From contig CP047921.1 in the NCBI GenBank assembly GCA_010202845.1, forward strand, positions 270,001-302,000: a stretch of DNA of 32,000 nt. Direction: 5' to 3'. The notes under the pieces were generated by a model that did not search any database, had not been told where the DNA came from, and was given only the letters and a program-made list of their open reading frames with translations. The DNA is from Candidatus Saccharibacteria bacterium oral taxon 488. GTDB taxonomy: Bacteria > Patescibacteriota > Saccharimonadia > Saccharimonadales > Saccharimonadaceae. The position numbers were made by a program, and so were the translations under genes. Positions 1 through 32,000 of the stretch are shown in pieces (positions within the stretch are counted from its first letter, which is position 1; the number at the start of each line of letters is the position of its first letter).

Positions 1-425
1 CCTTTCGCCAGCCAGTTGTCCAGTGGACTTCTGGTGATAAAAGCTATTTTGTTGACGATGCGGGTGTGACGTTCTCGACCACCTACGCGAGCTCGCCGTC
101 AGTCATCGTCAAAGACCAGAGTGGTGTGCCGACTGCAGCCGGCCAGGAGGTTATCAATCGCCACTTTCTCAGCTTTCTCGGTCAAGCTGTCGCCGGCTTT
201 CGTGAGCACCAGCTAGAGGTTACGGAAATTATCCTGCCACAAAACACCGTCCGCCAGGCGCTTCTGTCAATCAAGGGCCGTCCATACAGTATTAAAATGA
301 CCACCGACAGGGAGGCAGCAGCGCAGGTAGCGCAAGCGGTCAAGGCCATGACACTCTTCCAGAGTAGTGGCGCGGCTCCTGCATATATTGATGTGCGTGT
401 CAATCAGCGAGTGTTTTATAAGTAG
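1..425 (+). CDS. Partial CDS (3' end, open to the left edge); FtsQ/DivIB-like C-terminal region
   Basis: The frame is open from nt 3 with no stop (FRQPVVQWTSGDKSYFVDDAGV...), so the GTG at 66 in the ORF track is probably internal. The C-terminal pattern ...APAYIDVRVNQRVFYK and the preceding region resemble FtsQ/DivIB. Family call by eye only. Confidence 0.45.
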   Translation, partial: FRQPVVQWTSGDKSYFVDDAGVTFSTTYASSPSVIVKDQSGVPTAAGQEVINRHFLSFLGQAVAGFREHQLEVTEIILPQNTVRQALLSIKGRPYSIKMTTDREAAAQVAQAVKAMTLFQSSGAAPAYIDVRVNQRVFYK

Positions 426-1841
426 CGGGCAGGGGTGAATTACTCGTCCGCGTGGGTTGTAGGTCGAGCCACCAATAGGGTAGAGACGGAGCCCATTACT
501 CCGCTAGTTCGCTTTTTGTTCGTTTATCAGAGGATTAAGAAAAACATAATTATAATATCAAAATAGTAAAAAATCAAATAGGGTGCTTGTAGAAAAATAG
601 AGCAGGGGAATAAAATAGGAAAAAGTCAAATGTTTGTAGGCTTAACCAGCGGGATGCTGTGTTTGTCGTGCATGGTCTCGTATAAGCGCATATGCCCATG
701 CTGGGTGGTGCCTTGTGATGTGGAAAAGTCTACGAGTTACGCCTAGATTGTAACAACGTTTAGTTTGGTAAGGCCTAGCTTGATATTTATTTGAGAGACG
801 GAGACGACGCTGGCGCTGGAGGCATCCCAAACTCCCCCGGCTGAAAGTCGAAAGTGGTTAGTGTGGCCCGTTCTGTTTATGGTAGCTTGAACGTGTCCTG
901 GTGTTAGCACTCACCGTAGTACGGTGAAAGCCCGGAGGAGATCCCCCGCCGCAAGAGGTGTTAGGCGAAAAAGTTATAAAGGGTATATTAAGTGTATGTA
1001 TAACGAAGTTTAGCGTATCAAAATAACCATAATACGTAAAAGCTACCTTGTGCGACATTAAATTATCTACGAAAAGACGTATGCTCTATCGTCTCTTCGC
1101 GATAATATTTTTTGTTTTGTATATAATGCCTGGTCTAGTTTTGACTGCCCTTTACTGGACGCCCCGTGCTGTTACCGTGATTGACGGATAAATCTACCAA
1201 ATGTGGTTTTGCGGAATTTACTGAAAACTTAGATTTGTTTTATTACCTCGGCGTTTTATGTTTTATGGTGATTGAGCGCTTCTGTCTTTGTTCTCGTTTA
1301 TTGCCAGTAATTAATTGTGTTGCTAATAATTATTATAATAAAGTCTGTGCATGCTTATACATGAATCTTGGGGGCTGAAAGCTCAATATAACAAGTTCGC
1401 TTTTTGTTCTATCATTTTCAAGCATTGATTTTTGAATGACAAGGGTAGAGTTTTTTCATTTGATAGTTTCGCTATTCCACTAGCCTGCCTTAAATTGCAG
1501 CAGGAGTAGGAGTATACTTGTGCTGCTTATAATTGAGCTAACAAAGAGCAACTGCGCTTTTGGTGGTCAAGGCGATTTATGAGTGGCCATCGTCAAGCTC
1601 TATGACAATGGGCGGCTCTACGTTATTTGCTAGCTAGGGGCGGATCACTGGAAACCAAGTTACGTTTAATGTATTTTATGATATATTTATAGGTGAGTTC
1701 CCGATGGATTACTAATAGGACTTGTGTCTGTAAGCAGATTCTAGATTGCTAACGCCCCGCAAGTCGTCGTCCATCAGGGGTGTACCAAGCAATAACGGGA
1801 CAAATGAGTTCCCTGCTATGTTGAATTGATAGGAGATATCA

Positions 1842-2762
1842 GTGGTCGGAAAAAATTTTAAACAAACAGATCAGGAAAATAAGAGTAAGCCCGCTGTTAA
1901 AAAGCGAAAGCGTGGCTGGCTTATCTTTGGCGGAGTTGTCGTTACCCTTGCCGTTATAGGACATATCAGCAATGCAATGGAACAATCTCGCCTCGAGAAG
2001 GACAATGTTCCTATCATTATTTCCAATGTGGATGAAAACATTAAGCTTGATTATCATACGAATAAGCGTGAGATATCCGCTAAAATATCGGGCATTAGCT
2101 CATTCGCTGAAGTAAAAATATCGGAAAATAAGATTGAGGTTCATGATCGTAAAGACTCAGCTGGTAGTGTCAAGTATGAGATTAAAGACATCAAAGAGGG
2201 CGATAGCGATATTTCTATCTCTGTTGTTGACGGTAAGCGTCGCGGCGATAAGACCATTAAGATTCATCGTCAGACAAAAGCTGATTATGATAAGCAAGAG
2301 CTAGAAAAAGCTCTCAAGCGCGCCGAGGAATCAGTCAAAAAAGCCGAAGAACAATCGAGTGATGAAAATATATCTAGCGCCAAGTCAGATATTGGTAAAT
2401 TACCAGACGGCAAACGTACGCCATTCTCTGAACGTATTGCCAAATTAGAAAAAGCCAAGCAGGAAGAAAAAGAGCGCGCCGAGAAAGCCAAGAGAGACGC
2501 TGAGGAGAAGAAAAAGCAAGAAGAGGCAGCGGTTGCCGCAGCTAAAGCTCGGCAGCAACAGCAGCAAGGGCGACCGCAGCCTGCACCTCGTCAAACTACC
2601 CCTACTCCTGCCGCTCCGCAGCCAGCTCCGGCAGAAATTCATTTCCGTAATTGCAAAGAGGCACGCGCCGCTGGTTATAGCCACATGCGCCGGGGTGAGC
2701 CTGGATATGCACTGCACCTTGATAGAGACGGCGACGGCATAGCTTGCGATAAGCATAAATAA
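1842..2762 (+). CDS. Membrane-anchored coiled-coil / Pro-rich protein with a C-terminal Excalibur calcium-binding domain
   Basis: GTG start preceded by AGGAGA (1831-1836). N-terminal TM helix (WLIFGGVVVTLAVIGHI), a K/E-rich coiled-coil and a PQPAP linker. C-terminus FRNCKEARAAGYSHMRRGEPGYALHLDRDGDGIACDK matches the Excalibur DxDxDGxxC motif. Confidence 0.8.
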   Translation: MVGKNFKQTDQENKSKPAVKKRKRGWLIFGGVVVTLAVIGHISNAMEQSRLEKDNVPIIISNVDENIKLDYHTNKREISAKISGISSFAEVKISENKIEVHDRKDSAGSVKYEIKDIKEGDSDISISVVDGKRRGDKTIKIHRQTKADYDKQELEKALKRAEESVKKAEEQSSDENISSAKSDIGKLPDGKRTPFSERIAKLEKAKQEEKERAEKAKRDAEEKKKQEEAAVAAAKARQQQQQGRPQPAPRQTTPTPAAPQPAPAEIHFRNCKEARAAGYSHMRRGEPGYALHLDRDGDGIACDKHK

Positions 2763-2790
2763 CTAAGCCAGCTTTTAATCTGGCTTAGTT
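2761..2790. terminator. Bidirectional intrinsic terminator hairpin between convergent genes
   Basis: Perfect 11-bp stem aactaagccag / ctggcttagtt with an 8-nt loop (cttttaat). T-rich sequence follows on the plus strand. It lies between the stop at 2762 (+) and the stop at 2817 (-). Confidence 0.7.
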
Positions 2791-2816
2791 ATTTGTATAG
2801 TTTTTATATTTTAACT

Positions 2817-3449
2817 TTAACTTTGACCAACAGAATAAACCTTGAATGTTGAGGTTTTTAGACTATCTACTTTACCAGCCTCTACATATTTAAATGCTTC
2901 GTATGATCCAGACCCATTGCTTTTGAGGTCGTTAGCGTAAATCGTATCTTCTGCAAGTCGTGTGCCGCTAGCATCTACAGCCTCTATTTTAACAGTATAT
3001 GATTTTGTCTCGGCATTCTTATTTGTAACCTTAACGCTTAACAGGGTTTTATTGATACCATATGCATCAGTAGTCGCTGAAAATTGGCCAACCTCAACAC
3101 TAACATCGTTTTTGAGCAGCTCATCAGTCTTTTTGCCGCTCGATGTATCCACTGAATCCTGGATGGCTTTACCAGCATCGTTTATTGCTTTACCGTACAT
3201 CGCTTGACTGGCTAGCACGATGCCAACGCAGACTAAGCCTATGATTAAAACGGCAATTGACATTCCGTGGCCTGCGCCGTCGTGCTTCTTAGCGCGAACA
3301 ATGCCAACTATGCCAAAAAATATAGCGAGCACGCCAAGTATTGCGGCGAAGTTGTTAATAATCGGGATTGCCGATAACACTAGCCCGATAATACCCATAA
3401 CTAATCCTGTTATGACTAGCCCAGATTTCTTTTGTTCGTTTTTGCCCAT
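2817..3449 (-). CDS. Small membrane protein: N-terminal Gly-rich TM helices plus a C-terminal beta-rich extracytoplasmic domain (DUF4190/DUF4352-like by eye)
   Basis: Start moved from 3500 to the ATG at 3449 (MGKNEQKK...). That ATG is preceded by GAGGGGGA, whereas the T-tract of a candidate minus-strand hairpin abuts 3500. TM segments GLVITGLVMGIIGLVLSAIPII and ILGVLAIFFGIVGIV. Confidence 0.65.
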   Translation of the reverse strand: MGKNEQKKSGLVITGLVMGIIGLVLSAIPIINNFAAILGVLAIFFGIVGIVRAKKHDGAGHGMSIAVLIIGLVCVGIVLASQAMYGKAINDAGKAIQDSVDTSSGKKTDELLKNDVSVEVGQFSATTDAYGINKTLLSVKVTNKNAETKSYTVKIEAVDASGTRLAEDTIYANDLKSNGSGSYEAFKYVEAGKVDSLKTSTFKVYSVGQS

Positions 3450-3745
3450 AATCCCCCTCAGGATTTTATTAATAATATAGATTGCCTGCTGAGCTGTCAT
3501 AAAAAAGGACAGCCATTTGCTGACTGTCTAGATCTGACAAGGGAACGCATACGTCCACTTTATCGCACAATGGTTGCTCATTTGCAAAGTGAACCAGACT
3601 ATGCGGTACCCAGTCAGATCTAGACGAATTCAGTATATCAATAAAAGATAAAAATTTGAATAGTTACAGTTTTTATACTGTCTTTGACAGTTGTTTTACC
3701 GTGTAGAAGTTTTCTATTTTTGTCGAGAGGCTTAATTATTATATA

Positions 3746-6424
3746 TCATGCAGCACTCTTCTTCCGTCGTCGTCGGCGTTTCTTTGGTGTGGTGGTGTCG
3801 GTGGCTGCTGATTCAAATGCGCTGTTGCCGCGGATTTGCAAGATGACTTCGCCGCTGTCTGTGACGGGTTCGGGTTGTGGTGCGGGGTGTTGGGTGTTAG
3901 TGGCCGTGGTTCCCTGCATCGGTTGACTAGTGGCCGCCTGAACGGGCTGGGCTAGTGCGGCTGCGGCGACGGCTTGCGGGCGCGGCTGGCTGCTGGGCTG
4001 CTTTTGCGAGCGCGGCGGCATAATGACGGCGGCAATTTCTCGCTCAACGTCTTCCCGGCTCCGCGAGTACATGCGTCGTGAATGCTCGATGATGTGCGGC
4101 GTGTTGTCAGCTTGGCTTGGCGGGAGCTCGAGAGTGCGTGCGGAGAAAGCTGGAGTCTTCTCTCCCCCGATGACCATGTTGATGACGAAGTTGCGATTAT
4201 GCATCTGCAAGAGGTCGACGGCTTCAAAATTTGGCTCAAATTGCTTGGCGAGAATTGGTGCGTCGTCGGCAGACACGCGGAATGAAATCATAGTGCCGAC
4301 ATTGCCAAAGACTGCATCACGCACGGTTTCGTTCATCTGTGAGATGTACTGGTTGGCGACGGTCAGGTTGAGGCCGTATTTGCGGGCTTCGGACAGGATG
4401 GTGGCAAATGAGTCGGTGGCAAAGTTCTGGAACTCGTCGACGTAAAGGTAAAATGGACGGCGGTCGCGGATGTCGGGGATGTCAGAGCGGCTCATAGCAG
4501 CCAGCTGAATCTTGGTGACCAGGAATGAGCCGAGGATGGCGGCGTTGTCTTCGCCGATCAAACCCTTGGACAGATTGACGATGAGAATTCTGCCTTCGTC
4601 CATGATTTGGCGGATGTTGAAGGTGGATTTGGGCTGACCGATGATGTTGCGGATGATTGGGTTGGCGGTAAAGGCGCCGACTTTGTTGAGGACTGGTGCG
4701 ACGGCCTCGGCGACGAACTTGTCGTTCCAGCTGGCGAATTCGACGTTCCAGAACTGCAGAACCACAGTGTCGCGACAATAGCTCAGCGTTTCCTTGCGGA
4801 AGTTTTTATCAGTCAGCATGCGGGTGATGTCCAGCATGGTCGTCTCTGGCCGGTCGAGCAGCGCCAGGATGGTGTAGCGCAAGATGTACTCCAGCCGCGG
4901 GCCCCAACTCTCGCCAAACATACGCTTCAGGACGCCGATGACTTCTGATGAAATGTTGGTTTTTTGGTTCGGGTTGGTGACTTCCAGCGGGTTGAAGCCG
5001 AGTGGATAGGCGGTGTCGGCTGGGTTGAAATAGACAACGTCGTTCAGCCGTGAGCCAGGGATGAATTTCATGTTGTTGATGGCGAAGTCGCCGTGCGGGT
5101 CGATGATGGCGTAGCCTTGATTGTGAAAAATGTCGCTGAGCGCGAATAATTCGAGCAACCCAGACTTGCCTGCCCCCGTCTGGCCGATGATGTAAACGTG
5201 ACGCGAGCGATCATAGCGCAGCATGCCGAACTGGTGGTTAATGCCGCGGAAGTTGGTGACGCCAAAGGCGGAAATTTGGTCGTCATTGGCGTCGCTGCCG
5301 GTCAGGACAGGCAGCTTGGATGGCGGTTCGGCGGTTTTGGCGCTGGCCCAGACGATGTTTGGCGTCTCGACATTGGTGTGCGGCAAGTGAAAGACAGAGG
5401 CCAGCTCTTCGATGTTGAGAATGTAGCCATCACCGTAAAATGCACGCTTGCGGTACTTGTCGAGAAACTCCTTGCCGAACGCACCCTTGACAGCGCGAAA
5501 GCCGTTGAGGTTGGTTGAGTTGAATTGCTTAAAAGCACCGACCAGCGCCTGCATATGTAGCTTGGCGCTGGTTTGATCTTCGCCAAGGTACGCCAGGCGG
5601 ATCTTGACGTCGTAGCCTAATTTAGTGGCCTTCTTCTCTGCCTCAGAGACGCGCGTCTTGTCGCGCTCAGATAGCTCGGGCGCTTTTTTGCCATCACTTC
5701 CTTGGCCTGGTGGCTTCCAGAGCGCCTCCAGTAGCGTACCAATCCATTGCAAGCCTCTACCGCCGAGTCCGGGGATAAGCTTATGTCCACTCTTGACGCT
5801 GGCGATCCAGCGATCGGCGGACTGTTGCCAGCTGTCGGCGATCGGCCTGATGAGCACCTGCACCCAGAGTTCCTCGCCGGTCAATTCTAGCTTGGCCAGC
5901 GTACCAGTAATTCCCGCCAGTGGATCGACTTCAAAGGTCTGAAAGGTGCGAATTGGCAAGAACTCTGGCGCCGTCAAGGTTAGCTCAGTGGTGTACACGG
6001 TGGAGTGCTCACGCTCGTGCTCGGTGTAATCTTCGCTGGCGACGTGGATTTGAACGGTTGGGTACTGGGCGTAAATTTGTCCCTCGACGAAACTTTGTAG
6101 CGTTCGGGGCACCCAGACGTAAAAACGAATTTGACCGTTGACCGAGGCGATTTCAAAGCTGATATGCTCCTGCCGCCCGCCCGATAATTTGAGCTCGCGT
6201 TTGTCGCGCAAGATGCCGTGCAGGCTGGCGAATAATTGCTCGGCGGCCAGCTCTTTCTTGTCGTTGGCTTTGGGAATTTCGAGTACCAATAACACGCTCT
6301 CGGTCGGTTCGAATTCGTCGGCCCGCTGATAGTTGCGCCACGTCAAAAATGATAGCACGGCTGTGATGGGTATCCAGACGTACCACTGCGTTAAAAAACT
6401 AATCATCGAAGAGATAATTTCCAT
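3746..6424 (-). CDS. Membrane-anchored FtsK/HerA/TraD-VirD4-like P-loop ATPase (type IV secretion coupling-protein-like)
   Basis: N-terminal TM region (WYVWIPITAVLSFLTW). Walker A YIIGQTGAGKSGLL followed by AIIDPHGDF. Walker B PFYLYVDEFQNFAT and RKYGLNLTVANQYISQM, typical of T4CP/DUF87 ATPases. Pro/Gln/Ala-rich C-terminus ending in the basic tail KKRRRRRKKSAA. GGGGTGA lies 14 nt upstream of the ATG. Confidence 0.8.
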   Translation of the reverse strand: MEIISSMISFLTQWYVWIPITAVLSFLTWRNYQRADEFEPTESVLLVLEIPKANDKKELAAEQLFASLHGILRDKRELKLSGGRQEHISFEIASVNGQIRFYVWVPRTLQSFVEGQIYAQYPTVQIHVASEDYTEHEREHSTVYTTELTLTAPEFLPIRTFQTFEVDPLAGITGTLAKLELTGEELWVQVLIRPIADSWQQSADRWIASVKSGHKLIPGLGGRGLQWIGTLLEALWKPPGQGSDGKKAPELSERDKTRVSEAEKKATKLGYDVKIRLAYLGEDQTSAKLHMQALVGAFKQFNSTNLNGFRAVKGAFGKEFLDKYRKRAFYGDGYILNIEELASVFHLPHTNVETPNIVWASAKTAEPPSKLPVLTGSDANDDQISAFGVTNFRGINHQFGMLRYDRSRHVYIIGQTGAGKSGLLELFALSDIFHNQGYAIIDPHGDFAINNMKFIPGSRLNDVVYFNPADTAYPLGFNPLEVTNPNQKTNISSEVIGVLKRMFGESWGPRLEYILRYTILALLDRPETTMLDITRMLTDKNFRKETLSYCRDTVVLQFWNVEFASWNDKFVAEAVAPVLNKVGAFTANPIIRNIIGQPKSTFNIRQIMDEGRILIVNLSKGLIGEDNAAILGSFLVTKIQLAAMSRSDIPDIRDRRPFYLYVDEFQNFATDSFATILSEARKYGLNLTVANQYISQMNETVRDAVFGNVGTMISFRVSADDAPILAKQFEPNFEAVDLLQMHNRNFVINMVIGGEKTPAFSARTLELPPSQADNTPHIIEHSRRMYSRSREDVEREIAAVIMPPRSQKQPSSQPRPQAVAAAALAQPVQAATSQPMQGTTATNTQHPAPQPEPVTDSGEVILQIRGNSAFESAATDTTTPKKRRRRRKKSAA

Positions 6425-6463
6425 GCTATTTCATTATCTCACCCCTTATAGATAAATGCAAAC

Positions 6464-7519
6464 CTAGGCTTCGCTGACCAGAATGTAGGTGGCCTTGGCG
6501 GAGCGTTGGAATTGCGGTTTGGCTTGCAAGTTGAGCAGAATGGTGGTTTCTTTGACTTGACGCTTGTCGAGGACGCGCTTCACGATTTCATCGCGGTGCA
6601 GCGGCTCGCCGGCCTCGCGTAGGACGCTGGCGATGATGTCGGCGACGGTACCGCGAGCGTAGCCCCATGATTCGAGGGCATAAATACCGCGGCCGATCAG
6701 AACGAAGCGCTTGTCTTTGATGAGTTCGTTGTGAATGGCTTGGATGGTGACATCTTTGCGTTTGAAATCGCTGTCCTTGATGGCTTTAGCAATGTCCGAG
6801 AAGTGCATTGGCTGGCCGTTGCTGTCGAGAATGACGAAAATCTTGTCACGAATGGTTTTTGGGTTGACGAGCGGCCACTTGATCAGGCCCCACAAACCGC
6901 GGAGGTGAGCTAGTTTCTTGCTGATTGAGGCGAGCGCGGCAATGTTGGATGGGTGCTCGTAGTTGAGCGTTTTGTGTAGTTCCTCGGCGGTGACTGGCTG
7001 GCCGTGCTGTTTGATGGCTTTGATGATTTCTTCGACTTGCTTCTTGATATTCTTCTCGTCGTTTGGTGTGCCGATGATGGCTGAGTGGTAATAGTCATCG
7101 TTCTCGGTGATAATGTTGATTGATGGATTGAGCTCGGCGATAAAGGCGACATGGGATCGTTCGCTATCGGTGACATCTCGGCCGAGGACGTGCTTGGCGA
7201 GATTATGTAGTGGTGCGGCTCGGCCCATTTCTGACAGGTGTGAAGTGACCATCTTTTCAGCAGCCGAGGCACTTGGTATGCCGCCATCAGCTACCAGTAG
7301 ACGGAGGCGAACGAGGATAGCCTTCTCCAGCTGGCGGACACGCTCACGAGTGATCCCGAGCATGTCGCCGATCTGCTCCAGCGTCTCTTTGCTGCCGTAT
7401 AAACCAAAGCGACGGCTAATAATCTCTTTCTCGCGCTCCTGCGGAATTTGCGCCAAAACATCCTCGGCCGCTTGCCGAAGCTGCTTGTCTGGTGCGCTCT
7501 GTTCTTGTGTGTCGCTCAT
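6464..7519 (-). CDS. DNA-binding protein: N-terminal sigma-70 region-4-like HTH plus repeated winged-helix (HARE-HTH/RpoE-delta-like) modules
   Basis: ISRRFGLYGSKETLEQIGDMLGITRERVRQLEKAILVRLR is a classic sigma-70 region 4 HTH. Downstream segments (MHFSDIAKAIKDS...RFVLIGRGIYALESWGY; LHRDEIVKRVLDKRQ...) look like HARE-HTH-type winged helices. No sigma region 2 was seen. It lies 39 nt upstream of the ATPase gene on the same strand. Confidence 0.7.
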   Translation of the reverse strand: MSDTQEQSAPDKQLRQAAEDVLAQIPQEREKEIISRRFGLYGSKETLEQIGDMLGITRERVRQLEKAILVRLRLLVADGGIPSASAAEKMVTSHLSEMGRAAPLHNLAKHVLGRDVTDSERSHVAFIAELNPSINIITENDDYYHSAIIGTPNDEKNIKKQVEEIIKAIKQHGQPVTAEELHKTLNYEHPSNIAALASISKKLAHLRGLWGLIKWPLVNPKTIRDKIFVILDSNGQPMHFSDIAKAIKDSDFKRKDVTIQAIHNELIKDKRFVLIGRGIYALESWGYARGTVADIIASVLREAGEPLHRDEIVKRVLDKRQVKETTILLNLQAKPQFQRSAKATYILVSEA

Positions 7520-7582
7520 GGCTTTATGTTAAATCCTCTCTGCCTCACCTCAGAAGTTATGTTGATATATGACGATATTGCT

Positions 7583-7610
7583 ATTATACAATAAAATATT
7601 TTCGTGTCAA
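7583..7610 (-). promoter_or_regulatory. Sigma-70-type promoter for the 7519-3746 operon
   Basis: The minus strand reads TTGACA (7610-7605), a 16-nt spacer, then TATAAT (7588-7583). It lies about 60 nt upstream of the ATG at 7519. Confidence 0.6.
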
Positions 7611-7759
7611 GCAAGTCGTATAGTACGCCATAATTATAGCATGTATTTAACAATTTTTGCAATGAAATGGTGTGATAGTTTTTAATTTTGTGAATTATGG
7701 GAATGTGGTCTATACAGCACTAATAAAATGTGGCTTGATTGAGTTATTTTGCGGGTCAA

Positions 7760-10354
7760 TTACTTCTTTGAGCGCCTGCTTTTTCTCGGGGATTTGGATG
7801 ATTTGGCCGAGGCGCGGCCGCGGCGAGCTGGTTTCGCGGGTGCGGCTTTTAGGAGTTCCAAGGCCTGCTCGTGAGTGATGGTTTTTGGGTCGGTGTCTTT
7901 GGGGATTTTGGCGTTTTTCGTGCCGTCGGTGATATATGGGCCGAAGCGGCCGTTGAGGACTTTGACGCCATCGCCAAAGTCAGCGATATTTTTCTCGGCC
8001 TCGGCTTGGAGTTTGGCGGTGTAGAGCTCGCGGGCTTTTTCTAGGGTGATGGTGTGCGGATCTTCAGGCTTGATAGAGACGAAAAGCTTGCCGACTTGGA
8101 TGTACGGGCCGAAGCGGCCGATGTTGGCTTTGATGTCTTGCCCGTCTTCGGTTTGACCAACGACGTGCGGCAATTTGAACATTTCTAGCGCCTGCTCCAG
8201 AGTGACGGTCTCAATTTTCGCGCCTTTTGGTAGCGGTGCAAAGCGCGGTTTGTCCTCGTCGTTAGTGGCGCCCAGCTGCAACATTGGGCCAAAACGGCCA
8301 AAGCGCGCCAGGATTGGCTTGCCAGATTTTGGATCGATGCCGACTTCACGGTTAGCGCCAACTTTACTGCGGTCGATGCCGCCTGACTGTTCGATTAATT
8401 TGTGAAATGGCGTGTAAAATCCGTTGAGCATGGCGCTTTTAGCCAGCTCGGCGGCGGCGATTTTATCAAATTCAGTTTCGACATTGGCGGTGAAATCATA
8501 GTCAACGATTTGCGTGAAATGGTCGGTCAAAAAGTCAGCGATCAGTTCCCCGCTCGGCGTTGGGATGAGTTTACCGCGAGTGGAGCCGGTTTTTTCTTGG
8601 ACGACGTCGCGGCTGACTTCTTCGCCGTTATAATTCAAGACGATGACGTCGCGCGGGCTCCCTTCGCTGTCGCCTTTTTCGACGTAGCCGCGGGTCTGCA
8701 CGGTGTCGATGATGGTGGCGTAGGTGCTTGGCCGGCCAATACCGAGATCTTCGAGTTTCTTAACCAGTGAACCTTCGGTATAGCGGGCTGGCGGTCGGGC
8801 GAAGATTTGGCGGGCGGTGATGTCGTGGGTTTTAAGTGTGTCGCCGGTGTGGAGTTTTGGTAAGAGTTCATCTTTGCCGCCGCCGTAGACGCGTAGGAAG
8901 CCGTCAAAGGTGATGACTTCGCCTTTGGCTTCGAAGTGTAAGTCTGCAGTAGCCGCCTCTCGGACACCATCAGCAAAGTCAGCATCACCAGCGCCACGCT
9001 CCCGCACTGGAGTACTCTTTTCGCTTGTATCTCCACTGGAGATACTACGCGAGCGTTCGGCTGAAACGTTCGCTTCTCGCGAACGTTTCACAGCCTCCAG
9101 CGCAGAAGGTGCCGCTGTTGCTGGCGCATCTGGCGCGAGCGGCGTCTCGGAAAAAATCTGGGATTGTCTCGGGTCCCGGATTGTTTTATGAGACGTCTGA
9201 GTGCCGTCGATAGCAATTACCACCGTGGTCTTCTCTAATTTTGCTGCCGACATTTGCGATGCTAGGGTGCGGCGGCGAATGAGGTCGTAGAGTTTCTGGT
9301 CGTACTCGTTGGAGGTGACGGTTTCGCGGGTAATGTCGGTCGGGCGGATGGCTTCGTGGGCTTCTTGGGCGGAGGCGGATTTGGTTTTGAATTTGCGCAC
9401 AGTCGAATAATCCGGGCCGTACAACCGCTTGATAAAGTCGGTGGCGCTAGCGATGGCCTGCCCGCTCAAATTGACCGAGTCGGTACGCATGTAGGTGATT
9501 TTACCGTCTTGGTACAGCCGCTGGGCTGAGGCCATGGTAGCTTTGGAGCTGAAACCAAGCTTGGCGTTGGCCTCCTGTTGCAGAGTTGACGTCGTAAACG
9601 GCGCGGCTGGGTTGCGGGTGCCAGGCGTCTTTGAGATGTCGCTGACGGTGAACGTGGCTGGCTTGAGGCTGTTCAAGAATTCGTGAGCAGCTGCTTCGGA
9701 ATCAAATTTTTGATTGAGCTCGGCTTTGAATTCTTGATTGTCGTGGATGAATATGGCGGTCACCTTGAACTGCGAGCTGCCTTCAAATTTCATGATTTCT
9801 CGTTCGCGTTCGACCAGTAATCGCACCGCTGGGCTCTGGACGCGGCCAGCCGACTTGCCTCCCGGCACTTTTTGCCAGACTACGGGGCTGAGCTCAAAAC
9901 CAACCAATCGGTCGAGAATTTGCCGTGCCTGCTGCGCTTGCACCAGGTTCATGTCGACGGTGCGCGGGTTTTTGATGGCATTGGTGATAGCATCTTTGGT
10001 AATCTCGTGAAAGACGATGCGTTTGGTCGTCTCAATCGGCAAATCCAATACTTTACAGAGGTGCCAGGCAATGGCCTCCCCTTCGCGGTCTTCATCGGTG
10101 GCCAGCCAGACATTGTCTTTGCCAACAGCCTTGACATTTTTCTTCAGCTCGCTGATGACTTTCTTTTTCTCTGGGTCAACTTCGTAGATAGCAAAAAAAT
10201 CATTCGCCACATCAATTGGCGGCGTGCCATCTTTGGTTTTTTTGACAATTGAGCGGATGTGTCCCACGCTTGACAGGACATGAAAATCCTTGCCTAAGTA
10301 TTTCTCAATGGTTTTAGCTTTGGCTGGTGACTCGACGATGACGAGATTTTTCAT
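7760..10354 (-). CDS. topA: DNA topoisomerase I (type IA) with a zinc-finger-less C-terminal repeat domain and an ~87-codon internal insertion
   Basis: Toprim N-terminus MKNLVIVESPAKAKTIEKYLGKDFHVLSSVGHIRS, and the active-site region ITYMRTDS. Three C-terminal GRFGP repeats (FGRFGPMLQLG, IGRFGPYIQVG, NGRFGPYITDG) and a Lys-rich tail. TATAAT lies 8 nt upstream of the ATG (leaderless-type). Confidence 0.95.
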   Translation of the reverse strand: MKNLVIVESPAKAKTIEKYLGKDFHVLSSVGHIRSIVKKTKDGTPPIDVANDFFAIYEVDPEKKKVISELKKNVKAVGKDNVWLATDEDREGEAIAWHLCKVLDLPIETTKRIVFHEITKDAITNAIKNPRTVDMNLVQAQQARQILDRLVGFELSPVVWQKVPGGKSAGRVQSPAVRLLVEREREIMKFEGSSQFKVTAIFIHDNQEFKAELNQKFDSEAAAHEFLNSLKPATFTVSDISKTPGTRNPAAPFTTSTLQQEANAKLGFSSKATMASAQRLYQDGKITYMRTDSVNLSGQAIASATDFIKRLYGPDYSTVRKFKTKSASAQEAHEAIRPTDITRETVTSNEYDQKLYDLIRRRTLASQMSAAKLEKTTVVIAIDGTQTSHKTIRDPRQSQIFSETPLAPDAPATAAPSALEAVKRSREANVSAERSRSISSGDTSEKSTPVRERGAGDADFADGVREAATADLHFEAKGEVITFDGFLRVYGGGKDELLPKLHTGDTLKTHDITARQIFARPPARYTEGSLVKKLEDLGIGRPSTYATIIDTVQTRGYVEKGDSEGSPRDVIVLNYNGEEVSRDVVQEKTGSTRGKLIPTPSGELIADFLTDHFTQIVDYDFTANVETEFDKIAAAELAKSAMLNGFYTPFHKLIEQSGGIDRSKVGANREVGIDPKSGKPILARFGRFGPMLQLGATNDEDKPRFAPLPKGAKIETVTLEQALEMFKLPHVVGQTEDGQDIKANIGRFGPYIQVGKLFVSIKPEDPHTITLEKARELYTAKLQAEAEKNIADFGDGVKVLNGRFGPYITDGTKNAKIPKDTDPKTITHEQALELLKAAPAKPARRGRASAKSSKSPRKSRRSKK
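9136..9190 (-). repeat. Copy C of a 55-nt imperfectly palindromic repeat, in frame inside topA
   Basis: The reverse complement cataaaacaatccgggacccgagacaatcccagattttttccgagacgccgctcg matches 22834-22888 at 48 of 55 positions (hand alignment). The internal inverted repeat cgtctc...gagacg spans 9143-9195. Confidence 0.85.
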
Positions 10355-10420
10355 AACTCTATATTATATCAAATCACCTCGCAACCACAACCGCCGAGGA
10401 TGTTTGGGTGCGAGAGCCTC

Positions 10421-11110
10421 TTATTGCTGTTGGCGTATTTCTTCCTTGACTTGCTTACTGAGTTTGGCGGCACGTATTATATATTGAGCGGCTGCTAGGC
10501 CAGCAACTGGTAAGTATATTTTAGATACTCCGTCACCGAGGCTACGGAGTACCTTTGCTGTTTTCTCGTGGCCAAACGACTCTGCCGAGCCGCTGAGTAT
10601 GTATAATGATGTCGCGGTCGACACGAGGGCGCCACTGATGCGGCCAACCTGTGTTGGTCGGAGCGGTTCGGCCTGGCTGGGGAGTTGGCGGTGCTTTTGT
10701 TCCGCTATGAGCGTGGCTATTGCTTTGGTCGCCTCGAGGCTGGTCATAGATGCAACGACAGTCTTTGAGGCGAGACCATCTTCTACTATCTTTAGGAGTG
10801 CAGTGGCGGCGACCACTTTATCTCTGATGGGGTCAAGCTTGATACCGAGTTTTGATTGCTGATGGAGGCGTCTCGCTAGTGTTCCATCAGCCTTGTCTGA
10901 CAGTTCGCCAATGACCAAGGCAGCGATACCCTTAACGGTGCCGGCGTTTCGGATGCCGTATATGCTGCATAGTCCACCTATCGTAGTAACGATATTGGGT
11001 AGCGTGAGTATGTCGTCTGATACCTCTTGGTCGATAGGGGTGTCTGGATTATGGCACGTTTCAATGGTTGTATTGGGCCTTGATAATTCTCTCCTCATTG
11101 GGACTAGCAT
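10421..11110 (-). CDS. CDP-alcohol phosphatidyltransferase family protein
   Basis: DKADGTLARRLHQQSKLGIKLDPIRDK fits the family signature D-G-x2-A-R-x8-G-x3-D-x3-D exactly, with hydrophobic segments on either side. The start codon is uncertain (M1 or M5). Confidence 0.8.
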   Translation of the reverse strand: MLVPMRRELSRPNTTIETCHNPDTPIDQEVSDDILTLPNIVTTIGGLCSIYGIRNAGTVKGIAALVIGELSDKADGTLARRLHQQSKLGIKLDPIRDKVVAATALLKIVEDGLASKTVVASMTSLEATKAIATLIAEQKHRQLPSQAEPLRPTQVGRISGALVSTATSLYILSGSAESFGHEKTAKVLRSLGDGVSKIYLPVAGLAAAQYIIRAAKLSKQVKEEIRQQQ

Positions 11111-11155
11111 AGCATCGTAGTAGATAATGTTACAAGCATAGACGCATTGTTGACA

Positions 11156-12028
11156 CTAGTTAAGCGTCCAGTTATTCGCCCCAAGCGGCTTGATCACGCC
11201 GTTGATCTCTAACATGGTTAGTGCCGTGGCGAAGTCGGCTGGGTTGAGACCGGATTGTTGCTGTAGTTGGTCGCCGTCTCTGAGGCCGGTTCGGAGTAAG
11301 TCGATGATAGTGTTTTCGGCTGGGGTTTCACCGAGGGGGGTGACGGCTTGGTCGGTGGCAGATTGAGTGGTTGACGGGGCGATGACATCGAGGATGTCCG
11401 TGGCAGTGGTGGCGACGAGGGCGCCTTGTTTGAGCAGCGCGTTGCAGCCAGCAGACAGCGGGCTGGTGATGTTGCCCGGCACGGCAAAGACGTCGCGGCC
11501 TTGGGATAAGGCGTGAGCGGCGGTGTTCAGTGTGCCGCTGCGCTCGGCGGCCTCGGTGATGATGACGGCGTCAGCTAGGCCGGAGACCAAGCGGTTGCGC
11601 TCCAAGAAACTCCAGCGATTGACGACTTTACCGTCGCCTTTTTGCCACTCAGAGAGGATAGCGCCGCCGTTTTTTATGATATTCATGGCTAATTTGTAAT
11701 TGGTTTGCGGCGAGATGTCGGGCAGTTCATTAGGGATGACGCCGATGACTGTGCCGCCAGCCTCCAGGGCGGCTTTTTGGGCAATGCCGTCGATGCCGAG
11801 CGCCAGGCCGCTAACGATGATGCAGCCGGCTTTTGCCAGGTCGCTCGCCAGCTGCTCGGTCACTTCCCGGCCGTACGCCGAGGGTTTGCGTGAGCCAACG
11901 ATTGCCACGACCGGTGCACCGCTCGTCGGCAATGTTCCCATGAAACACAAGCTTTTCGGTGGATTGGCAATACTTGCCAACCTCTGGGTAAAATTATGCT
12001 CATCTGGACGGATTCTATTGATTTCCAT
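11156..12028 (-). CDS. dprA: DNA-processing protein DprA (Smf)
   Basis: GSRKPSAYGREVTEQLASDLAKAGCIIVSGLALGIDGIAQKAALEAGGTVIGV is the DprA Rossmann-like core. Start moved to the ATG at 12028 (MEINRIRP), which lies 7 nt downstream of TATCAC, with TTGACA 16 nt further upstream. Confidence 0.9.
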   Translation of the reverse strand: MEINRIRPDEHNFTQRLASIANPPKSLCFMGTLPTSGAPVVAIVGSRKPSAYGREVTEQLASDLAKAGCIIVSGLALGIDGIAQKAALEAGGTVIGVIPNELPDISPQTNYKLAMNIIKNGGAILSEWQKGDGKVVNRWSFLERNRLVSGLADAVIITEAAERSGTLNTAAHALSQGRDVFAVPGNITSPLSAGCNALLKQGALVATTATDILDVIAPSTTQSATDQAVTPLGETPAENTIIDLLRTGLRDGDQLQQQSGLNPADFATALTMLEINGVIKPLGANNWTLN

Positions 12029-12048
12029 GACTTTTGTGATAAAAAGTA

Positions 12049-12077
12049 TTGACATGTTGTCAAATGCTTGCTATAAT
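12049..12077 (+). promoter_or_regulatory. Perfect consensus sigma-70 promoter (TTGACA-17 nt-TATAAT) with no ORF downstream
   Basis: TTGACA at 12049-12054, a 17-nt spacer, and TATAAT at 12072-12077. The -35 is part of the palindrome TTGACATGTTGTCAA, which also supplies the -35 of the divergent dprA promoter. Confidence 0.7.
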
Positions 12078-12083
12078 CAGGAG

Positions 12084-12397
12084 CGATTGGTTAGCCGAAG
12101 TGCTAATCAAAAGCACCTTATACCCCCTATTCTAACTAATATGTTAGGTTGCGCGCAATGGCATTAAGTATTCTTACCCTCCACTTTTTGCGATTCAACG
12201 TTACGCGCATACTAACCCCTTTAACTGCCCTTTTTTGAAGGCGACCTCTGTTAAGGTGAGCACTGGATGGTGTTGATATTATAATCAGGCGCGGACTTTT
12301 GGAGTTTTAGTCACGACGCTTCACTGAGACGGGAGCTCGGGTGGGTTGAAGGGTAACAAAGCGCCAGGTGATGCCCACCCTTACCTGGCGCTTTTTT
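12084..12397 (+). ncRNA. Candidate noncoding RNA transcription unit (class unknown), bounded by a promoter and a terminator
   Basis: It runs from the consensus promoter at 12049-12077 to the intrinsic terminator at 12361-12397. No credible plus-strand ORF begins in the interval (the largest is an 8-codon ATG ORF). A second promoter-like copy TATAATCAGGcGCG sits at 12280, which predicts a shorter ~105-nt species. No match to tmRNA, RNase P, SRP or riboswitch signatures that I could recall. Confidence 0.35.
12361..12397 (+). terminator. Intrinsic terminator
   Basis: 9-bp stem GCGCCAGGT / ACCTGGCGC with a 13-nt loop, followed by TTTTTT. Confidence 0.75.
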
Positions 12398-12508
12398 AGT
12401 TGGGTTTTTGATGTGATCTTGCACCGTGTAAATGGAGGTTGGGTGTGAATTGGTGTGGGATGGTTTGCTAGAAAGTGAATTTTTGGGTGGATATGCGTGA
12501 GCATAATA

Positions 12509-12537
12509 TTGACTTTTTGTCTCTAAAATAGTATAGT
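12509..12537 (+). promoter_or_regulatory. Promoter of a leaderless transcript for the 12546 CDS
   Basis: TTGACT (12509-12514), a 17-nt spacer, and TATAGT (12532-12537). The ATG at 12546 lies 8 nt after the -10, and there is no Shine-Dalgarno. Confidence 0.6.
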
Positions 12538-12545
12538 GAATACAT

Positions 12546-13529
12546 ATGACGCAGATAATTGAGCACGATACCTTAGTCAAGTTAAGCCAAGAGCGCCCGT
12601 TGGTGTTTCGAGCCCAAGCGGCCGCCGTCTTGGCGCGCGTGCCGCGACGATTTCGACGAGATGCGCGGATGCTGAATCGTAGCAAGCGCACGATGCACGA
12701 TATGCTGACGGCGTGGCGGGACGAATGGTTGCCGAGGCTAGAGACGATCACCTCGGCGCATAATGCGACAACGTTGCAACAAGCCTTGCAGGAGGATTTG
12801 CTGGCCGAGACGTCGTCGCAGCAACGGCTGATCGCCATGATGATACCGGTGCGGCTTGAGGAGGAGCGACTGGCCTTTGCGGGGTCGCAGTTTACGTCAA
12901 AGCGAGAGAAAAAGCCGTATCAGCGAACGCTGGCGTTCGCCCAGCAGCCAATTGAGGTCTGTCGACAGCAGGTTGAAGATTTTATGAGGTACGAACTGTA
13001 CCGGGCGGTGCTCGGTGAGGTCGGTGTGACCGTGGTGGACAAGCAGGCGCGGCCTTTGGTGCGGTGCTGGCAGCGGCTACGGGCCGGTCGTCAGGTTAAG
13101 AAACTGCGACGTGAGGTAACGAGGCGCTTGGCGGCGATTGAGCGAGAAATGACGGCGATTGAGCAGGAGCGCGGCGGCTTGGCGGCCCGGCTGTTCGGGC
13201 TGAATATTGATTATGTGACGGTGTTGGCAGCGCGACAGGAGTACGAAAAGGCGCTGGGCCGGCTGAGTAAAAAAGCGGCCGAGAGCCCGGCCAAGCGGCT
13301 GGCACTATACGAGAAAAAGACCGAAGCGATTCGCGAGGAATACCTCGACACAGTACCGGGCGTGGCGAATTTGTCAGAAGCGCAGCGGGCGGTCAAGGAA
13401 ATTGATTCGGTGCTGCTCGCGATTTTTGACCTAGACGCGACCGCGCGCAACGAACTGATGAGCGCGTTTAAGCGCTACCGGACGCTGACGCGTGAGCGCG
13501 ACATGCTACGGGCAAAGCTTGAGGTGTAG
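12546..13529 (+). CDS. Hypothetical Arg-rich, predominantly helical/coiled-coil protein
   Basis: 327-aa ORF with consistent coding look. It is GC-richer than its neighbours (about 62 percent by hand count on one 60-nt line). No motif recognised. Confidence 0.65.
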   Translation: MTQIIEHDTLVKLSQERPLVFRAQAAAVLARVPRRFRRDARMLNRSKRTMHDMLTAWRDEWLPRLETITSAHNATTLQQALQEDLLAETSSQQRLIAMMIPVRLEEERLAFAGSQFTSKREKKPYQRTLAFAQQPIEVCRQQVEDFMRYELYRAVLGEVGVTVVDKQARPLVRCWQRLRAGRQVKKLRREVTRRLAAIEREMTAIEQERGGLAARLFGLNIDYVTVLAARQEYEKALGRLSKKAAESPAKRLALYEKKTEAIREEYLDTVPGVANLSEAQRAVKEIDSVLLAIFDLDATARNELMSAFKRYRTLTRERDMLRAKLEV

Positions 13530-13593
13530 TTTGTAAGAGAGATATCGGGCCGTGTGGTTCGTTGGAATTGAGATAGCTGCTGCCGGCGGCTGA

Positions 13594-14043
13594 TTAGGCT
13601 TGGCTCGTCGTCTTGGTTGAGCCAGGCTGCGTATCACCAGCTGCCATGCAGGTCTGGCACACTCCTTCGAGTTCAAAGTGGTGGCGCTCGACACGGAAGT
13701 GATGGCGCTGGCCGATCAAGGCGATGAGCCGTTCTAGCTCTGGTGTCTCCAGCGGTTCGGCGTTATGACAGCGTGTGCAGTAGAGGTGGTGATGATGTTT
13801 GATGAATGGCTCGGCGAGCTCATAACGGACTTTCCAGCCGATGTGGATGGTGTTAATGACGTGAAGCTCGTGAAAGGTTTCGAGAATGCGATAGATGCTG
13901 GTGCGGTTAGTGTTCGGGCAACGCTTGGCGATTTCGGCGATGGTCAGTGGTACGTCGATAGATTCGAGTGCCGTAAAGACTTCGCAGCGTGATTTGGTCA
14001 GGCGAAGGTCGGCTTGGCGAAAGATGTCGCGTAAGGTATCCAT
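13594..14043 (-). CDS. Fur-family metalloregulator (Zur-like)
   Basis: Winged-helix segment TKSRCEVFTALESIDVPLTIAEIAKRC...RTSIYRILETF. Metal sites HHHHLYCTRC and CQTC. Start moved to the ATG at 14043 (MDTLRDIF), which lies 6 nt downstream of TACAAT. The longer ORF would overlap the divergent gene. Confidence 0.85.
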   Translation of the reverse strand: MDTLRDIFRQADLRLTKSRCEVFTALESIDVPLTIAEIAKRCPNTNRTSIYRILETFHELHVINTIHIGWKVRYELAEPFIKHHHHLYCTRCHNAEPLETPELERLIALIGQRHHFRVERHHFELEGVCQTCMAAGDTQPGSTKTTSQA

Positions 14044-14051
14044 GTCGCAAT

Positions 14052-14088
14052 TGTAGCACTTATTGCGACAAAATTGCAATAAGCTACA
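14052..14088. promoter_or_regulatory. 37-bp imperfect palindrome (candidate operator) overlapping both divergent promoters
   Basis: TGTAGCacTTATTGCGACAAAATTGCAATAAGCTACA. The outer arms TGTAGC/GCTACA and the inner ATTGCGACA...TTGCAAT are symmetric. It covers the TTGCAA -35 elements of both the fur promoter (minus strand) and the 14111 promoter (plus strand). Confidence 0.55.
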
Positions 14089-14110
14089 CAATACGCCATA
14101 CTGATGAGCT

Positions 14111-14881
14111 ATGAAAGAATGTATTGAGCGAGTGCTGAGCTTGCCGCAGCTCACACCTTCTGAGGAAGTTAATGCGGCGTTTACCGAATTAGTTGATGCG
14201 GTGGTGGCGCACGGTAAAGAGCCACTGCTGCGTGACGAGGATATTCGCCGTCAGGTGCAGCAGCGCTGCGCGGTAGCCGAAGGAGAGTTGGAACGACACT
14301 GGTCGGGGCGCATCACAGAGGCGGATAACCCGTGGGCAGAGTTAGAAGCGTTTCCGTATCATGAGAATTATAAAGAGTTGACGCGGCGTGAGATTGGGCT
14401 GCTGGGACGGACTGGGCTGCAGCTATGTGGTTGTTCGTCGGAAGTGGCGATGATTGGTAGTGGGCCGTTGCCGCTGACGGGATGGTGGCTACATCGGCTA
14501 ACGGGAGCGCGGATTACGCATGTTGATGCGTCGGACGAGGCAATTGAGTTATCGCGCGGCCTTGCCACGGCGCTTGATTGGCCGGGTAAATTTGTGACTG
14601 GTCTGGGTCAGTCGGTGGCGCTGGATGAGGGGCGATATGATGTGATATATGTAGCGGGACTGGCTGGCGAAACGCTGGCGGAAAAGCAAGCGATCGTTGA
14701 TCATGTACGACCAGCACTTACACCAGACGGGCGACTGATCGCGCGCGGGGCGTACGGGGCGCGCACCCTGCTCTATCCAGGATTTGATGCTCACGCTTTT
14801 GAGGGTGTGCGGCTGATGGAGGAATACCATCCGACAGATGGGGTGATTAATTCGGTCTTTGTGTACAAGCAGGCCGCTTAG
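14111..14881 (+). CDS. Nicotianamine-synthase-like (NAS/CntL-like) SAM-dependent aminobutyryl transferase
   Basis: N-terminal LSLPQLTPSEEVNAAFTELVDAV, then VAMIGSGPLPLTGWWL and DVIYVAGLAG. These match the NAS-family patterns (LsPs.evN.lF..LV; GSGPLPlT; DvvflAALvG) as I recall them. Confidence 0.75.
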   Translation: MKECIERVLSLPQLTPSEEVNAAFTELVDAVVAHGKEPLLRDEDIRRQVQQRCAVAEGELERHWSGRITEADNPWAELEAFPYHENYKELTRREIGLLGRTGLQLCGCSSEVAMIGSGPLPLTGWWLHRLTGARITHVDASDEAIELSRGLATALDWPGKFVTGLGQSVALDEGRYDVIYVAGLAGETLAEKQAIVDHVRPALTPDGRLIARGAYGARTLLYPGFDAHAFEGVRLMEEYHPTDGVINSVFVYKQAA

Positions 14882-14902
14882 GCGTGAGAGCGTTGAAAAC
14901 TA

Positions 14903-14921
14903 ATTGAGACATTGTCGCAAT
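14903..14921. repeat. Copy of the 19-bp palindrome ATTGCGACA-N-TGTCGCAAT
   Basis: ATTGaGACATTGTCGCAAT, in the 52-nt gap between convergent stops (14881 plus, 14934 minus). Confidence 0.7.
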
Positions 14922-14933
14922 AATGATACATAG

Positions 14934-15707
14934 CTAGACGCCGAGGAATTCGTATGGATTGGCTGGTTCGGTGGTTGGGGTGATGGTGGGGTTGGTGAGG
15001 ACGTAGACAGCTCGGCCGCCGGATAGTTCACGTTTAACCTGGCCGCTTAGGCGTAGCCATTGGTTGTTGCGGTAACGCTCGGCGTCTGGGGATTTAACGA
15101 GAATGCTGATCGGGGTGCTGTCGACAGCGCAGCAGCTGATAACGAAGCGTGATAGTTCGAAGTAGCGGTTGTCGTAAAAGCCACTCGGGTCGCGCGCCAC
15201 GAAGCCAGTGACGTCGATGGTTACGCCGTCAAAAAAGCTGTCATTCGGGCAGTCATCAAACGCGCTACGCCAGCGGTTCATGGAAACGGGTTTGCCGTCA
15301 AGCGGCTCTGGTTTGTCGCAGCGGCCGGTCGTGCTGGTTGGCCCGGACGTGGCGCGGTTGGCAGCGCTGGACGAGGACAGTGGACGCGGCGGCAGGACGA
15401 TGGCCAGAGCGAGGATGCCGGCGGTGATGATTGAGAGTATGGGGATGGTGCGTCGCGGCTTTTTTGGATGCTTGGTGGGTGCCGGGCGGGCGGAGGCTCG
15501 TCGCTTCCCTGCTAGGTTATGGCGCAGCTGTAGAACAATATCGATAAGGAGTAACATGCCACCAGCCACGGTCGCCACGACGGCGAGCAAATGGTAGCGC
15601 GGATGAATGTAAAAGCCGAGCTGGCCGCGGACGGCGATGAGGATGATGTAGCTACAGGCAAGTAGCCCGCCGCCAGCGCGCAGTAGTGGGCCGAGTTTAG
15701 CGCGCAT
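14934..15707 (-). CDS. TIGR03943/DUF1980-like two-TM protein (putative permease accessory subunit)
   Basis: Two N-terminal TM helices, a basic/Pro-rich linker, and a C-terminal domain with the ISCCAVDS motif. It overlaps the upstream permease gene by 11 nt (coupled). Family call from memory of this conserved gene pair. Confidence 0.65.
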   Translation of the reverse strand: MRAKLGPLLRAGGGLLACSYIILIAVRGQLGFYIHPRYHLLAVVATVAGGMLLLIDIVLQLRHNLAGKRRASARPAPTKHPKKPRRTIPILSIITAGILALAIVLPPRPLSSSSAANRATSGPTSTTGRCDKPEPLDGKPVSMNRWRSAFDDCPNDSFFDGVTIDVTGFVARDPSGFYDNRYFELSRFVISCCAVDSTPISILVKSPDAERYRNNQWLRLSGQVKRELSGGRAVYVLTNPTITPTTEPANPYEFLGV

Positions 15708-16740
15708 AGAGATTGACTCCGATCCCTGCCGCGAGCGACAGACTGAAAATAATGAGCATAACCAGCAGGATAAATCGCGGACGAAAGGTGCTTCGCATGA
15801 GGAGAATCAGTTTGATGTCGATCATCGGGCCAGTCAGCAGAAAAGCGAGGACGGAGCCATTGGTGAAGATACGGGCGTAAGCCAGCGCAAAAAAGGCATC
15901 GACGCTGGAGCAGATAGAGACGACGAAGCCGAGGCCGATCATGGCGATGACCGACAGGATGGTGTCGCCGCCGACGGCGTTGATGATGGAGCGCGGAACG
16001 AAGACTTGGGTGGCGGCAGCGATCATGGCGCCGAGGACCAGCATGGTGGTGAGCTGCCAGAATTCGTTGCGGGAATCAGCGAGGATGTGGCGAAAGGTCG
16101 TTGGATGACGGTCGGTGCAGGAGGCAGCAAATGACGGCTGGAGGACGTGTTTGGGGTGAATAAAGCTGACGATCAGGGCGGTCAGCTGGACGATTAGAAA
16201 GCCAAAGCCGATGCGCCACCAGACCATGCGCGGTTCAAAACTAAAGGCGGTCATAGTGGCGATGATGGTGATCGGATTGAGGATCGGCGCGGCTAAGAGA
16301 AAGCTGATGACGTCGGCGGGCTTGAGGCCGTGTGCTAGGAGGCTGCGGGCGACTGGCACATTGCCGCACTCGCAGACTGGCAGCGCGATACCGACGAGCG
16401 AGAGGAGAATGCGGCGGATGAATGTGTGTTTGGGTAGGATTTTAAGCAGTCGGTCTGGCGGCAGGAAGCGGCGAATGAGAGCAGAAACGATGATGCCGAT
16501 GATGAGAAACGGCGTGGCCTCAACGATGACGCTGCAGGTTAGCGTCAGGAAATCTTGTGCCAGCGGTGCTAGCGTCTCGGCCCACGTGTGCGGCGGATGG
16601 GCGATCAGCCAGAGGTCAATTTGTAAACCATACTGCATCACAACGATGCCAAACAAGCCGACGATAGTCCATCGGATCGCGTCGCTGTGGTTTTTGAACC
16701 AGGCGCCAGCGCGCTGATATATTGTCTGTAGTGACGGCAT
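15697..16740 (-). CDS. Polytopic permease (DUF318/ArsP-like; partner of the TIGR03943 protein)
   Basis: Multi-TM protein with LPVCECGNVPVARSLL and a second-half repeat (ICSSVDAFFALAY). TATAAT lies 7 nt upstream of the ATG (leaderless-type). Confidence 0.75.
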   Translation of the reverse strand: MPSLQTIYQRAGAWFKNHSDAIRWTIVGLFGIVVMQYGLQIDLWLIAHPPHTWAETLAPLAQDFLTLTCSVIVEATPFLIIGIIVSALIRRFLPPDRLLKILPKHTFIRRILLSLVGIALPVCECGNVPVARSLLAHGLKPADVISFLLAAPILNPITIIATMTAFSFEPRMVWWRIGFGFLIVQLTALIVSFIHPKHVLQPSFAASCTDRHPTTFRHILADSRNEFWQLTTMLVLGAMIAAATQVFVPRSIINAVGGDTILSVIAMIGLGFVVSICSSVDAFFALAYARIFTNGSVLAFLLTGPMIDIKLILLMRSTFRPRFILLVMLIIFSLSLAAGIGVNLYAR

Positions 16741-16789
16741 AGTTTCTATTATACTACTCCCCGCCTAGCATGCTATACTAAAACTCAGT

Positions 16790-17911
16790 ATGAAACATTG
16801 GCTCCACTCGCATCACCCATTTCGGATTTTTTGGTTTTCGGCGTTGTTGACGCTGGCGTTGGGCGGGTTGATTTTCGGTCATTTCGGCGCGAGCGGCTTG
16901 TGGTTGTTTGCAATTTTGGTGGTGCTGGAAGTGACGTTTAGCTTTGATAACGCGGTGATTAACAGCAAGGTGCTGGCTGGCATGAGCCAGGTTTGGCAAA
17001 AGGTGTTTTTGACAGTTGGGATTTTCGTGGCGGTGTTCGTGGTGCGGTTCGTGCTGCCGATTATCATCGTGATGGTGGCGAGCGGCCATGGCTTCATGGA
17101 AGTGGTTGATTTGGCGCTGAATAGGCCGGCGGAATACGGTCATATTTTGCATGAAGCCTCGCCGATGATCGATGCCTTTGGCGGCGCGTTTCTGATTATG
17201 ATTGGCCTCAGTTATTTCATTGATTATAACAAGCGCGTGCATTGGATGCGGCATGTCGAGCCGTGGCTGGCCAAGGCTGGGCGGTTCGAGAATTTCAAGG
17301 TGTGTTTGATGCTGGGCGTGGCGGCGGTGCTGTATTTTACGGTCGAGCCGCCGCATCGAGCGCTGGTACTGATCTCGTCGGTGTTGGGGATTATACTGCA
17401 TATCGGGCTGGAATTGTTCGGCTCATTCTTCCATGAGGATGATGCTAAATCAGTCAAGGTCAAGGTTGGTTGGGCGGCGTTCGCTAGCCTGCTCTATCTG
17501 GAAGTGTTGGATGCTAGTTTTAGCTTTGACGGCGTCATCGGCGCGTTTGCTATCACCAGCAGCGTGCTGCTGATTGTGGCGGGCCTGGGTGCTGGAGCGA
17601 TTTGGGTGCGGTCGCTGACGGTGTATTTGCTGCGGACGGGCATGCTCAGTAAGTATAAATATCTGGAAAATGGCGCGCACTGGGCGATCATGGCGCTGGG
17701 TATGATGATGATTGCTAAGTTGTTTCATCTGGAGCTGCCGGAATGGGCGACGGGAGGCTTGGGGCTGCTGTTTGTGAGCTTGGCGGTTGGCAGCAGTATG
17801 CTGGAGGCGCGAGCGATTAATTTGCAAGAAGCAGCTGCGGCGAAATTGCATAGCGCTGAGCGGCGGCTGAAACACGGCGCGGCGAAAATTGTGCCGCGAA
17901 AGCGACGGTAA
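16790..17911 (+). CDS. DUF475 / TerC-superfamily integral membrane protein
   Basis: Duplicated signature LEVTFSFDNAVINSKVL and LEVLDASFSFDGVIGAFAIT within a polytopic membrane protein. TATACT lies 10 nt upstream of the ATG. Confidence 0.75.
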   Translation: MKHWLHSHHPFRIFWFSALLTLALGGLIFGHFGASGLWLFAILVVLEVTFSFDNAVINSKVLAGMSQVWQKVFLTVGIFVAVFVVRFVLPIIIVMVASGHGFMEVVDLALNRPAEYGHILHEASPMIDAFGGAFLIMIGLSYFIDYNKRVHWMRHVEPWLAKAGRFENFKVCLMLGVAAVLYFTVEPPHRALVLISSVLGIILHIGLELFGSFFHEDDAKSVKVKVGWAAFASLLYLEVLDASFSFDGVIGAFAITSSVLLIVAGLGAGAIWVRSLTVYLLRTGMLSKYKYLENGAHWAIMALGMMMIAKLFHLELPEWATGGLGLLFVSLAVGSSMLEARAINLQEAAAAKLHSAERRLKHGAAKIVPRKRR

Positions 17912-17951
17912 TTAGTATTTGGATTTTTATTTTTGGGCGGGAGCGTTTACT

Positions 17952-17970
17952 ATTGCGACATTGTTGCAAT
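17952..17970. repeat. Copy of the 19-bp palindrome ATTGCGACA-N-TGTCGCAAT
   Basis: ATTGCGACATTGTtGCAAT, in the convergent gap between stops 17911 (+) and 18021 (-). The flanks cTATTGCGACA....TGCAATAAGC closely match the operator copy at 14060-14083. Confidence 0.7.
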
Positions 17971-18020
17971 AAGCATTTTTGATTTCGCAGGCGCAATGGT
18001 GTAGTGATGTGCCGGGGGGG

Positions 18021-18626
18021 TTAGAGCTTGACGCTTATGGCTGAAATGTGATCGGATAAAAAGTCATGAATCATTGTTTGCGCCGTTGGGATGGTCCAAT
18101 TTTTCAAAATAGTTAATTCATCGCTATTAAAATTCATCATAACAAAACGGTCGGTTGAGACTTGCCGCCGCAGTAGATTGTCTGTACCGATACGAATATG
18201 CCAAAAGTCAGAACCAATGTGAGCATGAAGCGATTTTAAGCCGTTGCTGCCAGCGTCGCGCCCGCCTTTACGGACGCGGATTTTACCAAAATCAAGGTCG
18301 GTGTCATCGTGAATAATTAGTAAATCATCCAGTGTCAGTTTATAAAAATCCATGATCGCCCGCGCGGAAATACCGACGTTATTGTAGTACGTGGTTGGTT
18401 TGACAAGGAGGACTTTTTCTCGTGGAATAGTAACAGGTAGTTTTGTGCTAGCGGCTGAATCGACCGTAAAACTGTTTAATTCGGCAATATCCGCAAAGAA
18501 TTTGGGCTTGTTGCTAAAATGTGCACTCTGTCCTGCCGCCAACTGGTTAACCACCAAAAAGCCAGCATTATGCCGCGTGTGAACGTACTTTTCGCCAGGA
18601 TTGCCAAGGGCCAGAATTACTTTCAT
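18021..18626 (-). CDS. pth: Peptidyl-tRNA hydrolase
   Basis: MKVILALGNPGEKYVHTRHNAGFLVV and later VKPTTYYNNVGIS and IIHDDTDLDFGKIRVRKGG are canonical Pth motifs. Confidence 0.9.
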   Translation of the reverse strand: MKVILALGNPGEKYVHTRHNAGFLVVNQLAAGQSAHFSNKPKFFADIAELNSFTVDSAASTKLPVTIPREKVLLVKPTTYYNNVGISARAIMDFYKLTLDDLLIIHDDTDLDFGKIRVRKGGRDAGSNGLKSLHAHIGSDFWHIRIGTDNLLRRQVSTDRFVMMNFNSDELTILKNWTIPTAQTMIHDFLSDHISAISVKL

Positions 18627-18670
18627 AGCCTTAGTATAGCACCTTGGCTGTGATGACGTATAATAGATGT
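18627..18670. promoter_or_regulatory. 44-bp divergent promoter region with two leaderless-type -10 boxes
   Basis: On the minus strand, TATACT (18638-18633) lies 6 nt before the pth ATG. On the plus strand, TATAAT (18659-18664) lies 6 nt before the ATG at 18671. Neither side has a Shine-Dalgarno. Confidence 0.6.
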
Positions 18671-19639
18671 ATGGCGAAACGCGATGATGATTTGGAATTT
18701 AGTGTTAATGCGGCGTTTGACGAGGCGCGGGCGGTTGTTGACAAAGTGCCGCTATATTTGGTGAACGGCTCGCTGGGTGCTGGCAAGACCAGCGTGTTGG
18801 AATTCTTATTGCAACAAAGTGACTATAAGGGCGCGCGGGTGATTGAAAATGAATATGCCAATGAAAATGTCGACGGCTATCGGCTGGAGGGATTGGCGGA
18901 GATGGTGACGACGCTGGCTGGCGACTGCGTCTGCTGCTCGTCGAAACACGCGCTAACGCGGATGCTGCTGGACTTTTGCCGGAATTCGCCGGCGCCAGTG
19001 TTTATCGAGGCGACGGGCGTGGCGCGAACGATGAACTTGGTCGAGAAATTGATTAATGCACAAATCTTCAATAAGTATGAGTTGATGCAGAGTTTTTATG
19101 TGATCGATGCGCACGAGATTTTGCGCGGGATTGAGCCAGCGCACGAAGTTGAACTGCAAGCAGCAGACGTGATTTTGGTGACCAAGGAAGATTTATTGAA
19201 CGATAGCGAGCTGGCTGAATACGAAGCAAAACGCCGCGCCCTACCCTACGCCAAGGTGTTCAGTGCGCCGCACGGTCGGTTTGAACTCAGTAAATTAACC
19301 ACGCCGTCGGGACTGCTTGCGTTTTTTGATACGTATGATGGCGAGCTGGCGGTGCCGGATAATCCGACGTATGCAGTACTGGATGTTTCGGGCATGAATA
19401 TCGCGGCGTCGGCGCTAGAAAACATGTGGCTGGAGTTGTTCAGGGCGTATGGCCTACGACGGATGAAGGGGTGCTTTATTAGTGACAACGGCGCGCACCA
19501 GCATGTGGAGGCGACCGAGCAGCAAATTCAGATAACTCATGCCAAGCCTGAGGAGGCAGCAAAAATCGTGCTAATCGGCGAACGGGCGGATGAGATTACC
19601 CGTGAAGCTTTGGCGGCGCAACTAGTGATGTTTGAATAA
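18671..19639 (+). CDS. COG0523-family G3E GTPase (CobW/ZigA/YeiR-like metallochaperone)
   Basis: Walker A NGSLGAGKTSVL and the CxCC metal motif GDCVCCSS. Start moved from the TTG at 18644 to the ATG at 18671 because TATAAT sits 6 nt upstream. Confidence 0.85.
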   Translation: MAKRDDDLEFSVNAAFDEARAVVDKVPLYLVNGSLGAGKTSVLEFLLQQSDYKGARVIENEYANENVDGYRLEGLAEMVTTLAGDCVCCSSKHALTRMLLDFCRNSPAPVFIEATGVARTMNLVEKLINAQIFNKYELMQSFYVIDAHEILRGIEPAHEVELQAADVILVTKEDLLNDSELAEYEAKRRALPYAKVFSAPHGRFELSKLTTPSGLLAFFDTYDGELAVPDNPTYAVLDVSGMNIAASALENMWLELFRAYGLRRMKGCFISDNGAHQHVEATEQQIQITHAKPEEAAKIVLIGERADEITREALAAQLVMFE

Positions 19640-19792
19640 ATTGTTCGCTTTCGTCGTTTCCGACTCATCAGCATAGACATGCATCTATGGAGCGAACTGA
19701 CAAGCAGAAGGTGGAGGAAAGTTAACTTTGCCCGCCAGTTCGTAAATGGTGTGTATTTATCAATCACCCCCCTTGGTGTGATTACGAATGGT

Positions 19793-20068
19793 TTAGACAG
19801 GGTATGGACCTATTGGGATATTTCTGTCTGTTCCGTATGCTTTACGGTATGCCTCCTCAATCCACGCTGGGTCAGAGTCGTGGTGGACTCTTATGGTGTA
19901 CCCGTTGAACTTGAAGGTGACGAGCACCTTCTCCTTTACTGCTGCGGTCCAGCCATTGGACCGCTCCAGCCGCTCAGCCAACTGGATGGCCATCCATGCC
20001 GCATCAAGAACAAGCGTTCTTGATTTGACGATGAGTTCAACTGCTACGATACAGTAGTCGTCTGTCAT
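19793..20068 (-). CDS. Hypothetical small protein; shares a short domain with the 20535-21563 product
   Basis: The ATG at 20068 (MTDDYCIV) is preceded by GGAGGAAG. The segment RVHHDSDPAWIEEAYRKAYG resembles PVYENSDPEKLEAAWARVMRG in the neighbouring protein. Confidence 0.55.
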   Translation of the reverse strand: MTDDYCIVAVELIVKSRTLVLDAAWMAIQLAERLERSNGWTAAVKEKVLVTFKFNGYTIRVHHDSDPAWIEEAYRKAYGTDRNIPIGPYPV

Positions 20069-20450
20069 AATGTTCTTCCTCCCCACCCGAGCGGATGCTC
20101 ATGTGAAAAACACTGGTCGACACTCGGATGGGTCGACTCGAGATGGGGTGTTTTGGTGCTTCTTATGATACACCACGACATCCCACCTCAAATCGAAACT
20201 TTCTCTGCTTGTCAAACTACACTTTCGGACAAGGATGTACTCAACTCGTCAACAAAAGCTGATATATATATATCACTAATAGAACAAAATGTCAATGGAT
20301 TTTGTCAAAAATGTGGTGTAATATTTTTTCTCACCCCTGTTATGATCATAGATAACTTTTTATAGAAAATAGTAGCCGGTGCTTTCTGATAACAGTAACT
20401 TGGCGCAGCATGATAAGAACGGGTCGGAATGTTGGTATTTCAAGAACATC

Positions 20451-20486
20451 AAAACGCCGACAGGTACATAAGCGCGTCGGCGTTTT
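20451..20486. terminator. Intrinsic terminator hairpin (usable on both strands) downstream of the 20535 stop
   Basis: 11-bp stem AAAACGCCGAC / GTCGGCGTTTT with a 14-nt loop. T-runs follow on both strands. Confidence 0.65.
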
Positions 20487-20534
20487 GTTAGGATTTTTAT
20501 AGCCTAGAAACACTTGATATCAAGCGTACAATTG

Positions 20535-21563
20535 TTACTGGGCTTCAGGCGGAAGAGGTGAGCGGTATCCACTTTGTCGCTCGCGTACTTCGTTATACCA
20601 TCCTAATAGCTCTTGACCATGATCCCAGCCCCACGCTGAGTCTGGCAATAAATAACCAGTTACTGCATTAAACAATGGATCTGAGGTATTTACCCTGATA
20701 TCCAATATTCTTAGGGCCTCTCCGGCAATATCTGCTACGGTTGCAGTCTCGTTATTGTTGAGATGATCTTGCATGAGCTTTGCCAATAGGAATGTGTAAG
20801 AGCTGTACATGACTCCTCTTGCCTCAAACTCACTCGTAAATGGCTCTGCTTGTATTGGGTTATCTCTGTCGCCATAGATATTAGGTGGTAGCTGCGCCGC
20901 CGCTGCTCCAGCAAGGCGTATTTCTACGTCCCAGAGTTTTTCTTTTAGCCCCTCATATTTTTCTTGTCTGTTGATAATGATATCTGCCCGCTGAATATCA
21001 TAATCGTCTTCATCGTTGCGCCGAGCTTCATCTTCCCGCGCCTCAGCGGCAAGGACTTTTTCTGGTATATCGTCCAGAGTTTTTATCACGAGTGGATATG
21101 TCTCTGCCATTACAGGATGCTCGCTATACGGATCAGGAACTTTTATCTGCTGATCACAGTGTCCGCGCATAACTCGCGCCCAAGCTGCCTCTAGTTTTTC
21201 GGGATCAGAATTTTCATATACGGGAACACAAACACCACCGAAAATAAGTAGCACCGGCTGGCCTTCTTCTGGTGCTTCTGGGCCGTTACTGATAGCATAT
21301 TTGGCTATATCTACTGCATCAGAGAAAAATATTCTGGCATCAGCAAGGTCGTCGCCCAGCGCAAGTAATGGAGCTTTTTCTAGTGGCCCATGATACATTT
21401 CAGGCTCGCTAGGCTCGAGGGTGACTTCGGCAGGAGTTTCTGGGTCTTCCTGAACTTCTTCCTTGATACCCGCAGGATTTTCCTGAAGCGTGTCCCAGCG
21501 GGTTGCAGCATTATTTTGCCCTTCGCTCGGCATTCCCTCAGGTGGCTTTGGTATTCCTGTCAT
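20535..21563 (-). CDS. Hypothetical acidic protein
   Basis: Long ORF. AAAGGAG lies 8 nt upstream of the ATG at 21563 (alternative ATG at 21569; the ORF-track start at 21581 is a GTG inside the SD region). No motif recognised. Confidence 0.6.
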   Translation of the reverse strand: MTGIPKPPEGMPSEGQNNAATRWDTLQENPAGIKEEVQEDPETPAEVTLEPSEPEMYHGPLEKAPLLALGDDLADARIFFSDAVDIAKYAISNGPEAPEEGQPVLLIFGGVCVPVYENSDPEKLEAAWARVMRGHCDQQIKVPDPYSEHPVMAETYPLVIKTLDDIPEKVLAAEAREDEARRNDEDDYDIQRADIIINRQEKYEGLKEKLWDVEIRLAGAAAAQLPPNIYGDRDNPIQAEPFTSEFEARGVMYSSYTFLLAKLMQDHLNNNETATVADIAGEALRILDIRVNTSDPLFNAVTGYLLPDSAWGWDHGQELLGWYNEVRERQSGYRSPLPPEAQ

Positions 21564-21601
21564 AGTCATAACTCCTTTCACATGGATTTTAGTGTGCTGA
21601 G

Positions 21602-21630
21602 ATTATATCAGCAGTGTAGCACTATGTCAA
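21602..21630 (-). promoter_or_regulatory. Perfect consensus promoter for the 21563 CDS
   Basis: The minus strand reads TTGACA (21630-21625), a 17-nt spacer, then TATAAT (21607-21602). Confidence 0.65.
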
Positions 21631-21676
21631 GGTTATGGGAACTCAGCTCCAGTTATTAATACGCCGTTGAGTTGGT

Positions 21677-23305
21677 TCACTTCTTGTCAAGAACAACCAA
21701 GTGCTCACTATGCGGCGTGCGCGGGAAAAAGTTGTAGCCGCGGTGATGGACGATGCGGTAGTGCTGCTGGAGCAAGGCGACATCGCGAGCTTGGGTGACG
21801 GGGTTGCAGCTGAGATAGAGGATGCGCGGCGGTAGCTGTTGCAACAATGTCGCAATAACGTCAGGATGTAAGCCAGCGCGCGGCGGATCAACGATGACGA
21901 TTTCCTTGCCTGTAATGTGGTCGAGGGCTTGTTCGCTGGGGGCGAGGACAGCGCGAGCGTCGGTGCGGTCAAGTTCGGTGATGTTGCGCTGCATTTCGCG
22001 GACAGCGTCGGTGTTGATTTCCACCAGCGTGACGTTGCCGCCGCCAATGGTCAGACCAATAGTGCCGACGCCAGCATAGAGGTCGAGGGCTGGCTCGCCC
22101 GTCTCGCAAACATCTTTTTCTTCAGGCCGGCGCGCCGCTAACTGATCTAGCTGGCGCTCTTGGCGCGCCTTTGCCGGAAAGGCAAAGCCTTCAGAAAAAG
22201 AGTTTGACGAGTCGTGCTGCTTGCTTTCTCTATGTTGCCCAGATTTTTTCTGAGATATTACTCGCTGTTGACTATCAATGTCGCCATGTGCCGCCAACTG
22301 AGCCCGGCGCTCTTGGCGCGCCTTATTGTACGGCATCCACTCCTTCATATCGCGCAGCGCCTGCTCGTAAACCGGGATGTTGACTTGGAAAAAGCCTTCG
22401 CAGGCGTAGCGGAATGGTATGCCAAGGATAGCGTCAGTCAAGGTGGTGTTACCGAAAAGCGCCAAGCGCTCGGTGATGCGGCTGGCTGGCGAGCGCGGGT
22501 CGGAATAGATAATTTCCCCGCCCTGAGCTGGTAGCTTGGCGGCTTCAGTAGCGGTAATTATTTCGGGCAAGCGATCTTTAACATACAACTGCCATACGCA
22601 ACTTCCCGATTGATCGCAGCGGACGAGCAAGGTCTTGAGCTGGCGAGCCGCGACGCGTTTATGGCGCAGCAAATTGCGGATCGCCCGCGCCAGGTTATTG
22701 ATTGCAGGGTGCGCCAAGCTCGTGCCATCGATGACAATCTTGCCTTTGCTGCCGCGGCGAAAAAATGCTAAATCAAGCGTATCGCCAGATGATTCTTCAC
22801 GGTCGCTATCCGCGTCTATATCTTGGTTATTATCAGAAAATAATTCGGGACCCGAGACAAGCCCAGATTTTTTCTGAGATACCGCTCGGGATACCACCGA
22901 TTCGCTGTACCAGCTAAATTCAACTTTGTTGCGATAACCATATGCGACATTGTCGCAATAAATGTCAATCGCCGCCGGTAATGTAACATTGTGCAGTGTA
23001 AAGGCGTCGTCGATCAGTTGCCTTTTGTATATCTGCTCTATCTCGAGCGGCATAATTTGCCAGGGGCTGGTCGACAGGTAACTATCTGGATCGCGCGGCT
23101 GGATGCGGTCGGGGCTTGGCAAAATTACCTCCTCGACAATCGCTTCGACGAAGTGCGATTTCTTTTTAGTAATGCGAACAGTGACCGTCTCGCTGGGCAG
23201 TCCGCCCCATACAAAACATTTGCGGCCGTCGGTCAGCGTCCCTAGTGCTTGCCCGCCGCCAACGACCTTCTCCAGTGTCAGCGTCTCAAAACTCTGTCGT
23301 TTCAT
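21677..23305 (-). CDS. RlmD/RumA/TrmA-family (uracil-5) RNA methyltransferase with an N-terminal TRAM domain and two internal insertions
   Basis: TRAM-like N-terminus (LTLEKVVGGGQALGTLTDGRKCFVWGGLPSETVTVRITKKK). Family motifs GYRNKVEFSW, GFFQVN, LDLYAGVGTIGL, IVDPPRAGL and YLSCNPVTQARD. The ATG at 23305 lies 8 nt downstream of TATAAT (23319-23314). Confidence 0.85.
   Translation of the reverse strand: MKRQSFETLTLEKVVGGGQALGTLTDGRKCFVWGGLPSETVTVRITKKKSHFVEAIVEEVILPSPDRIQPRDPDSYLSTSPWQIMPLEIEQIYKRQLIDDAFTLHNVTLPAAIDIYCDNVAYGYRNKVEFSWYSESVVSRAVSQKKSGLVSGPELFSDNNQDIDADSDREESSGDTLDLAFFRRGSKGKIVIDGTSLAHPAINNLARAIRNLLRHKRVAARQLKTLLVRCDQSGSCVWQLYVKDRLPEIITATEAAKLPAQGGEIIYSDPRSPASRITERLALFGNTTLTDAILGIPFRYACEGFFQVNIPVYEQALRDMKEWMPYNKARQERRAQLAAHGDIDSQQRVISQKKSGQHRESKQHDSSNSFSEGFAFPAKARQERQLDQLAARRPEEKDVCETGEPALDLYAGVGTIGLTIGGGNVTLVEINTDAVREMQRNITELDRTDARAVLAPSEQALDHITGKEIVIVDPPRAGLHPDVIATLLQQLPPRILYLSCNPVTQARDVALLQQHYRIVHHRGYNFFPRTPHSEHLVVLDKK
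21838..21856. repeat. Intragenic copy of the 19-bp palindrome
   Basis: gTTGCaACAATGTCGCAAT, inside the methyltransferase CDS (encodes DVIATLLQQ). Confidence 0.6.
22153..22324. repeat. 153-bp in-frame unit bounded by perfect 19-nt direct repeats inside the methyltransferase CDS
   Basis: GGCGCTCTTGGCGCGCCTT occurs at 22153-22171 and 22306-22324, spaced 153 nt (51 codons) apart. At the protein level this gives the duplicated KARQER. Confidence 0.8.
22191..22257 (+). repeat. Copy B (variant) of the palindromic repeat
   Basis: Terminal inverted repeat TCAGAAAAA (22191-22199) / TTTTTCTGA (22245-22253). The 21-mer gcccagattttttctgagata (22237-22257) is identical to 22861-22881. Confidence 0.75.
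22833..22888 (+). repeat. Copy A of the 55-nt palindromic repeat, in frame inside the methyltransferase CDS
   Basis: tcagaaaataattcgggacccgagacaagcccagattttttctgagataccgctcg. It has the inverted repeat TCAGAAAA / TTTTCTGA and an inner CGGGaCCCG palindrome. It matches the reverse complement of 9136-9190 at 48 of 55 positions. Confidence 0.85.
22941..22959. repeat. Intragenic copy of the 19-bp palindrome
   Basis: taTGCGACATTGTCGCAAT, with a perfect 15-bp palindromic core TGCGACATTGTCGCA. It encodes IYCDNVAY, immediately before the conserved GYRNK motif. Confidence 0.65.
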
Positions 23306-23324
23306 CAAGAGTTATTATAACAGA

Positions 23325-23798
23325 TTAGAAATTACACTCTGGCACGCCGCCAAACCAGCCGTTCTGCATATTGCGGCCAGTGCGGCAGGTGGTGCCATCT
23401 GAGAGCAGCACCTTTATGGCGTAGCGGGTCGGTACGACGCTGGAAGCGTGGGTCGTGTCAGTGGCTGCGAGATACCAATAATCGCGGCCTTCGTGGTCTT
23501 TCGGCAGCTGCTTGATGTAGCGTGGAATGAGAAGTGCGCCGAGCTCACCACCATTACAAATCTTCATATTAGCGGTGTTATAAATGGTGCAGGCGCTCGT
23601 CGGCCATGGATATTCGCCGTTGTCCGAACGATATTTCTCGATCGCCTCTTTGAGCATTGAAATATTTGACTTGGTTTCGTTGTCGCGAGCGGTGTTGTAG
23701 GCATTGCGCCAGACGAGGCCGCCCAAGGTAGCGAGGATCGCGATAACCACGATAATGATGATAACCTCAACGATAGTAAAGCCATACTGCTTATGCAT
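23325..23798 (-). CDS. Type IV pilin-like protein (prepilin with an N-terminal methylation motif)
   Basis: MHKQYG/FTIVEVIIIIVVIAILATL is a class III signal peptide (G-F-T-x-x-E). Start set at 23798, 6 nt downstream of TACAAT. The longer ORF-track version (to 23963) would run antisense through tRNA-Gln. Confidence 0.8.
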   Translation of the reverse strand: MHKQYGFTIVEVIIIIVVIAILATLGGLVWRNAYNTARDNETKSNISMLKEAIEKYRSDNGEYPWPTSACTIYNTANMKICNGGELGALLIPRYIKQLPKDHEGRDYWYLAATDTTHASSVVPTRYAIKVLLSDGTTCRTGRNMQNGWFGGVPECNF

Positions 23799-23877
23799 AT
23801 GACGATTGTAGCGCGTTTTGAGCCCGATCGCAAGGCTGGTAATTGCGTAATTGTTATGATACACTAATCCTTGGTAT

Positions 23878-23952
23878 TGGGCCGTCGCCAAGTGGTAAGG
23901 CACCAGGTTTTGGTCCTGGCATTCGGGGGTTCGAATCCCTCCGGCCCAGCCA
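23878..23952 (+). tRNA. tRNA-Gln (anticodon UUG), CCA encoded
   Basis: Hand-folded cloverleaf. Acceptor stem UGGGCCG/CGGCCCA (U1-A72, as in bacterial tRNA-Gln). D arm GCCAAGUGGUAAGGC. Anticodon stem CCAGG/CCUGG with loop UUUUGGU. T arm GGGGGUUCGAAUCCCUC. Discriminator G followed by CCA. Confidence 0.9.
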
Positions 23953-24040
23953 AGCAAAGACACGTAATTATTCTAAATCTCCTCCGGCTTCCGGTTCAAT
24001 CGACGCCGTGCATTATTACGCCGGCTACCACGGGTCGTTC

Positions 24041-24442
24041 CTATATATAAAACTGATCTATATTGGCCGACAGTGTCGAGTCAAGCTCAACCTGCCCCAG
24101 CTCATCGGCCCCAATATACCGCAGCTCGCTGACATCTGTCGTGGTTGTGGGTGGTGACACGGGGCGAACTTGATAGGCGATGATAAGCACCGGGGTGTTG
24201 AACTTTTTGCTCCATGTCGGGATGATGATTGGCGCTGCGCTTGCAATTTCTATCTCAGCGCCCAGCTCTTCTCGGCACTCACGCCGCAAGGCCTCGGCTA
24301 TGCCCTCGCCGTGTTCCAGCCCGCCGCCGGGTAAATCCCATGTATCGCTCCTCTCGCGGACGAATAGTAACTTTCCGTCCTCATAGATCAGTCCCTTGAC
24401 TGACACGCGATAGGCGGCTCGGATATGTTTGAGCTCAGGCAT
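24041..24442 (-). CDS. Nudix hydrolase
   Basis: Nudix box GGGLEHGEGIAEALRRECREELG. The ATG at 24442 lies 6 nt after AGGAGGA and overlaps the upstream ATPase stop by 8 nt (ATGCCTGA). Confidence 0.85.
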   Translation of the reverse strand: MPELKHIRAAYRVSVKGLIYEDGKLLFVRERSDTWDLPGGGLEHGEGIAEALRRECREELGAEIEIASAAPIIIPTWSKKFNTPVLIIAYQVRPVSPPTTTTDVSELRYIGADELGQVELDSTLSANIDQFYI

Positions 24443-26945
24443 GGTCATTCCTCCTGCTTCGCCATTTGTGTATCTCGCAGGTGGTGATCGGGATAATGAA
24501 TGAGGCGAGGCCGATGAGTGCGCCGTGCCAGAAGTTGATCGGCGTGATGTGGAGGATTGTGCCAAGCGGGCCGAAGAAGACGAGTAGCTGTAACATGACC
24601 GACAGGCCGATGCCAGCGTAAAAACTGGCGTTCATAACCTTGAGGCGAGTGAAGATTGACTCACTGTCAGAGCGGGCGTTAAAGGCGTTGGCCCACTGGC
24701 TGACCACCAGCGAGATAAAGGCCAGTGTTTGCGCGTAGTCGTGGCCATAATGCTTCTCGAAAAAGATATAGACCGCCAGCGCCATGACTGACATGGTGGC
24801 GGCGACGATGACCATCCGCCAGATCATTTGACGGCTGAGAATCGGTGCGTCGGGGCGTTCCGGCGGACGGTTCATGGCCTGCTTTTCGCCTGGCTCCAGG
24901 CCAAGCGGAATGACCATCGAGGTATCGGTCACCAGATTGACCCAGAGGATTTGCACTGGCTCCAGCGGCGTCTTGATGCCGATGAGCAGCGCGCCGAGCA
25001 TGGTGATCAGCTCGCCGGTGTTAGTCGACAGTAGATAAAACAGCATGCGGCGAATGTTGGCGATGATGGTGCGGCCCTCGCGCATGGCGTCGATGATGGT
25101 CTTGAAATTATCGTTGAGCAGGATAATATCGCCAGCGTCTTTGGCGATGTGCGAGCCCGACCCCATGGCCACGCCGACATGGGCGTTGGTCAGTGCCGGT
25201 ACGTCGTTGACGCCGTCGCCGGTCATGGCGGTGATGTGGTGCTTTTTGAGAATGGTCAGTAGGCGGTATTTTTGCTCGGGGATGACGCGAGAGAAGACCT
25301 TGGTTTTGGTGACGATGGCGTCCAGCTGATCATCGGACAGCTTGGTCATATCACGGCAGTCAAACACCTCATCGCGGCTCTCGACCATGCCAAGCTCTCG
25401 GCCAATCTGATAGGCCGTCTCGAAGTGATCGCCAGTGATCATCCGTACCGACACGCCCGCTTTCAGAGCAGCGCGGATGGCCCGCGGCGCCTCTGGTCGC
25501 AGCACGTCAGCCACGGCCACGAAGCCAGCAAGTGTCAGGCGCTGCTTGCCCAGTTGATCAAAGCTATCAATTGCCTCGTCCAGTTCGCCCGTCGCCAGCC
25601 CAATTACTCGGTAGCCGCGGGCGGTCATCTCATCAAGCATTTGCTGGGCGCGCTTTTTGGTGCGGGCCGACACGCGACAGGCCGCCAGGATGGCTTCGGG
25701 CGCACCCTTGACGTACAAGCGGAACTGCCGGCCGTGATGCCAGATGGCGGCGGACATGGCGTGGGCTTGACTGAATGGCAGGTCGCGAACTGGTGCGTGG
25801 CGCGGGCTGGCGCTCTGCTTGCGGGCGTATTCATTGAGGGCGATATCCAGCGGATCGTGGCTCTTGGCGTGAGCGCGGTTGACCACCAGCCCGATGATGC
25901 GGTCGATGTTCTCTGTCGCCTCGTCCGGCGTCCAAGTTTGCTGAACGGTCAGCTTGTTCTTGGTCAGCGTGCCCGTCTTGTCGGTGGCGATGGTGGTGAT
26001 GACGCCGATGGTCTCGATGGCGCGCATCTGATGTACTAGCGCCTTTTTAGCGGCCATCCGCCGCATTCCTAAGACTAACACCACGGAAATCGCAATCGGC
26101 AAGCTCTCCGGCACGGCACTTACCGCTAGGGCCATGACGAAGCGCAGGCTCTCCAGCACATCAATGCCGCGCAGCAAACTCAGCCCAAAGGCAACGAGGG
26201 CGATGGCCGAGACGGCGGCGATGACTTTGGTGATGAGGGTGTCGATTTTTCGCTGGACTGGGCTTTGGGTTGATTCACGCTTGGAGAGCATGGCGAGATT
26301 GCCGAACTCGGTCTGATTGCCTGTGGCGACGACCACGCCGGTGCCGGTGCCGCTGACGACGAATGAGCCTTGAAACAGCATGTTGGTTTGCTCGTACATT
26401 TCTTTGGTGCCGGTGAGGGCGTCGGTTTGTTTGGAGATTGGCAGTGATTCGCCGGTCAGTTGCGCCTCGTCCACCCGCAAGTTGGCGCTACGAATGAGGC
26501 GGATGTCGGCGGGAACTTTCTCGCCCTCAGCCAGCGAGACGACGTCGCCCGGAACTAGCTGGCTGGCGTCGATGCGCGTGGTACGATTGACTCGGTGGAC
26601 GTCGACTTTTTGGGCGTCGTGACGGGACAGGCTGCGTAGCACACGGTCAGTTGAGAAGCGCTGAATGTAGAAAATAACGGCCGAGATGGCGGCGATGACA
26701 AAGATGATGATGGCGTCAATGGCCTCGCCGTGCCAGAGGCTGATGATGGCGGCGATGAGCAGGACGAGCATAAAAATGTCGAGGAATGGCTCGAGAATGA
26801 TGCGCCAGAGCGGTTCGGATTGGATTTTGATGATGTTGAGGCCATAGCGTTTTTGGCGGCGCTGGACTTCGGCCGCGCTCAGGCCGCCATCCGAGGAACT
26901 AAGTCGCCGCAGCGCCTCGTCGCTTGATGATTGATAAAAATGCAT
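24435..26945 (-). CDS. Cation-transporting P-type ATPase (P2-type, Ca2+/Mg2+-like)
   Basis: Motifs TGES, DKTGTLT, MITGDH and TGDGVNDVPAL, with about 10 TM segments. Start moved to the ATG at 26945 (MHFYQSSSDEALRRL), 6 nt downstream of TATAAT (26957-26952). Confidence 0.9.
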   Translation of the reverse strand: MHFYQSSSDEALRRLSSSDGGLSAAEVQRRQKRYGLNIIKIQSEPLWRIILEPFLDIFMLVLLIAAIISLWHGEAIDAIIIFVIAAISAVIFYIQRFSTDRVLRSLSRHDAQKVDVHRVNRTTRIDASQLVPGDVVSLAEGEKVPADIRLIRSANLRVDEAQLTGESLPISKQTDALTGTKEMYEQTNMLFQGSFVVSGTGTGVVVATGNQTEFGNLAMLSKRESTQSPVQRKIDTLITKVIAAVSAIALVAFGLSLLRGIDVLESLRFVMALAVSAVPESLPIAISVVLVLGMRRMAAKKALVHQMRAIETIGVITTIATDKTGTLTKNKLTVQQTWTPDEATENIDRIIGLVVNRAHAKSHDPLDIALNEYARKQSASPRHAPVRDLPFSQAHAMSAAIWHHGRQFRLYVKGAPEAILAACRVSARTKKRAQQMLDEMTARGYRVIGLATGELDEAIDSFDQLGKQRLTLAGFVAVADVLRPEAPRAIRAALKAGVSVRMITGDHFETAYQIGRELGMVESRDEVFDCRDMTKLSDDQLDAIVTKTKVFSRVIPEQKYRLLTILKKHHITAMTGDGVNDVPALTNAHVGVAMGSGSHIAKDAGDIILLNDNFKTIIDAMREGRTIIANIRRMLFYLLSTNTGELITMLGALLIGIKTPLEPVQILWVNLVTDTSMVIPLGLEPGEKQAMNRPPERPDAPILSRQMIWRMVIVAATMSVMALAVYIFFEKHYGHDYAQTLAFISLVVSQWANAFNARSDSESIFTRLKVMNASFYAGIGLSVMLQLLVFFGPLGTILHITPINFWHGALIGLASFIIPITTCEIHKWRSRRNDHA

Positions 26946-27077
26946 AAGGTTATTATAGCGTGAAGTGCTGTTTGGGGGAAATGGTAGCAAGCGGCTTGGG
27001 GTATAGCTTGAAATGGTGGGTAATCATCGTACCTAGTTATAGCTGAGGTCGCTATTCTGCAACAGTTAACTACAGGC

Positions 27078-27112
27078 AAAAAGGTGCGCCTCCGGCTTCT
27101 GCCTCGCGCACC
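27078..27112 (-). terminator. Intrinsic terminator; probably the original terminator of the ABC-transporter operon
   Basis: The minus strand reads GGTGCGC, a 16-nt loop, GCGCACC, then TTTTT. It lies about 95 nt downstream of the remnant stop codon at 27208. Confidence 0.65.
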
Positions 27113-27207
27113 TCTTGCTTGAGATGGGGGTTTTATGATTCTATCATCGTCGGTCGACCCGGTCGCTCCACGTACCGTAAGTGACGTGGGCTGCACCAGG
27201 CCTGACG

Positions 27208-27285
27208 CTATGCCCGTAGCTTCTTATCCTTCAGCTTCAACACCACATCGGCCTGCTTAGCCAGCTGTTTGCTGTGGGTGACGAC
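27208..27285 (-). pseudogene. Orphan duplicate of the last 25 codons plus stop of the ABC-transporter ATPase gene
   Basis: It encodes VVTHSKQLAKQADVVLKLKDKKLRA*, versus VVTHSKQLAKQADVVLKLKDKKLKA* at 29310-29387. The upstream 62 nt (27224-27285 vs 29326-29387) differ at 3 positions, all synonymous. There is no upstream coding continuation. Confidence 0.75.
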
Positions 27286-27302
27286 TCTATTACTTATAAT
27301 TA

Positions 27303-29204
27303 TCAATGCGTTGAATCTCCATCTTTATCTGCGATTAAATCTATGATTTTACGAATCTCCCTTGCTCTGTCGTCATCGCTGTTTAGAAAATGATCCATCT
27401 CATTTTCACAAAAATCAATTACATGATCAATTCTTTTTTCCTTTCCAGTATACTGTTCGATGGCTCCTTTCTTTAGATAAAACTCATAAGATGGATATTT
27501 CGATTCTATTTTCTCATCTAGGTCAGGGTGCTCGTTTCTATATGCAATTATCTGCTCGTCTGTTTTTACTGGCGGTAGGCTCTTCTTTTGACTTCTGTAA
27601 AAGCCTCTATAGAAATCCGTTTTTGTAGTATCTAAATCCTTAATAAAATAGACTTTTAGTCCAAAAGATTCAAAAAATGATTTAAATGAGAACATGCTCC
27701 TCTCGCCATTCACACCGTATACAGTAATACATTGACTGGCTTCTTGATGCAGTATCTTTATAGCAGCCCTAAAGAAATACTCATCATCTTGACCTTCAAC
27801 CAGCAATACTCTATCTAGAAATAGCACTCGAGCTGCCCAAGTATTGTTTAGGATTTCTATCAACTTTTTTTGATCTTCCCTAATATCGGGAGTACGCACC
27901 ACGGAATTACGCTCTTCATTTAGCGAGAATCGTTTTATGTATCTTATCGTGTTATCGTTTATGAAACCTTCGGAATGCGTTACAAGAATGCACTGAATTT
28001 CTTGTTCTTTTGCTAAATCTTCAAGAATTTTTAGATATTTAGATTGGAACTGATAGTGTAAATGAATCTCTGGCTCGTCAATAATAATAAGACCACCTTT
28101 TACGTCATCTCGACCATACGCTTCAAAGATTAAGTGTATAATCGATTTTTGTCCAGCGCTAAGACTGTTTATGTCACCCAGCTCTCGGTCATTTTTTATA
28201 TCACGGAATTTAAACTCGTACGACCATCTTCGTATACTTACTGGTTTTACAGATAGCTGTAAATTTAATATTCTAAGCTTTTCGTTTATCTTTTTGATTA
28301 TTGGAGAATTATTGATTGTAGCTGTGGCATCATTAATATTTTTACCCTCTTTTACTCGCTTAAAGTGATCTTCACCGAGCTTTAATTTTATGAAATCAAA
28401 GATAGCAGGCATGCCTGAGGAGTGCTCGTTAATACTATGGGGGATTAGCCTATTTTTTACATTCTGAAATACATCACCCGAAGGACCATCGCCATTATAT
28501 AAGTGTATCTGAGAGTTATCATTGCCGTAGTCACGGAAAGCTGATAGCATAGAAAAAGTATTTTCAAGAGGTGCTATGTGGTCGGTGTTATCTTCATTGT
28601 ATACTGTTATAGCCTCATTAATTGCGTGGTAATATTCTAAATAGAATTTTATATAATCCGGCACTGGATCACGATAGTGGCTCTTATACGTATTATCTTC
28701 GTCGTATTTGGCTTGTTTAAATGTAATATCTATTTCTATATCCATATCACTATCTAGCGCACAAAACTCAGGCATTGGTATAATTGAGTAATTTTCAAGA
28801 GTCTTTTTTATGTGGCTATAGTTATCTACAATATGATCTATATTAGCCCTATCAATATTATCAAGCTTAATTGATACTCTTACTCTCTGCTGTGCTTCTT
28901 CTGAACTCCAATTAGGTTGGAGCCTAAGACCTAATGTTCTATTGGAGTAATTATCATCAATTTGAAGCATGTTCTTTCTATCTGTATAATATGAGCGATG
29001 ACTGCTGTAGCTATTTGTTATGCGCTTAAATAAAGCTCTCGTAAAGACAAGATTCATAGCCTCTAAAACCGTTGACTTGCCAGATCCGTTTTCTCCAATA
29101 ATGATATTAAGATCTGGGTCAAATTCAATCTTAAAGGCGTTGTTTATGTCCTCCTCATATTTAAAGCTAAGGATATTTGATAATTGCAAATAATTAACTC
29201 TCAT
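27303..29204 (-). CDS. Fused ABC/SMC-like ATPase + Toprim nuclease-like protein (OLD family / fused PARIS AriA-AriB-like)
   Basis: N-terminal LQLSNILSFKY...IIIGENGSGKSTVLEAM (Walker A). LSAGQKS signature, LIIIDEPEIHLH (Walker B/D-loop) and ILVTHS (H-loop). The C-terminal VLLVEGQDDEYFF and FIKDLD fit the Toprim Glu and DxD motifs. TATAAT lies 10 nt upstream of the ATG. Confidence 0.75.
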   Translation of the reverse strand: MRVNYLQLSNILSFKYEEDINNAFKIEFDPDLNIIIGENGSGKSTVLEAMNLVFTRALFKRITNSYSSHRSYYTDRKNMLQIDDNYSNRTLGLRLQPNWSSEEAQQRVRVSIKLDNIDRANIDHIVDNYSHIKKTLENYSIIPMPEFCALDSDMDIEIDITFKQAKYDEDNTYKSHYRDPVPDYIKFYLEYYHAINEAITVYNEDNTDHIAPLENTFSMLSAFRDYGNDNSQIHLYNGDGPSGDVFQNVKNRLIPHSINEHSSGMPAIFDFIKLKLGEDHFKRVKEGKNINDATATINNSPIIKKINEKLRILNLQLSVKPVSIRRWSYEFKFRDIKNDRELGDINSLSAGQKSIIHLIFEAYGRDDVKGGLIIIDEPEIHLHYQFQSKYLKILEDLAKEQEIQCILVTHSEGFINDNTIRYIKRFSLNEERNSVVRTPDIREDQKKLIEILNNTWAARVLFLDRVLLVEGQDDEYFFRAAIKILHQEASQCITVYGVNGERSMFSFKSFFESFGLKVYFIKDLDTTKTDFYRGFYRSQKKSLPPVKTDEQIIAYRNEHPDLDEKIESKYPSYEFYLKKGAIEQYTGKEKRIDHVIDFCENEMDHFLNSDDDRAREIRKIIDLIADKDGDSTH

Positions 29205-29252
29205 GATGCTAATTATTATACACTTATCAGCTTTATTTATGGGTTTGGAACT

Positions 29253-29280
29253 ATAAAAATATAGCTCTTTCGAGCTATAT
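29253..29280 (-). terminator. Intrinsic terminator carried by the cassette, directly after the current ABC ATPase stop
   Basis: The minus strand reads ATATAGCTC-GAAA-GAGCTATAT (perfect 9-bp stem, GAAA tetraloop) followed by TTTTT. Confidence 0.7.
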
Positions 29281-29309
29281 TTAAAACGTGTATTTTTTGG
29301 AGACTATTT

Positions 29310-29939
29310 TTACGCTTTCAGTTTTTTATCCTTCAGCTTCAACACCACATCCGCCTGCTTAGCCAGCTGCTTGCTGTGAGTGACGACGATGACGCATTTG
29401 TCATTTTCATGGGCGGCCTGGCGCAGGATATCGATGATGTCAGCAGCGGTAGTTTCGTCCAGGTTGCCAGTCGGCTCGTCTGCCAAGACGATCGGCGCGG
29501 AGGACACCAGCGCTCGCCCGATCGCCACACGCTGTTGCTGACCGCCAGACAGTTTCATAACATTGCGGTGAATGTGATCGTCGTCCAGACCCATGGTGTG
29601 CAATGTTTCGTTGGTGGCTTTAGGATTAACTAATTTCAAGTTTTCTAGCGGCGTCAAGTAGTCAATCAGGTTATAATTCTGAAACACCAGCGAGATATTG
29701 TGTTTACGATGGTGCGAATAACCCTGCTCGGCGATATCCTCGTCGTTGAACAAAATCTGCCCGCCAGTTGGCGTGTCCAATCCCGCTAGTAGCCCGAGCA
29801 GTGTCGACTTGCCGGCGCCAGAACTACCAACGATGGCGTAGAACTTGCCCTTTTCAAATTGATAATTGATGCCGTTGAGCACATTGCTGGTGCCATCAGC
29901 GTATGAGTAAATGATATCGCGTAACGTAAGTATTGACAT
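29310..29939 (-). CDS. ABC transporter ATP-binding protein (MacB/LolD-type)
   Basis: GSSGAGKSTLL (Walker A), LSGGQQQRVAIGRAL (signature), VLADEPTGNLD (Walker B) and VVTHS. TAGGAG lies 4 nt upstream of the ATG. Confidence 0.9.
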   Translation of the reverse strand: MSILTLRDIIYSYADGTSNVLNGINYQFEKGKFYAIVGSSGAGKSTLLGLLAGLDTPTGGQILFNDEDIAEQGYSHHRKHNISLVFQNYNLIDYLTPLENLKLVNPKATNETLHTMGLDDDHIHRNVMKLSGGQQQRVAIGRALVSSAPIVLADEPTGNLDETTAADIIDILRQAAHENDKCVIVVTHSKQLAKQADVVLKLKDKKLKA

Positions 29940-29947
29940 AATAACTC

Positions 29948-31189
29948 CTAACTTAATTTTGCTAAAATTTGCTTTGGTGATTGGCGCATAATCGGCGCGG
30001 TGGCAGCGATGGCTGACAGCAGAACGACCATGTAGCCGAAGGTGAAAGCCTGTAGATAAGTTGCTATTGGCGCGGCTTGCACCACAATCTTTTCTACGCG
30101 CTGGCTTTGGTCGGTTTGCGCCGTCAGGGCAGTAGAAATCTGCGACGAGGCGACCGAACCGATAGCGAGCGCGAACACCGAGCTAACTAGAGCGGTGATC
30201 GCCAACTCTGCCAAGAACTGCCCGATAATCTGCCGCTTCGACGTGCCGATAGACAGCAAGATGCCAATTTCATGCAAGCGGCCGCGCACCCAGAACACCA
30301 GCACCAGTGACAAAACCGCCAGCCCTGCGGCGGCTGCACCGATGGTGGCAATCGTCAAGATATTTTGAATGCCAGCGATATTTTGGAGAACTCCAGCGAA
30401 CACGGCCCCGTTGTCAGTCAGGCTGAATTTCTGCCAATCAATGTTTGGCAAGTTTTTGACGCGGTCTGTCAGCGACTTCAGCTGGTGCGGATTTTCGGCG
30501 AAATACGTCGCTCGCGTCAACTGCTGGCTGCCCGCTAGCTGCTGCGCCACGGCTAGATTGGTGATGAGATGATTCTCCGCCATGTCGGACTGCAAGACCG
30601 CTGGCTTTTCGCCTTTGCCGCTGAAGATACCAGCGACAGTCACCGTCACCCGCCGGCCGTCTTTGGTGATGTCCAGCTTGTCGCCTGTCTTGATACCGTT
30701 TTTCTCGGCAAACGCTTTGTGGATCAGCGCCGCGTTTTGATCGCGCTTGGTCAAGTGCTTGCCCTGCTCTAGTTGGTAAAATTTACCAGTGAACTCGCCG
30801 AGCAGATCGCTCTGTGTCGCGCCCGTCACCTTCGCCTCGCCAGCCACGTTAGAGTCCAGCTGCACGCCGCTGCCTGCCACGTCAATCAATTGCTTGCTTG
30901 GCAGTCCCGCAGTAGTTTCTGCCTGGAAATTGTGCGCTTTGACTTTGTCCAGGCGCTGCACCCGCTGCGCGATATCCATCGGCACCTCGCCCGACGGTTG
31001 CTTGTTAGCGATGCTAAAGCCAGCACGGATATTCCGCTCGACCGATTGCTTCAGCTGCGCCATCGTCTGCTGCACCGTCAGCGTGCCGATCAGCAGCGTG
31101 AAAATCAGCGTCATGATCAGGGCGATGGTCAGGCTGCGACGCCGCCGCCGCGCCACAGCCGTCCAGGCTCGTTTGATAATCGTCATCAT
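29948..31189 (-). CDS. ABC transporter permease, FtsX/MacB-type
   Basis: N-terminal TM helix after RRRRRS, a large extracytoplasmic domain, and a C-terminal FtsX-type 3-TM bundle (EIGILLSIGTSKRQIIGQFLAE). Confidence 0.85.
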   Translation of the reverse strand: MMTIIKRAWTAVARRRRRSLTIALIMTLIFTLLIGTLTVQQTMAQLKQSVERNIRAGFSIANKQPSGEVPMDIAQRVQRLDKVKAHNFQAETTAGLPSKQLIDVAGSGVQLDSNVAGEAKVTGATQSDLLGEFTGKFYQLEQGKHLTKRDQNAALIHKAFAEKNGIKTGDKLDITKDGRRVTVTVAGIFSGKGEKPAVLQSDMAENHLITNLAVAQQLAGSQQLTRATYFAENPHQLKSLTDRVKNLPNIDWQKFSLTDNGAVFAGVLQNIAGIQNILTIATIGAAAAGLAVLSLVLVFWVRGRLHEIGILLSIGTSKRQIIGQFLAELAITALVSSVFALAIGSVASSQISTALTAQTDQSQRVEKIVVQAAPIATYLQAFTFGYMVVLLSAIAATAPIMRQSPKQILAKLS

Positions 31190-31195
31190 TTGCCC

Positions 31196-32000
31196 CTAGT
31201 CCACTTCAGTTAGTAATTCTTTTGGCGTCGACTGGGTGATAGGCCGCGAAGCCAGCAGCACCGCAATGATAATCACCGCTAGCCCAGCGCCCCACACCGC
31301 CAGTAGATCCGTCGGCTGCACACCGACCGTCACCTTGTCCAGCGTACGCGATGACGTCACCGAATCAGCGTCAGCACCAAGCGACGCACCGTTGAGGGAA
31401 CTGCCAGCTTGACGTGTGGCATTCTGCACCGCCTGCGACACCACGTGATCGCCCATTTGTTGCGCAATCAGGCCTGCGGTAAAGTACGACGCACCGAAGC
31501 TCAGCACTGCGATCATCACCAGCTCGGCGATGTATTGCAGCACAATCTTTGATTGCGGCACGCCCGTCGCCAAGAGTACGCCCGCTTCGCGCTTGCGCTC
31601 GTTCATCCACAAGTACAGCACCATGCCGATTACCACAACACTGACCAGCGCCGTCGCCCACAACATACCGTCGATCAAGCCGTACACGCCATTGACTGCA
31701 CCAGTCACGCCAGCCAGTTCCTGACTATTCTTATTCAATTGATACTTTTGCCAATTGACCGGCAATTTATTCGCCCGCGCCATTACCTCATCCAACTGTT
31801 TGGTGCCCTTGGTAAAGAACGTAGCGTCCTGGTAAATCTCATTTTGCGCCGTATAGGCATTCAGCTGGCGGGTTGTCGTGAGGTCAGTCAAGAACAAATT
31901 CTCGAACAGCTCCACCTGATACGTCGCCTGCTTTGGGTTTTTGCCGTTAAATATACCGACGATTTCCACTTCCACCTCGTCCTTGGATGGATGCTCGTTG
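31196..32000 (-). CDS. ABC transporter permease, FtsX/MacB-type (partial; continues beyond the right edge)
   Basis: The frame stays open upstream of the ORF-track GTG at 31975 (NEHPSKDEVEVEIVGIFNGK...). FtsX motif EAGVLLATGVPQSKIVLQYIAE. Confidence 0.8.
   Translation of the reverse strand, partial: NEHPSKDEVEVEIVGIFNGKNPKQATYQVELFENLFLTDLTTTRQLNAYTAQNEIYQDATFFTKGTKQLDEVMARANKLPVNWQKYQLNKNSQELAGVTGAVNGVYGLIDGMLWATALVSVVVIGMVLYLWMNERKREAGVLLATGVPQSKIVLQYIAELVMIAVLSFGASYFTAGLIAQQMGDHVVSQAVQNATRQAGSSLNGASLGADADSVTSSRTLDKVTVGVQPTDLLAVWGAGLAVIIIAVLLASRPITQSTPKELLTEVD

Follow-up and report, generated by a model that had tools for sequence, protein, structure and literature searches.

A low-copy family of short palindromic modules lies in frame within housekeeping genes of human oral Saccharibacteria. 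The family is modular (modules E and M, together with further, less well defined ones) and invertible, each module having a length divisible by three and, on either strand, one frame without stops. On balance, it is likely that these sequences resemble the Rickettsia palindromic elements (RPEs) in behaviour, being passengers carried in loops of the host proteins. The analysis started from a window of 32,000 nt of Candidatus Saccharibacteria oral taxon 488, i.e., the whole stretch of DNA analysed, in which a preliminary description had pointed to one imperfectly palindromic repeat within two unrelated genes and had likened it to the RPEs. One open frame per strand, both orientations, and in-frame copies in unrelated genes bear out that likeness.

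Palindromic modules in the topA and RlmD genes

Both host genes of the window are encoded on the minus strand. The ORF at 7760-10354 has the Pfam signatures of TopA (Toprim, Topoisom_bac, Toprim_C_rpt), while the ORF at 21677-23308 was assigned by Pfam to an RlmD/TrmA-like methyltransferase. A 55-nt repeat had been aligned by hand between these genes at 48 of 55 positions, and computation reproduced it: the reverse complement of 9136-9191 in topA matches 22833-22888 in the RlmD-like gene over 56 nt with 88% identity, and this pair (I1) is the longest inverted repeat of the window. The Pfam-assigned ORFs agree with the statement that the element is read in opposite senses, and the peptides quoted at the time are present, SHKTIRDPRQSQIFSETPLAP in TopA and SRAVSQKKSGLVSGPELFSD in the methyltransferase. 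The core CCCAGATTTTTTCYGAGA was found at three sites with three mismatches or fewer, 9145-9162 on the minus strand and 22238-22255 and 22862-22879 on the plus strand, where 0.03 sites are expected from shuffled sequences; none of 100 shuffles contained three sites.

The repeat exists, but the unit is larger than first described. A hairpin module of approximately 75-80 nt, designated E, has the 55-mer as its core, and the profile matches cover 9133-9205 and 22819-22891. The arms reach about 30 nt on each side, giving a unit of 75-78 nt with the terminal inverted repeats and small size of a MITE. In topA, module E (9133..9205, minus strand; GTQTSHKTIRDPRQSQIFSETPLAP; nhmmer E value 2.8e-18) is in the 'same' sense and forms an imperfect hairpin from the arms TCTCATAAAACAATCCGGG and CCCAGATTTTTTCCGAGA with the loop ACCCGAGACAAT, to which outer complementary arms are added. 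The predicted folding energies of the two strands of this copy are -32.5 and -18.1 kcal/mol, the former being that of the plus strand (z=-3.8). At RlmD site A the module (22819..22891, plus strand; E value 1.3e-20) is antisense to the gene and is read as SRAVSQKKSGLVSGPELFSD. At RlmD site B only the right arm and the core are present (22236..22265, plus strand; model positions 50-79, E value 9e-6), fused to a different palindromic segment, Q (22172-22237). The 21-mer GCCCAGATTTTTTCTGAGATA, on which the preliminary description had based a third, partial copy, is indeed identical at RlmD sites A and B; this third copy is, however, a hybrid allele and not a simple truncation. Depending on orientation, E encodes either SHKTIRDP..QIFSE(TPLAP) or SQKKSG..GPGLFSD(D).

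After E in the topA gene comes module M (9010..9115, minus strand; ~105 nt; AAPSALEAVKRSREANVSAERSRSISSGDTSEKST), in which a hairpin scan located perfect hairpins with stems of 12 bp (9062-9090) and 9 bp (9027-9045). The peptides of M are ALEAVKRSR..SISSGD in one orientation and SPPE.RERSAETS..RERFT in the other. The insert is closed by a segment termed E' (8954..9010, minus strand; PVRERGAGDADFADGVREA), which may, tentatively, represent a degenerate copy of E with reversed sense. In other alleles (L003) this position is taken by an intact, inverted E, and the profile matches found for the segment are weak (E value 0.017 in L069 and 0.11 in L001).

Together E, M, and E' make up an insert of 89 codons (8942..9208, minus strand; TopA residues 383-471) that breaks the Topoisom_bac match of TopA in two and is hypervariable even when TopA proteins with 93% identity or more are compared. 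In alignment with the solved TopA structure (PDB: 6pcm), residues 390-471 of TopA (82 residues) stand against only 2-3 residues, and the corresponding position falls between aligned blocks, at residues 448-451. Similarly, residues ~135-176 and 318-405 of the RlmD-like protein lie between blocks that align with solved RumA-type enzymes. The split Pfam match and these gaps agree with the earlier placing of the segments outside the conserved architecture of either family. The inserts of the hosts are located between Pfam domains, and the insertion points would, judging from these alignments, be surface loops or linkers in which the inserted peptide probably forms an unstructured stretch. An AlphaFold2 model of TopA was set aside (mean pLDDT 37.6 from a shallow alignment of 13 sequences).

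The extent of the RlmD inserts was determined relative to empty alleles. At site A the insert is 111 nt, or 37 codons (22790..22900, minus strand; SVVSRAVSQKKSGLVSGPELFSDNNQDIDADSDREES), where the empty allele of L033 has 9 nt; its limits come from a DNA alignment with L033 in which the compared lengths are 165 and 63 nt. At site B it is 153 nt, or 51 codons (22172..22324, minus strand), relative to the empty allele of L085. The peptides predicted across the insert junctions of the window alleles include TIRDPR, QSQIFSETPLAPDAPATAAPSALEAVK, and AVSQK. The string SSGDT, common to the TopA and RlmD inserts, has no support at the DNA level and was considered a coincidence.

Genomes and host genes carrying the modules

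Modules E or M were identified in about 54 oral Saccharibacteria genomes (species-level) and in more than 100 metagenome contigs, so that the repeat does have further copies beyond the window. The core of E was found in 77 Saccharibacteria stretches, and every one of these matches lies inside the ORF of TopA, RlmD (sites A and B), Dus, or an ABC-F ATPase; outside the Saccharibacteria there were nine scattered matches in other phyla, against approximately nine calculated for chance alone. The core of M is present in at least 120 metagenome stretches, and the hosts among the matches listed are ABC-F, the linker of RNase HII-YraN (UPF0102), Der/EngA, TopA, LeuRS, and Dus. All E copies are coding, as are all M sites but one among the matches listed. 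The exception occupies the spacer right after the stop codon of RelA/SpoT, facing ppa (L100 3562-3891), and at least 13 contigs have an M copy in this spacer. The coding copies are all in frame, free of stops, and within uninterrupted host ORFs, and the hosts amount to at least eight unrelated housekeeping genes, with about nine sites in all and not dozens.

Searches for a wider distribution gave no further sites. When 692 kb of related loci, and then the metagenome loci, were searched with an nhmmer profile, no E copies were detected outside the known sites, and a search for further hosts with a 51-residue consensus peptide returned no candidate with enough common words. Among phage and virus sequences in IMG/VR there were two chance matches to E and none to M. 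Our search of the literature revealed no earlier account of a family of this type in Saccharibacteria, in keeping with what had been supposed for this type of genome.

A search of representative proteins with the topA insert gave only three true matches, all of them assembly chimeras joined through the repeat; chimeric representative proteins also pointed to Der as a host. These chimeras, together with the mismatched flanks of 7 of the 120 metagenome contigs among the matches listed, raise the possibility that the family is an artefact of assembly or sequencing, or a chance similarity of low-complexity sequence. However, two complete genomes (CP128407.1 and NZ_CP076459.1) also carry these in-frame copies, as do more than 50 independent MAGs and over 100 metagenome contigs, and chance would supply 0.03 matches in the window, which leaves this explanation with next to no probability.

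Empty, inverted, and recombinant alleles

The sites are occupied in some strains and empty in others. In the close strains L001 and L005, topA lacks the 81-nt segment that holds E, and L033 and L085 have empty alleles at RlmD sites A and B, respectively. These empty sites, like the split Pfam match and the gaps against solved homologues, speak for insertion rather than an ancient shared sequence, and the modules are presumed to be mobile. No clean target-site duplication was found, the filled and empty alleles differing by replacement and not by clean insertion; the sole candidate is the 4-nt TACC that flanks E in Dus of L012, which could be due to chance. The insert at RlmD site B is bounded by a perfect direct repeat of 19 nt (D14; GGCGCTCTTGGCGCGCCTT at 22153-22171 and 22306-22324). 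It was also considered as a target-site duplication, a reading that was rejected, since the repeat is explained by recombination between L068-type and L007-type alleles in the core of E.

Site B documents this recombination directly. The window allele consists of an L068-type left part and an L007-type right part joined in the E core, the allele of L036 is its reciprocal, and crossover within that core connects the four allele classes at the site, with E present in either sense across alleles. Loop variants of E are common to different host genes, and some pairs of copies from different sites are 95-99% identical. Overall, the identity of copies is 0.91 within the same site and 0.81-0.83 between sites. 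Because the copies cluster mainly by site, recent transposition is not evident, and the pattern points to inheritance that would be mostly vertical and old with occasional exchange. Moreover, a BLASTN module map indicates that E and M occur independently of each other: M is inverted in TopA of L003 and in ABC-F of L055, L008, and L045, and is absent in Dus of L012 and L084.

Opposite orientations were seen among alleles of a single site in each of TopA, Dus, ABC-F (module M), RNase HII-YraN, and RlmD (site B). In L003 the topA insert corresponds to the reverse complement of the window allele (reverse alignment score 142 over ~190 nt), whereas in the forward alignment only the flank matches. 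Because the length is a multiple of three and a stop-free frame exists on each strand, a module fits in either orientation and would be translated. In topA the antisense reading, reported earlier as open, is open across the whole insert and meets stop codons in the host flanks. In some cases two frames per strand are open, of which only one is used, and the alternatives are closed in most copies.

Two orientations at each of five sites, both strands kept open, and an orientation that is uncorrelated with the similarity of the flanks are what would be expected if a recombinase flipped modules bounded by inverted repeats within a population, thereby recoding loops as a form of phase variation; programmed intragenic invertons of this kind have been described (10.1101/2023.03.11.532203). 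The absence of tracking between orientation and flank similarity was seen in ABC-F and TopA, for which few near-identical strains were sampled. However, oppositely oriented copies at one site share only 73-85% identity and are set apart by indels and shifts of frame, and are thus not the product of a fresh flip, and no pair of contigs with opposite orientations has nearly identical flanks, the best pair reaching ~93-94% flank identity. A single-step, recent flip of the topA insert was rejected, given that the antisense frame of M differs from that of a pure flip and indels are present. Furthermore, the window contains no invertase, and inversion alone explains neither the presence and absence of modules nor their shuffling. 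Programmed inversion is, based on these results, unlikely.

More generally, no transposase, integrase, or invertase was found in the ORFs of the window, in the fetched flanks, or among the neighbours of topA. In the scheme that we favour, in which the modules are RPE-like passengers, they would be selfish or near-neutral DNA whose original and old dispersal to about nine sites proceeded by transposition or illegitimate recombination and whose inheritance since then has been mostly vertical. Either orientation would be tolerated owing to the multiple-of-three length and the open frame on each strand, the module presumably being translated within the host protein. Remodelling would be ongoing, through deletion, through inversion or replacement by a copy in the opposite orientation, and through homologous recombination or gene conversion via the conserved core, whether the partners are alleles of one site or copies at different sites. 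The inversions might arise by hairpin-mediated template switching. A more far-reaching proposal is that the modules are the substrate of an active and as yet undescribed hairpin-dependent rearrangement, in which cassettes readable on both strands are inserted, flipped, and swapped in essential CPR genes by an unrecognised single-strand, hairpin-specific enzyme or by replication template switching, with a continual recoding of loops in enzymes of DNA, RNA, and the ribosome as the effect. We regard this proposal as doubtful; were it true, the modules would represent a novel type of mobile or diversifying element and not a fossil repeat.

Constraint on the modules and their relation to known repeats

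The hairpin is conserved and the peptide is not. In E, compensatory pairs are found at stem positions 8-85 (GC31/AU19), 9-84 (GC16/UA14/CG13), 10-83 (CG36/UA9/AU7), and 18-74 (CG30/UA24); in M, they are found at 66-84 (AU28/GC25) and 67-83 (AU35/UA15). The core of E is strongly conserved, in a sample that was itself selected on that core. The diversity of the topA insert is 0.168/0.128/0.193 by codon position, as compared with 0.036/0.012/0.231 in the topA flanks, and the almost equal values over the three positions of the insert indicate near-neutral evolution of the peptide. The two orientations at one site also give unrelated peptides.

Stems whose pairing is preserved by compensatory changes in four or more arm variants, and the very strong conservation of the E core (with the selection of the sample noted above), would suit RNA or DNA structures recruited by genes of nucleic-acid and ribosome metabolism as sites for an RNase or RNA-binding protein, as a pause or terminator, or as protein-binding DNA. 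The M copy between the convergent RelA/SpoT and ppa genes is where a terminator would be expected, and the listed hosts (TopA, RlmD, Dus, ABC-F, Der, LeuRS, and RNase HII) all handle DNA, RNA, or the ribosome. On the other hand, the modules have no match in Rfam, either at gathering thresholds or with E values up to 1, and no RNA family was matched in L100, L114, or L136. Empty alleles are viable in close strains, and either orientation is tolerated even though a G-U pair on one strand corresponds to a C-A mismatch on its complement. In a genome of 850 kb a large part of the long genes serve information processing, so that the bias among hosts may be trivial. The covariation itself could reflect mechanical self-correction of the palindrome rather than selection. 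A functional hairpin is therefore rather improbable, although most hosts work on DNA, RNA, or ribosomes, which leaves room for function.

Selection might instead have copied a peptide module with a role in interaction, localisation, or regulation between proteins, the palindrome being incidental. The same frames, SHKTIRDP..QIFSETPLAP and SQKKSG..GPGLFSDD, do recur across hosts, and a single frame is used where two are sometimes open, but the closure of the alternative frames in most copies is enough to account for frame fidelity. Unrelated peptides encoded at the same site by the two orientations, diversity that is near equal over the codon positions, and gain and loss of modules between close strains make a functional peptide very unlikely. 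The RPE-like passenger thus remains our preferred reading.

The empty, filled, flipped, and recombinant alleles form a natural series for insertion, inversion, and decay, and they offer a direct view of how essential enzymes acquire new loops. Oral TM7 bacteria are culturable and heavily sampled, which makes these steps testable. They are also naturally transformable. At the practical level, the repeats create chimeric contigs in metagenome assemblies and chimeric 'proteins' in protein databases and inflate the apparent divergence of proteins; they could also be used as hypervariable strain markers for oral Saccharibacteria.

The modules resemble several known repeats in part. Intragenic invertons likewise consist of a segment bounded by inverted repeats that lies within a gene, occurs in both orientations, and recodes the protein (10.1101/2023.03.11.532203). 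They flip in a clonal population by means of an invertase (10.1101/2023.03.11.532203), whereas the two orientations of a module appear, in the assemblies compared, as fixed and diverged alleles that belong to different strains, and the segment is a repeat dispersed in many genes. With the bacterial MITEs that form in-frame fusions, such as intragenic ERIC and BOX (PMC10969869), they share small size, a non-autonomous nature, inverted-repeat ends, and hairpins, and MITEs are occasionally translated within host ORFs (PMC10969869). Nevertheless, neither a target-site duplication nor a high copy number was found for the modules, no parent insertion sequence was found in the window or the fetched flanks, and nearly all module copies are coding, in contrast to the mostly intergenic classical MITEs.

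The PARCELs have in common with the modules a dyad-symmetric coding sequence, a peptide from either strand, intragenomic shuffling, and occurrence in minimal-genome bacteria. They consist of an amphipathic 25-residue motif repeated in tandem, are spread by horizontal transfer, and lie in ORFs that lack an assigned function and often encode membrane or surface proteins. The modules are single and non-tandem, they reside in conserved cytoplasmic enzymes, and their peptide is not an amphipathic repeat; tandem arrays of the 25-residue motif were not found. REP/BIME elements are short, imperfect, dispersed palindromes in which the hairpin is maintained. They are extragenic, are present in hundreds of copies, and have a GTAG-type head and an associated RAYT gene. 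The modules share with them the maintained hairpin, the dispersal and, in the one M copy between convergent genes, a terminator-like position, but not these hallmarks.

The closest parallel is with the RPEs, elements of ~100-150 nt of which R. conorii has 44 insertions (PMC10969869, summarising Ogata et al. 2000). Both are hairpin-forming palindromes that lie in frame within unrelated housekeeping genes and are found in non-coding DNA as well; both have two open strands and add a conserved, apparently dispensable peptide where the fold of the host protein tolerates it; and both belong to host-dependent bacteria with reduced genomes. The modules are smaller (~75-105 nt) and occupy about nine sites instead of 44. 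The likeness is one of behaviour, and homology in sequence would not be expected between such distant phyla, the carriers being Patescibacteria/CPR in one case and Alphaproteobacteria in the other. Unlike the RPEs, E, M, and the other modules combine freely, take either orientation at a site, and recombine through their core; to our knowledge, none of these three properties has been reported for RPEs. Elements of the RPE type have so far been treated as largely a peculiarity of Rickettsia, and an independent, unrelated family in the ultrasmall, epibiotic Saccharibacteria suggests that in-frame palindromic repeats may recur in reduced, host-dependent genomes with little intergenic space.

A hairpin repeat in topA and an RlmD-type gene

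The longest inverted repeat returned by the repeat finder for the window pairs positions 9136–9191 with 22833–22888 (56 nt, 88% identity), which bears out the gapless 55-nt inverted match reported in the preliminary description. The first copy lies in the gene of a type IA topoisomerase (TopA; 7760–10354, minus strand) and the second in that of an RlmD/TrmA-like methyltransferase (21677–23308, minus strand), both identified with Pfam, and the peptides quoted for the two copies were found in the translated ORFs. With up to three mismatches, the core CCCAGATTTTTTCYGAGA occurs three times in the window against 0.03 expected. The 55-nt unit holds as a core, but not as the full extent of the repeat, since a profile built from many copies gives longer matches at 9133–9205 and 22819–22891. 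This hairpin repeat (module E) has two arms of 18–19 nt each, TCTCAGAAAAyAATCyGGG and CCCAGATTTTTTCTGAGA, and a loop of 12–15 nt that exists in discrete variants; the full unit reaches about 75–78 nt once outer complementary arms are counted.

The topA insert comprises 267 nt (residues 383–471). It includes E, followed by a second hairpin-rich module, M (9010–9115), with perfect hairpins of 12 bp and 9 bp, and by a terminal segment, possibly a degenerate E of opposite sense. The antisense reading noted earlier in topA extends over the whole insert, stop codons being present in the host flanks only, and both E and M keep one frame per strand consistently open.

Host genes and allelic variation

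A search for further copies, as the preliminary description had proposed, placed the repeat in many Saccharibacteria genomes and several host genes. A 20-nt pattern of E, run against a single genome of each species, yielded 86 stretches, 77 of them in oral Saccharibacteria (about 54 genomes, among them two complete ones, CP128407.1 and NZ_CP076459.1); the remaining nine are dispersed over other phyla, with about nine chance matches expected by calculation. All Saccharibacteria matches are inside ORFs of four genes, encoding TopA, RlmD (two sites, A and B), a Dus-family enzyme and an ABC-F-type ATPase. Compared with representative proteins, the topA insert had three matches, all chimeric ORFs joined through the repeat, which exposed Der/EngA as a further host.

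In metagenomes, the M core matched at least 120 stretches. Among the matches listed, M is present on metagenome contigs in ABC-F (at least 16 in the opposite and at least 6 in the same sense), the linker between RNase HII and UPF0102 (at least 16 opposite, at least 13 same), Der (at least about 15 contigs, all same), TopA (at least 7 same, at least 4 opposite), LeuRS (at least 5) and Dus (at least 3), as well as in the spacer directly after the RelA/SpoT stop codon, facing ppa (at least 13). At least seven further contigs had mismatched flanks and count as chimeras. Two host genes are joined through a shared cassette in the database proteins P0121–P0123 and in the metagenome loci L131, L144, L149, L152, L166, L167 and L204, the pairs including ABC-F with TopA, Der with Dus, Der with ABC-F, and TopA with LeuRS, among others. 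The repeat has probably produced most of these chimeras through misassembly, in which case one genome can have copies at separate sites that are near-identical across more than 100 nt. In L099 (979–2082) and about 30 related loci, a single ORF encodes both RNase HII and a YraN-like UPF0102 domain, with M in either orientation as the linker, and the repeat may have fused these two neighbouring genes.

The modules are insertions, not ancestral sequence. As suggested earlier from the family architecture, both the TopA and the RlmD inserts are extra relative to solved structures: 82 TopA residues stand where mycobacterial TopA has 2–3, and both RlmD inserts separate blocks that align with RumA-type enzymes. 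The proposed orthologue comparison also revealed empty alleles for TopA and RlmD. The insert spot is hypervariable among TopA proteins at least 93% identical elsewhere. In DNA comparisons of three topA alleles, L001 and L005 retain M and are missing an 81-nt segment holding E, while about 200 nt of the L003 insert is reverse-complemented relative to the window allele. RlmD site A (E at 22819–22891) is empty in L033, a 102-nt difference, and site B (partial E at 22236–22265) is empty in L085. L006, L023, L029, L043 and L063 have an inverted E at site B. A programmed inversion of the modules could be considered for such alleles; however, those of opposite orientation are diverged and not exact flips, and we regard this explanation as improbable.

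The modules are independent of each other. BLASTN mapping against the window topA insert identified E then M in the same sense (ABC-F, L080), E then inverted M (ABC-F, L055, L008 and L045), inverted E then M (Dus, L089), E alone (Dus, L012; RlmD) and E with the terminal segment and without M (Dus, L084). The same loop variants of E recur in different host genes. The mean identity of E is 0.91 at the same site across genomes, compared with 0.83 (within genome) and 0.81 (between genomes) at different sites, with outliers up to 0.96–0.99, which indicates mostly vertical inheritance with occasional conversion between sites. The allele classes of RlmD site B are related by crossover within the E core: the window allele combines an L068-type left part with an L007-type right part, and L036 is the reciprocal product. 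The direct repeat "KARQER" at this site was rejected as a target-site duplication, because it is created by the L068-type/L007-type junction.

Further, less well defined modules were also observed. Segment Q (GQHRESKQHDSSNSFSEGFAFPA; 22172–22237) is joined to the E core of RlmD site B. Segment N (SLSDKSIALRTALPDAFDxEET.G.RAAA) adjoins M in Der and, in antisense, also in the RelA/SpoT spacer; ABC-F has only its ..LEETAG.RTAAA.. tail (example loci among these hosts: L095, L041 and L114).

Other features of the window

The palindromic box TTGCGACAnnGTYGCAA has 10 strand matches at six sites (12763–12779, 14063–14079, 14904–14920, 17953–17969, 21839–21855 and 22942–22958) against 0.18 expected. 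Four are in spacers of a metal-homeostasis cluster (FUR-family regulator, nicotianamine-synthase-like, DUF1980 plus ArsP_1 permease, TerC/DUF475 and cobW genes), and the box is probably a Fur/Zur-type operator. The remaining two are inside the RlmD ORF, one about 40 nt from site A. A 68-nt direct repeat (27218–27285 and 29320–29387; 93% identity) duplicates the 3' end of an ABC-transporter ATPase gene (29310–29939). Between its copies is an OLD-family nuclease gene (27303–29204; AAA_15 and OLD-like TOPRIM domains) of low GC (34–40%), an arrangement suggestive of a defence gene whose insertion duplicated the end of its target. A RAGATH-10 RNA match was found at 20074–20152 (minus strand, 55.9 bits). 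A tRNA gene (23878–23949, plus strand) overlaps the 5' part of a mechanically called ORF (23325–23963; pilin-like, N_methyl and T2SSG domains), so that the true start of the pilin-like gene would be further downstream. Perfect hairpins with 11–15 bp stems at 2757–2794, 12358–12394, 20450–20487 and 29257–29282, apparently intergenic, look terminator-like and unrelated to E or M.

Hairpin conservation and comparison with known elements

Stem positions covary in both modules: in E, pairs 8–85 (GC31/AU19), 9–84 (GC16/UA14/CG13), 10–83 (CG36/UA9/AU7) and 18–74 (CG30/UA24), and in M, 66–84 (AU28/GC25) and 67–83 (AU35/UA15), although these counts include related sequences from a sample selected on the core pattern and overstate independent events. 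Complementarity is kept in at least four different arm variants. The encoded peptide, unlike the stems, is nearly unconstrained: diversity at the three codon positions is 0.168/0.128/0.193 in the topA insert versus 0.036/0.012/0.231 in its flanks. That the hairpins have a function as RNA or DNA is a less likely alternative, and the stem covariation, the intergenic copy of M and the host bias toward enzymes acting on nucleic acids all count in its favour; no Rfam family matched the modules.

The most likely interpretation is a family of palindromic passenger modules similar to Rickettsia palindromic elements (RPEs), as first proposed and here refined. An old dispersal would have carried the modules into loops and linkers, where a length divisible by three and open frames on both strands would allow them to be tolerated; deletion, recombination through the core and orientation changes would have remodelled them later. 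No transposase or invertase was found in the window or neighbouring loci, no clean target-site duplication in the allele comparison, and no module copies on viral contigs. A full-text literature search found no published description of such repeats in Saccharibacteria. The behaviour of the modules matches that of RPEs as summarised in PMC10969869, and there is partial resemblance to PARCELs (PMC2996958), in-frame MITEs and intragenic invertons. The Saccharibacteria modules differ from all four in their phylum, in their low copy number, in their free combination and in the fact that a single site can have them in either orientation.

Follow-up and report, generated by a model that had tools for sequence, protein, structure and literature searches.

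Annotation of the window, i.e., the whole 32-kb stretch of DNA analyzed here, with Pfam and NCBIfam models revealed a gene for a Fur-family regulator (referred to below as fur) within a cluster of metal-related genes, together with a palindrome that recurs in promoter, intergenic, and coding DNA (Table 1). The relatives of the methyltransferase gene all belong to Candidatus Saccharibacteria (TM7), and four genomes, including that of oral taxon 488 strain 106.1.1 (CP128407.1), match the region from 11.5 to 32 kb with 91–92% DNA identity. An exact-protein look-up of the NAS-like gene returned no record. Besides dprA, the window also carries pilin-like genes.

Table 1. Genes, palindrome copies, and predicted promoter elements of the window (bits refer to the weight-matrix scan)
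Feature	Position (nt)	Strand	Score or support	Remarks
dprA	11156–12055	−		
Unknown 327-aa gene	12546–13529	+		Carries copy 6
Copy 6, AATGCGACAACGTTGCAAC	12762–12780		19.6 bits (24.9 in close relatives)	Codons 73–79 of the ORF at 12546–13529, AAT GCG ACA ACG TTG CAA = NATTLQ
Fur-family regulator, 149 aa	13594–14043	−	Pfam PF01475, E = 1.3e-15	CxxC...CxxC and HHHH motif; presumed binder of the palindrome
Extra half-site, TGTCGCAAT	14043–14051			Exact; between the −10 element and the ATG of fur (zur); third half-site, 10 bp from copy 1
Predicted fur (zur) promoter	14050–14079	−	Promoter scan	−35 TTGCAA at 14079–14074 inside copy 1, 18-bp spacer, −10 TACAAT at 14055–14050, ATG at 14043, leaderless
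Copy 1, ATTGCGACAAAATTGCAAT	14062–14080		23.1 bits	Divergent fur (zur)/NAS promoters; conserved core at 14059–14083, cTTATTGC..GCAATAAg
Predicted NAS promoter	14064–14093	+	Read by eye	−35 TTGCGA at 14064–14069 inside copy 1, 18-bp spacer, −10 CACAAT at 14088–14093
Nicotianamine-synthase-like (NAS)	14111–14881	+	Pfam PF03059, E = 2.5e-47	Copies 1 and 2 on either side
Copy 2, ATTGAGACATTGTCGCAAT	14903–14921		28.2 bits	Convergent: 21 nt past the NAS stop, 12 nt past the DUF1980 stop
DUF1980/TIGR03943	14934–15707	−		
ArsP_1 permease	15697–16740	−		
TerC/DUF475	16790–17911	+		
Copy 3, ATTGCGACATTGTTGCAAT	17952–17970		30.5 bits, best in the window	40 nt past the TerC stop, 50 nt past the pth stop
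pth	18021–18626	−		
COG0523/CobW GTPase	about 18671–19639	+		
RlmD-like methyltransferase	21677–23308	−		Carries copies 4 and 5
Copy 4	21838–21856		27.8 bits	RlmD-like codons 485–491; gene strand ATT GCG ACA TTG TTG CAA = IATLLQ
Weak match	22917–22935		12.7 bits	Encoded by the family-wide YRNKVEF motif
Copy 5	22941–22959		25.5 bits	RlmD-like codons 117–123, TAT TGC GAC AAT GTC GCA TAT = YCDNVAY

Sequence and statistics of the palindrome

Scanning the window with a symmetric weight matrix derived from the sites themselves revealed six occurrences of ATTGCRACAWTGTYGCAAT between 12.7 and 23 kb (19.6 to 30.5 bits), against ~0.05 hits expected from shuffles used as background. The site scores were bimodal: after the six strong copies, the next best match reached 12.7 bits and is probably a by-product of a protein motif (Table 1), with no score of ≥13 bits in the rest of the 32 kb and no comparable site at 1–12.7 kb or 23–32 kb. 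An earlier note on this DNA, made from the letters alone, had listed five copies between 14 and 23 kb. All five are real and lie where it had placed them, and its statement that 0–12 kb and 23–32 kb hold no full copy agrees with the scan, but the sixth strong copy at 12762–12780 moves the start of the span to 12.7 kb. Two further elements that it had regarded as possible relatives of the motif did not hold up. Specifically, the palindrome TTGACATGTTGTCAA at 12049 belongs to a perfect sigma-70 promoter of a conserved non-coding RNA, where it serves as the −35 element, and the half-site near 1048 scored <6 bits in the weight-matrix scan and was therefore treated as a chance match.

Copies 1 to 5 deviate from the 19-mer ATTGCGACANTGTCGCAAT at 3, 1, 1, 2, and 2 positions, respectively; the perfect 19-mer occurs in none of the copies, and copy 1, whose center is deviant, is the weakest of these five. 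Dinucleotide shuffles contained a mean of 0.04 matches to ATTGCGACANTGTCGCAAT, and none of 100 shuffles contained five. The shuffles and the near-absence of the motif from 678 kb of related DNA (see below) rule out chance or codon bias as the origin of the copies.

Flanks common to all copies extend the motif to the longer consensus cTTATTGCRACAWTGTYGCAATAAg, the architecture of which (TTATTGCRA-CAWTG-TYGCAATAA) comprises two TTGCRA hexamers 5 bp apart within a 9-1-9 dyad. ATTGCRACA-N-TGTYGCAAT is thus equivalent to TTGCRA-N5-TYGCAA, and the dyad has the form found in Fur-family operators (n-1-n or 6-5-6, about 17–21 bp). All six window copies match TTGCRA-N5-TYGCAA, which is the Nur-box pattern discussed below, with 0–1 mismatch each. 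Outside the dyads, the 9-mer half-site by itself shows no enrichment (14 observed versus 10.3 expected at ≤1 mismatch).

The site upstream of fur is conserved in six lineages

Copy 1 lies over both −35 elements of the divergent promoters, as had been proposed; both elements are predicted, that of fur by the promoter scan and that of NAS by eye, and the predicted NAS promoter was not among the promoter-scan results. This promoter overlap holds for copy 1 only and fails for the other five of the six window copies. The 37-bp palindrome described earlier around copy 1 is present, but it is imperfect (one bulged base), and conservation in relatives covers only about 25 bp, without the outer arms. 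The block at 14030–14083 is identical in four close relatives, in which copy 1 is 100% conserved.

Comparison of more distant fur orthologues revealed a site with TTA/TAA flanks directly upstream of each, with a −10 element and then the ATG behind it. These sites read ATTGCAACTTTGTCGCAAT in L202 (70% protein identity), ATTGCAAATTTGTTGCAAT in the L203/L128 group (about 60%; exact TTGCAA-N5-TTGCAA), ATTGCATATTTGTTGCAAT in TM7x (57%), ATTGCGACAAAGTTGCAAT in L204 (53%), and ATTGCAATAAAGTTGCATT in L205 (51%). A site of the TTATTGCRA-N5-TYGCAATAA type is therefore found just upstream of fur in six lineages (51–100% protein identity), whichever gene lies beyond it: NAS in divergent orientation, a co-directional DUF1980 gene (TM7x, L205), or a co-directional pth gene (L204). 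That the site follows fur whatever the neighbor is a signature of autoregulation. The same predicted promoter geometry could be read by eye in L202, TM7x, L204, and L205, with the TTGCAA of the site as the −35 element, a spacer of 16–18 bp, a −10 element, and the ATG. L202 also carries, in the same place as the extra half-site TGTCGCAAT of the window, the similar sequence ATAGCGACA.

The fur-promoter copies have an AT-rich, variable center, and the non-promoter copies keep CAWTG at this position. The two kinds might therefore form two site classes, or the conserved part might be the stem of a hairpin with a free loop, and the two groups might differ in affinity or even in function.

Copy number and locations beyond the window

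A search of 678 kb of DNA from 39 genomes of the same clade, minus the methyltransferase gene and the metal cluster, revealed a single site of ≥17 bits outside the known loci, located inside the dus gene of L028. Scanning metagenome contigs for ATTGCRACANTGTYGCAAT yielded at least 120 stretches, of which at least 55 (manual count) are on Saccharibacteria contigs. The Saccharibacteria matches listed fall into three classes only: the TerC/pth spacer (at least 27), the inside of serS (at least 16), and the 3′ end of nrnA (at least 12), where the site lies 5–8 nt past the stop codon of an nrnA-like DHH phosphoesterase gene. Two contigs (119 and 137 kb) carry both the serS site and the metal cluster, 65–70 kb apart and with no other exact match between them.

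At least eight sites are found within about 75 kb (metal cluster, methyltransferase gene, and serS), and the motif occurs about ten times per genome. The cluster maps to 229–250 kb of 705 kb in TM7x and to 284–305 kb of 856 kb in CP128407, i.e., about one third of the way round, with the origin position assumed from the record numbering in both. The low copy number fits a small regulon and rules out an uptake signal or a REP-like repeat.

Conservation of the non-promoter copies

Pfam confirmed the gene context given in the earlier note for copies 2 and 3 (between convergent stop codons) and for copies 4 and 5 (within the methyltransferase gene). At the TerC/pth locus, 24 distinct sequences from several species (pth 70–94% and ArsP 61–99% identical) share the 23-nt sequence ATTGCGACATTGTTGCAATAAG plus one flanking base without any variation, and the spacer around this block shows substitutions and indels. 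In TM7x, both the spacer and the site are absent. Copy 2 is found in relatives as the variants TGTCGTAAT or TGTTGTAAT, with the L202 site about 35 nt past its NAS stop. Four to five different sequences follow the nrnA copy, starting right at the palindrome edge. One of them holds a small His/Cys-rich ORF with a leaderless promoter whose −35 element is the TTGCAA arm of the copy; the nrnA copy may therefore be a promoter operator outliving rearrangements. An sRNA or antisense promoter at copies 2 and 3 was considered and rejected, as copy 3 has no convincing −10 element and copy 2 only a possible TTGAGA-17-TGaTACATA promoter. The latter, which is predicted only, would be antisense into DUF1980 and is conserved.

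The copies inside the rlmD-like, serS, dus, and 327-aa genes are encoded as IATLLQ, NATKLQ, or YCDNVAY. In serS, the site occupies codons 27–32 (IATLLQ or IATMLQ; +78 to +96), is retained in two alleles of only 45% protein identity, and forms the best-conserved block within a region of about 70% DNA identity. In the methyltransferase gene, the clade codons are TAT TGC GAC AAT GTY GCA TAT (YCDNVAY) at site 5 and ATT GCR ACA TTG TTR CAA (IATLLQ) at site 4, whereas the outgroup peptides are YTDNVEY and IA(R/K)LLE, respectively. Since YCDNVAY and IATLLQ are restricted to the motif-bearing clade, the amino acids appear to have changed toward the motif. The earlier claim that the intragenic copies are kept against coding constraints thus holds in a stronger form than the one in which it was made: the protein itself is altered to spell the site. 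Synonymous positions, proposed earlier as a check, behave differently at the two sites. Among the 39 genomes, site 5 varies synonymously almost only at the Y position of the motif (mean codon diversity 0.10, the 17th lowest of 325 runs), whereas the synonymous conservation of site 4 is average (rank 91 of 325), with variation mostly at the R position and in one Leu codon.

In the 327-aa gene, the site is spelled by NAT(T/K)LQ around codons 73–79 in the window, L202, and L205. In L204, this old site has decayed and a new NATKLQ-encoded site has arisen about 120 codons downstream, a turnover that argues for selection on the DNA, not on the protein. Relatives contain further intragenic sites in DUF1980, a second cobW paralogue, ArsP, and a 179-aa gene. 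From these comparisons, the non-promoter copies appear to be under selection.

Which Fur-family regulator

A phmmer search of the PDB matched the regulator to Campylobacter jejuni Fur (3e-13), Nur (3EYY; 3.8e-12, i.e., not the best match), and FurB/Zur (2O03; 1e-10). The NCBIfam Zur model gave 21 bits against a cut-off of 167, and the Fur and PerR models scored higher, all of them far below their cut-offs. NAS-like and COG0523 genes are of the kinds usually linked to zinc. Within the window, however, promoter sites are confined to the NAS-like gene and fur, which is not the pattern of a Zur regulon: no site of ≥12 bits was found in the COG0523/cobW promoter (18671; the pth–cobW gap) or in the promoters of the ArsP–DUF1980 permease operon and TerC (the ArsP–TerC divergent region). 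No nik or sod genes are among the window genes. The earlier note had offered, as one reading, an operator of the adjacent "Zur-like" regulator with extra sites. The fur-promoter site in six lineages and the Nur-box architecture uphold the part about a Fur-family operator with extra sites; the label Zur is not established, given that the searches allow no subfamily assignment and that the COG0523 and permease promoters lack the site.

Alternative explanations

We regard it as unlikely that the palindromes act as RNA (or ssDNA) hairpins, i.e., as 3′-end stabilizers, terminators, or processing/recognition elements, with TTATTGCRA and TYGCAATAA forming the stem and the center the loop. It is true that several copies lie 4–50 nt past stop codons (NAS, TerC, pth, DUF1980, and nrnA; DUF1980 or pth in TM7x and L204), that the center varies just where the loop would sit, and that copy 3 in the TerC sense, a hit of the terminator scan, folds with −8.9 kcal/mol ahead of a U-run. 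Copy 2, however, reaches only −3.9 (NAS 3′ end) and −3.3 kcal/mol, no better than shuffles, and a bona fide terminator at 20450–20495 reaches −21.2 kcal/mol. Intrinsic terminators were rejected as a class, since a GC-rich, stable hairpin followed by a U-tract is not what the copies offer and terminator-like features are limited to copy 3 in the TerC sense. The mixed R/Y sites are mostly G-U-compatible on the sense strand, but this bias follows from the reading frame, with T14 fixed as the second base of a Leu codon, so that the G-U orientation test is uninformative with regard to RNA function. No compensatory double substitutions were seen, i.e., it is the sequence and not the pairing that is conserved; moreover, transcription from either predicted start would begin downstream of the fur-promoter copy, and hairpins would leave the linkage to fur and the Nur-box match unexplained. 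It is quite unlikely, too, that the palindrome is a chromosome-organization site of the parS, matS, or Noc-like kind with a structural protein as its binder, as the earlier note had also suggested. parS is a 16-bp even palindrome with an adjacent parB gene and origin-proximal clustering. The element described here resembles it as a low-copy, strongly conserved palindrome at fixed positions that is tolerated in genes, and the density of sites in the 75-kb region would suit such a role. It differs in sequence and symmetry, being of odd length with a central base, and a Pfam/domain search of the window ORFs found no ParB, Noc, or MatP-like genes. In addition, the cluster lies at neither the origin nor the terminus, provided that numbering starts at the origin, and all lineages examined have the site linked to the fur promoter. 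Low copy number and intragenic tolerance alone are no argument against this idea, but the missing ParB gene, the odd length, and the one-third position leave it without support.

A recombination or mobile-element signal, such as a REP/RAYT-like hairpin or a cassette junction, is very unlikely in our judgment. It would account for the loss of synteny past nrnA exactly at the palindrome end, with four to five right-hand contexts, for the apparent insertion of NAS between two copies relative to TM7x, and for the variable RAGATH-10 region that adjoins some sites. Yet no transposase, recombinase, or RAYT genes are nearby (window ORFs), other junctions in the metal cluster carry no site, and the copy number is very low. 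Further, there is no sharp identity step at the serS site and the methyltransferase breakpoints (22093–22233) lie away from the sites, both of which make a role in recombination unlikely. We also rejected a REP/RAYT repeat (low copy number, half of the copies intragenic, no transposase in the window), a boundary of a metal-cluster cassette (site positions inconsistent between lineages), and a phage or mobile origin (one match in the viral collection). A DNA-uptake signal for natural transformation, also raised in the earlier note, has a negligible likelihood. dprA and the pilin-like genes lie within the window, and such signals can occupy coding frames and occur as inverted pairs, as do the Neisseria DUS and Haemophilus USS, which are embedded in coding frames and can form inverted pairs after genes. 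However, a genome contains hundreds to thousands of such uptake sequences (about one per kb), as opposed to about ten copies of the palindrome here. With no more than one site outside the known loci (678 kb of related DNA) and no enrichment of the half-site, this idea is refuted, and none of the sites falls in 23 kb of the window.

A probable Fur-family operator

Given its presence at fur in six lineages and its Nur-box 6-5-6 form, the site most likely serves the Fur-family regulator encoded next to it as an operator. From sequence comparison, we put the probability that the palindromes are operators of the metal-sensing repressor encoded at 13594–14043 at roughly 65%. Copy 1 supplies the predicted −35 hexamer of fur, fills the spacer of its promoter, and covers the predicted −35 element of the NAS-like (metallophore synthase) gene, with the third half-site at the fur start. 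With Zn, Ni, and Mn as the candidate metals, a metal-loaded dimer, or two dimers, on copy 1 would exclude RNA polymerase, and its occupancy would lead to autoregulation of fur and metal-dependent repression of NAS. We infer that the same Fur-family protein may also bind the other five copies. Our best guess is that these non-promoter copies would serve as roadblocks to elongation, as barriers to read-through, or as auxiliary operators increasing the occupancy by the repressor nearby; a very compact genome with leaderless promoters would leave little room for operators. NAS, TerC, and cobW are all on the plus strand and separated by copies 2 and 3, and one might speculate that unbinding lets transcription reach cobW. 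A wider scheme, which we offer tentatively and consider doubtful, is that one Fur-family sensor is wired to serS, the rlmD-like gene, dus, pth, and nrnA via operators in coding sequence or past stop codons that would act as metal-dependent roadblocks or read-through gates.

Several observations stand against the operator reading. The genes serS, rlmD-like, dus, nrnA, and pth are odd housekeeping members for a metal regulon, and the promoters of the classic Zur targets (COG0523/cobW, the ArsP–DUF1980 operon, and TerC) have no site. The TerC/pth copy is fully invariant, including the R/Y positions, which is stricter than most operators need. TM7x has no TerC/pth site, and site 4 shows only average synonymous conservation.

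Comparison with known operators

Auxiliary and roadblock operators include lac O2 in lacZ, O3 at the 3′ end of lacI, gal OI, and the roadblocks of CcpA and CodY. The arrangement described here is like that of lac and gal in that a main promoter operator is accompanied by others in coding sequence or at a neighbor's 3′ end, hundreds of bp off. Unlike in lac and gal, the distances are 0.8–3.9 kb, or about 70 kb between the regulator gene and some of the sites, and looping or roadblocking is only proposed. The Zur box of Bacillus subtilis, TCGTAAT-N-ATTACGA, is likewise a Fur-family dyad with a central base (9-1-9 or 7-1-7) and likewise occurs inside genes, but its sequence is unlike TTGCRACA-N-TGTYGCAA. 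In vivo, B. subtilis Zur binds 35 intragenic regions, 16 of them with a Zur box, with cis-repressive effects; the intragenic sites are >200 bp inside genes, and a roadblock has been proposed (PMC4324032). Those boxes are known by binding, whereas the copies described here are known by evolution, i.e., by conservation across 39 genomes, site-creating amino-acid changes, and turnover.

The closest match in sequence is the footprinted box of Nur, the nickel-responsive Fur homologue of Streptomyces coelicolor, which reads tTGCaa-N5-ttGCAA in a 6-5-6 arrangement (PMC2691836). The palindrome shares with it the TTGCRA/TYGCAA hexamers and their 5-bp spacing, a Fur-family binder (putative here), and the overlap with promoters of metal genes, and the fur-promoter copies, with their non-conserved center, conform to the 6-5-6 model. 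[quoted passage not shown]

Significance

We found no account of a transcription-factor regulon in Saccharibacteria or elsewhere in the CPR, and a full-text literature search on Fur-family proteins and zinc in Saccharibacteria gave no match. The palindrome provides a concrete candidate operator for one of the few Saccharibacteria regulators, located beside a metallophore-synthase-like gene in an oral episymbiont, and genetically tractable Saccharibacteria strains exist. The operator itself would be of a known Fur-family type; what the sequences add is an unusually clear evolutionary signal pointing to functional intragenic and 3′-end operators. This bears on a question that ChIP work, for example on B. 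subtilis Zur, has raised, namely whether intragenic binding sites are functional or noise: sites that are conserved over dozens of species-level genomes, made by amino-acid changes, and turning over argue for function. Should the sensor control core RNA and translation genes in this way, the ultra-small genomes of these episymbionts would hold a conserved regulon whose operators mostly lie outside promoters.

Conserved non-coding region and its genomic surroundings

Analysis of the interval flanked by dprA on one side and by the 327-aa gene and zur (encoding a Fur-family regulator) on the other revealed a conserved, structured non-coding region. A perfect TTGACA-17-TATAAT (12049-12077) forms its predicted promoter, and a terminator hairpin closes it at about 12360-12396. 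In a comparison across the related genome TM7x and the related loci L202, L203, L204 and L015, the region proved more conserved than the neighbouring genes, and RNAalifold yielded 92 pairs, with compensatory changes in 14 of them. Searching Rfam with the region returned no matches, even at E<=1, and ARAGORN found no tmRNA in it. The region may represent an undescribed Saccharibacteria RNA.

Next to topA and dprA lie genes for a TrwB/TraG-like homologue and a Sigma70_r4 + HARE-HTH protein; TM7x and the remaining lineages that were compared retain this synteny. The 327-aa protein (12546-13529, + strand) belongs to a family of 327-335 aa that includes members in L202, L203, L204 and L205 and gave no matches in Pfam and NCBIfam searches; its gene is found near fur in most lineages, with TM7x being without it.

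Features identified in the window and in a related locus
Feature	Position	Strand	Evidence
TrwB/TraG-like coupling-protein homologue	3746-6424	-	
Sigma70_r4 + HARE-HTH protein	6464-7519	-	
Conserved structured non-coding region, about 320 nt	12049-12398	+	promoter, terminator, conservation, RNAalifold
Putative leaderless-type promoter, zur	14041-14055		read by eye
Putative leaderless-type promoter, ArsP	16741-16789		read by eye
Putative leaderless-type promoter, cobW	18659-18673		read by eye
Putative leaderless-type promoter, serS	L092, about 7492		read by eye
RAGATH-10 RNA (RF03147)	20074-20152	-	55.9 bits
OLD-family nuclease (AAA_15 plus OLD TOPRIM)	27303-29204	-	domain matches

The RAGATH-10 match is located inside a spacer (19640-20534) that varies among close relatives. 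Four further TM7 contigs, L144, L148, L152 and L188, have a sequence resembling this region next to their palindrome associated with nrnA. The zur, ArsP, cobW and serS promoters appear to yield leaderless mRNAs, as each predicted -10 element is followed by an ATG about 6-7 nt on.

Sequence composition and possible gene replacement

The GC skew is strongly positive (0.1-0.26) until about 19 kb, drops to about zero beyond this point and turns negative past about 27 kb, although gene orientation remains mostly minus strand. The RlmD-like methyltransferase gene (21677-23308) shares 85-88% DNA identity with L001-L007 and L043, and no similarity to the window was detectable in the 10-kb flanks of these genomes. 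Identity to relatives switches at a variable low-complexity insert within the gene (about 22093-22233). Two serS alleles (L092/L134 versus L133/L179) share only 45% protein identity within hpf/secA surroundings that are otherwise 93-99% identical, which suggests that serS was swapped for a distant homologue. The island holding the OLD-family nuclease has a GC content of 37% and is absent from the relatives L010, L013 and L015 (alignment gap 27285-29320); the nuclease is probably an acquired defence gene.

Follow-up and report, generated by a model that had tools for sequence, protein, structure and literature searches.

A repeat-flanked, in-frame insertion in a Saccharibacteria rRNA methyltransferase gene is probably one allele of a hypervariable, recombining linker

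The window (the whole 32,000-nucleotide stretch of Candidatus Saccharibacteria bacterium oral taxon 488 DNA that was analyzed) contains a 543 aa open reading frame encoding a RumA/RlmCD-type 23S rRNA (uracil-5) methyltransferase (Table 1). The protein matches the Pfam families tRNA_U5-meth_tr and TRAM, and its PDB matches (RlmCD, RumA, and TrmA) fall in three separate stretches. It exceeds the typical length of its family by ~100–120 aa because it carries two in-frame inserts, at positions that we call site A and site B. Both inserts fall at gaps between the aligned blocks of solved and distant homologues, and the distant homologues, which are 417–441 aa long, have neither of them. At site B the protein reads ..PYNKARQERRAQLAAHGDIDSQQRVISQKKSGQHRESKQHDSSNSFSEGFAFPAKARQERQLDQLAARRPEEKD.. 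between the FFQVN and LDLYAGVG motifs. The original prediction had placed a KARQER-flanked segment here, in a linker that is normally short in this family. The segment is seen in the translation, and the linker between corresponding points comprises ~15 residues in RlmCD versus 89 in the window protein, and only 5–6 residues in homologues of 42–58% identity. The insertion is thus in frame, lineage-specific, and located where the linker of relatives is short.

Table 1. Positions of the features discussed in the text (window coordinates)
Feature	Position	Strand	Basis
topA	7760–10354	-	
Composite in-frame TopA insert, 93 aa	8936–9214	-	
Element copy C, intact palindrome, in frame in topA, opposite to the coding strand; reads SHKTIRDPRQSQIFSETPLAP	9120–9215	+	
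Methyltransferase gene, 543 aa	21677–23308	-	ORF, Pfam, PDB
A_R, full extent, 38 nt; KARQERQLDQLAA, then RRPEEKDVCETGEP	22134–22171	-	
A_R, gene-distal direct repeat, perfect 19-nt core	22153–22171	-	
Hairpin CTTTGCC-GGAAA-GGCAAAG at the B/A_R junction	22169–22187	.	
Interval B, 134 nt	22172–22305	-	Allele alignment, nhmmer, folding
9-nt inverted repeat, first arm, TCAGAAAAA	22191–22199		
Copy B, retained left arm of the palindromic element	22236–22272	-	nhmmer, E = 1.3e-7, model positions 9–45 only
Element 18-mer TCTCAGAAAAAATCTGGG	22238–22255		
9-nt inverted repeat, second arm, TTTTTCTGA	22245–22253		
A_L, full extent, 35 nt; KARQERRAQLAA	22290–22324	-	Allele alignment
A_L, gene-proximal direct repeat, perfect 19-nt core; AAGGCGCGCCAAGAGCGCC in gene orientation, encodes KARQER	22306–22324	-	
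Insert A (site A), 111 nt in place of 9 nt of the empty allele, net +34 aa; SVVSRAVSQKKSGLVSGPELFSDNNQDIDADSDREES	22790–22900	-	Allele comparison
Element copy A, within insert A	22811–22902		nhmmer

The 19-mer GGCGCTCTTGGCGCGCCTT occurs at two sites in the window, at a spacing of 153 nt (51 codons), and a search allowing up to three mismatches found these two sites only. The chance expectation of a match is 0.02, and two or more matches were seen in none of 100 shuffles, which excludes chance; the position and spacing originally given for the repeat were correct. Its extent had been understated: the 19-nt match is the perfect core within an imperfect repeat of 35–38 nt, which we term segment A (encoding KARQER..QLAA and distinct from insert A). 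When the two copies are compared on the plus strand, they differ by a one-codon indel and a few substitutions. Past the core, A_L has CGGGCT where A_R has CAGCTAGAT, and A_L is one codon shorter. Together with the RRPEEKDVCETGEP that follows it, A_R forms a 27 aa insert that is kept by an “empty” allele of 492 aa, described below.

Interval B, between the two copies, is made up of a left flank (HGDIDSQQRVI), the left arm of a palindromic element, a middle that has been rearranged, and a right end that encodes FSEGFAFPA. The interval folds no better than shuffled sequence (z = +0.27), and we therefore regard it as a degenerate element. The original prediction of a dispersed-repeat copy in this interval was right as to the family, of which only the left arm is kept. 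The small hairpin at the junction of B with A_R had also been given with the right sequence but one base out of position; we found it in all long-type alleles. The interval contains a 9-nt inverted repeat as well (Table 1). Tandem Repeats Finder (TRF) detected no tandem array at the repeat site, either in the window or in an allele with two units (L003), and Rfam gave no match within positions 20000–24500.

The element is a palindromic repeat of ~68 bp with the consensus CGAGcggtaTCTCAGAAAAAATCTGGG-loop-GGGTCCCGgATTaTTTTcTGAnGATanCCgAG. In oral Saccharibacteria (TM7), in-frame copies of it, oriented either way, lie at two sites of the methyltransferase gene and in the genes for TopA, Dus, and an ABC-F-like ATPase. 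The window has three copies, and 66 were found in the Saccharibacteria loci examined taken together with the window, at five sites in four genes. The copies are related as DNA and encode two unrelated peptides, depending on the strand that is read. All 66 lie within stop-free stretches of 226–867 codons, as do further, diverged copies; that none is intergenic has no significance by itself, since there are few independent sites and small genomes such as these are densely coding. Intact copies fold strongly (z = −3.8 for the topA copy and −4.5 for site B of allele L005), and none of 200 shuffles was as stable.

The family is variable between orthologues. Site A is empty in the 509 aa alleles and in a 549 aa allele, which lack insert A, and site B is element-free in the 492 aa alleles. 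The family is recombinogenic at other places too: both orientations of the element occur at the same site in Dus, as they do at methyltransferase site B, and in another species ~190 nt of the TopA insert, including the element and a second palindrome, is present as the reverse complement. The element 18-mer had two hits in viral contigs, and the one inspected was a chance match. A full-text search of open-access PubMed Central and bioRxiv found no description of such a family in Saccharibacteria.

The 19-nt repeat was originally read as a target-site duplication or a recombination-junction duplication. If the former were correct, B would have entered an “empty” allele (YN-A-RRPEEKD), and a staggered-cut transposase or gap repair would have doubled a target of 19–38 nt. 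The A-B-A arrangement and the exact one-copy “empty” allele do resemble filled and empty sites, and the duplication in one allele (L008) is a clean 38 nt. However, we looked for such duplications around 65 other copies of the element, at four other sites, and found no direct repeat longer than 9 nt, the shorter ones being inconsistent; at site A, 9 nt were swapped for 111 nt with no duplication left behind. The ends of B and the boundaries of the repeat also lie off the ends of the palindrome, B is itself a degenerate element, and most alleles have segment A on one side only of the same B. The length of the perfect repeat is not constant either, being 13, 19, or 38 nt, or the repeat being absent, according to the allele. 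To our knowledge, 19–38 nt far exceeds the target duplications made by known bacterial transposases. Together these points make a target-site duplication most improbable.

Among strains, segment A flanks the element on one side (left or right) or on both, or is missing. The perfect repeat measures 19 nt at a period of 153 in the window allele, 38 nt at a period of 156 in L008, and 13 nt in L007. L004 has segment A on the right only; in L005, whose palindrome is intact, it is on the left only; and L061 and L047 lack it. L001 is missing exactly the 153-nt unit, and joins the left context of A_L to the right context of A_R. L003 has two tandem units at a period of 153, with identical blocks of 20–21 nt common to both; the evidence for it is a single 2.3 kb metagenomic contig, and chimeric assembly is argued against because the middle A copy is a unique variant. 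The number of units thus ranges from 0 (L001) through ~1.1–1.25 (window, L007, and L008) to 2 (L003), at periods of 153–156 nt.

We classed the linker types by length in the best 120 homologue clusters. Segment A on the right only, with a linker of 82–83 aa, accounted for ~75 of the 120, a variant B′ form (86 aa) for ~15, and A-B-A (97–98 aa) for ~11. The empty linker (46 aa, in a protein of 492 aa) was found in 11 clusters, TM7 oral taxon 346 among them, a linker with the short intact element (67 aa) in five, and the two-unit linker (137 aa) in one. The suggestion that A-B-A is an assembly artefact or a chance repeat is hardly credible, given the shuffles and the fact that 10 other protein clusters, which come from independent assemblies, share the architecture and show the sequence drift that would be expected.

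The original proposal that the repeat offers a route for precise excision is matched by a natural allele, the one of 492 aa, which lacks exactly 153 nt and keeps one copy of the repeat, as a deletion mediated by the repeats would. The empty alleles form one tight clade (at least 99% mutual identity, and ~93.5% identity to the window outside the linker) that has no near-isogenic filled partner, so that a loss or gain is evident a single time, between lineages, and not as ongoing heterogeneity. The original prediction had also allowed for relatives with a fixed, diverged tandem feature unrelated to the repeat core. A diverged, tandem-like feature does exist in relatives (one allele has two units at a period of 153), but it is polymorphic and tied to the core. 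Segment A was not found outside this site in the loci examined or by blastn of ~0.5 Mb of Saccharibacteria DNA. A metagenome scan with it (GGCGCGCCAAGAGCGCC) gave, among the matches listed, at least six true ones, all in the methyltransferase linker; the other listed matches were chance matches in GC-rich soil contigs. Blastn with the 81-nt insert of the “empty” allele and with the middle of B found no other context in the same ~0.5 Mb.

The two halves of the linker reassort. If the alleles are described by a left half (segment A present or absent) and a right half (short or long), all four combinations occur, with identical flank sequences across them, and the junctions lie in the arms of the palindrome. 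Over 64 nt running to the arm CAGAAAA, for example, L006 equals an opposite-orientation allele (L022), and beyond that arm it switches. Neighbour joining gave incongruent trees for the middle part of the gene and for the C-terminal part, and the linker types are scattered on both; the class of allele nearest to the window differs between the N-terminal, middle, and C-terminal parts. The C-terminal part of the window gene groups with short-type alleles, so a simple single crossover does not suffice, and a conversion patch has to be assumed. The incongruent topologies do not decide whether the 492 aa allele is ancestral or derived.

These data bear on the view that B+A was duplicated in tandem within one chromosome, by slippage or unequal sister-chromatid exchange, and then partly deleted, with no exchange between alleles. 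The two units of L003, with their identical 20–21-nt blocks, the copy numbers of 0, 1, and 2, and a period divisible by 3 are what such a process could leave. Yet A-B-A amounts to only 1.12–1.25 units, TRF detected no array, and to the left of A_L lies normal gene flank (PYN) rather than a truncated B. Moreover, alleles that have A to the left of an intact element are identical to the left half of the window linker, those with a rearranged element followed by A are identical to its right half, and both halves also exist separately and in the reciprocal combination without A. Since the trees also point to pervasive exchange, we consider an origin within a single chromosome unlikely.

Another view is that the repeat is incidental at the DNA level and that a helix rich in K, R, Q, and E, serving for example in RNA binding or as a spacer, was duplicated under selection. 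The reading frame is open in every allele, and both A copies are predicted to be helices, in an otherwise poor AlphaFold2 model. That model, built from a 17-sequence alignment, has a mean pLDDT of 38.5 and is unusable for placing the inserts. No other part of the protein varies as much as the linker, whether in length or in sequence: it ranges from 46 to 137 aa (FFQVN to LDLYAG) among alleles, whereas the rest of the protein is 83–93% identical; and the segment has no counterpart in distant homologues, in many Saccharibacteria alleles, or in the solved enzymes. Selection for a duplicated helix therefore has very little probability in our judgment. The insert would more readily be functionally neutral and tolerated than adaptive.

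The reading that we favor, and think probably correct, is that the 153-nt unit represents one allele of an in-frame insertion complex that is both hypervariable and mosaic, and that its duplication was generated by recombination and not by transposition. Of the two original alternatives, a recombination-junction duplication comes close to this. The anatomy of the site, the allele series, the reassortment of halves, the absence of flanking repeats elsewhere, and the mosaic trees are direct observations; the direction and mechanism of each step are what comparison of the sequences suggests. The complex, which occupies the linker from the central domain to the catalytic one, would have been seeded by the ~68-bp coding palindrome. 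The window A-B-A would derive its left half from an allele with A followed by an intact element (L005-like) and its right half from one with a rearranged element followed by A (L004-like), the two being joined inside the shared element arm; homologous recombination, unequal or patchwise, would then have left the duplication as a by-product. The two A copies, once there, may act as a recombination substrate, at which a crossover would remove a unit (giving the 492 aa allele) or add one (giving L003). Repeat-mediated loss of the unit is plausible, but the 492 aa allele could instead be ancestral to the element insertions and not a deletion product.

The complex can be compared with several known systems. 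Like in-frame coding tandem repeats (VNTRs or minisatellites), it has a period that is a multiple of 3 (153–156 nt) and occurs in 0, 1, or 2 units, whose gain and loss are explicable through recombination or slippage between copies. Unlike them, it has only 1.1–2 copies, its units are 65–70% alike and TRF-negative, the unit is built on a dispersed palindrome, and its alleles are mosaic for element orientation. Quasipalindrome-associated template switching and inverted-repeat-mediated inversion are known from mutagenesis in E. coli and phages. As in that process, imperfect palindromes here appear, from strain comparison only, to flip or convert in situ with junctions inside the arms.

The element also resembles bacterial MITEs such as ERIC and the other families reviewed in PMC10969869 in being small, with terminal inverted repeats and the potential to form hairpins, and in having multiple copies, occasionally in frame within genes; it differs in lacking a constant target-site duplication and in that every copy found is genic and in frame. 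The family resembles in description the Rickettsia palindromic elements (RPEs; Ogata et al., 2000, Science 290:347; 2002, Genome Res 12:808), which, as PMC10969869 summarizes them, are ~150 bp long; 44 insertions are given for R. conorii. Both are short DNA palindromes dispersed in the reduced genome of a host-dependent bacterium, both lie in frame in unrelated housekeeping genes, adding a peptide without breaking the ORF, both differ in presence or absence between orthologues, and no transposase is known. The Saccharibacteria element is shorter (~68 versus ~150 bp), was detected at five sites in four genes versus the 44 insertions, and belongs to a different host phylum (Saccharibacteria/Patescibacteria). 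In addition, either orientation is found here at the same site between strains, and the arms are recombination junctions. The likeness is one of description, and the consensus of the element is not known to be related to the RPEs.

A bolder view is that the palindrome is an active coding cassette system, with arms that are portable sites at which inversion and unequal recombination take place, perhaps helped by natural transformation or a dedicated recombinase; we rate this as very unlikely. If it were true, the RlmCD-like methyltransferase, TopA, Dus, and the ABC-F protein would exchange one in-frame peptide insert for another (SQKKSG..LFSDD versus HQKIIRDP..QIFSE, or 0, 1, or 2 units), and the surface loops of these proteins would be diversified by programme or by selection rather than being tolerated junk.

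The mechanism behind the 19-nt repeat is itself ordinary, in that recombination would have made it and could also remove it, and its context is of more interest. Oral Saccharibacteria appear to carry protein-coding palindromic repeats in essential-type genes, a situation for which the RPEs of Rickettsia are the best-known precedent, and odd linkers and length differences in these proteins should be annotated with caution, as they would reflect DNA-level events. If confirmed on closed genomes, the findings would mean that in-frame “selfish” palindromes have arisen independently in reduced, host-dependent genomes, that they make hotspots of recombination and inversion within genes, and that the resulting strain-level length polymorphisms may be possible typing markers for TM7 lineages.

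Two copies of the 19-mer GGCGCTCTTGGCGCGCCTT were located by a scan of the window, at 22153-22171 and 22306-22324, and there was no third copy anywhere in the window when 3 mismatches were allowed. The chance expectation is 0.02, and two matches occurred in 0 of 100 shuffles. The copies are spaced 153 nt (51 codons) apart within the minus-strand ORF 21677..23308, whose 543-aa product matches the Pfam families tRNA_U5-meth_tr and TRAM and the solved structures RlmCD, RumA, and TrmA. The predicted perfect repeat in a methyltransferase gene is confirmed. Similarity extends beyond the 19 nt: 22134-22171 aligns to 22290-22324, with one codon indel and a few substitutions. The encoded linker runs PYN-KARQERRAQLAAH-GDIDSQQRVISQKKSGQHRESKQHDSSNSFSEGFAFPA-KARQERQLDQLAAR-RPEEKDVCETGEPA-LDLYAGVG. 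Points lying 89 residues apart here are ~15 apart in RlmCD, and homologues that are 42-58% identical (417-441 aa) have 5-6 residues at this position. Because RlmCD and the distant homologues have a short linker, the whole ~78-aa stretch is lineage specific, and the proposal of an insertion where the family normally has a short linker holds.

Features of the window, with coordinates
Feature	Coordinates	Strand	Remarks
Element copy	9120-9215	+	in topA (7760-10354, minus strand)
Element copy, left arm only	22236-22272	-	inside the 153-nt unit
Element copy	22811-22902	-	in the second in-frame insert of the methyltransferase gene
Second in-frame methyltransferase insert	22790-22900		net +34 aa, near-intact element; absent from 509-aa alleles and the 549-aa allele
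Small hairpin	22169-22187
9-nt inverted repeat	22191-22199 and 22245-22253
Second palindrome	9050-9097		in the TopA insert, beside the main element; GAAACGTTCGC at 9064-9074, GCGAACGTTTC at 9079-9089
21-nt palindromic motif TATTGCGACAWWRTTGCAATA	12761-12781, 14061-14081, 14902-14922, 17951-17971, 21837-21857		variant at 22943-22961
RAGATH-10 RNA	20074-20152	-	Rfam match, 55.9 bits (gathering score 41.2); intergenic, in the region downstream of the methyltransferase gene
tRNA gene	23878-23949	+	Rfam, 61.8 bits

The window contains three copies of one short repeat, the element. When its 18-mer TCTCRGAAAAAATCTGGG was scanned against one genome per species, the matches listed included chance ones scattered over many phyla, and oral Candidatus Saccharibacteria were strongly over-represented; with the three window copies added, there are at least 66 element copies. 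All 66 sit in stop-free stretches (226-867 codons), and each follows either the "same" (SRAVSQKKSG(LVSGP/LALAGP/QLHVGP)GLFSDD.R) or the "opposite" (ARASHKTIRDP(RQS/HEVA/LKPA)QIFSE.PLAP) reading mode. The consensus is a ~68-nt palindrome, and an intact copy folds into a long hairpin at the DNA level (z = -3.8 and -4.5 in two copies); the interval within the 153-nt unit has no such fold (z = +0.27). The host genes among the copies examined encode the methyltransferase (two sites), TopA, an ABC-F-like ATPase, and Dus. As independent sites are few (5), the absence of intergenic copies has little statistical weight alone; the informative point is the element's DNA-level identity across unrelated genes and both strands. 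Over all loci, its central loop has 3-4 discrete variants (CTTGTCTCGGGT, ATTGTCTCGGGT, CTGGCTTTAGCGGGT, and CAACTTCACGTGGGT), with the same ones at different genes and different ones at one site between species, and both methyltransferase copies at one locus (L111) have a rare variant in common. This distribution suggests gene conversion among element copies.

The original prediction read the direct repeat as a possible target-site duplication, and that reading is wrong. No flanking direct repeat of >9 nt is present at the other 65 element copies examined, and at the second methyltransferase site the filled allele has 111 nt in place of 9 nt, with no duplication left. The length of the perfect repeat differs from allele to allele (13, 19, or 38 nt), the repeated segment A (AAGGCGCGCCAAGAGCGCCAGCTAGATCAGTTAGCGGC) is mostly on one side only among the 120 best homologues, and the ends of B, the interval between the A copies, do not match those of the palindrome. 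Among the loci, blastn results, and metagenome matches listed, segment A was seen only in the methyltransferase linker, and the repeat is therefore an intragenic duplication. We found no other context for A, RRPEEKDVCETG, or the rearranged middle of B by blastn in ~0.5 Mb of Saccharibacteria DNA.

Saccharibacteria account for every one of the 120 best homologues (492-549 aa, 78-91% identical to the query), whose linkers sort into discrete types. We aligned the DNA of representative alleles.

Linker types at the methyltransferase gene (L numbers, homologous loci of other strains)
Type	Alleles	Details
A-B-A	window	perfect run 19 nt, period 153
A-B-A	L007	perfect run 13 nt
A-B-A	L008	perfect run 38 nt, period 156
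B-A only, without left A	majority, ~75 clusters of the 120 best homologues	left flank SHNRSDN or GRDYSD
A + intact short palindrome	L005, L021, L040, L111, L113, L115	without right A and RRPEEKD
Intact palindrome without any A	L061, L047
Opposite-orientation intact palindrome without A	L009, L022, and nine others
Variant B'	L006	left 64 nt identical to the opposite-orientation allele, switch within the arm
Two units, B'-A'-B-A	L003	period 153; known from one short contig
Exact unit missing	L001/P0098	492 aa; TM7 oral taxon 346, 36 contigs listed in the homologue search

Over the element, L022 and L005 are reverse complements (alignment score 93 reversed vs 26 forward). The single A of L001 has the left context of the gene-proximal copy of A and the right context of the gene-distal copy.

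Left halves with or without A and right halves carrying either the short intact element or the long rearranged element followed by A occur in all four combinations; the flanks do not differ between the combinations, and the junctions between alleles lie inside the element arms. The middle and the C-terminal part of the gene give incongruent trees, with linker types scattered over both. The allele class nearest to the window changes along the gene, from A-B-A in the N-terminal part through empty (without the unit) in the middle to short-type in the C-terminal part. A single crossover leaves this C-terminal affinity unexplained. The simplest account of the allele series is exchange both in the arm and between A copies. 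The starting state would be an element lying left or right of A in different alleles; exchange in the shared arm would produce an A-less allele and the doubly-A allele of the window, and exchange between the two A copies would remove the unit (492 aa) or add one (L003). The recombination-linked repeat of the original prediction survives along with the insertion complex, and precise loss of the 153-nt unit is plausible. Outside the linker, the empty alleles are ~93.5% identical to the window, and they group in a single tight clade. Gain or loss is therefore visible between lineages rather than inside any one strain, and the ancestral form could be the empty one.

Other element sites are also rearranged. 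In the TopA insert (279 nt, 8936-9214), ~190 nt that include the element and the second palindrome are inverted between the window and L026, from another Saccharibacterium (alignment score 137 reversed vs 31 forward), and the frame is open in both orientations. In Dus (tRNA-dihydrouridine synthase), the element lies at one site, after GRGVFSDPFCF, in either orientation (L019 and L042 opposite to L052 and L062); the orientations occur in different species and give two different peptide inserts. A peptide related to the second palindrome, ..RERSAET..RERF.., is present in an ABC-F insert (L014) and in the inverted TopA insert (L026), possibly reflecting a second in-frame repeat family.

Elsewhere in the window, TATTGCGACAWWRTTGCAATA has 8 matches at ≤3 mismatches versus 0 expected, some between genes and some inside the methyltransferase gene; possible roles are operator, uptake signal, and terminator-like site. 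The tRNA gene overlaps the 5' extension of the minus-strand ORF 23325..23963 (type IV pilin-like protein), whose true start is probably further downstream.

Among phenomena already described, the Rickettsia palindromic elements (Ogata 2000, 2002) come nearest; PMC10969869 summarises them as palindromic repeats that lie in frame within unrelated genes. Palindromic in-frame insertion into unrelated genes is common to both. The Saccharibacteria element is about half as long, belongs to another phylum, and appears to have a low copy number. Unlike MITEs, it lacks a constant target-site duplication, and the 153-nt unit behaves like low-copy coding tandem repeats. A full-text search of open-access PubMed Central and bioRxiv returned no such elements in Saccharibacteria, and the "insertions" of the Candidate Phyla Radiation literature are those in rRNA genes. 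The A-B-A repeat itself is mechanistically ordinary; the in-frame palindrome family of Saccharibacteria that underlies it appears to be undescribed.

Follow-up and report, generated by a model that had tools for sequence, protein, structure and literature searches.

A one-gene OLD-family cassette between two copies of an ABC-transporter gene end at a variable site of oral Saccharibacteria

Many integrative elements target the 3' ends of genes and restore the reading frame of the gene that they enter, and integrase-less derivatives of such elements are represented by the cis-mobilizable elements of the streptococcal ICE families. Insertion-duplication mutagenesis in competent Gram-positive bacteria is a Campbell-type homologous integration. 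Homology-facilitated illegitimate recombination (HFIR) usually results in a loss of recipient DNA, not in its duplication. As a process of natural transformation, HFIR was defined in PMC3240628. The Neisseria MMEs (Saunders & Snyder 2002; Snyder et al. 2007) are described, in the parts of PMC3787668 that deal with them, as a variable region between conserved flanking genes; they have no mobility genes of their own, their host is naturally transformable, and their exchange is there ascribed to homologous recombination in the flanks.

The locus described here was found in 'Candidatus Saccharibacteria bacterium oral taxon 488', an oral member of the Saccharibacteria (TM7), within a window of 32 kb (the whole stretch of DNA that was analysed) of an 853-kb genome. 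Saccharibacteria are ultra-small episymbionts with genomes of less than 1 Mb. Members of this group, Nanosynbacter lyticus among them, have been shown to undergo natural transformation with linear DNA whose arms measured down to 221 bp (PMC10633639); the first-pass annotation had already placed the locus in a transformation setting, and in agreement with it the window includes dprA (11156-12055) and a pilin gene (23325-23963). The parts of the locus itself lie on the minus strand. One side is occupied by an FtsX-FtsX-ABC operon, whose last gene (29310-29939; ABC_tran, 4.6e-34) encodes an ABC-transporter ATPase of 209 aa and is intact despite the insertion described below. An FtsX permease gene was detected upstream of it with Pfam (29948-31189), and the ABC orthologues show 95-98% aa identity across about 60 related loci. 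The conserved right-hand flank is a P-type cation ATPase gene, also assigned with Pfam (24435-26990).

A repeat search of the window revealed a direct repeat of 68 nt, 27218-27285 versus 29320-29387, with 93% identity and a spacing of 2,102 nt; its length is 78 nt when a diverged tail is counted. This pair is by far the longest and best of the window, given that the next-best direct repeats have at most 45 nt and 60-89% identity, and it is much longer than any target-site duplication known to us. With the settings of this search, the ends of the cassette showed no inverted repeats; together with the length of the direct repeat, this speaks against reading it as an integron cassette or a transposon. 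The left copy (29320-29387), which was also aligned with other loci, is attached to the ABC gene and together with 29310-29319 (CTG AAA GCG TAA) makes up its last 26 codons. The other copy, referred to as the orphan (27208-27285, with the 68-nt core at 27218-27285), corresponds to the last 25 codons and the stop. In the gene direction, the first 62 nt of the two copies show three mismatches (ACT/ACC, AAG/AAA and GCG/GCC), all of them at third codon positions and synonymous; the repeat search and the codon reading thus agree with the duplication of the gene end, and the synonymous character of the early mismatches, that had been annotated first. Beyond this stretch there are two further AAA/AAG changes, likewise synonymous, and the final 10 nt diverge, the orphan ending in CTA CGG GCA TAG, which results in a single K/R change with respect to the end of the ABC gene.

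The inserted DNA proper, as delimited by a two-block alignment and the composition profile, comprises 2,034 nt (27286-29319). In 400-nt windows its region (27201-29400) has a G+C content of 0.325-0.39 versus 0.53-0.64 over 24001-27200 and 30001-31800, so that the AT-rich character previously noted by eye was confirmed by the profile (33-39% against a background of 53-64%). Close to the attached copy there is a hairpin (29257-29282; -14.5 kcal/mol, z -5.6) with an 11-bp stem, a GAAA loop and a T run after it, conserved in the related loci L081 and L085, which would terminate the ABC operon; a terminator had been proposed here, and a hairpin of this kind was found, at these coordinates rather than at 29253-29280. 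A TATAAT hexamer read from the sequence at 29216-29221 is a candidate -10 box. It lies 11 nt upstream of the start codon of the cassette gene, which implies a very short leader, no clear -35 box was visible, and a promoter scan found no full two-hexamer promoter for this gene; of the promoter first proposed, only the possible -10 box was recovered. The gene itself (27303-29204) encodes an OLD-family ATPase-Toprim protein of 633 aa, recognized by Pfam, PADLOC and a structure match, and is followed by the right end of the cassette, 17 nt reading TAATTATAAGTAATAGA in the gene direction (27286-27302), that abuts the orphan. Downstream of the orphan is the native, G+C-rich terminator of the ABC operon (27078-27112; -26.5 kcal/mol, z -3.2), with TTTTT after it.

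The comparison with relatives revealed the site in its empty state. In L089, L092 and L094 (the latter being N. lyticus CP124549.1) the alignment to the window consists of two blocks that overlap by exactly 68 nt, and the native terminator falls inside the block collinear with these loci. In these loci the native terminator comes directly after the ABC gene, with the P-type ATPase gene next to it, as had been anticipated for an empty site, and the window differs from them exactly by the insertion of the cassette and the duplication. It is therefore a real insertion that duplicated the end of its target gene, as claimed in the first-pass annotation. Flanking direct repeats and a precise empty site in relatives are traits that this locus has in common with integrative elements. 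The tails of the two copies are of different types: the attached one (...CTGAAAGCGTAA, followed by AT-rich DNA) is common to other OLD-bearing loci (L081, L085), and the native tail of the orphan, CTACGGGCATAG, which ends at 27208, is that of the empty-site alleles L089 and L094. The earlier description of an AT-richer attached copy and a native-like orphan agrees with this distribution. The orphan thus carries the tail and the terminator of an empty-site allele; the attached copy, to judge from its sequence, is the one that came in with the cassette, since its AT-rich tail and the downstream hairpin are common to all the other OLD-bearing loci. The incoming copy had been considered a possible att site; it is instead the true 3' end of the ABC gene of a relative, and it is polymorphic along its whole length.

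Regarding the cargo, its product matches AAA_15 (1.2e-26), AAA_21 (2.7e-18) and SMC_N (7.5e-14), and residues 461-525 match PF20469 OLD-like_TOPRIM (6.1e-10). The translation includes the motifs GENGSGKS, LSAGQKS, IIIDEPEIHLH, LLVEGQDDE and KDLD. The AriA, Old and GajA models of PADLOC each match parts of the protein, and the closest solved relative is the OLD nuclease 6P74 (1.6e-13, residues 350-511 only). PARIS consists of the AriA ATPase and the AriB Toprim nuclease of the DUF4435 type, as two genes or as a fusion. AriA was the best PADLOC model (7.7e-29) but only over the ATPase part (residues 24-415), the fused AriAB model gave a partial match (7.1e-22, residues 343-528), and Pfam detected OLD-like_TOPRIM, not DUF4435; what had been called a single OLD/PARIS-like gene is indeed one ORF with AAA_15 and OLD-like_TOPRIM domains, of the OLD family. 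The division of the OLD nucleases into classes follows PMC7049728 and PMC10568477 together with general usage; class 2 has a UvrD/PcrA-like helicase gene immediately downstream, class 3 a retron and class 4 a separate AriB. The traits of class 1 are present, i.e., an N-terminal ABC-type ATPase with Walker A/B and signature motifs, a C-terminal Toprim domain with conserved acidic residues, and a stand-alone gene that is the one ORF of the cassette. No UvrD/PcrA-like helicase, retron or AriB partner was found beside it; the orphan, the terminator and the P-type ATPase gene lie downstream. From these predicted features it is a class-1-like single-gene arrangement, and its family membership suggests an anti-phage role. 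Class 1 OLD nucleases, such as P2 Old, that of Thermus scotoductus (PMC7049728) and one acting in Vibrio cholerae defence (PMC12392090), are likewise devoid of a partner gene; in contrast with them, the present protein is a putative nuclease that resembles the solved or modelled OLD proteins only weakly and over limited regions.

Of the 68 loci with upstream sequence, 60 have an OLD homologue immediately behind this ABC gene. No other arrangement is as common in oral Nanosynbacter-like genomes; the cassette is no recent newcomer confined to the present one. The homologues at this site have 43-97% aa identity, and most of the loci lack the second repeat. The forms of the site include the empty one (L089-L094 and L169-L174), OLD with the orphan (the window, L124, L160, L176 and L152), OLD with other DNA, and a truncated OLD gene with an MmeI-type gene (L081-L084). 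The empty loci L169-L174 represent a second type, in which an ABC gene of 221 aa is convergent with a gene of 347 aa. Given that empty and single-repeat loci exist, the duplicated arrangement is not shared by all relatives; its presence in all of them had been contemplated as a sign of an old fixed rearrangement. The OLD alleles are mosaic, i.e., different loci match the window at 90-99% in differing 100-nt segments and at 30-60% elsewhere. The constant adjacency of the two genes could indicate a functional link between OLD and ABC, an idea that was rejected; it is better explained by position, because a conserved terminator hairpin separates the genes and the empty form exists. Away from this site, eight loci of lower-G+C Saccharibacteria have OLD homologues (58-65% aa) between a hydrolase gene and ASCH/GNAT genes, and none of the eight has duplicated gene ends flanking them; the cassette was not found at another target gene among the related loci.

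The junction between cassette and orphan, TAAGTAATAGA|GTCGTCAC, recurs in L124, L152, L160 and L176 when one or two substitutions are allowed. A duplication produced by mis-joined reads of two strains would be a general concern in a host-associated organism with many co-occurring strains. However, L124, from an ENA metagenome, and L176, from Logan SRR24136746, are independent assemblies that each have both repeat copies in one contig, and the orphan junction is present in L152 and L160, so that an assembly artefact is effectively refuted and has a negligible probability. In L152 the junction appears in a second context, where the end of OLD and the orphan are followed by the convergent 347-aa gene; this contig, the only one with the second context and one without the upstream ABC gene, is collinear with the second type of empty site (L169-L174) starting exactly at GTCGTCAC.

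Another feature of the site is a zero-difference tract of about 2.7 kb (26600-29285) between the window and L176, in contrast with flanks that diverge by about 10% towards the ABC gene and by about 5% towards the ATPase gene. The last differences are located at 29286 and in the 26500-26599 bin, and the left breakpoint is thus within cassette-specific DNA and not at a fixed point in the repeat. This stretch looks like a recent recombination tract. In a sliding comparison of the ABC operon with 23 loci of all arrangement types, identity was uniformly 82-97% and no consistent nearest neighbour appeared; a donor lineage was not distinguished from a recipient one, because every relative shows 8-12% divergence from the window in this operon.

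These data also bear on the proposal of a single old illegitimate rearrangement, either homology-facilitated or by end joining, inherited vertically ever since, in which the repeat would be an inert scar and the cassette immobile. One event fits the identical junction wherever it is present and the lack of the second repeat in most OLD loci; moreover, when the orphan-bearing type is set against the commonest of the other types, the homology of their cassette ends reaches to within 1-3 nt of the orphan and no further, and when the joint was compared across the orphan-bearing loci, the commonest other junction and the empty site, only a GT microhomology was shared. Nevertheless, we consider this proposal unlikely, given that the junction has two downstream contexts, each with its own empty-site counterpart, that the zero-difference tract is embedded in flanks with 5-10% divergence, and that empty (L089-L093) and occupied (L160, L176) strains alike have a P-type ATPase about 97% aa identical to that of the window. 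The orphan has not decayed either; it is free of indels, and nearly all of its variants, which lie for the most part at third codon positions, are common to functional ABC alleles, which suggests continuing exchange rather than neutral decay.

The search for mobility functions was negative. None of the 25 long ORFs of the window has an integrase domain according to Pfam, consistent with the first statement that neither cassette nor window carries an integrase, and those gene tables of relatives that list Pfam families show no phage-integrase family beside the site. The junction expected for a circle or a tandem (right end, core and left end in order, i.e., ...TAAGTAATAGA, the 68-nt core and GAAAGCGTAAAAATAG..., or AATAGA, core and GAAAGCGTAA) was not found among the loci examined, a weak search as it covered contigs only, and no relatives of the OLD gene were found in IMG/VR viral contigs. 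The circle and the other gene ends envisaged in the first-pass annotation were therefore not encountered, nor was a phage or plasmid carrier; its term "carrier" holds for a cassette moved by the recombination of its host, and in no other sense. These results make it quite improbable that the 68 nt are an att site in the ABC gene end, used by a non-autonomous CIME-like cassette that a tyrosine or serine recombinase, acting in trans from another part of the genome or from a helper element, would integrate and excise. Such site-specific integration would be in line with a target at a gene 3' end whose reading frame the element restores, with a junction nucleotide-identical in five assemblies and two downstream contexts, and with a presence/absence polymorphism with precise empty sites. 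On the opposite side, besides the missing integrase, circle and viral relative, the supposed attP is a normal ABC gene end whose 68 nt vary between alleles throughout, most OLD loci have a single repeat copy, and the breakpoint of the L176 tract is outside the repeat.

We give somewhat better than an even chance to an initial insertion-duplication with subsequent RecA-type exchange following natural transformation; ordinary homologous recombination is the most likely means by which the cassette passes between strains. The unit would be a one-gene cassette, formed by the OLD gene, the terminator at which the interrupted ABC operon now ends and a probable promoter of its own, and the 3' end of the ABC gene would be a population-wide hotspot in oral Nanosynbacter-type Saccharibacteria. 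The window may be a recombinant of two older genome types, "ABC-OLD-..." and the empty "ABC-terminator-P-type ATPase", in which the complete ABC end and OLD gene of the donor were placed before the last 78 nt of the recipient's own ABC gene. For such an insertion-duplication (Campbell-like) product, homology in the ABC gene end would suffice, and a dedicated recombinase would not be required. The unit would thereafter spread through homologous recombination by the host following natural transformation, with crossovers in the long conserved flanks or, if the right flank differs, within the 68-nt orphan, which then would be a homology arm that the unit carries along on its right-hand side. As a homology arm 68 nt is short, the arms tested in the group being of at least 221 bp (PMC10633639). 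Loss of the cassette by recombination between the repeats would restore the empty site exactly. This route and the order of its steps are what we infer. The founding event itself was not seen, and the same product would be left by a crossover with a circle, by an insertion-duplication from linear DNA and by an illegitimate join at one end, so that of the Campbell-type origin first proposed the topology is retained, and the circle is not distinguished from the other two.

It is possible, although we regard it as doubtful, that the duplicated ABC end is a working part of a recombinase-free mobile unit and not just a scar. As the same conserved 68 nt flank the cassette at either end, it could insert at the ABC gene of any relative, either as a fragment or as an excised circle. 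If true, the cassette would insert whatever lies downstream using only the competence and RecA of the host, the repeats would also permit its precise removal, and a defence gene with its own homology arms could reflect a possibly general trade of immunity genes among those CPR bacteria that lack conventional mobile elements. If only the ordinary reading applies, i.e., a hotspot and a scar, the locus is a tidy instance of defence-gene flux by transformation with no new principle. In either case, it is a population-level example of a single hotspot at which strains have an OLD-type gene, have none or have exchanged it for another, with signs of very recent homologous exchange and no recombinase, in a genus where transformation was shown in the laboratory. 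It also makes testable the idea of a short duplicated gene end as a portable arm for cargo that moves without a mobility enzyme, and a tractable strain is available, given that N. lyticus CP124549.1 has the empty site and N. lyticus strains are transformable.

Among the known systems, the streptococcal cis-mobilizable elements resemble this locus in having direct repeats derived from the 3' end of a conserved gene, a restored gene end and no integrase; in contrast to ICE-derived elements, the cassette is a single gene, with no integrase, relaxase or other element gene, and its repeat shows no separate att-like conservation. As in HFIR, one end is anchored by homology (the ABC operon) and the other is joined without it, and a join of this type would account for the partial gene fragment at the junction. 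However, recipient DNA was here duplicated and not lost, the microhomology inferred is of only 2 nt, and HFIR alone leaves unexplained the same junction in two contexts. The topology of target homology, insert and target homology is that of Campbell-type integration and insertion-duplication, and likewise the gene stays whole thanks to the complete 3' end that the incoming copy provides. Unlike insertion-duplication mutagenesis, this would have taken place in nature, over no more than 68-78 nt of homology, and its product has since spread and recombined in the population. As with the MMEs, there are empty and occupied sites, an identical tract in diverged flanks and competence in the group (PMC10633639). 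Several alternative contents at the ABC site among relatives, and homologous exchange in the flanks (the 2.7-kb tract and the mosaic alleles), in nature presumably by transformation, are also MME traits. To our knowledge, bracketing by a duplicated gene end has not been described for MMEs. Here, in contrast, a 68-78-nt copy of the 3' end of the left flank travels with the cassette, into a second context too, and the host is a CPR episymbiont with a genome of less than 1 Mb.

The end of the ABC ATPase gene (29310-29939, minus strand, 209 aa in the ORF listing), which follows an FtsX permease gene (29948-31189, minus strand, from the ORF listing and sequence reading), is present twice. A repeat search of the 32 kb revealed a direct repeat of 68 nt with 93% identity at 27218-27285 and 29320-29387, spaced by 2,102 nt; the remaining direct-repeat families are of 45 nt or less, with 60-89% identity. 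Read in the gene direction, both copies encode the peptide VVTHSKQLAKQADVVLKLKDKKL. The first 62 nt differ at three positions, all synonymous third positions, followed by two further synonymous changes, and the final 10 nt have diverged, i.e., CTG AAA GCG TAA in the gene (the attached copy) versus CTA CGG GCA TAG in the second, orphan copy. The intervening cassette contains a single ORF of 633 aa (27303-29204, minus strand, ORF listing), here called OLD, and a P-type cation ATPase gene (24435-26990, minus strand, same listing) lies beyond the orphan. The composition profile gave a G+C content of 0.325-0.39 over 27201-29400 versus 0.53-0.64 in the flanks. Directly after the ABC stop codon there is a minus-strand hairpin with a T run (29257-29282, -14.5 kcal/mol, z -5.6), and past the orphan a G+C-rich one (27078-27112, minus strand, -26.5 kcal/mol, z -3.2). 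The repeat, ORF, G+C and hairpin data thus confirm in every particular the duplicated gene end and AT-rich insert described in the first-pass annotation; both of its hairpins are present, and only the position of the cassette hairpin, given there as 29253-29280, needs a trivial correction. A 38-nt match of 76% between 29183-29220, which includes the OLD start codon and a putative -10 box, and the AT-rich segment 1300-1337 probably reflects promoter-like sequence of low complexity rather than a repeat. Other genes of the window encode DprA, a type IV pilin, a VirD4-like coupling protein and topoisomerase I.

The site without the cassette was found by tracing close homologues of the P-type ATPase to their contigs. 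Two metagenome loci (L089 and L092) and Nanosynbacter lyticus CP124549.1 (L094) have the order FtsX-FtsX-ABC, with the P-type ATPase gene approximately 225 nt further on; ABC and ATPase are likewise adjacent in L091 and L093, whose contigs are cut upstream. BLAST aligned the window with each of the first three as two collinear blocks. For L089, window 32000-29320 corresponds to 3086-5766 and window 27285-22234 to 5699-10744, so that L089 5699-5766 (68 nt) belongs to both blocks; therefore, the window differs from the empty arrangement by 2,034 nt of additional DNA and a duplication of 68 nt. The orphan retains the empty-site tail CTACGGGCATAG and the native terminator, and the tail and downstream hairpin of the attached copy are those that accompany the OLD gene in all other loci. 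The attached copy is the genuine 3' end of an OLD-linked ABC allele, and the orphan that of an empty-type allele; consequently, the two-repeat form is a recombinant between 'ABC-OLD-...' and 'ABC-terminator-ATPase'. The proposal of an insertion with target duplication and no integrase was borne out by these two-block alignments and by a Pfam scan of the 25 long ORFs of the window, in which no integrase or recombinase domain appeared; the G+C drop and the empty loci, whose absence had been named as evidence against an insertion, were both found. In L094, a second variable spot lies a few kb away, between the P-type ATPase and pilin genes, where a KAP-family NTPase gene (746 aa) and a 430-aa gene (8756-12315) take the place of the NUDIX gene.

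The junction TAAGTAATAGA|GTCGTCAC, with one or two substitutions allowed, recurs in L124 (a metagenome contig), L160, L176 (a Logan assembly) and L152 (an orphan-bearing contig). The two-repeat arrangement occurs in independent assemblies, which excludes an assembly artefact. The P-type ATPase gene comes after the orphan in L124, L160 and L176; in L152 its place is taken by a convergent gene of 347 aa. Tracing this last gene led to a second kind of empty site (L169-L174), in which a 221-aa ABC allele with a longer tail abuts the 347-aa gene; L152 and L169 are collinear for 4,982 nt at 91% identity, starting exactly at GTCGTCAC. An inert scar, left by one old illegitimate event and inherited vertically, is an unlikely explanation, given that the same junction stands beside two different right flanks and an empty counterpart exists for each. 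In remoter relatives, greA and a two-component system precede the P-type ATPase gene, hence the ABC-ATPase adjacency is a lineage-specific arrangement. In L124 the distance from orphan to P-type ATPase gene is approximately 770 nt (2738-3508) versus approximately 220 nt in the window, and the sequence past the orphan stop codon also differs, indicating that something else changed there.

The protein collection holds 778 relatives of the OLD protein, the best 120 of which have 61-100% identity. Gene context was sampled in 8 loci from an exact look-up and 69 metagenome loci; of the 68 with enough upstream sequence, 60 have an OLD homologue that begins 106-169 nt past the same ABC gene's end. The cassette is not a private, recent arrival. 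Across these loci, amino acid identity is 95-98% for ABC and 43-97% for OLD, and in seven related loci profiled the OLD gene has approximately 30-40% G+C versus 50-60% in the adjoining ABC operon. Most of them lack the second repeat and carry varied DNA 3' of the OLD stop codon: in some a NUDIX gene overlaps the OLD end, and others have a VanZ-like gene, a longer AT-rich stretch that includes a glycosyltransferase gene, or a truncated OLD and, after it, an MmeI-type restriction-modification gene. From the constancy of the OLD position and the variety beyond it, it follows that a variable island begins at the ABC gene end, its fixed left edge, and usually has OLD as its first occupant. At this same site, L081-L084 (e.g., L081 5001-10215) have a larger alternative island of 24-34% G+C; their OLD is 97% identical to that of the window over residues 1-482, stops at 502 aa without the Toprim domain, and has after it a 976-aa MmeI-family restriction-modification gene and one of 229 aa. 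Eight remoter OLD homologues (58-65% amino acid identity), from lower-G+C Saccharibacteria, occupy a different site, and no flanking repeats were found around them.

Several features point to ongoing homologous exchange. In 100-nt windows the OLD alleles are mosaic, with 90-99% identity to the window in some segments and 30-60% elsewhere, the segments varying by locus. Between the window and the independent assembly L176 there are zero differences from 29285 down to approximately 26600, a stretch that spans cassette, orphan, terminator and the first 400 nt or so of the ATPase gene; outside it, the ABC side differs by approximately 10% and the rest of the ATPase side by approximately 5%. Its left breakpoint falls inside cassette-specific DNA, so one OLD allele was swapped for another without a fixed repeat point. 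No indels occur in the orphans; nearly all of their variants are common to functional ABC alleles (13/13 in the window, 16/16 in L124 and 11/12 in L160), and they fall mostly at third codon positions. Judged from these sequences, a fragment in neutral decay from an old event onwards would have a different appearance. Mosaic alleles, the L176 tract and undecayed orphans likewise disfavour the inert scar. Saccharibacteria, including N. lyticus, undergo natural transformation with linear DNA with arms down to 221 bp (PMC10633639).

The topology of the two-repeat form, target homology, insert, target homology, is that of insertion-duplication. We lean towards an insertion-duplication followed by homologous exchange, for which a dedicated recombinase is unneeded and none was seen. 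The founding event could have been a single crossover with a circle, the pairing of both ends of a linear fragment with one target, or a homologous join at one end with an illegitimate join; the right joint has only a GT microhomology and comparison of the ABC operon gave no donor or recipient signal, hence all three routes stay candidates. Ordinary double crossovers would then account for later spread, the mosaics and the identical tract, a right-hand crossover within the 68-nt orphan for the second downstream context, and recombination between both repeats for precise empty sites. Site-specific integration by an enzyme encoded elsewhere would likewise yield identical junctions and empty sites, but it is quite unlikely: no integrase lies near the site in the contigs with gene tables, a viral contig search gave no viral relatives, the 'att' is merely a polymorphic gene end, and the L176 breakpoint falls outside the repeat. 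Furthermore, no circle or tandem junction is present among the sequences compared, and the data did not bear out a recently arrived, autonomous-looking circle.

In the OLD protein, an ABC-type ATPase (Pfam AAA_15, 1.2e-26) occupies the N-terminal part and an OLD-like Toprim domain (PF20469, 6.1e-10) the C-terminal part. The PADLOC models AriA, Old, GajA and fused AriAB each match it partially, and the closest solved structure is the OLD nuclease 6P74 (1.6e-13, residues 350-511). The Walker A, signature, Walker B and Toprim acidic motifs are all intact in the translation. No helicase, retron or AriB partner accompanies the gene in this single-gene cassette, a layout that, from gene content, corresponds to the class-1 arrangement of OLD nucleases as defined in PMC7049728; a class-1 member defends Vibrio cholerae, according to PMC12392090. 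The cargo is thus classed by its predicted protein as a new, divergent OLD family member of class-1 arrangement, with predicted activity.

Elsewhere in the window, the 19-nt palindrome ATTGCGACATTGTCGCAAT occurs with up to three mismatches at 14062-14080, 14903-14921, 17952-17970, 21838-21856 and 22941-22959 (0.02 expected by chance). Two of these sites are in the region of a tRNA methyltransferase ORF. The remaining three are found amid genes encoding a Fur-family regulator (13594-14154), nicotianamine synthase, DUF1980/ArsP-type permeases and TerC/DUF475, and slightly beyond these there is a CobW GTPase gene; the palindrome looks like a candidate operator of a Zur/Fur-type metal regulon. A 56-nt inverted repeat with the core CTCAGAAAAAATCTGGG (9136-9191 and 22833-22888, 88% identity, with a partial 28-nt third copy at 22237-22264) has one copy within the topoisomerase I ORF and one within the tRNA (U5) methyltransferase ORF; the segment gave extra BLAST matches to L089-L091 and L094 and may be a small repeat element. 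Several patches of 36-39% G+C at 1000-3800, with genes for an Excalibur-domain protein (1842-2762) and a DUF4190 protein (2817-3500), adjoin the VirD4/TrwB-like coupling-protein gene (3746-6424) and may be another acquired or variable region tied to type IV secretion genes. A tRNA-Gln(TTG) gene (23878-23952, plus strand) overlaps the 5' end of the longest pilin ORF (23325-23963, minus strand), and the true pilin start is probably further downstream.

The hotspot, the scar and the OLD gene are in themselves unsurprising; the idea of a portable arm is testable and worth pursuing, and the population-level evidence that Saccharibacteria exchange an immunity gene by a transformation-type process is worth follow-up. 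Homology-facilitated illegitimate recombination usually produces a deletion, not a duplication. The founding step may have been of this type, as defined in PMC3240628. In behaviour, the OLD locus is nearest to the minimal mobile elements of Neisseria, variable cassettes between conserved genes that lack mobility genes and are exchanged by transformation and homologous recombination (PMC3787668); it differs from them in its duplicated gene end. Its topology is that of a Campbell-type insertion-duplication, and its footprint matches that of integrative elements that target gene 3' ends, whose recombinase is absent here. The novelty is the combination, in a CPR bacterium, of a recombinase-free single-gene cassette of predicted defence role with a putatively portable duplicated gene end.
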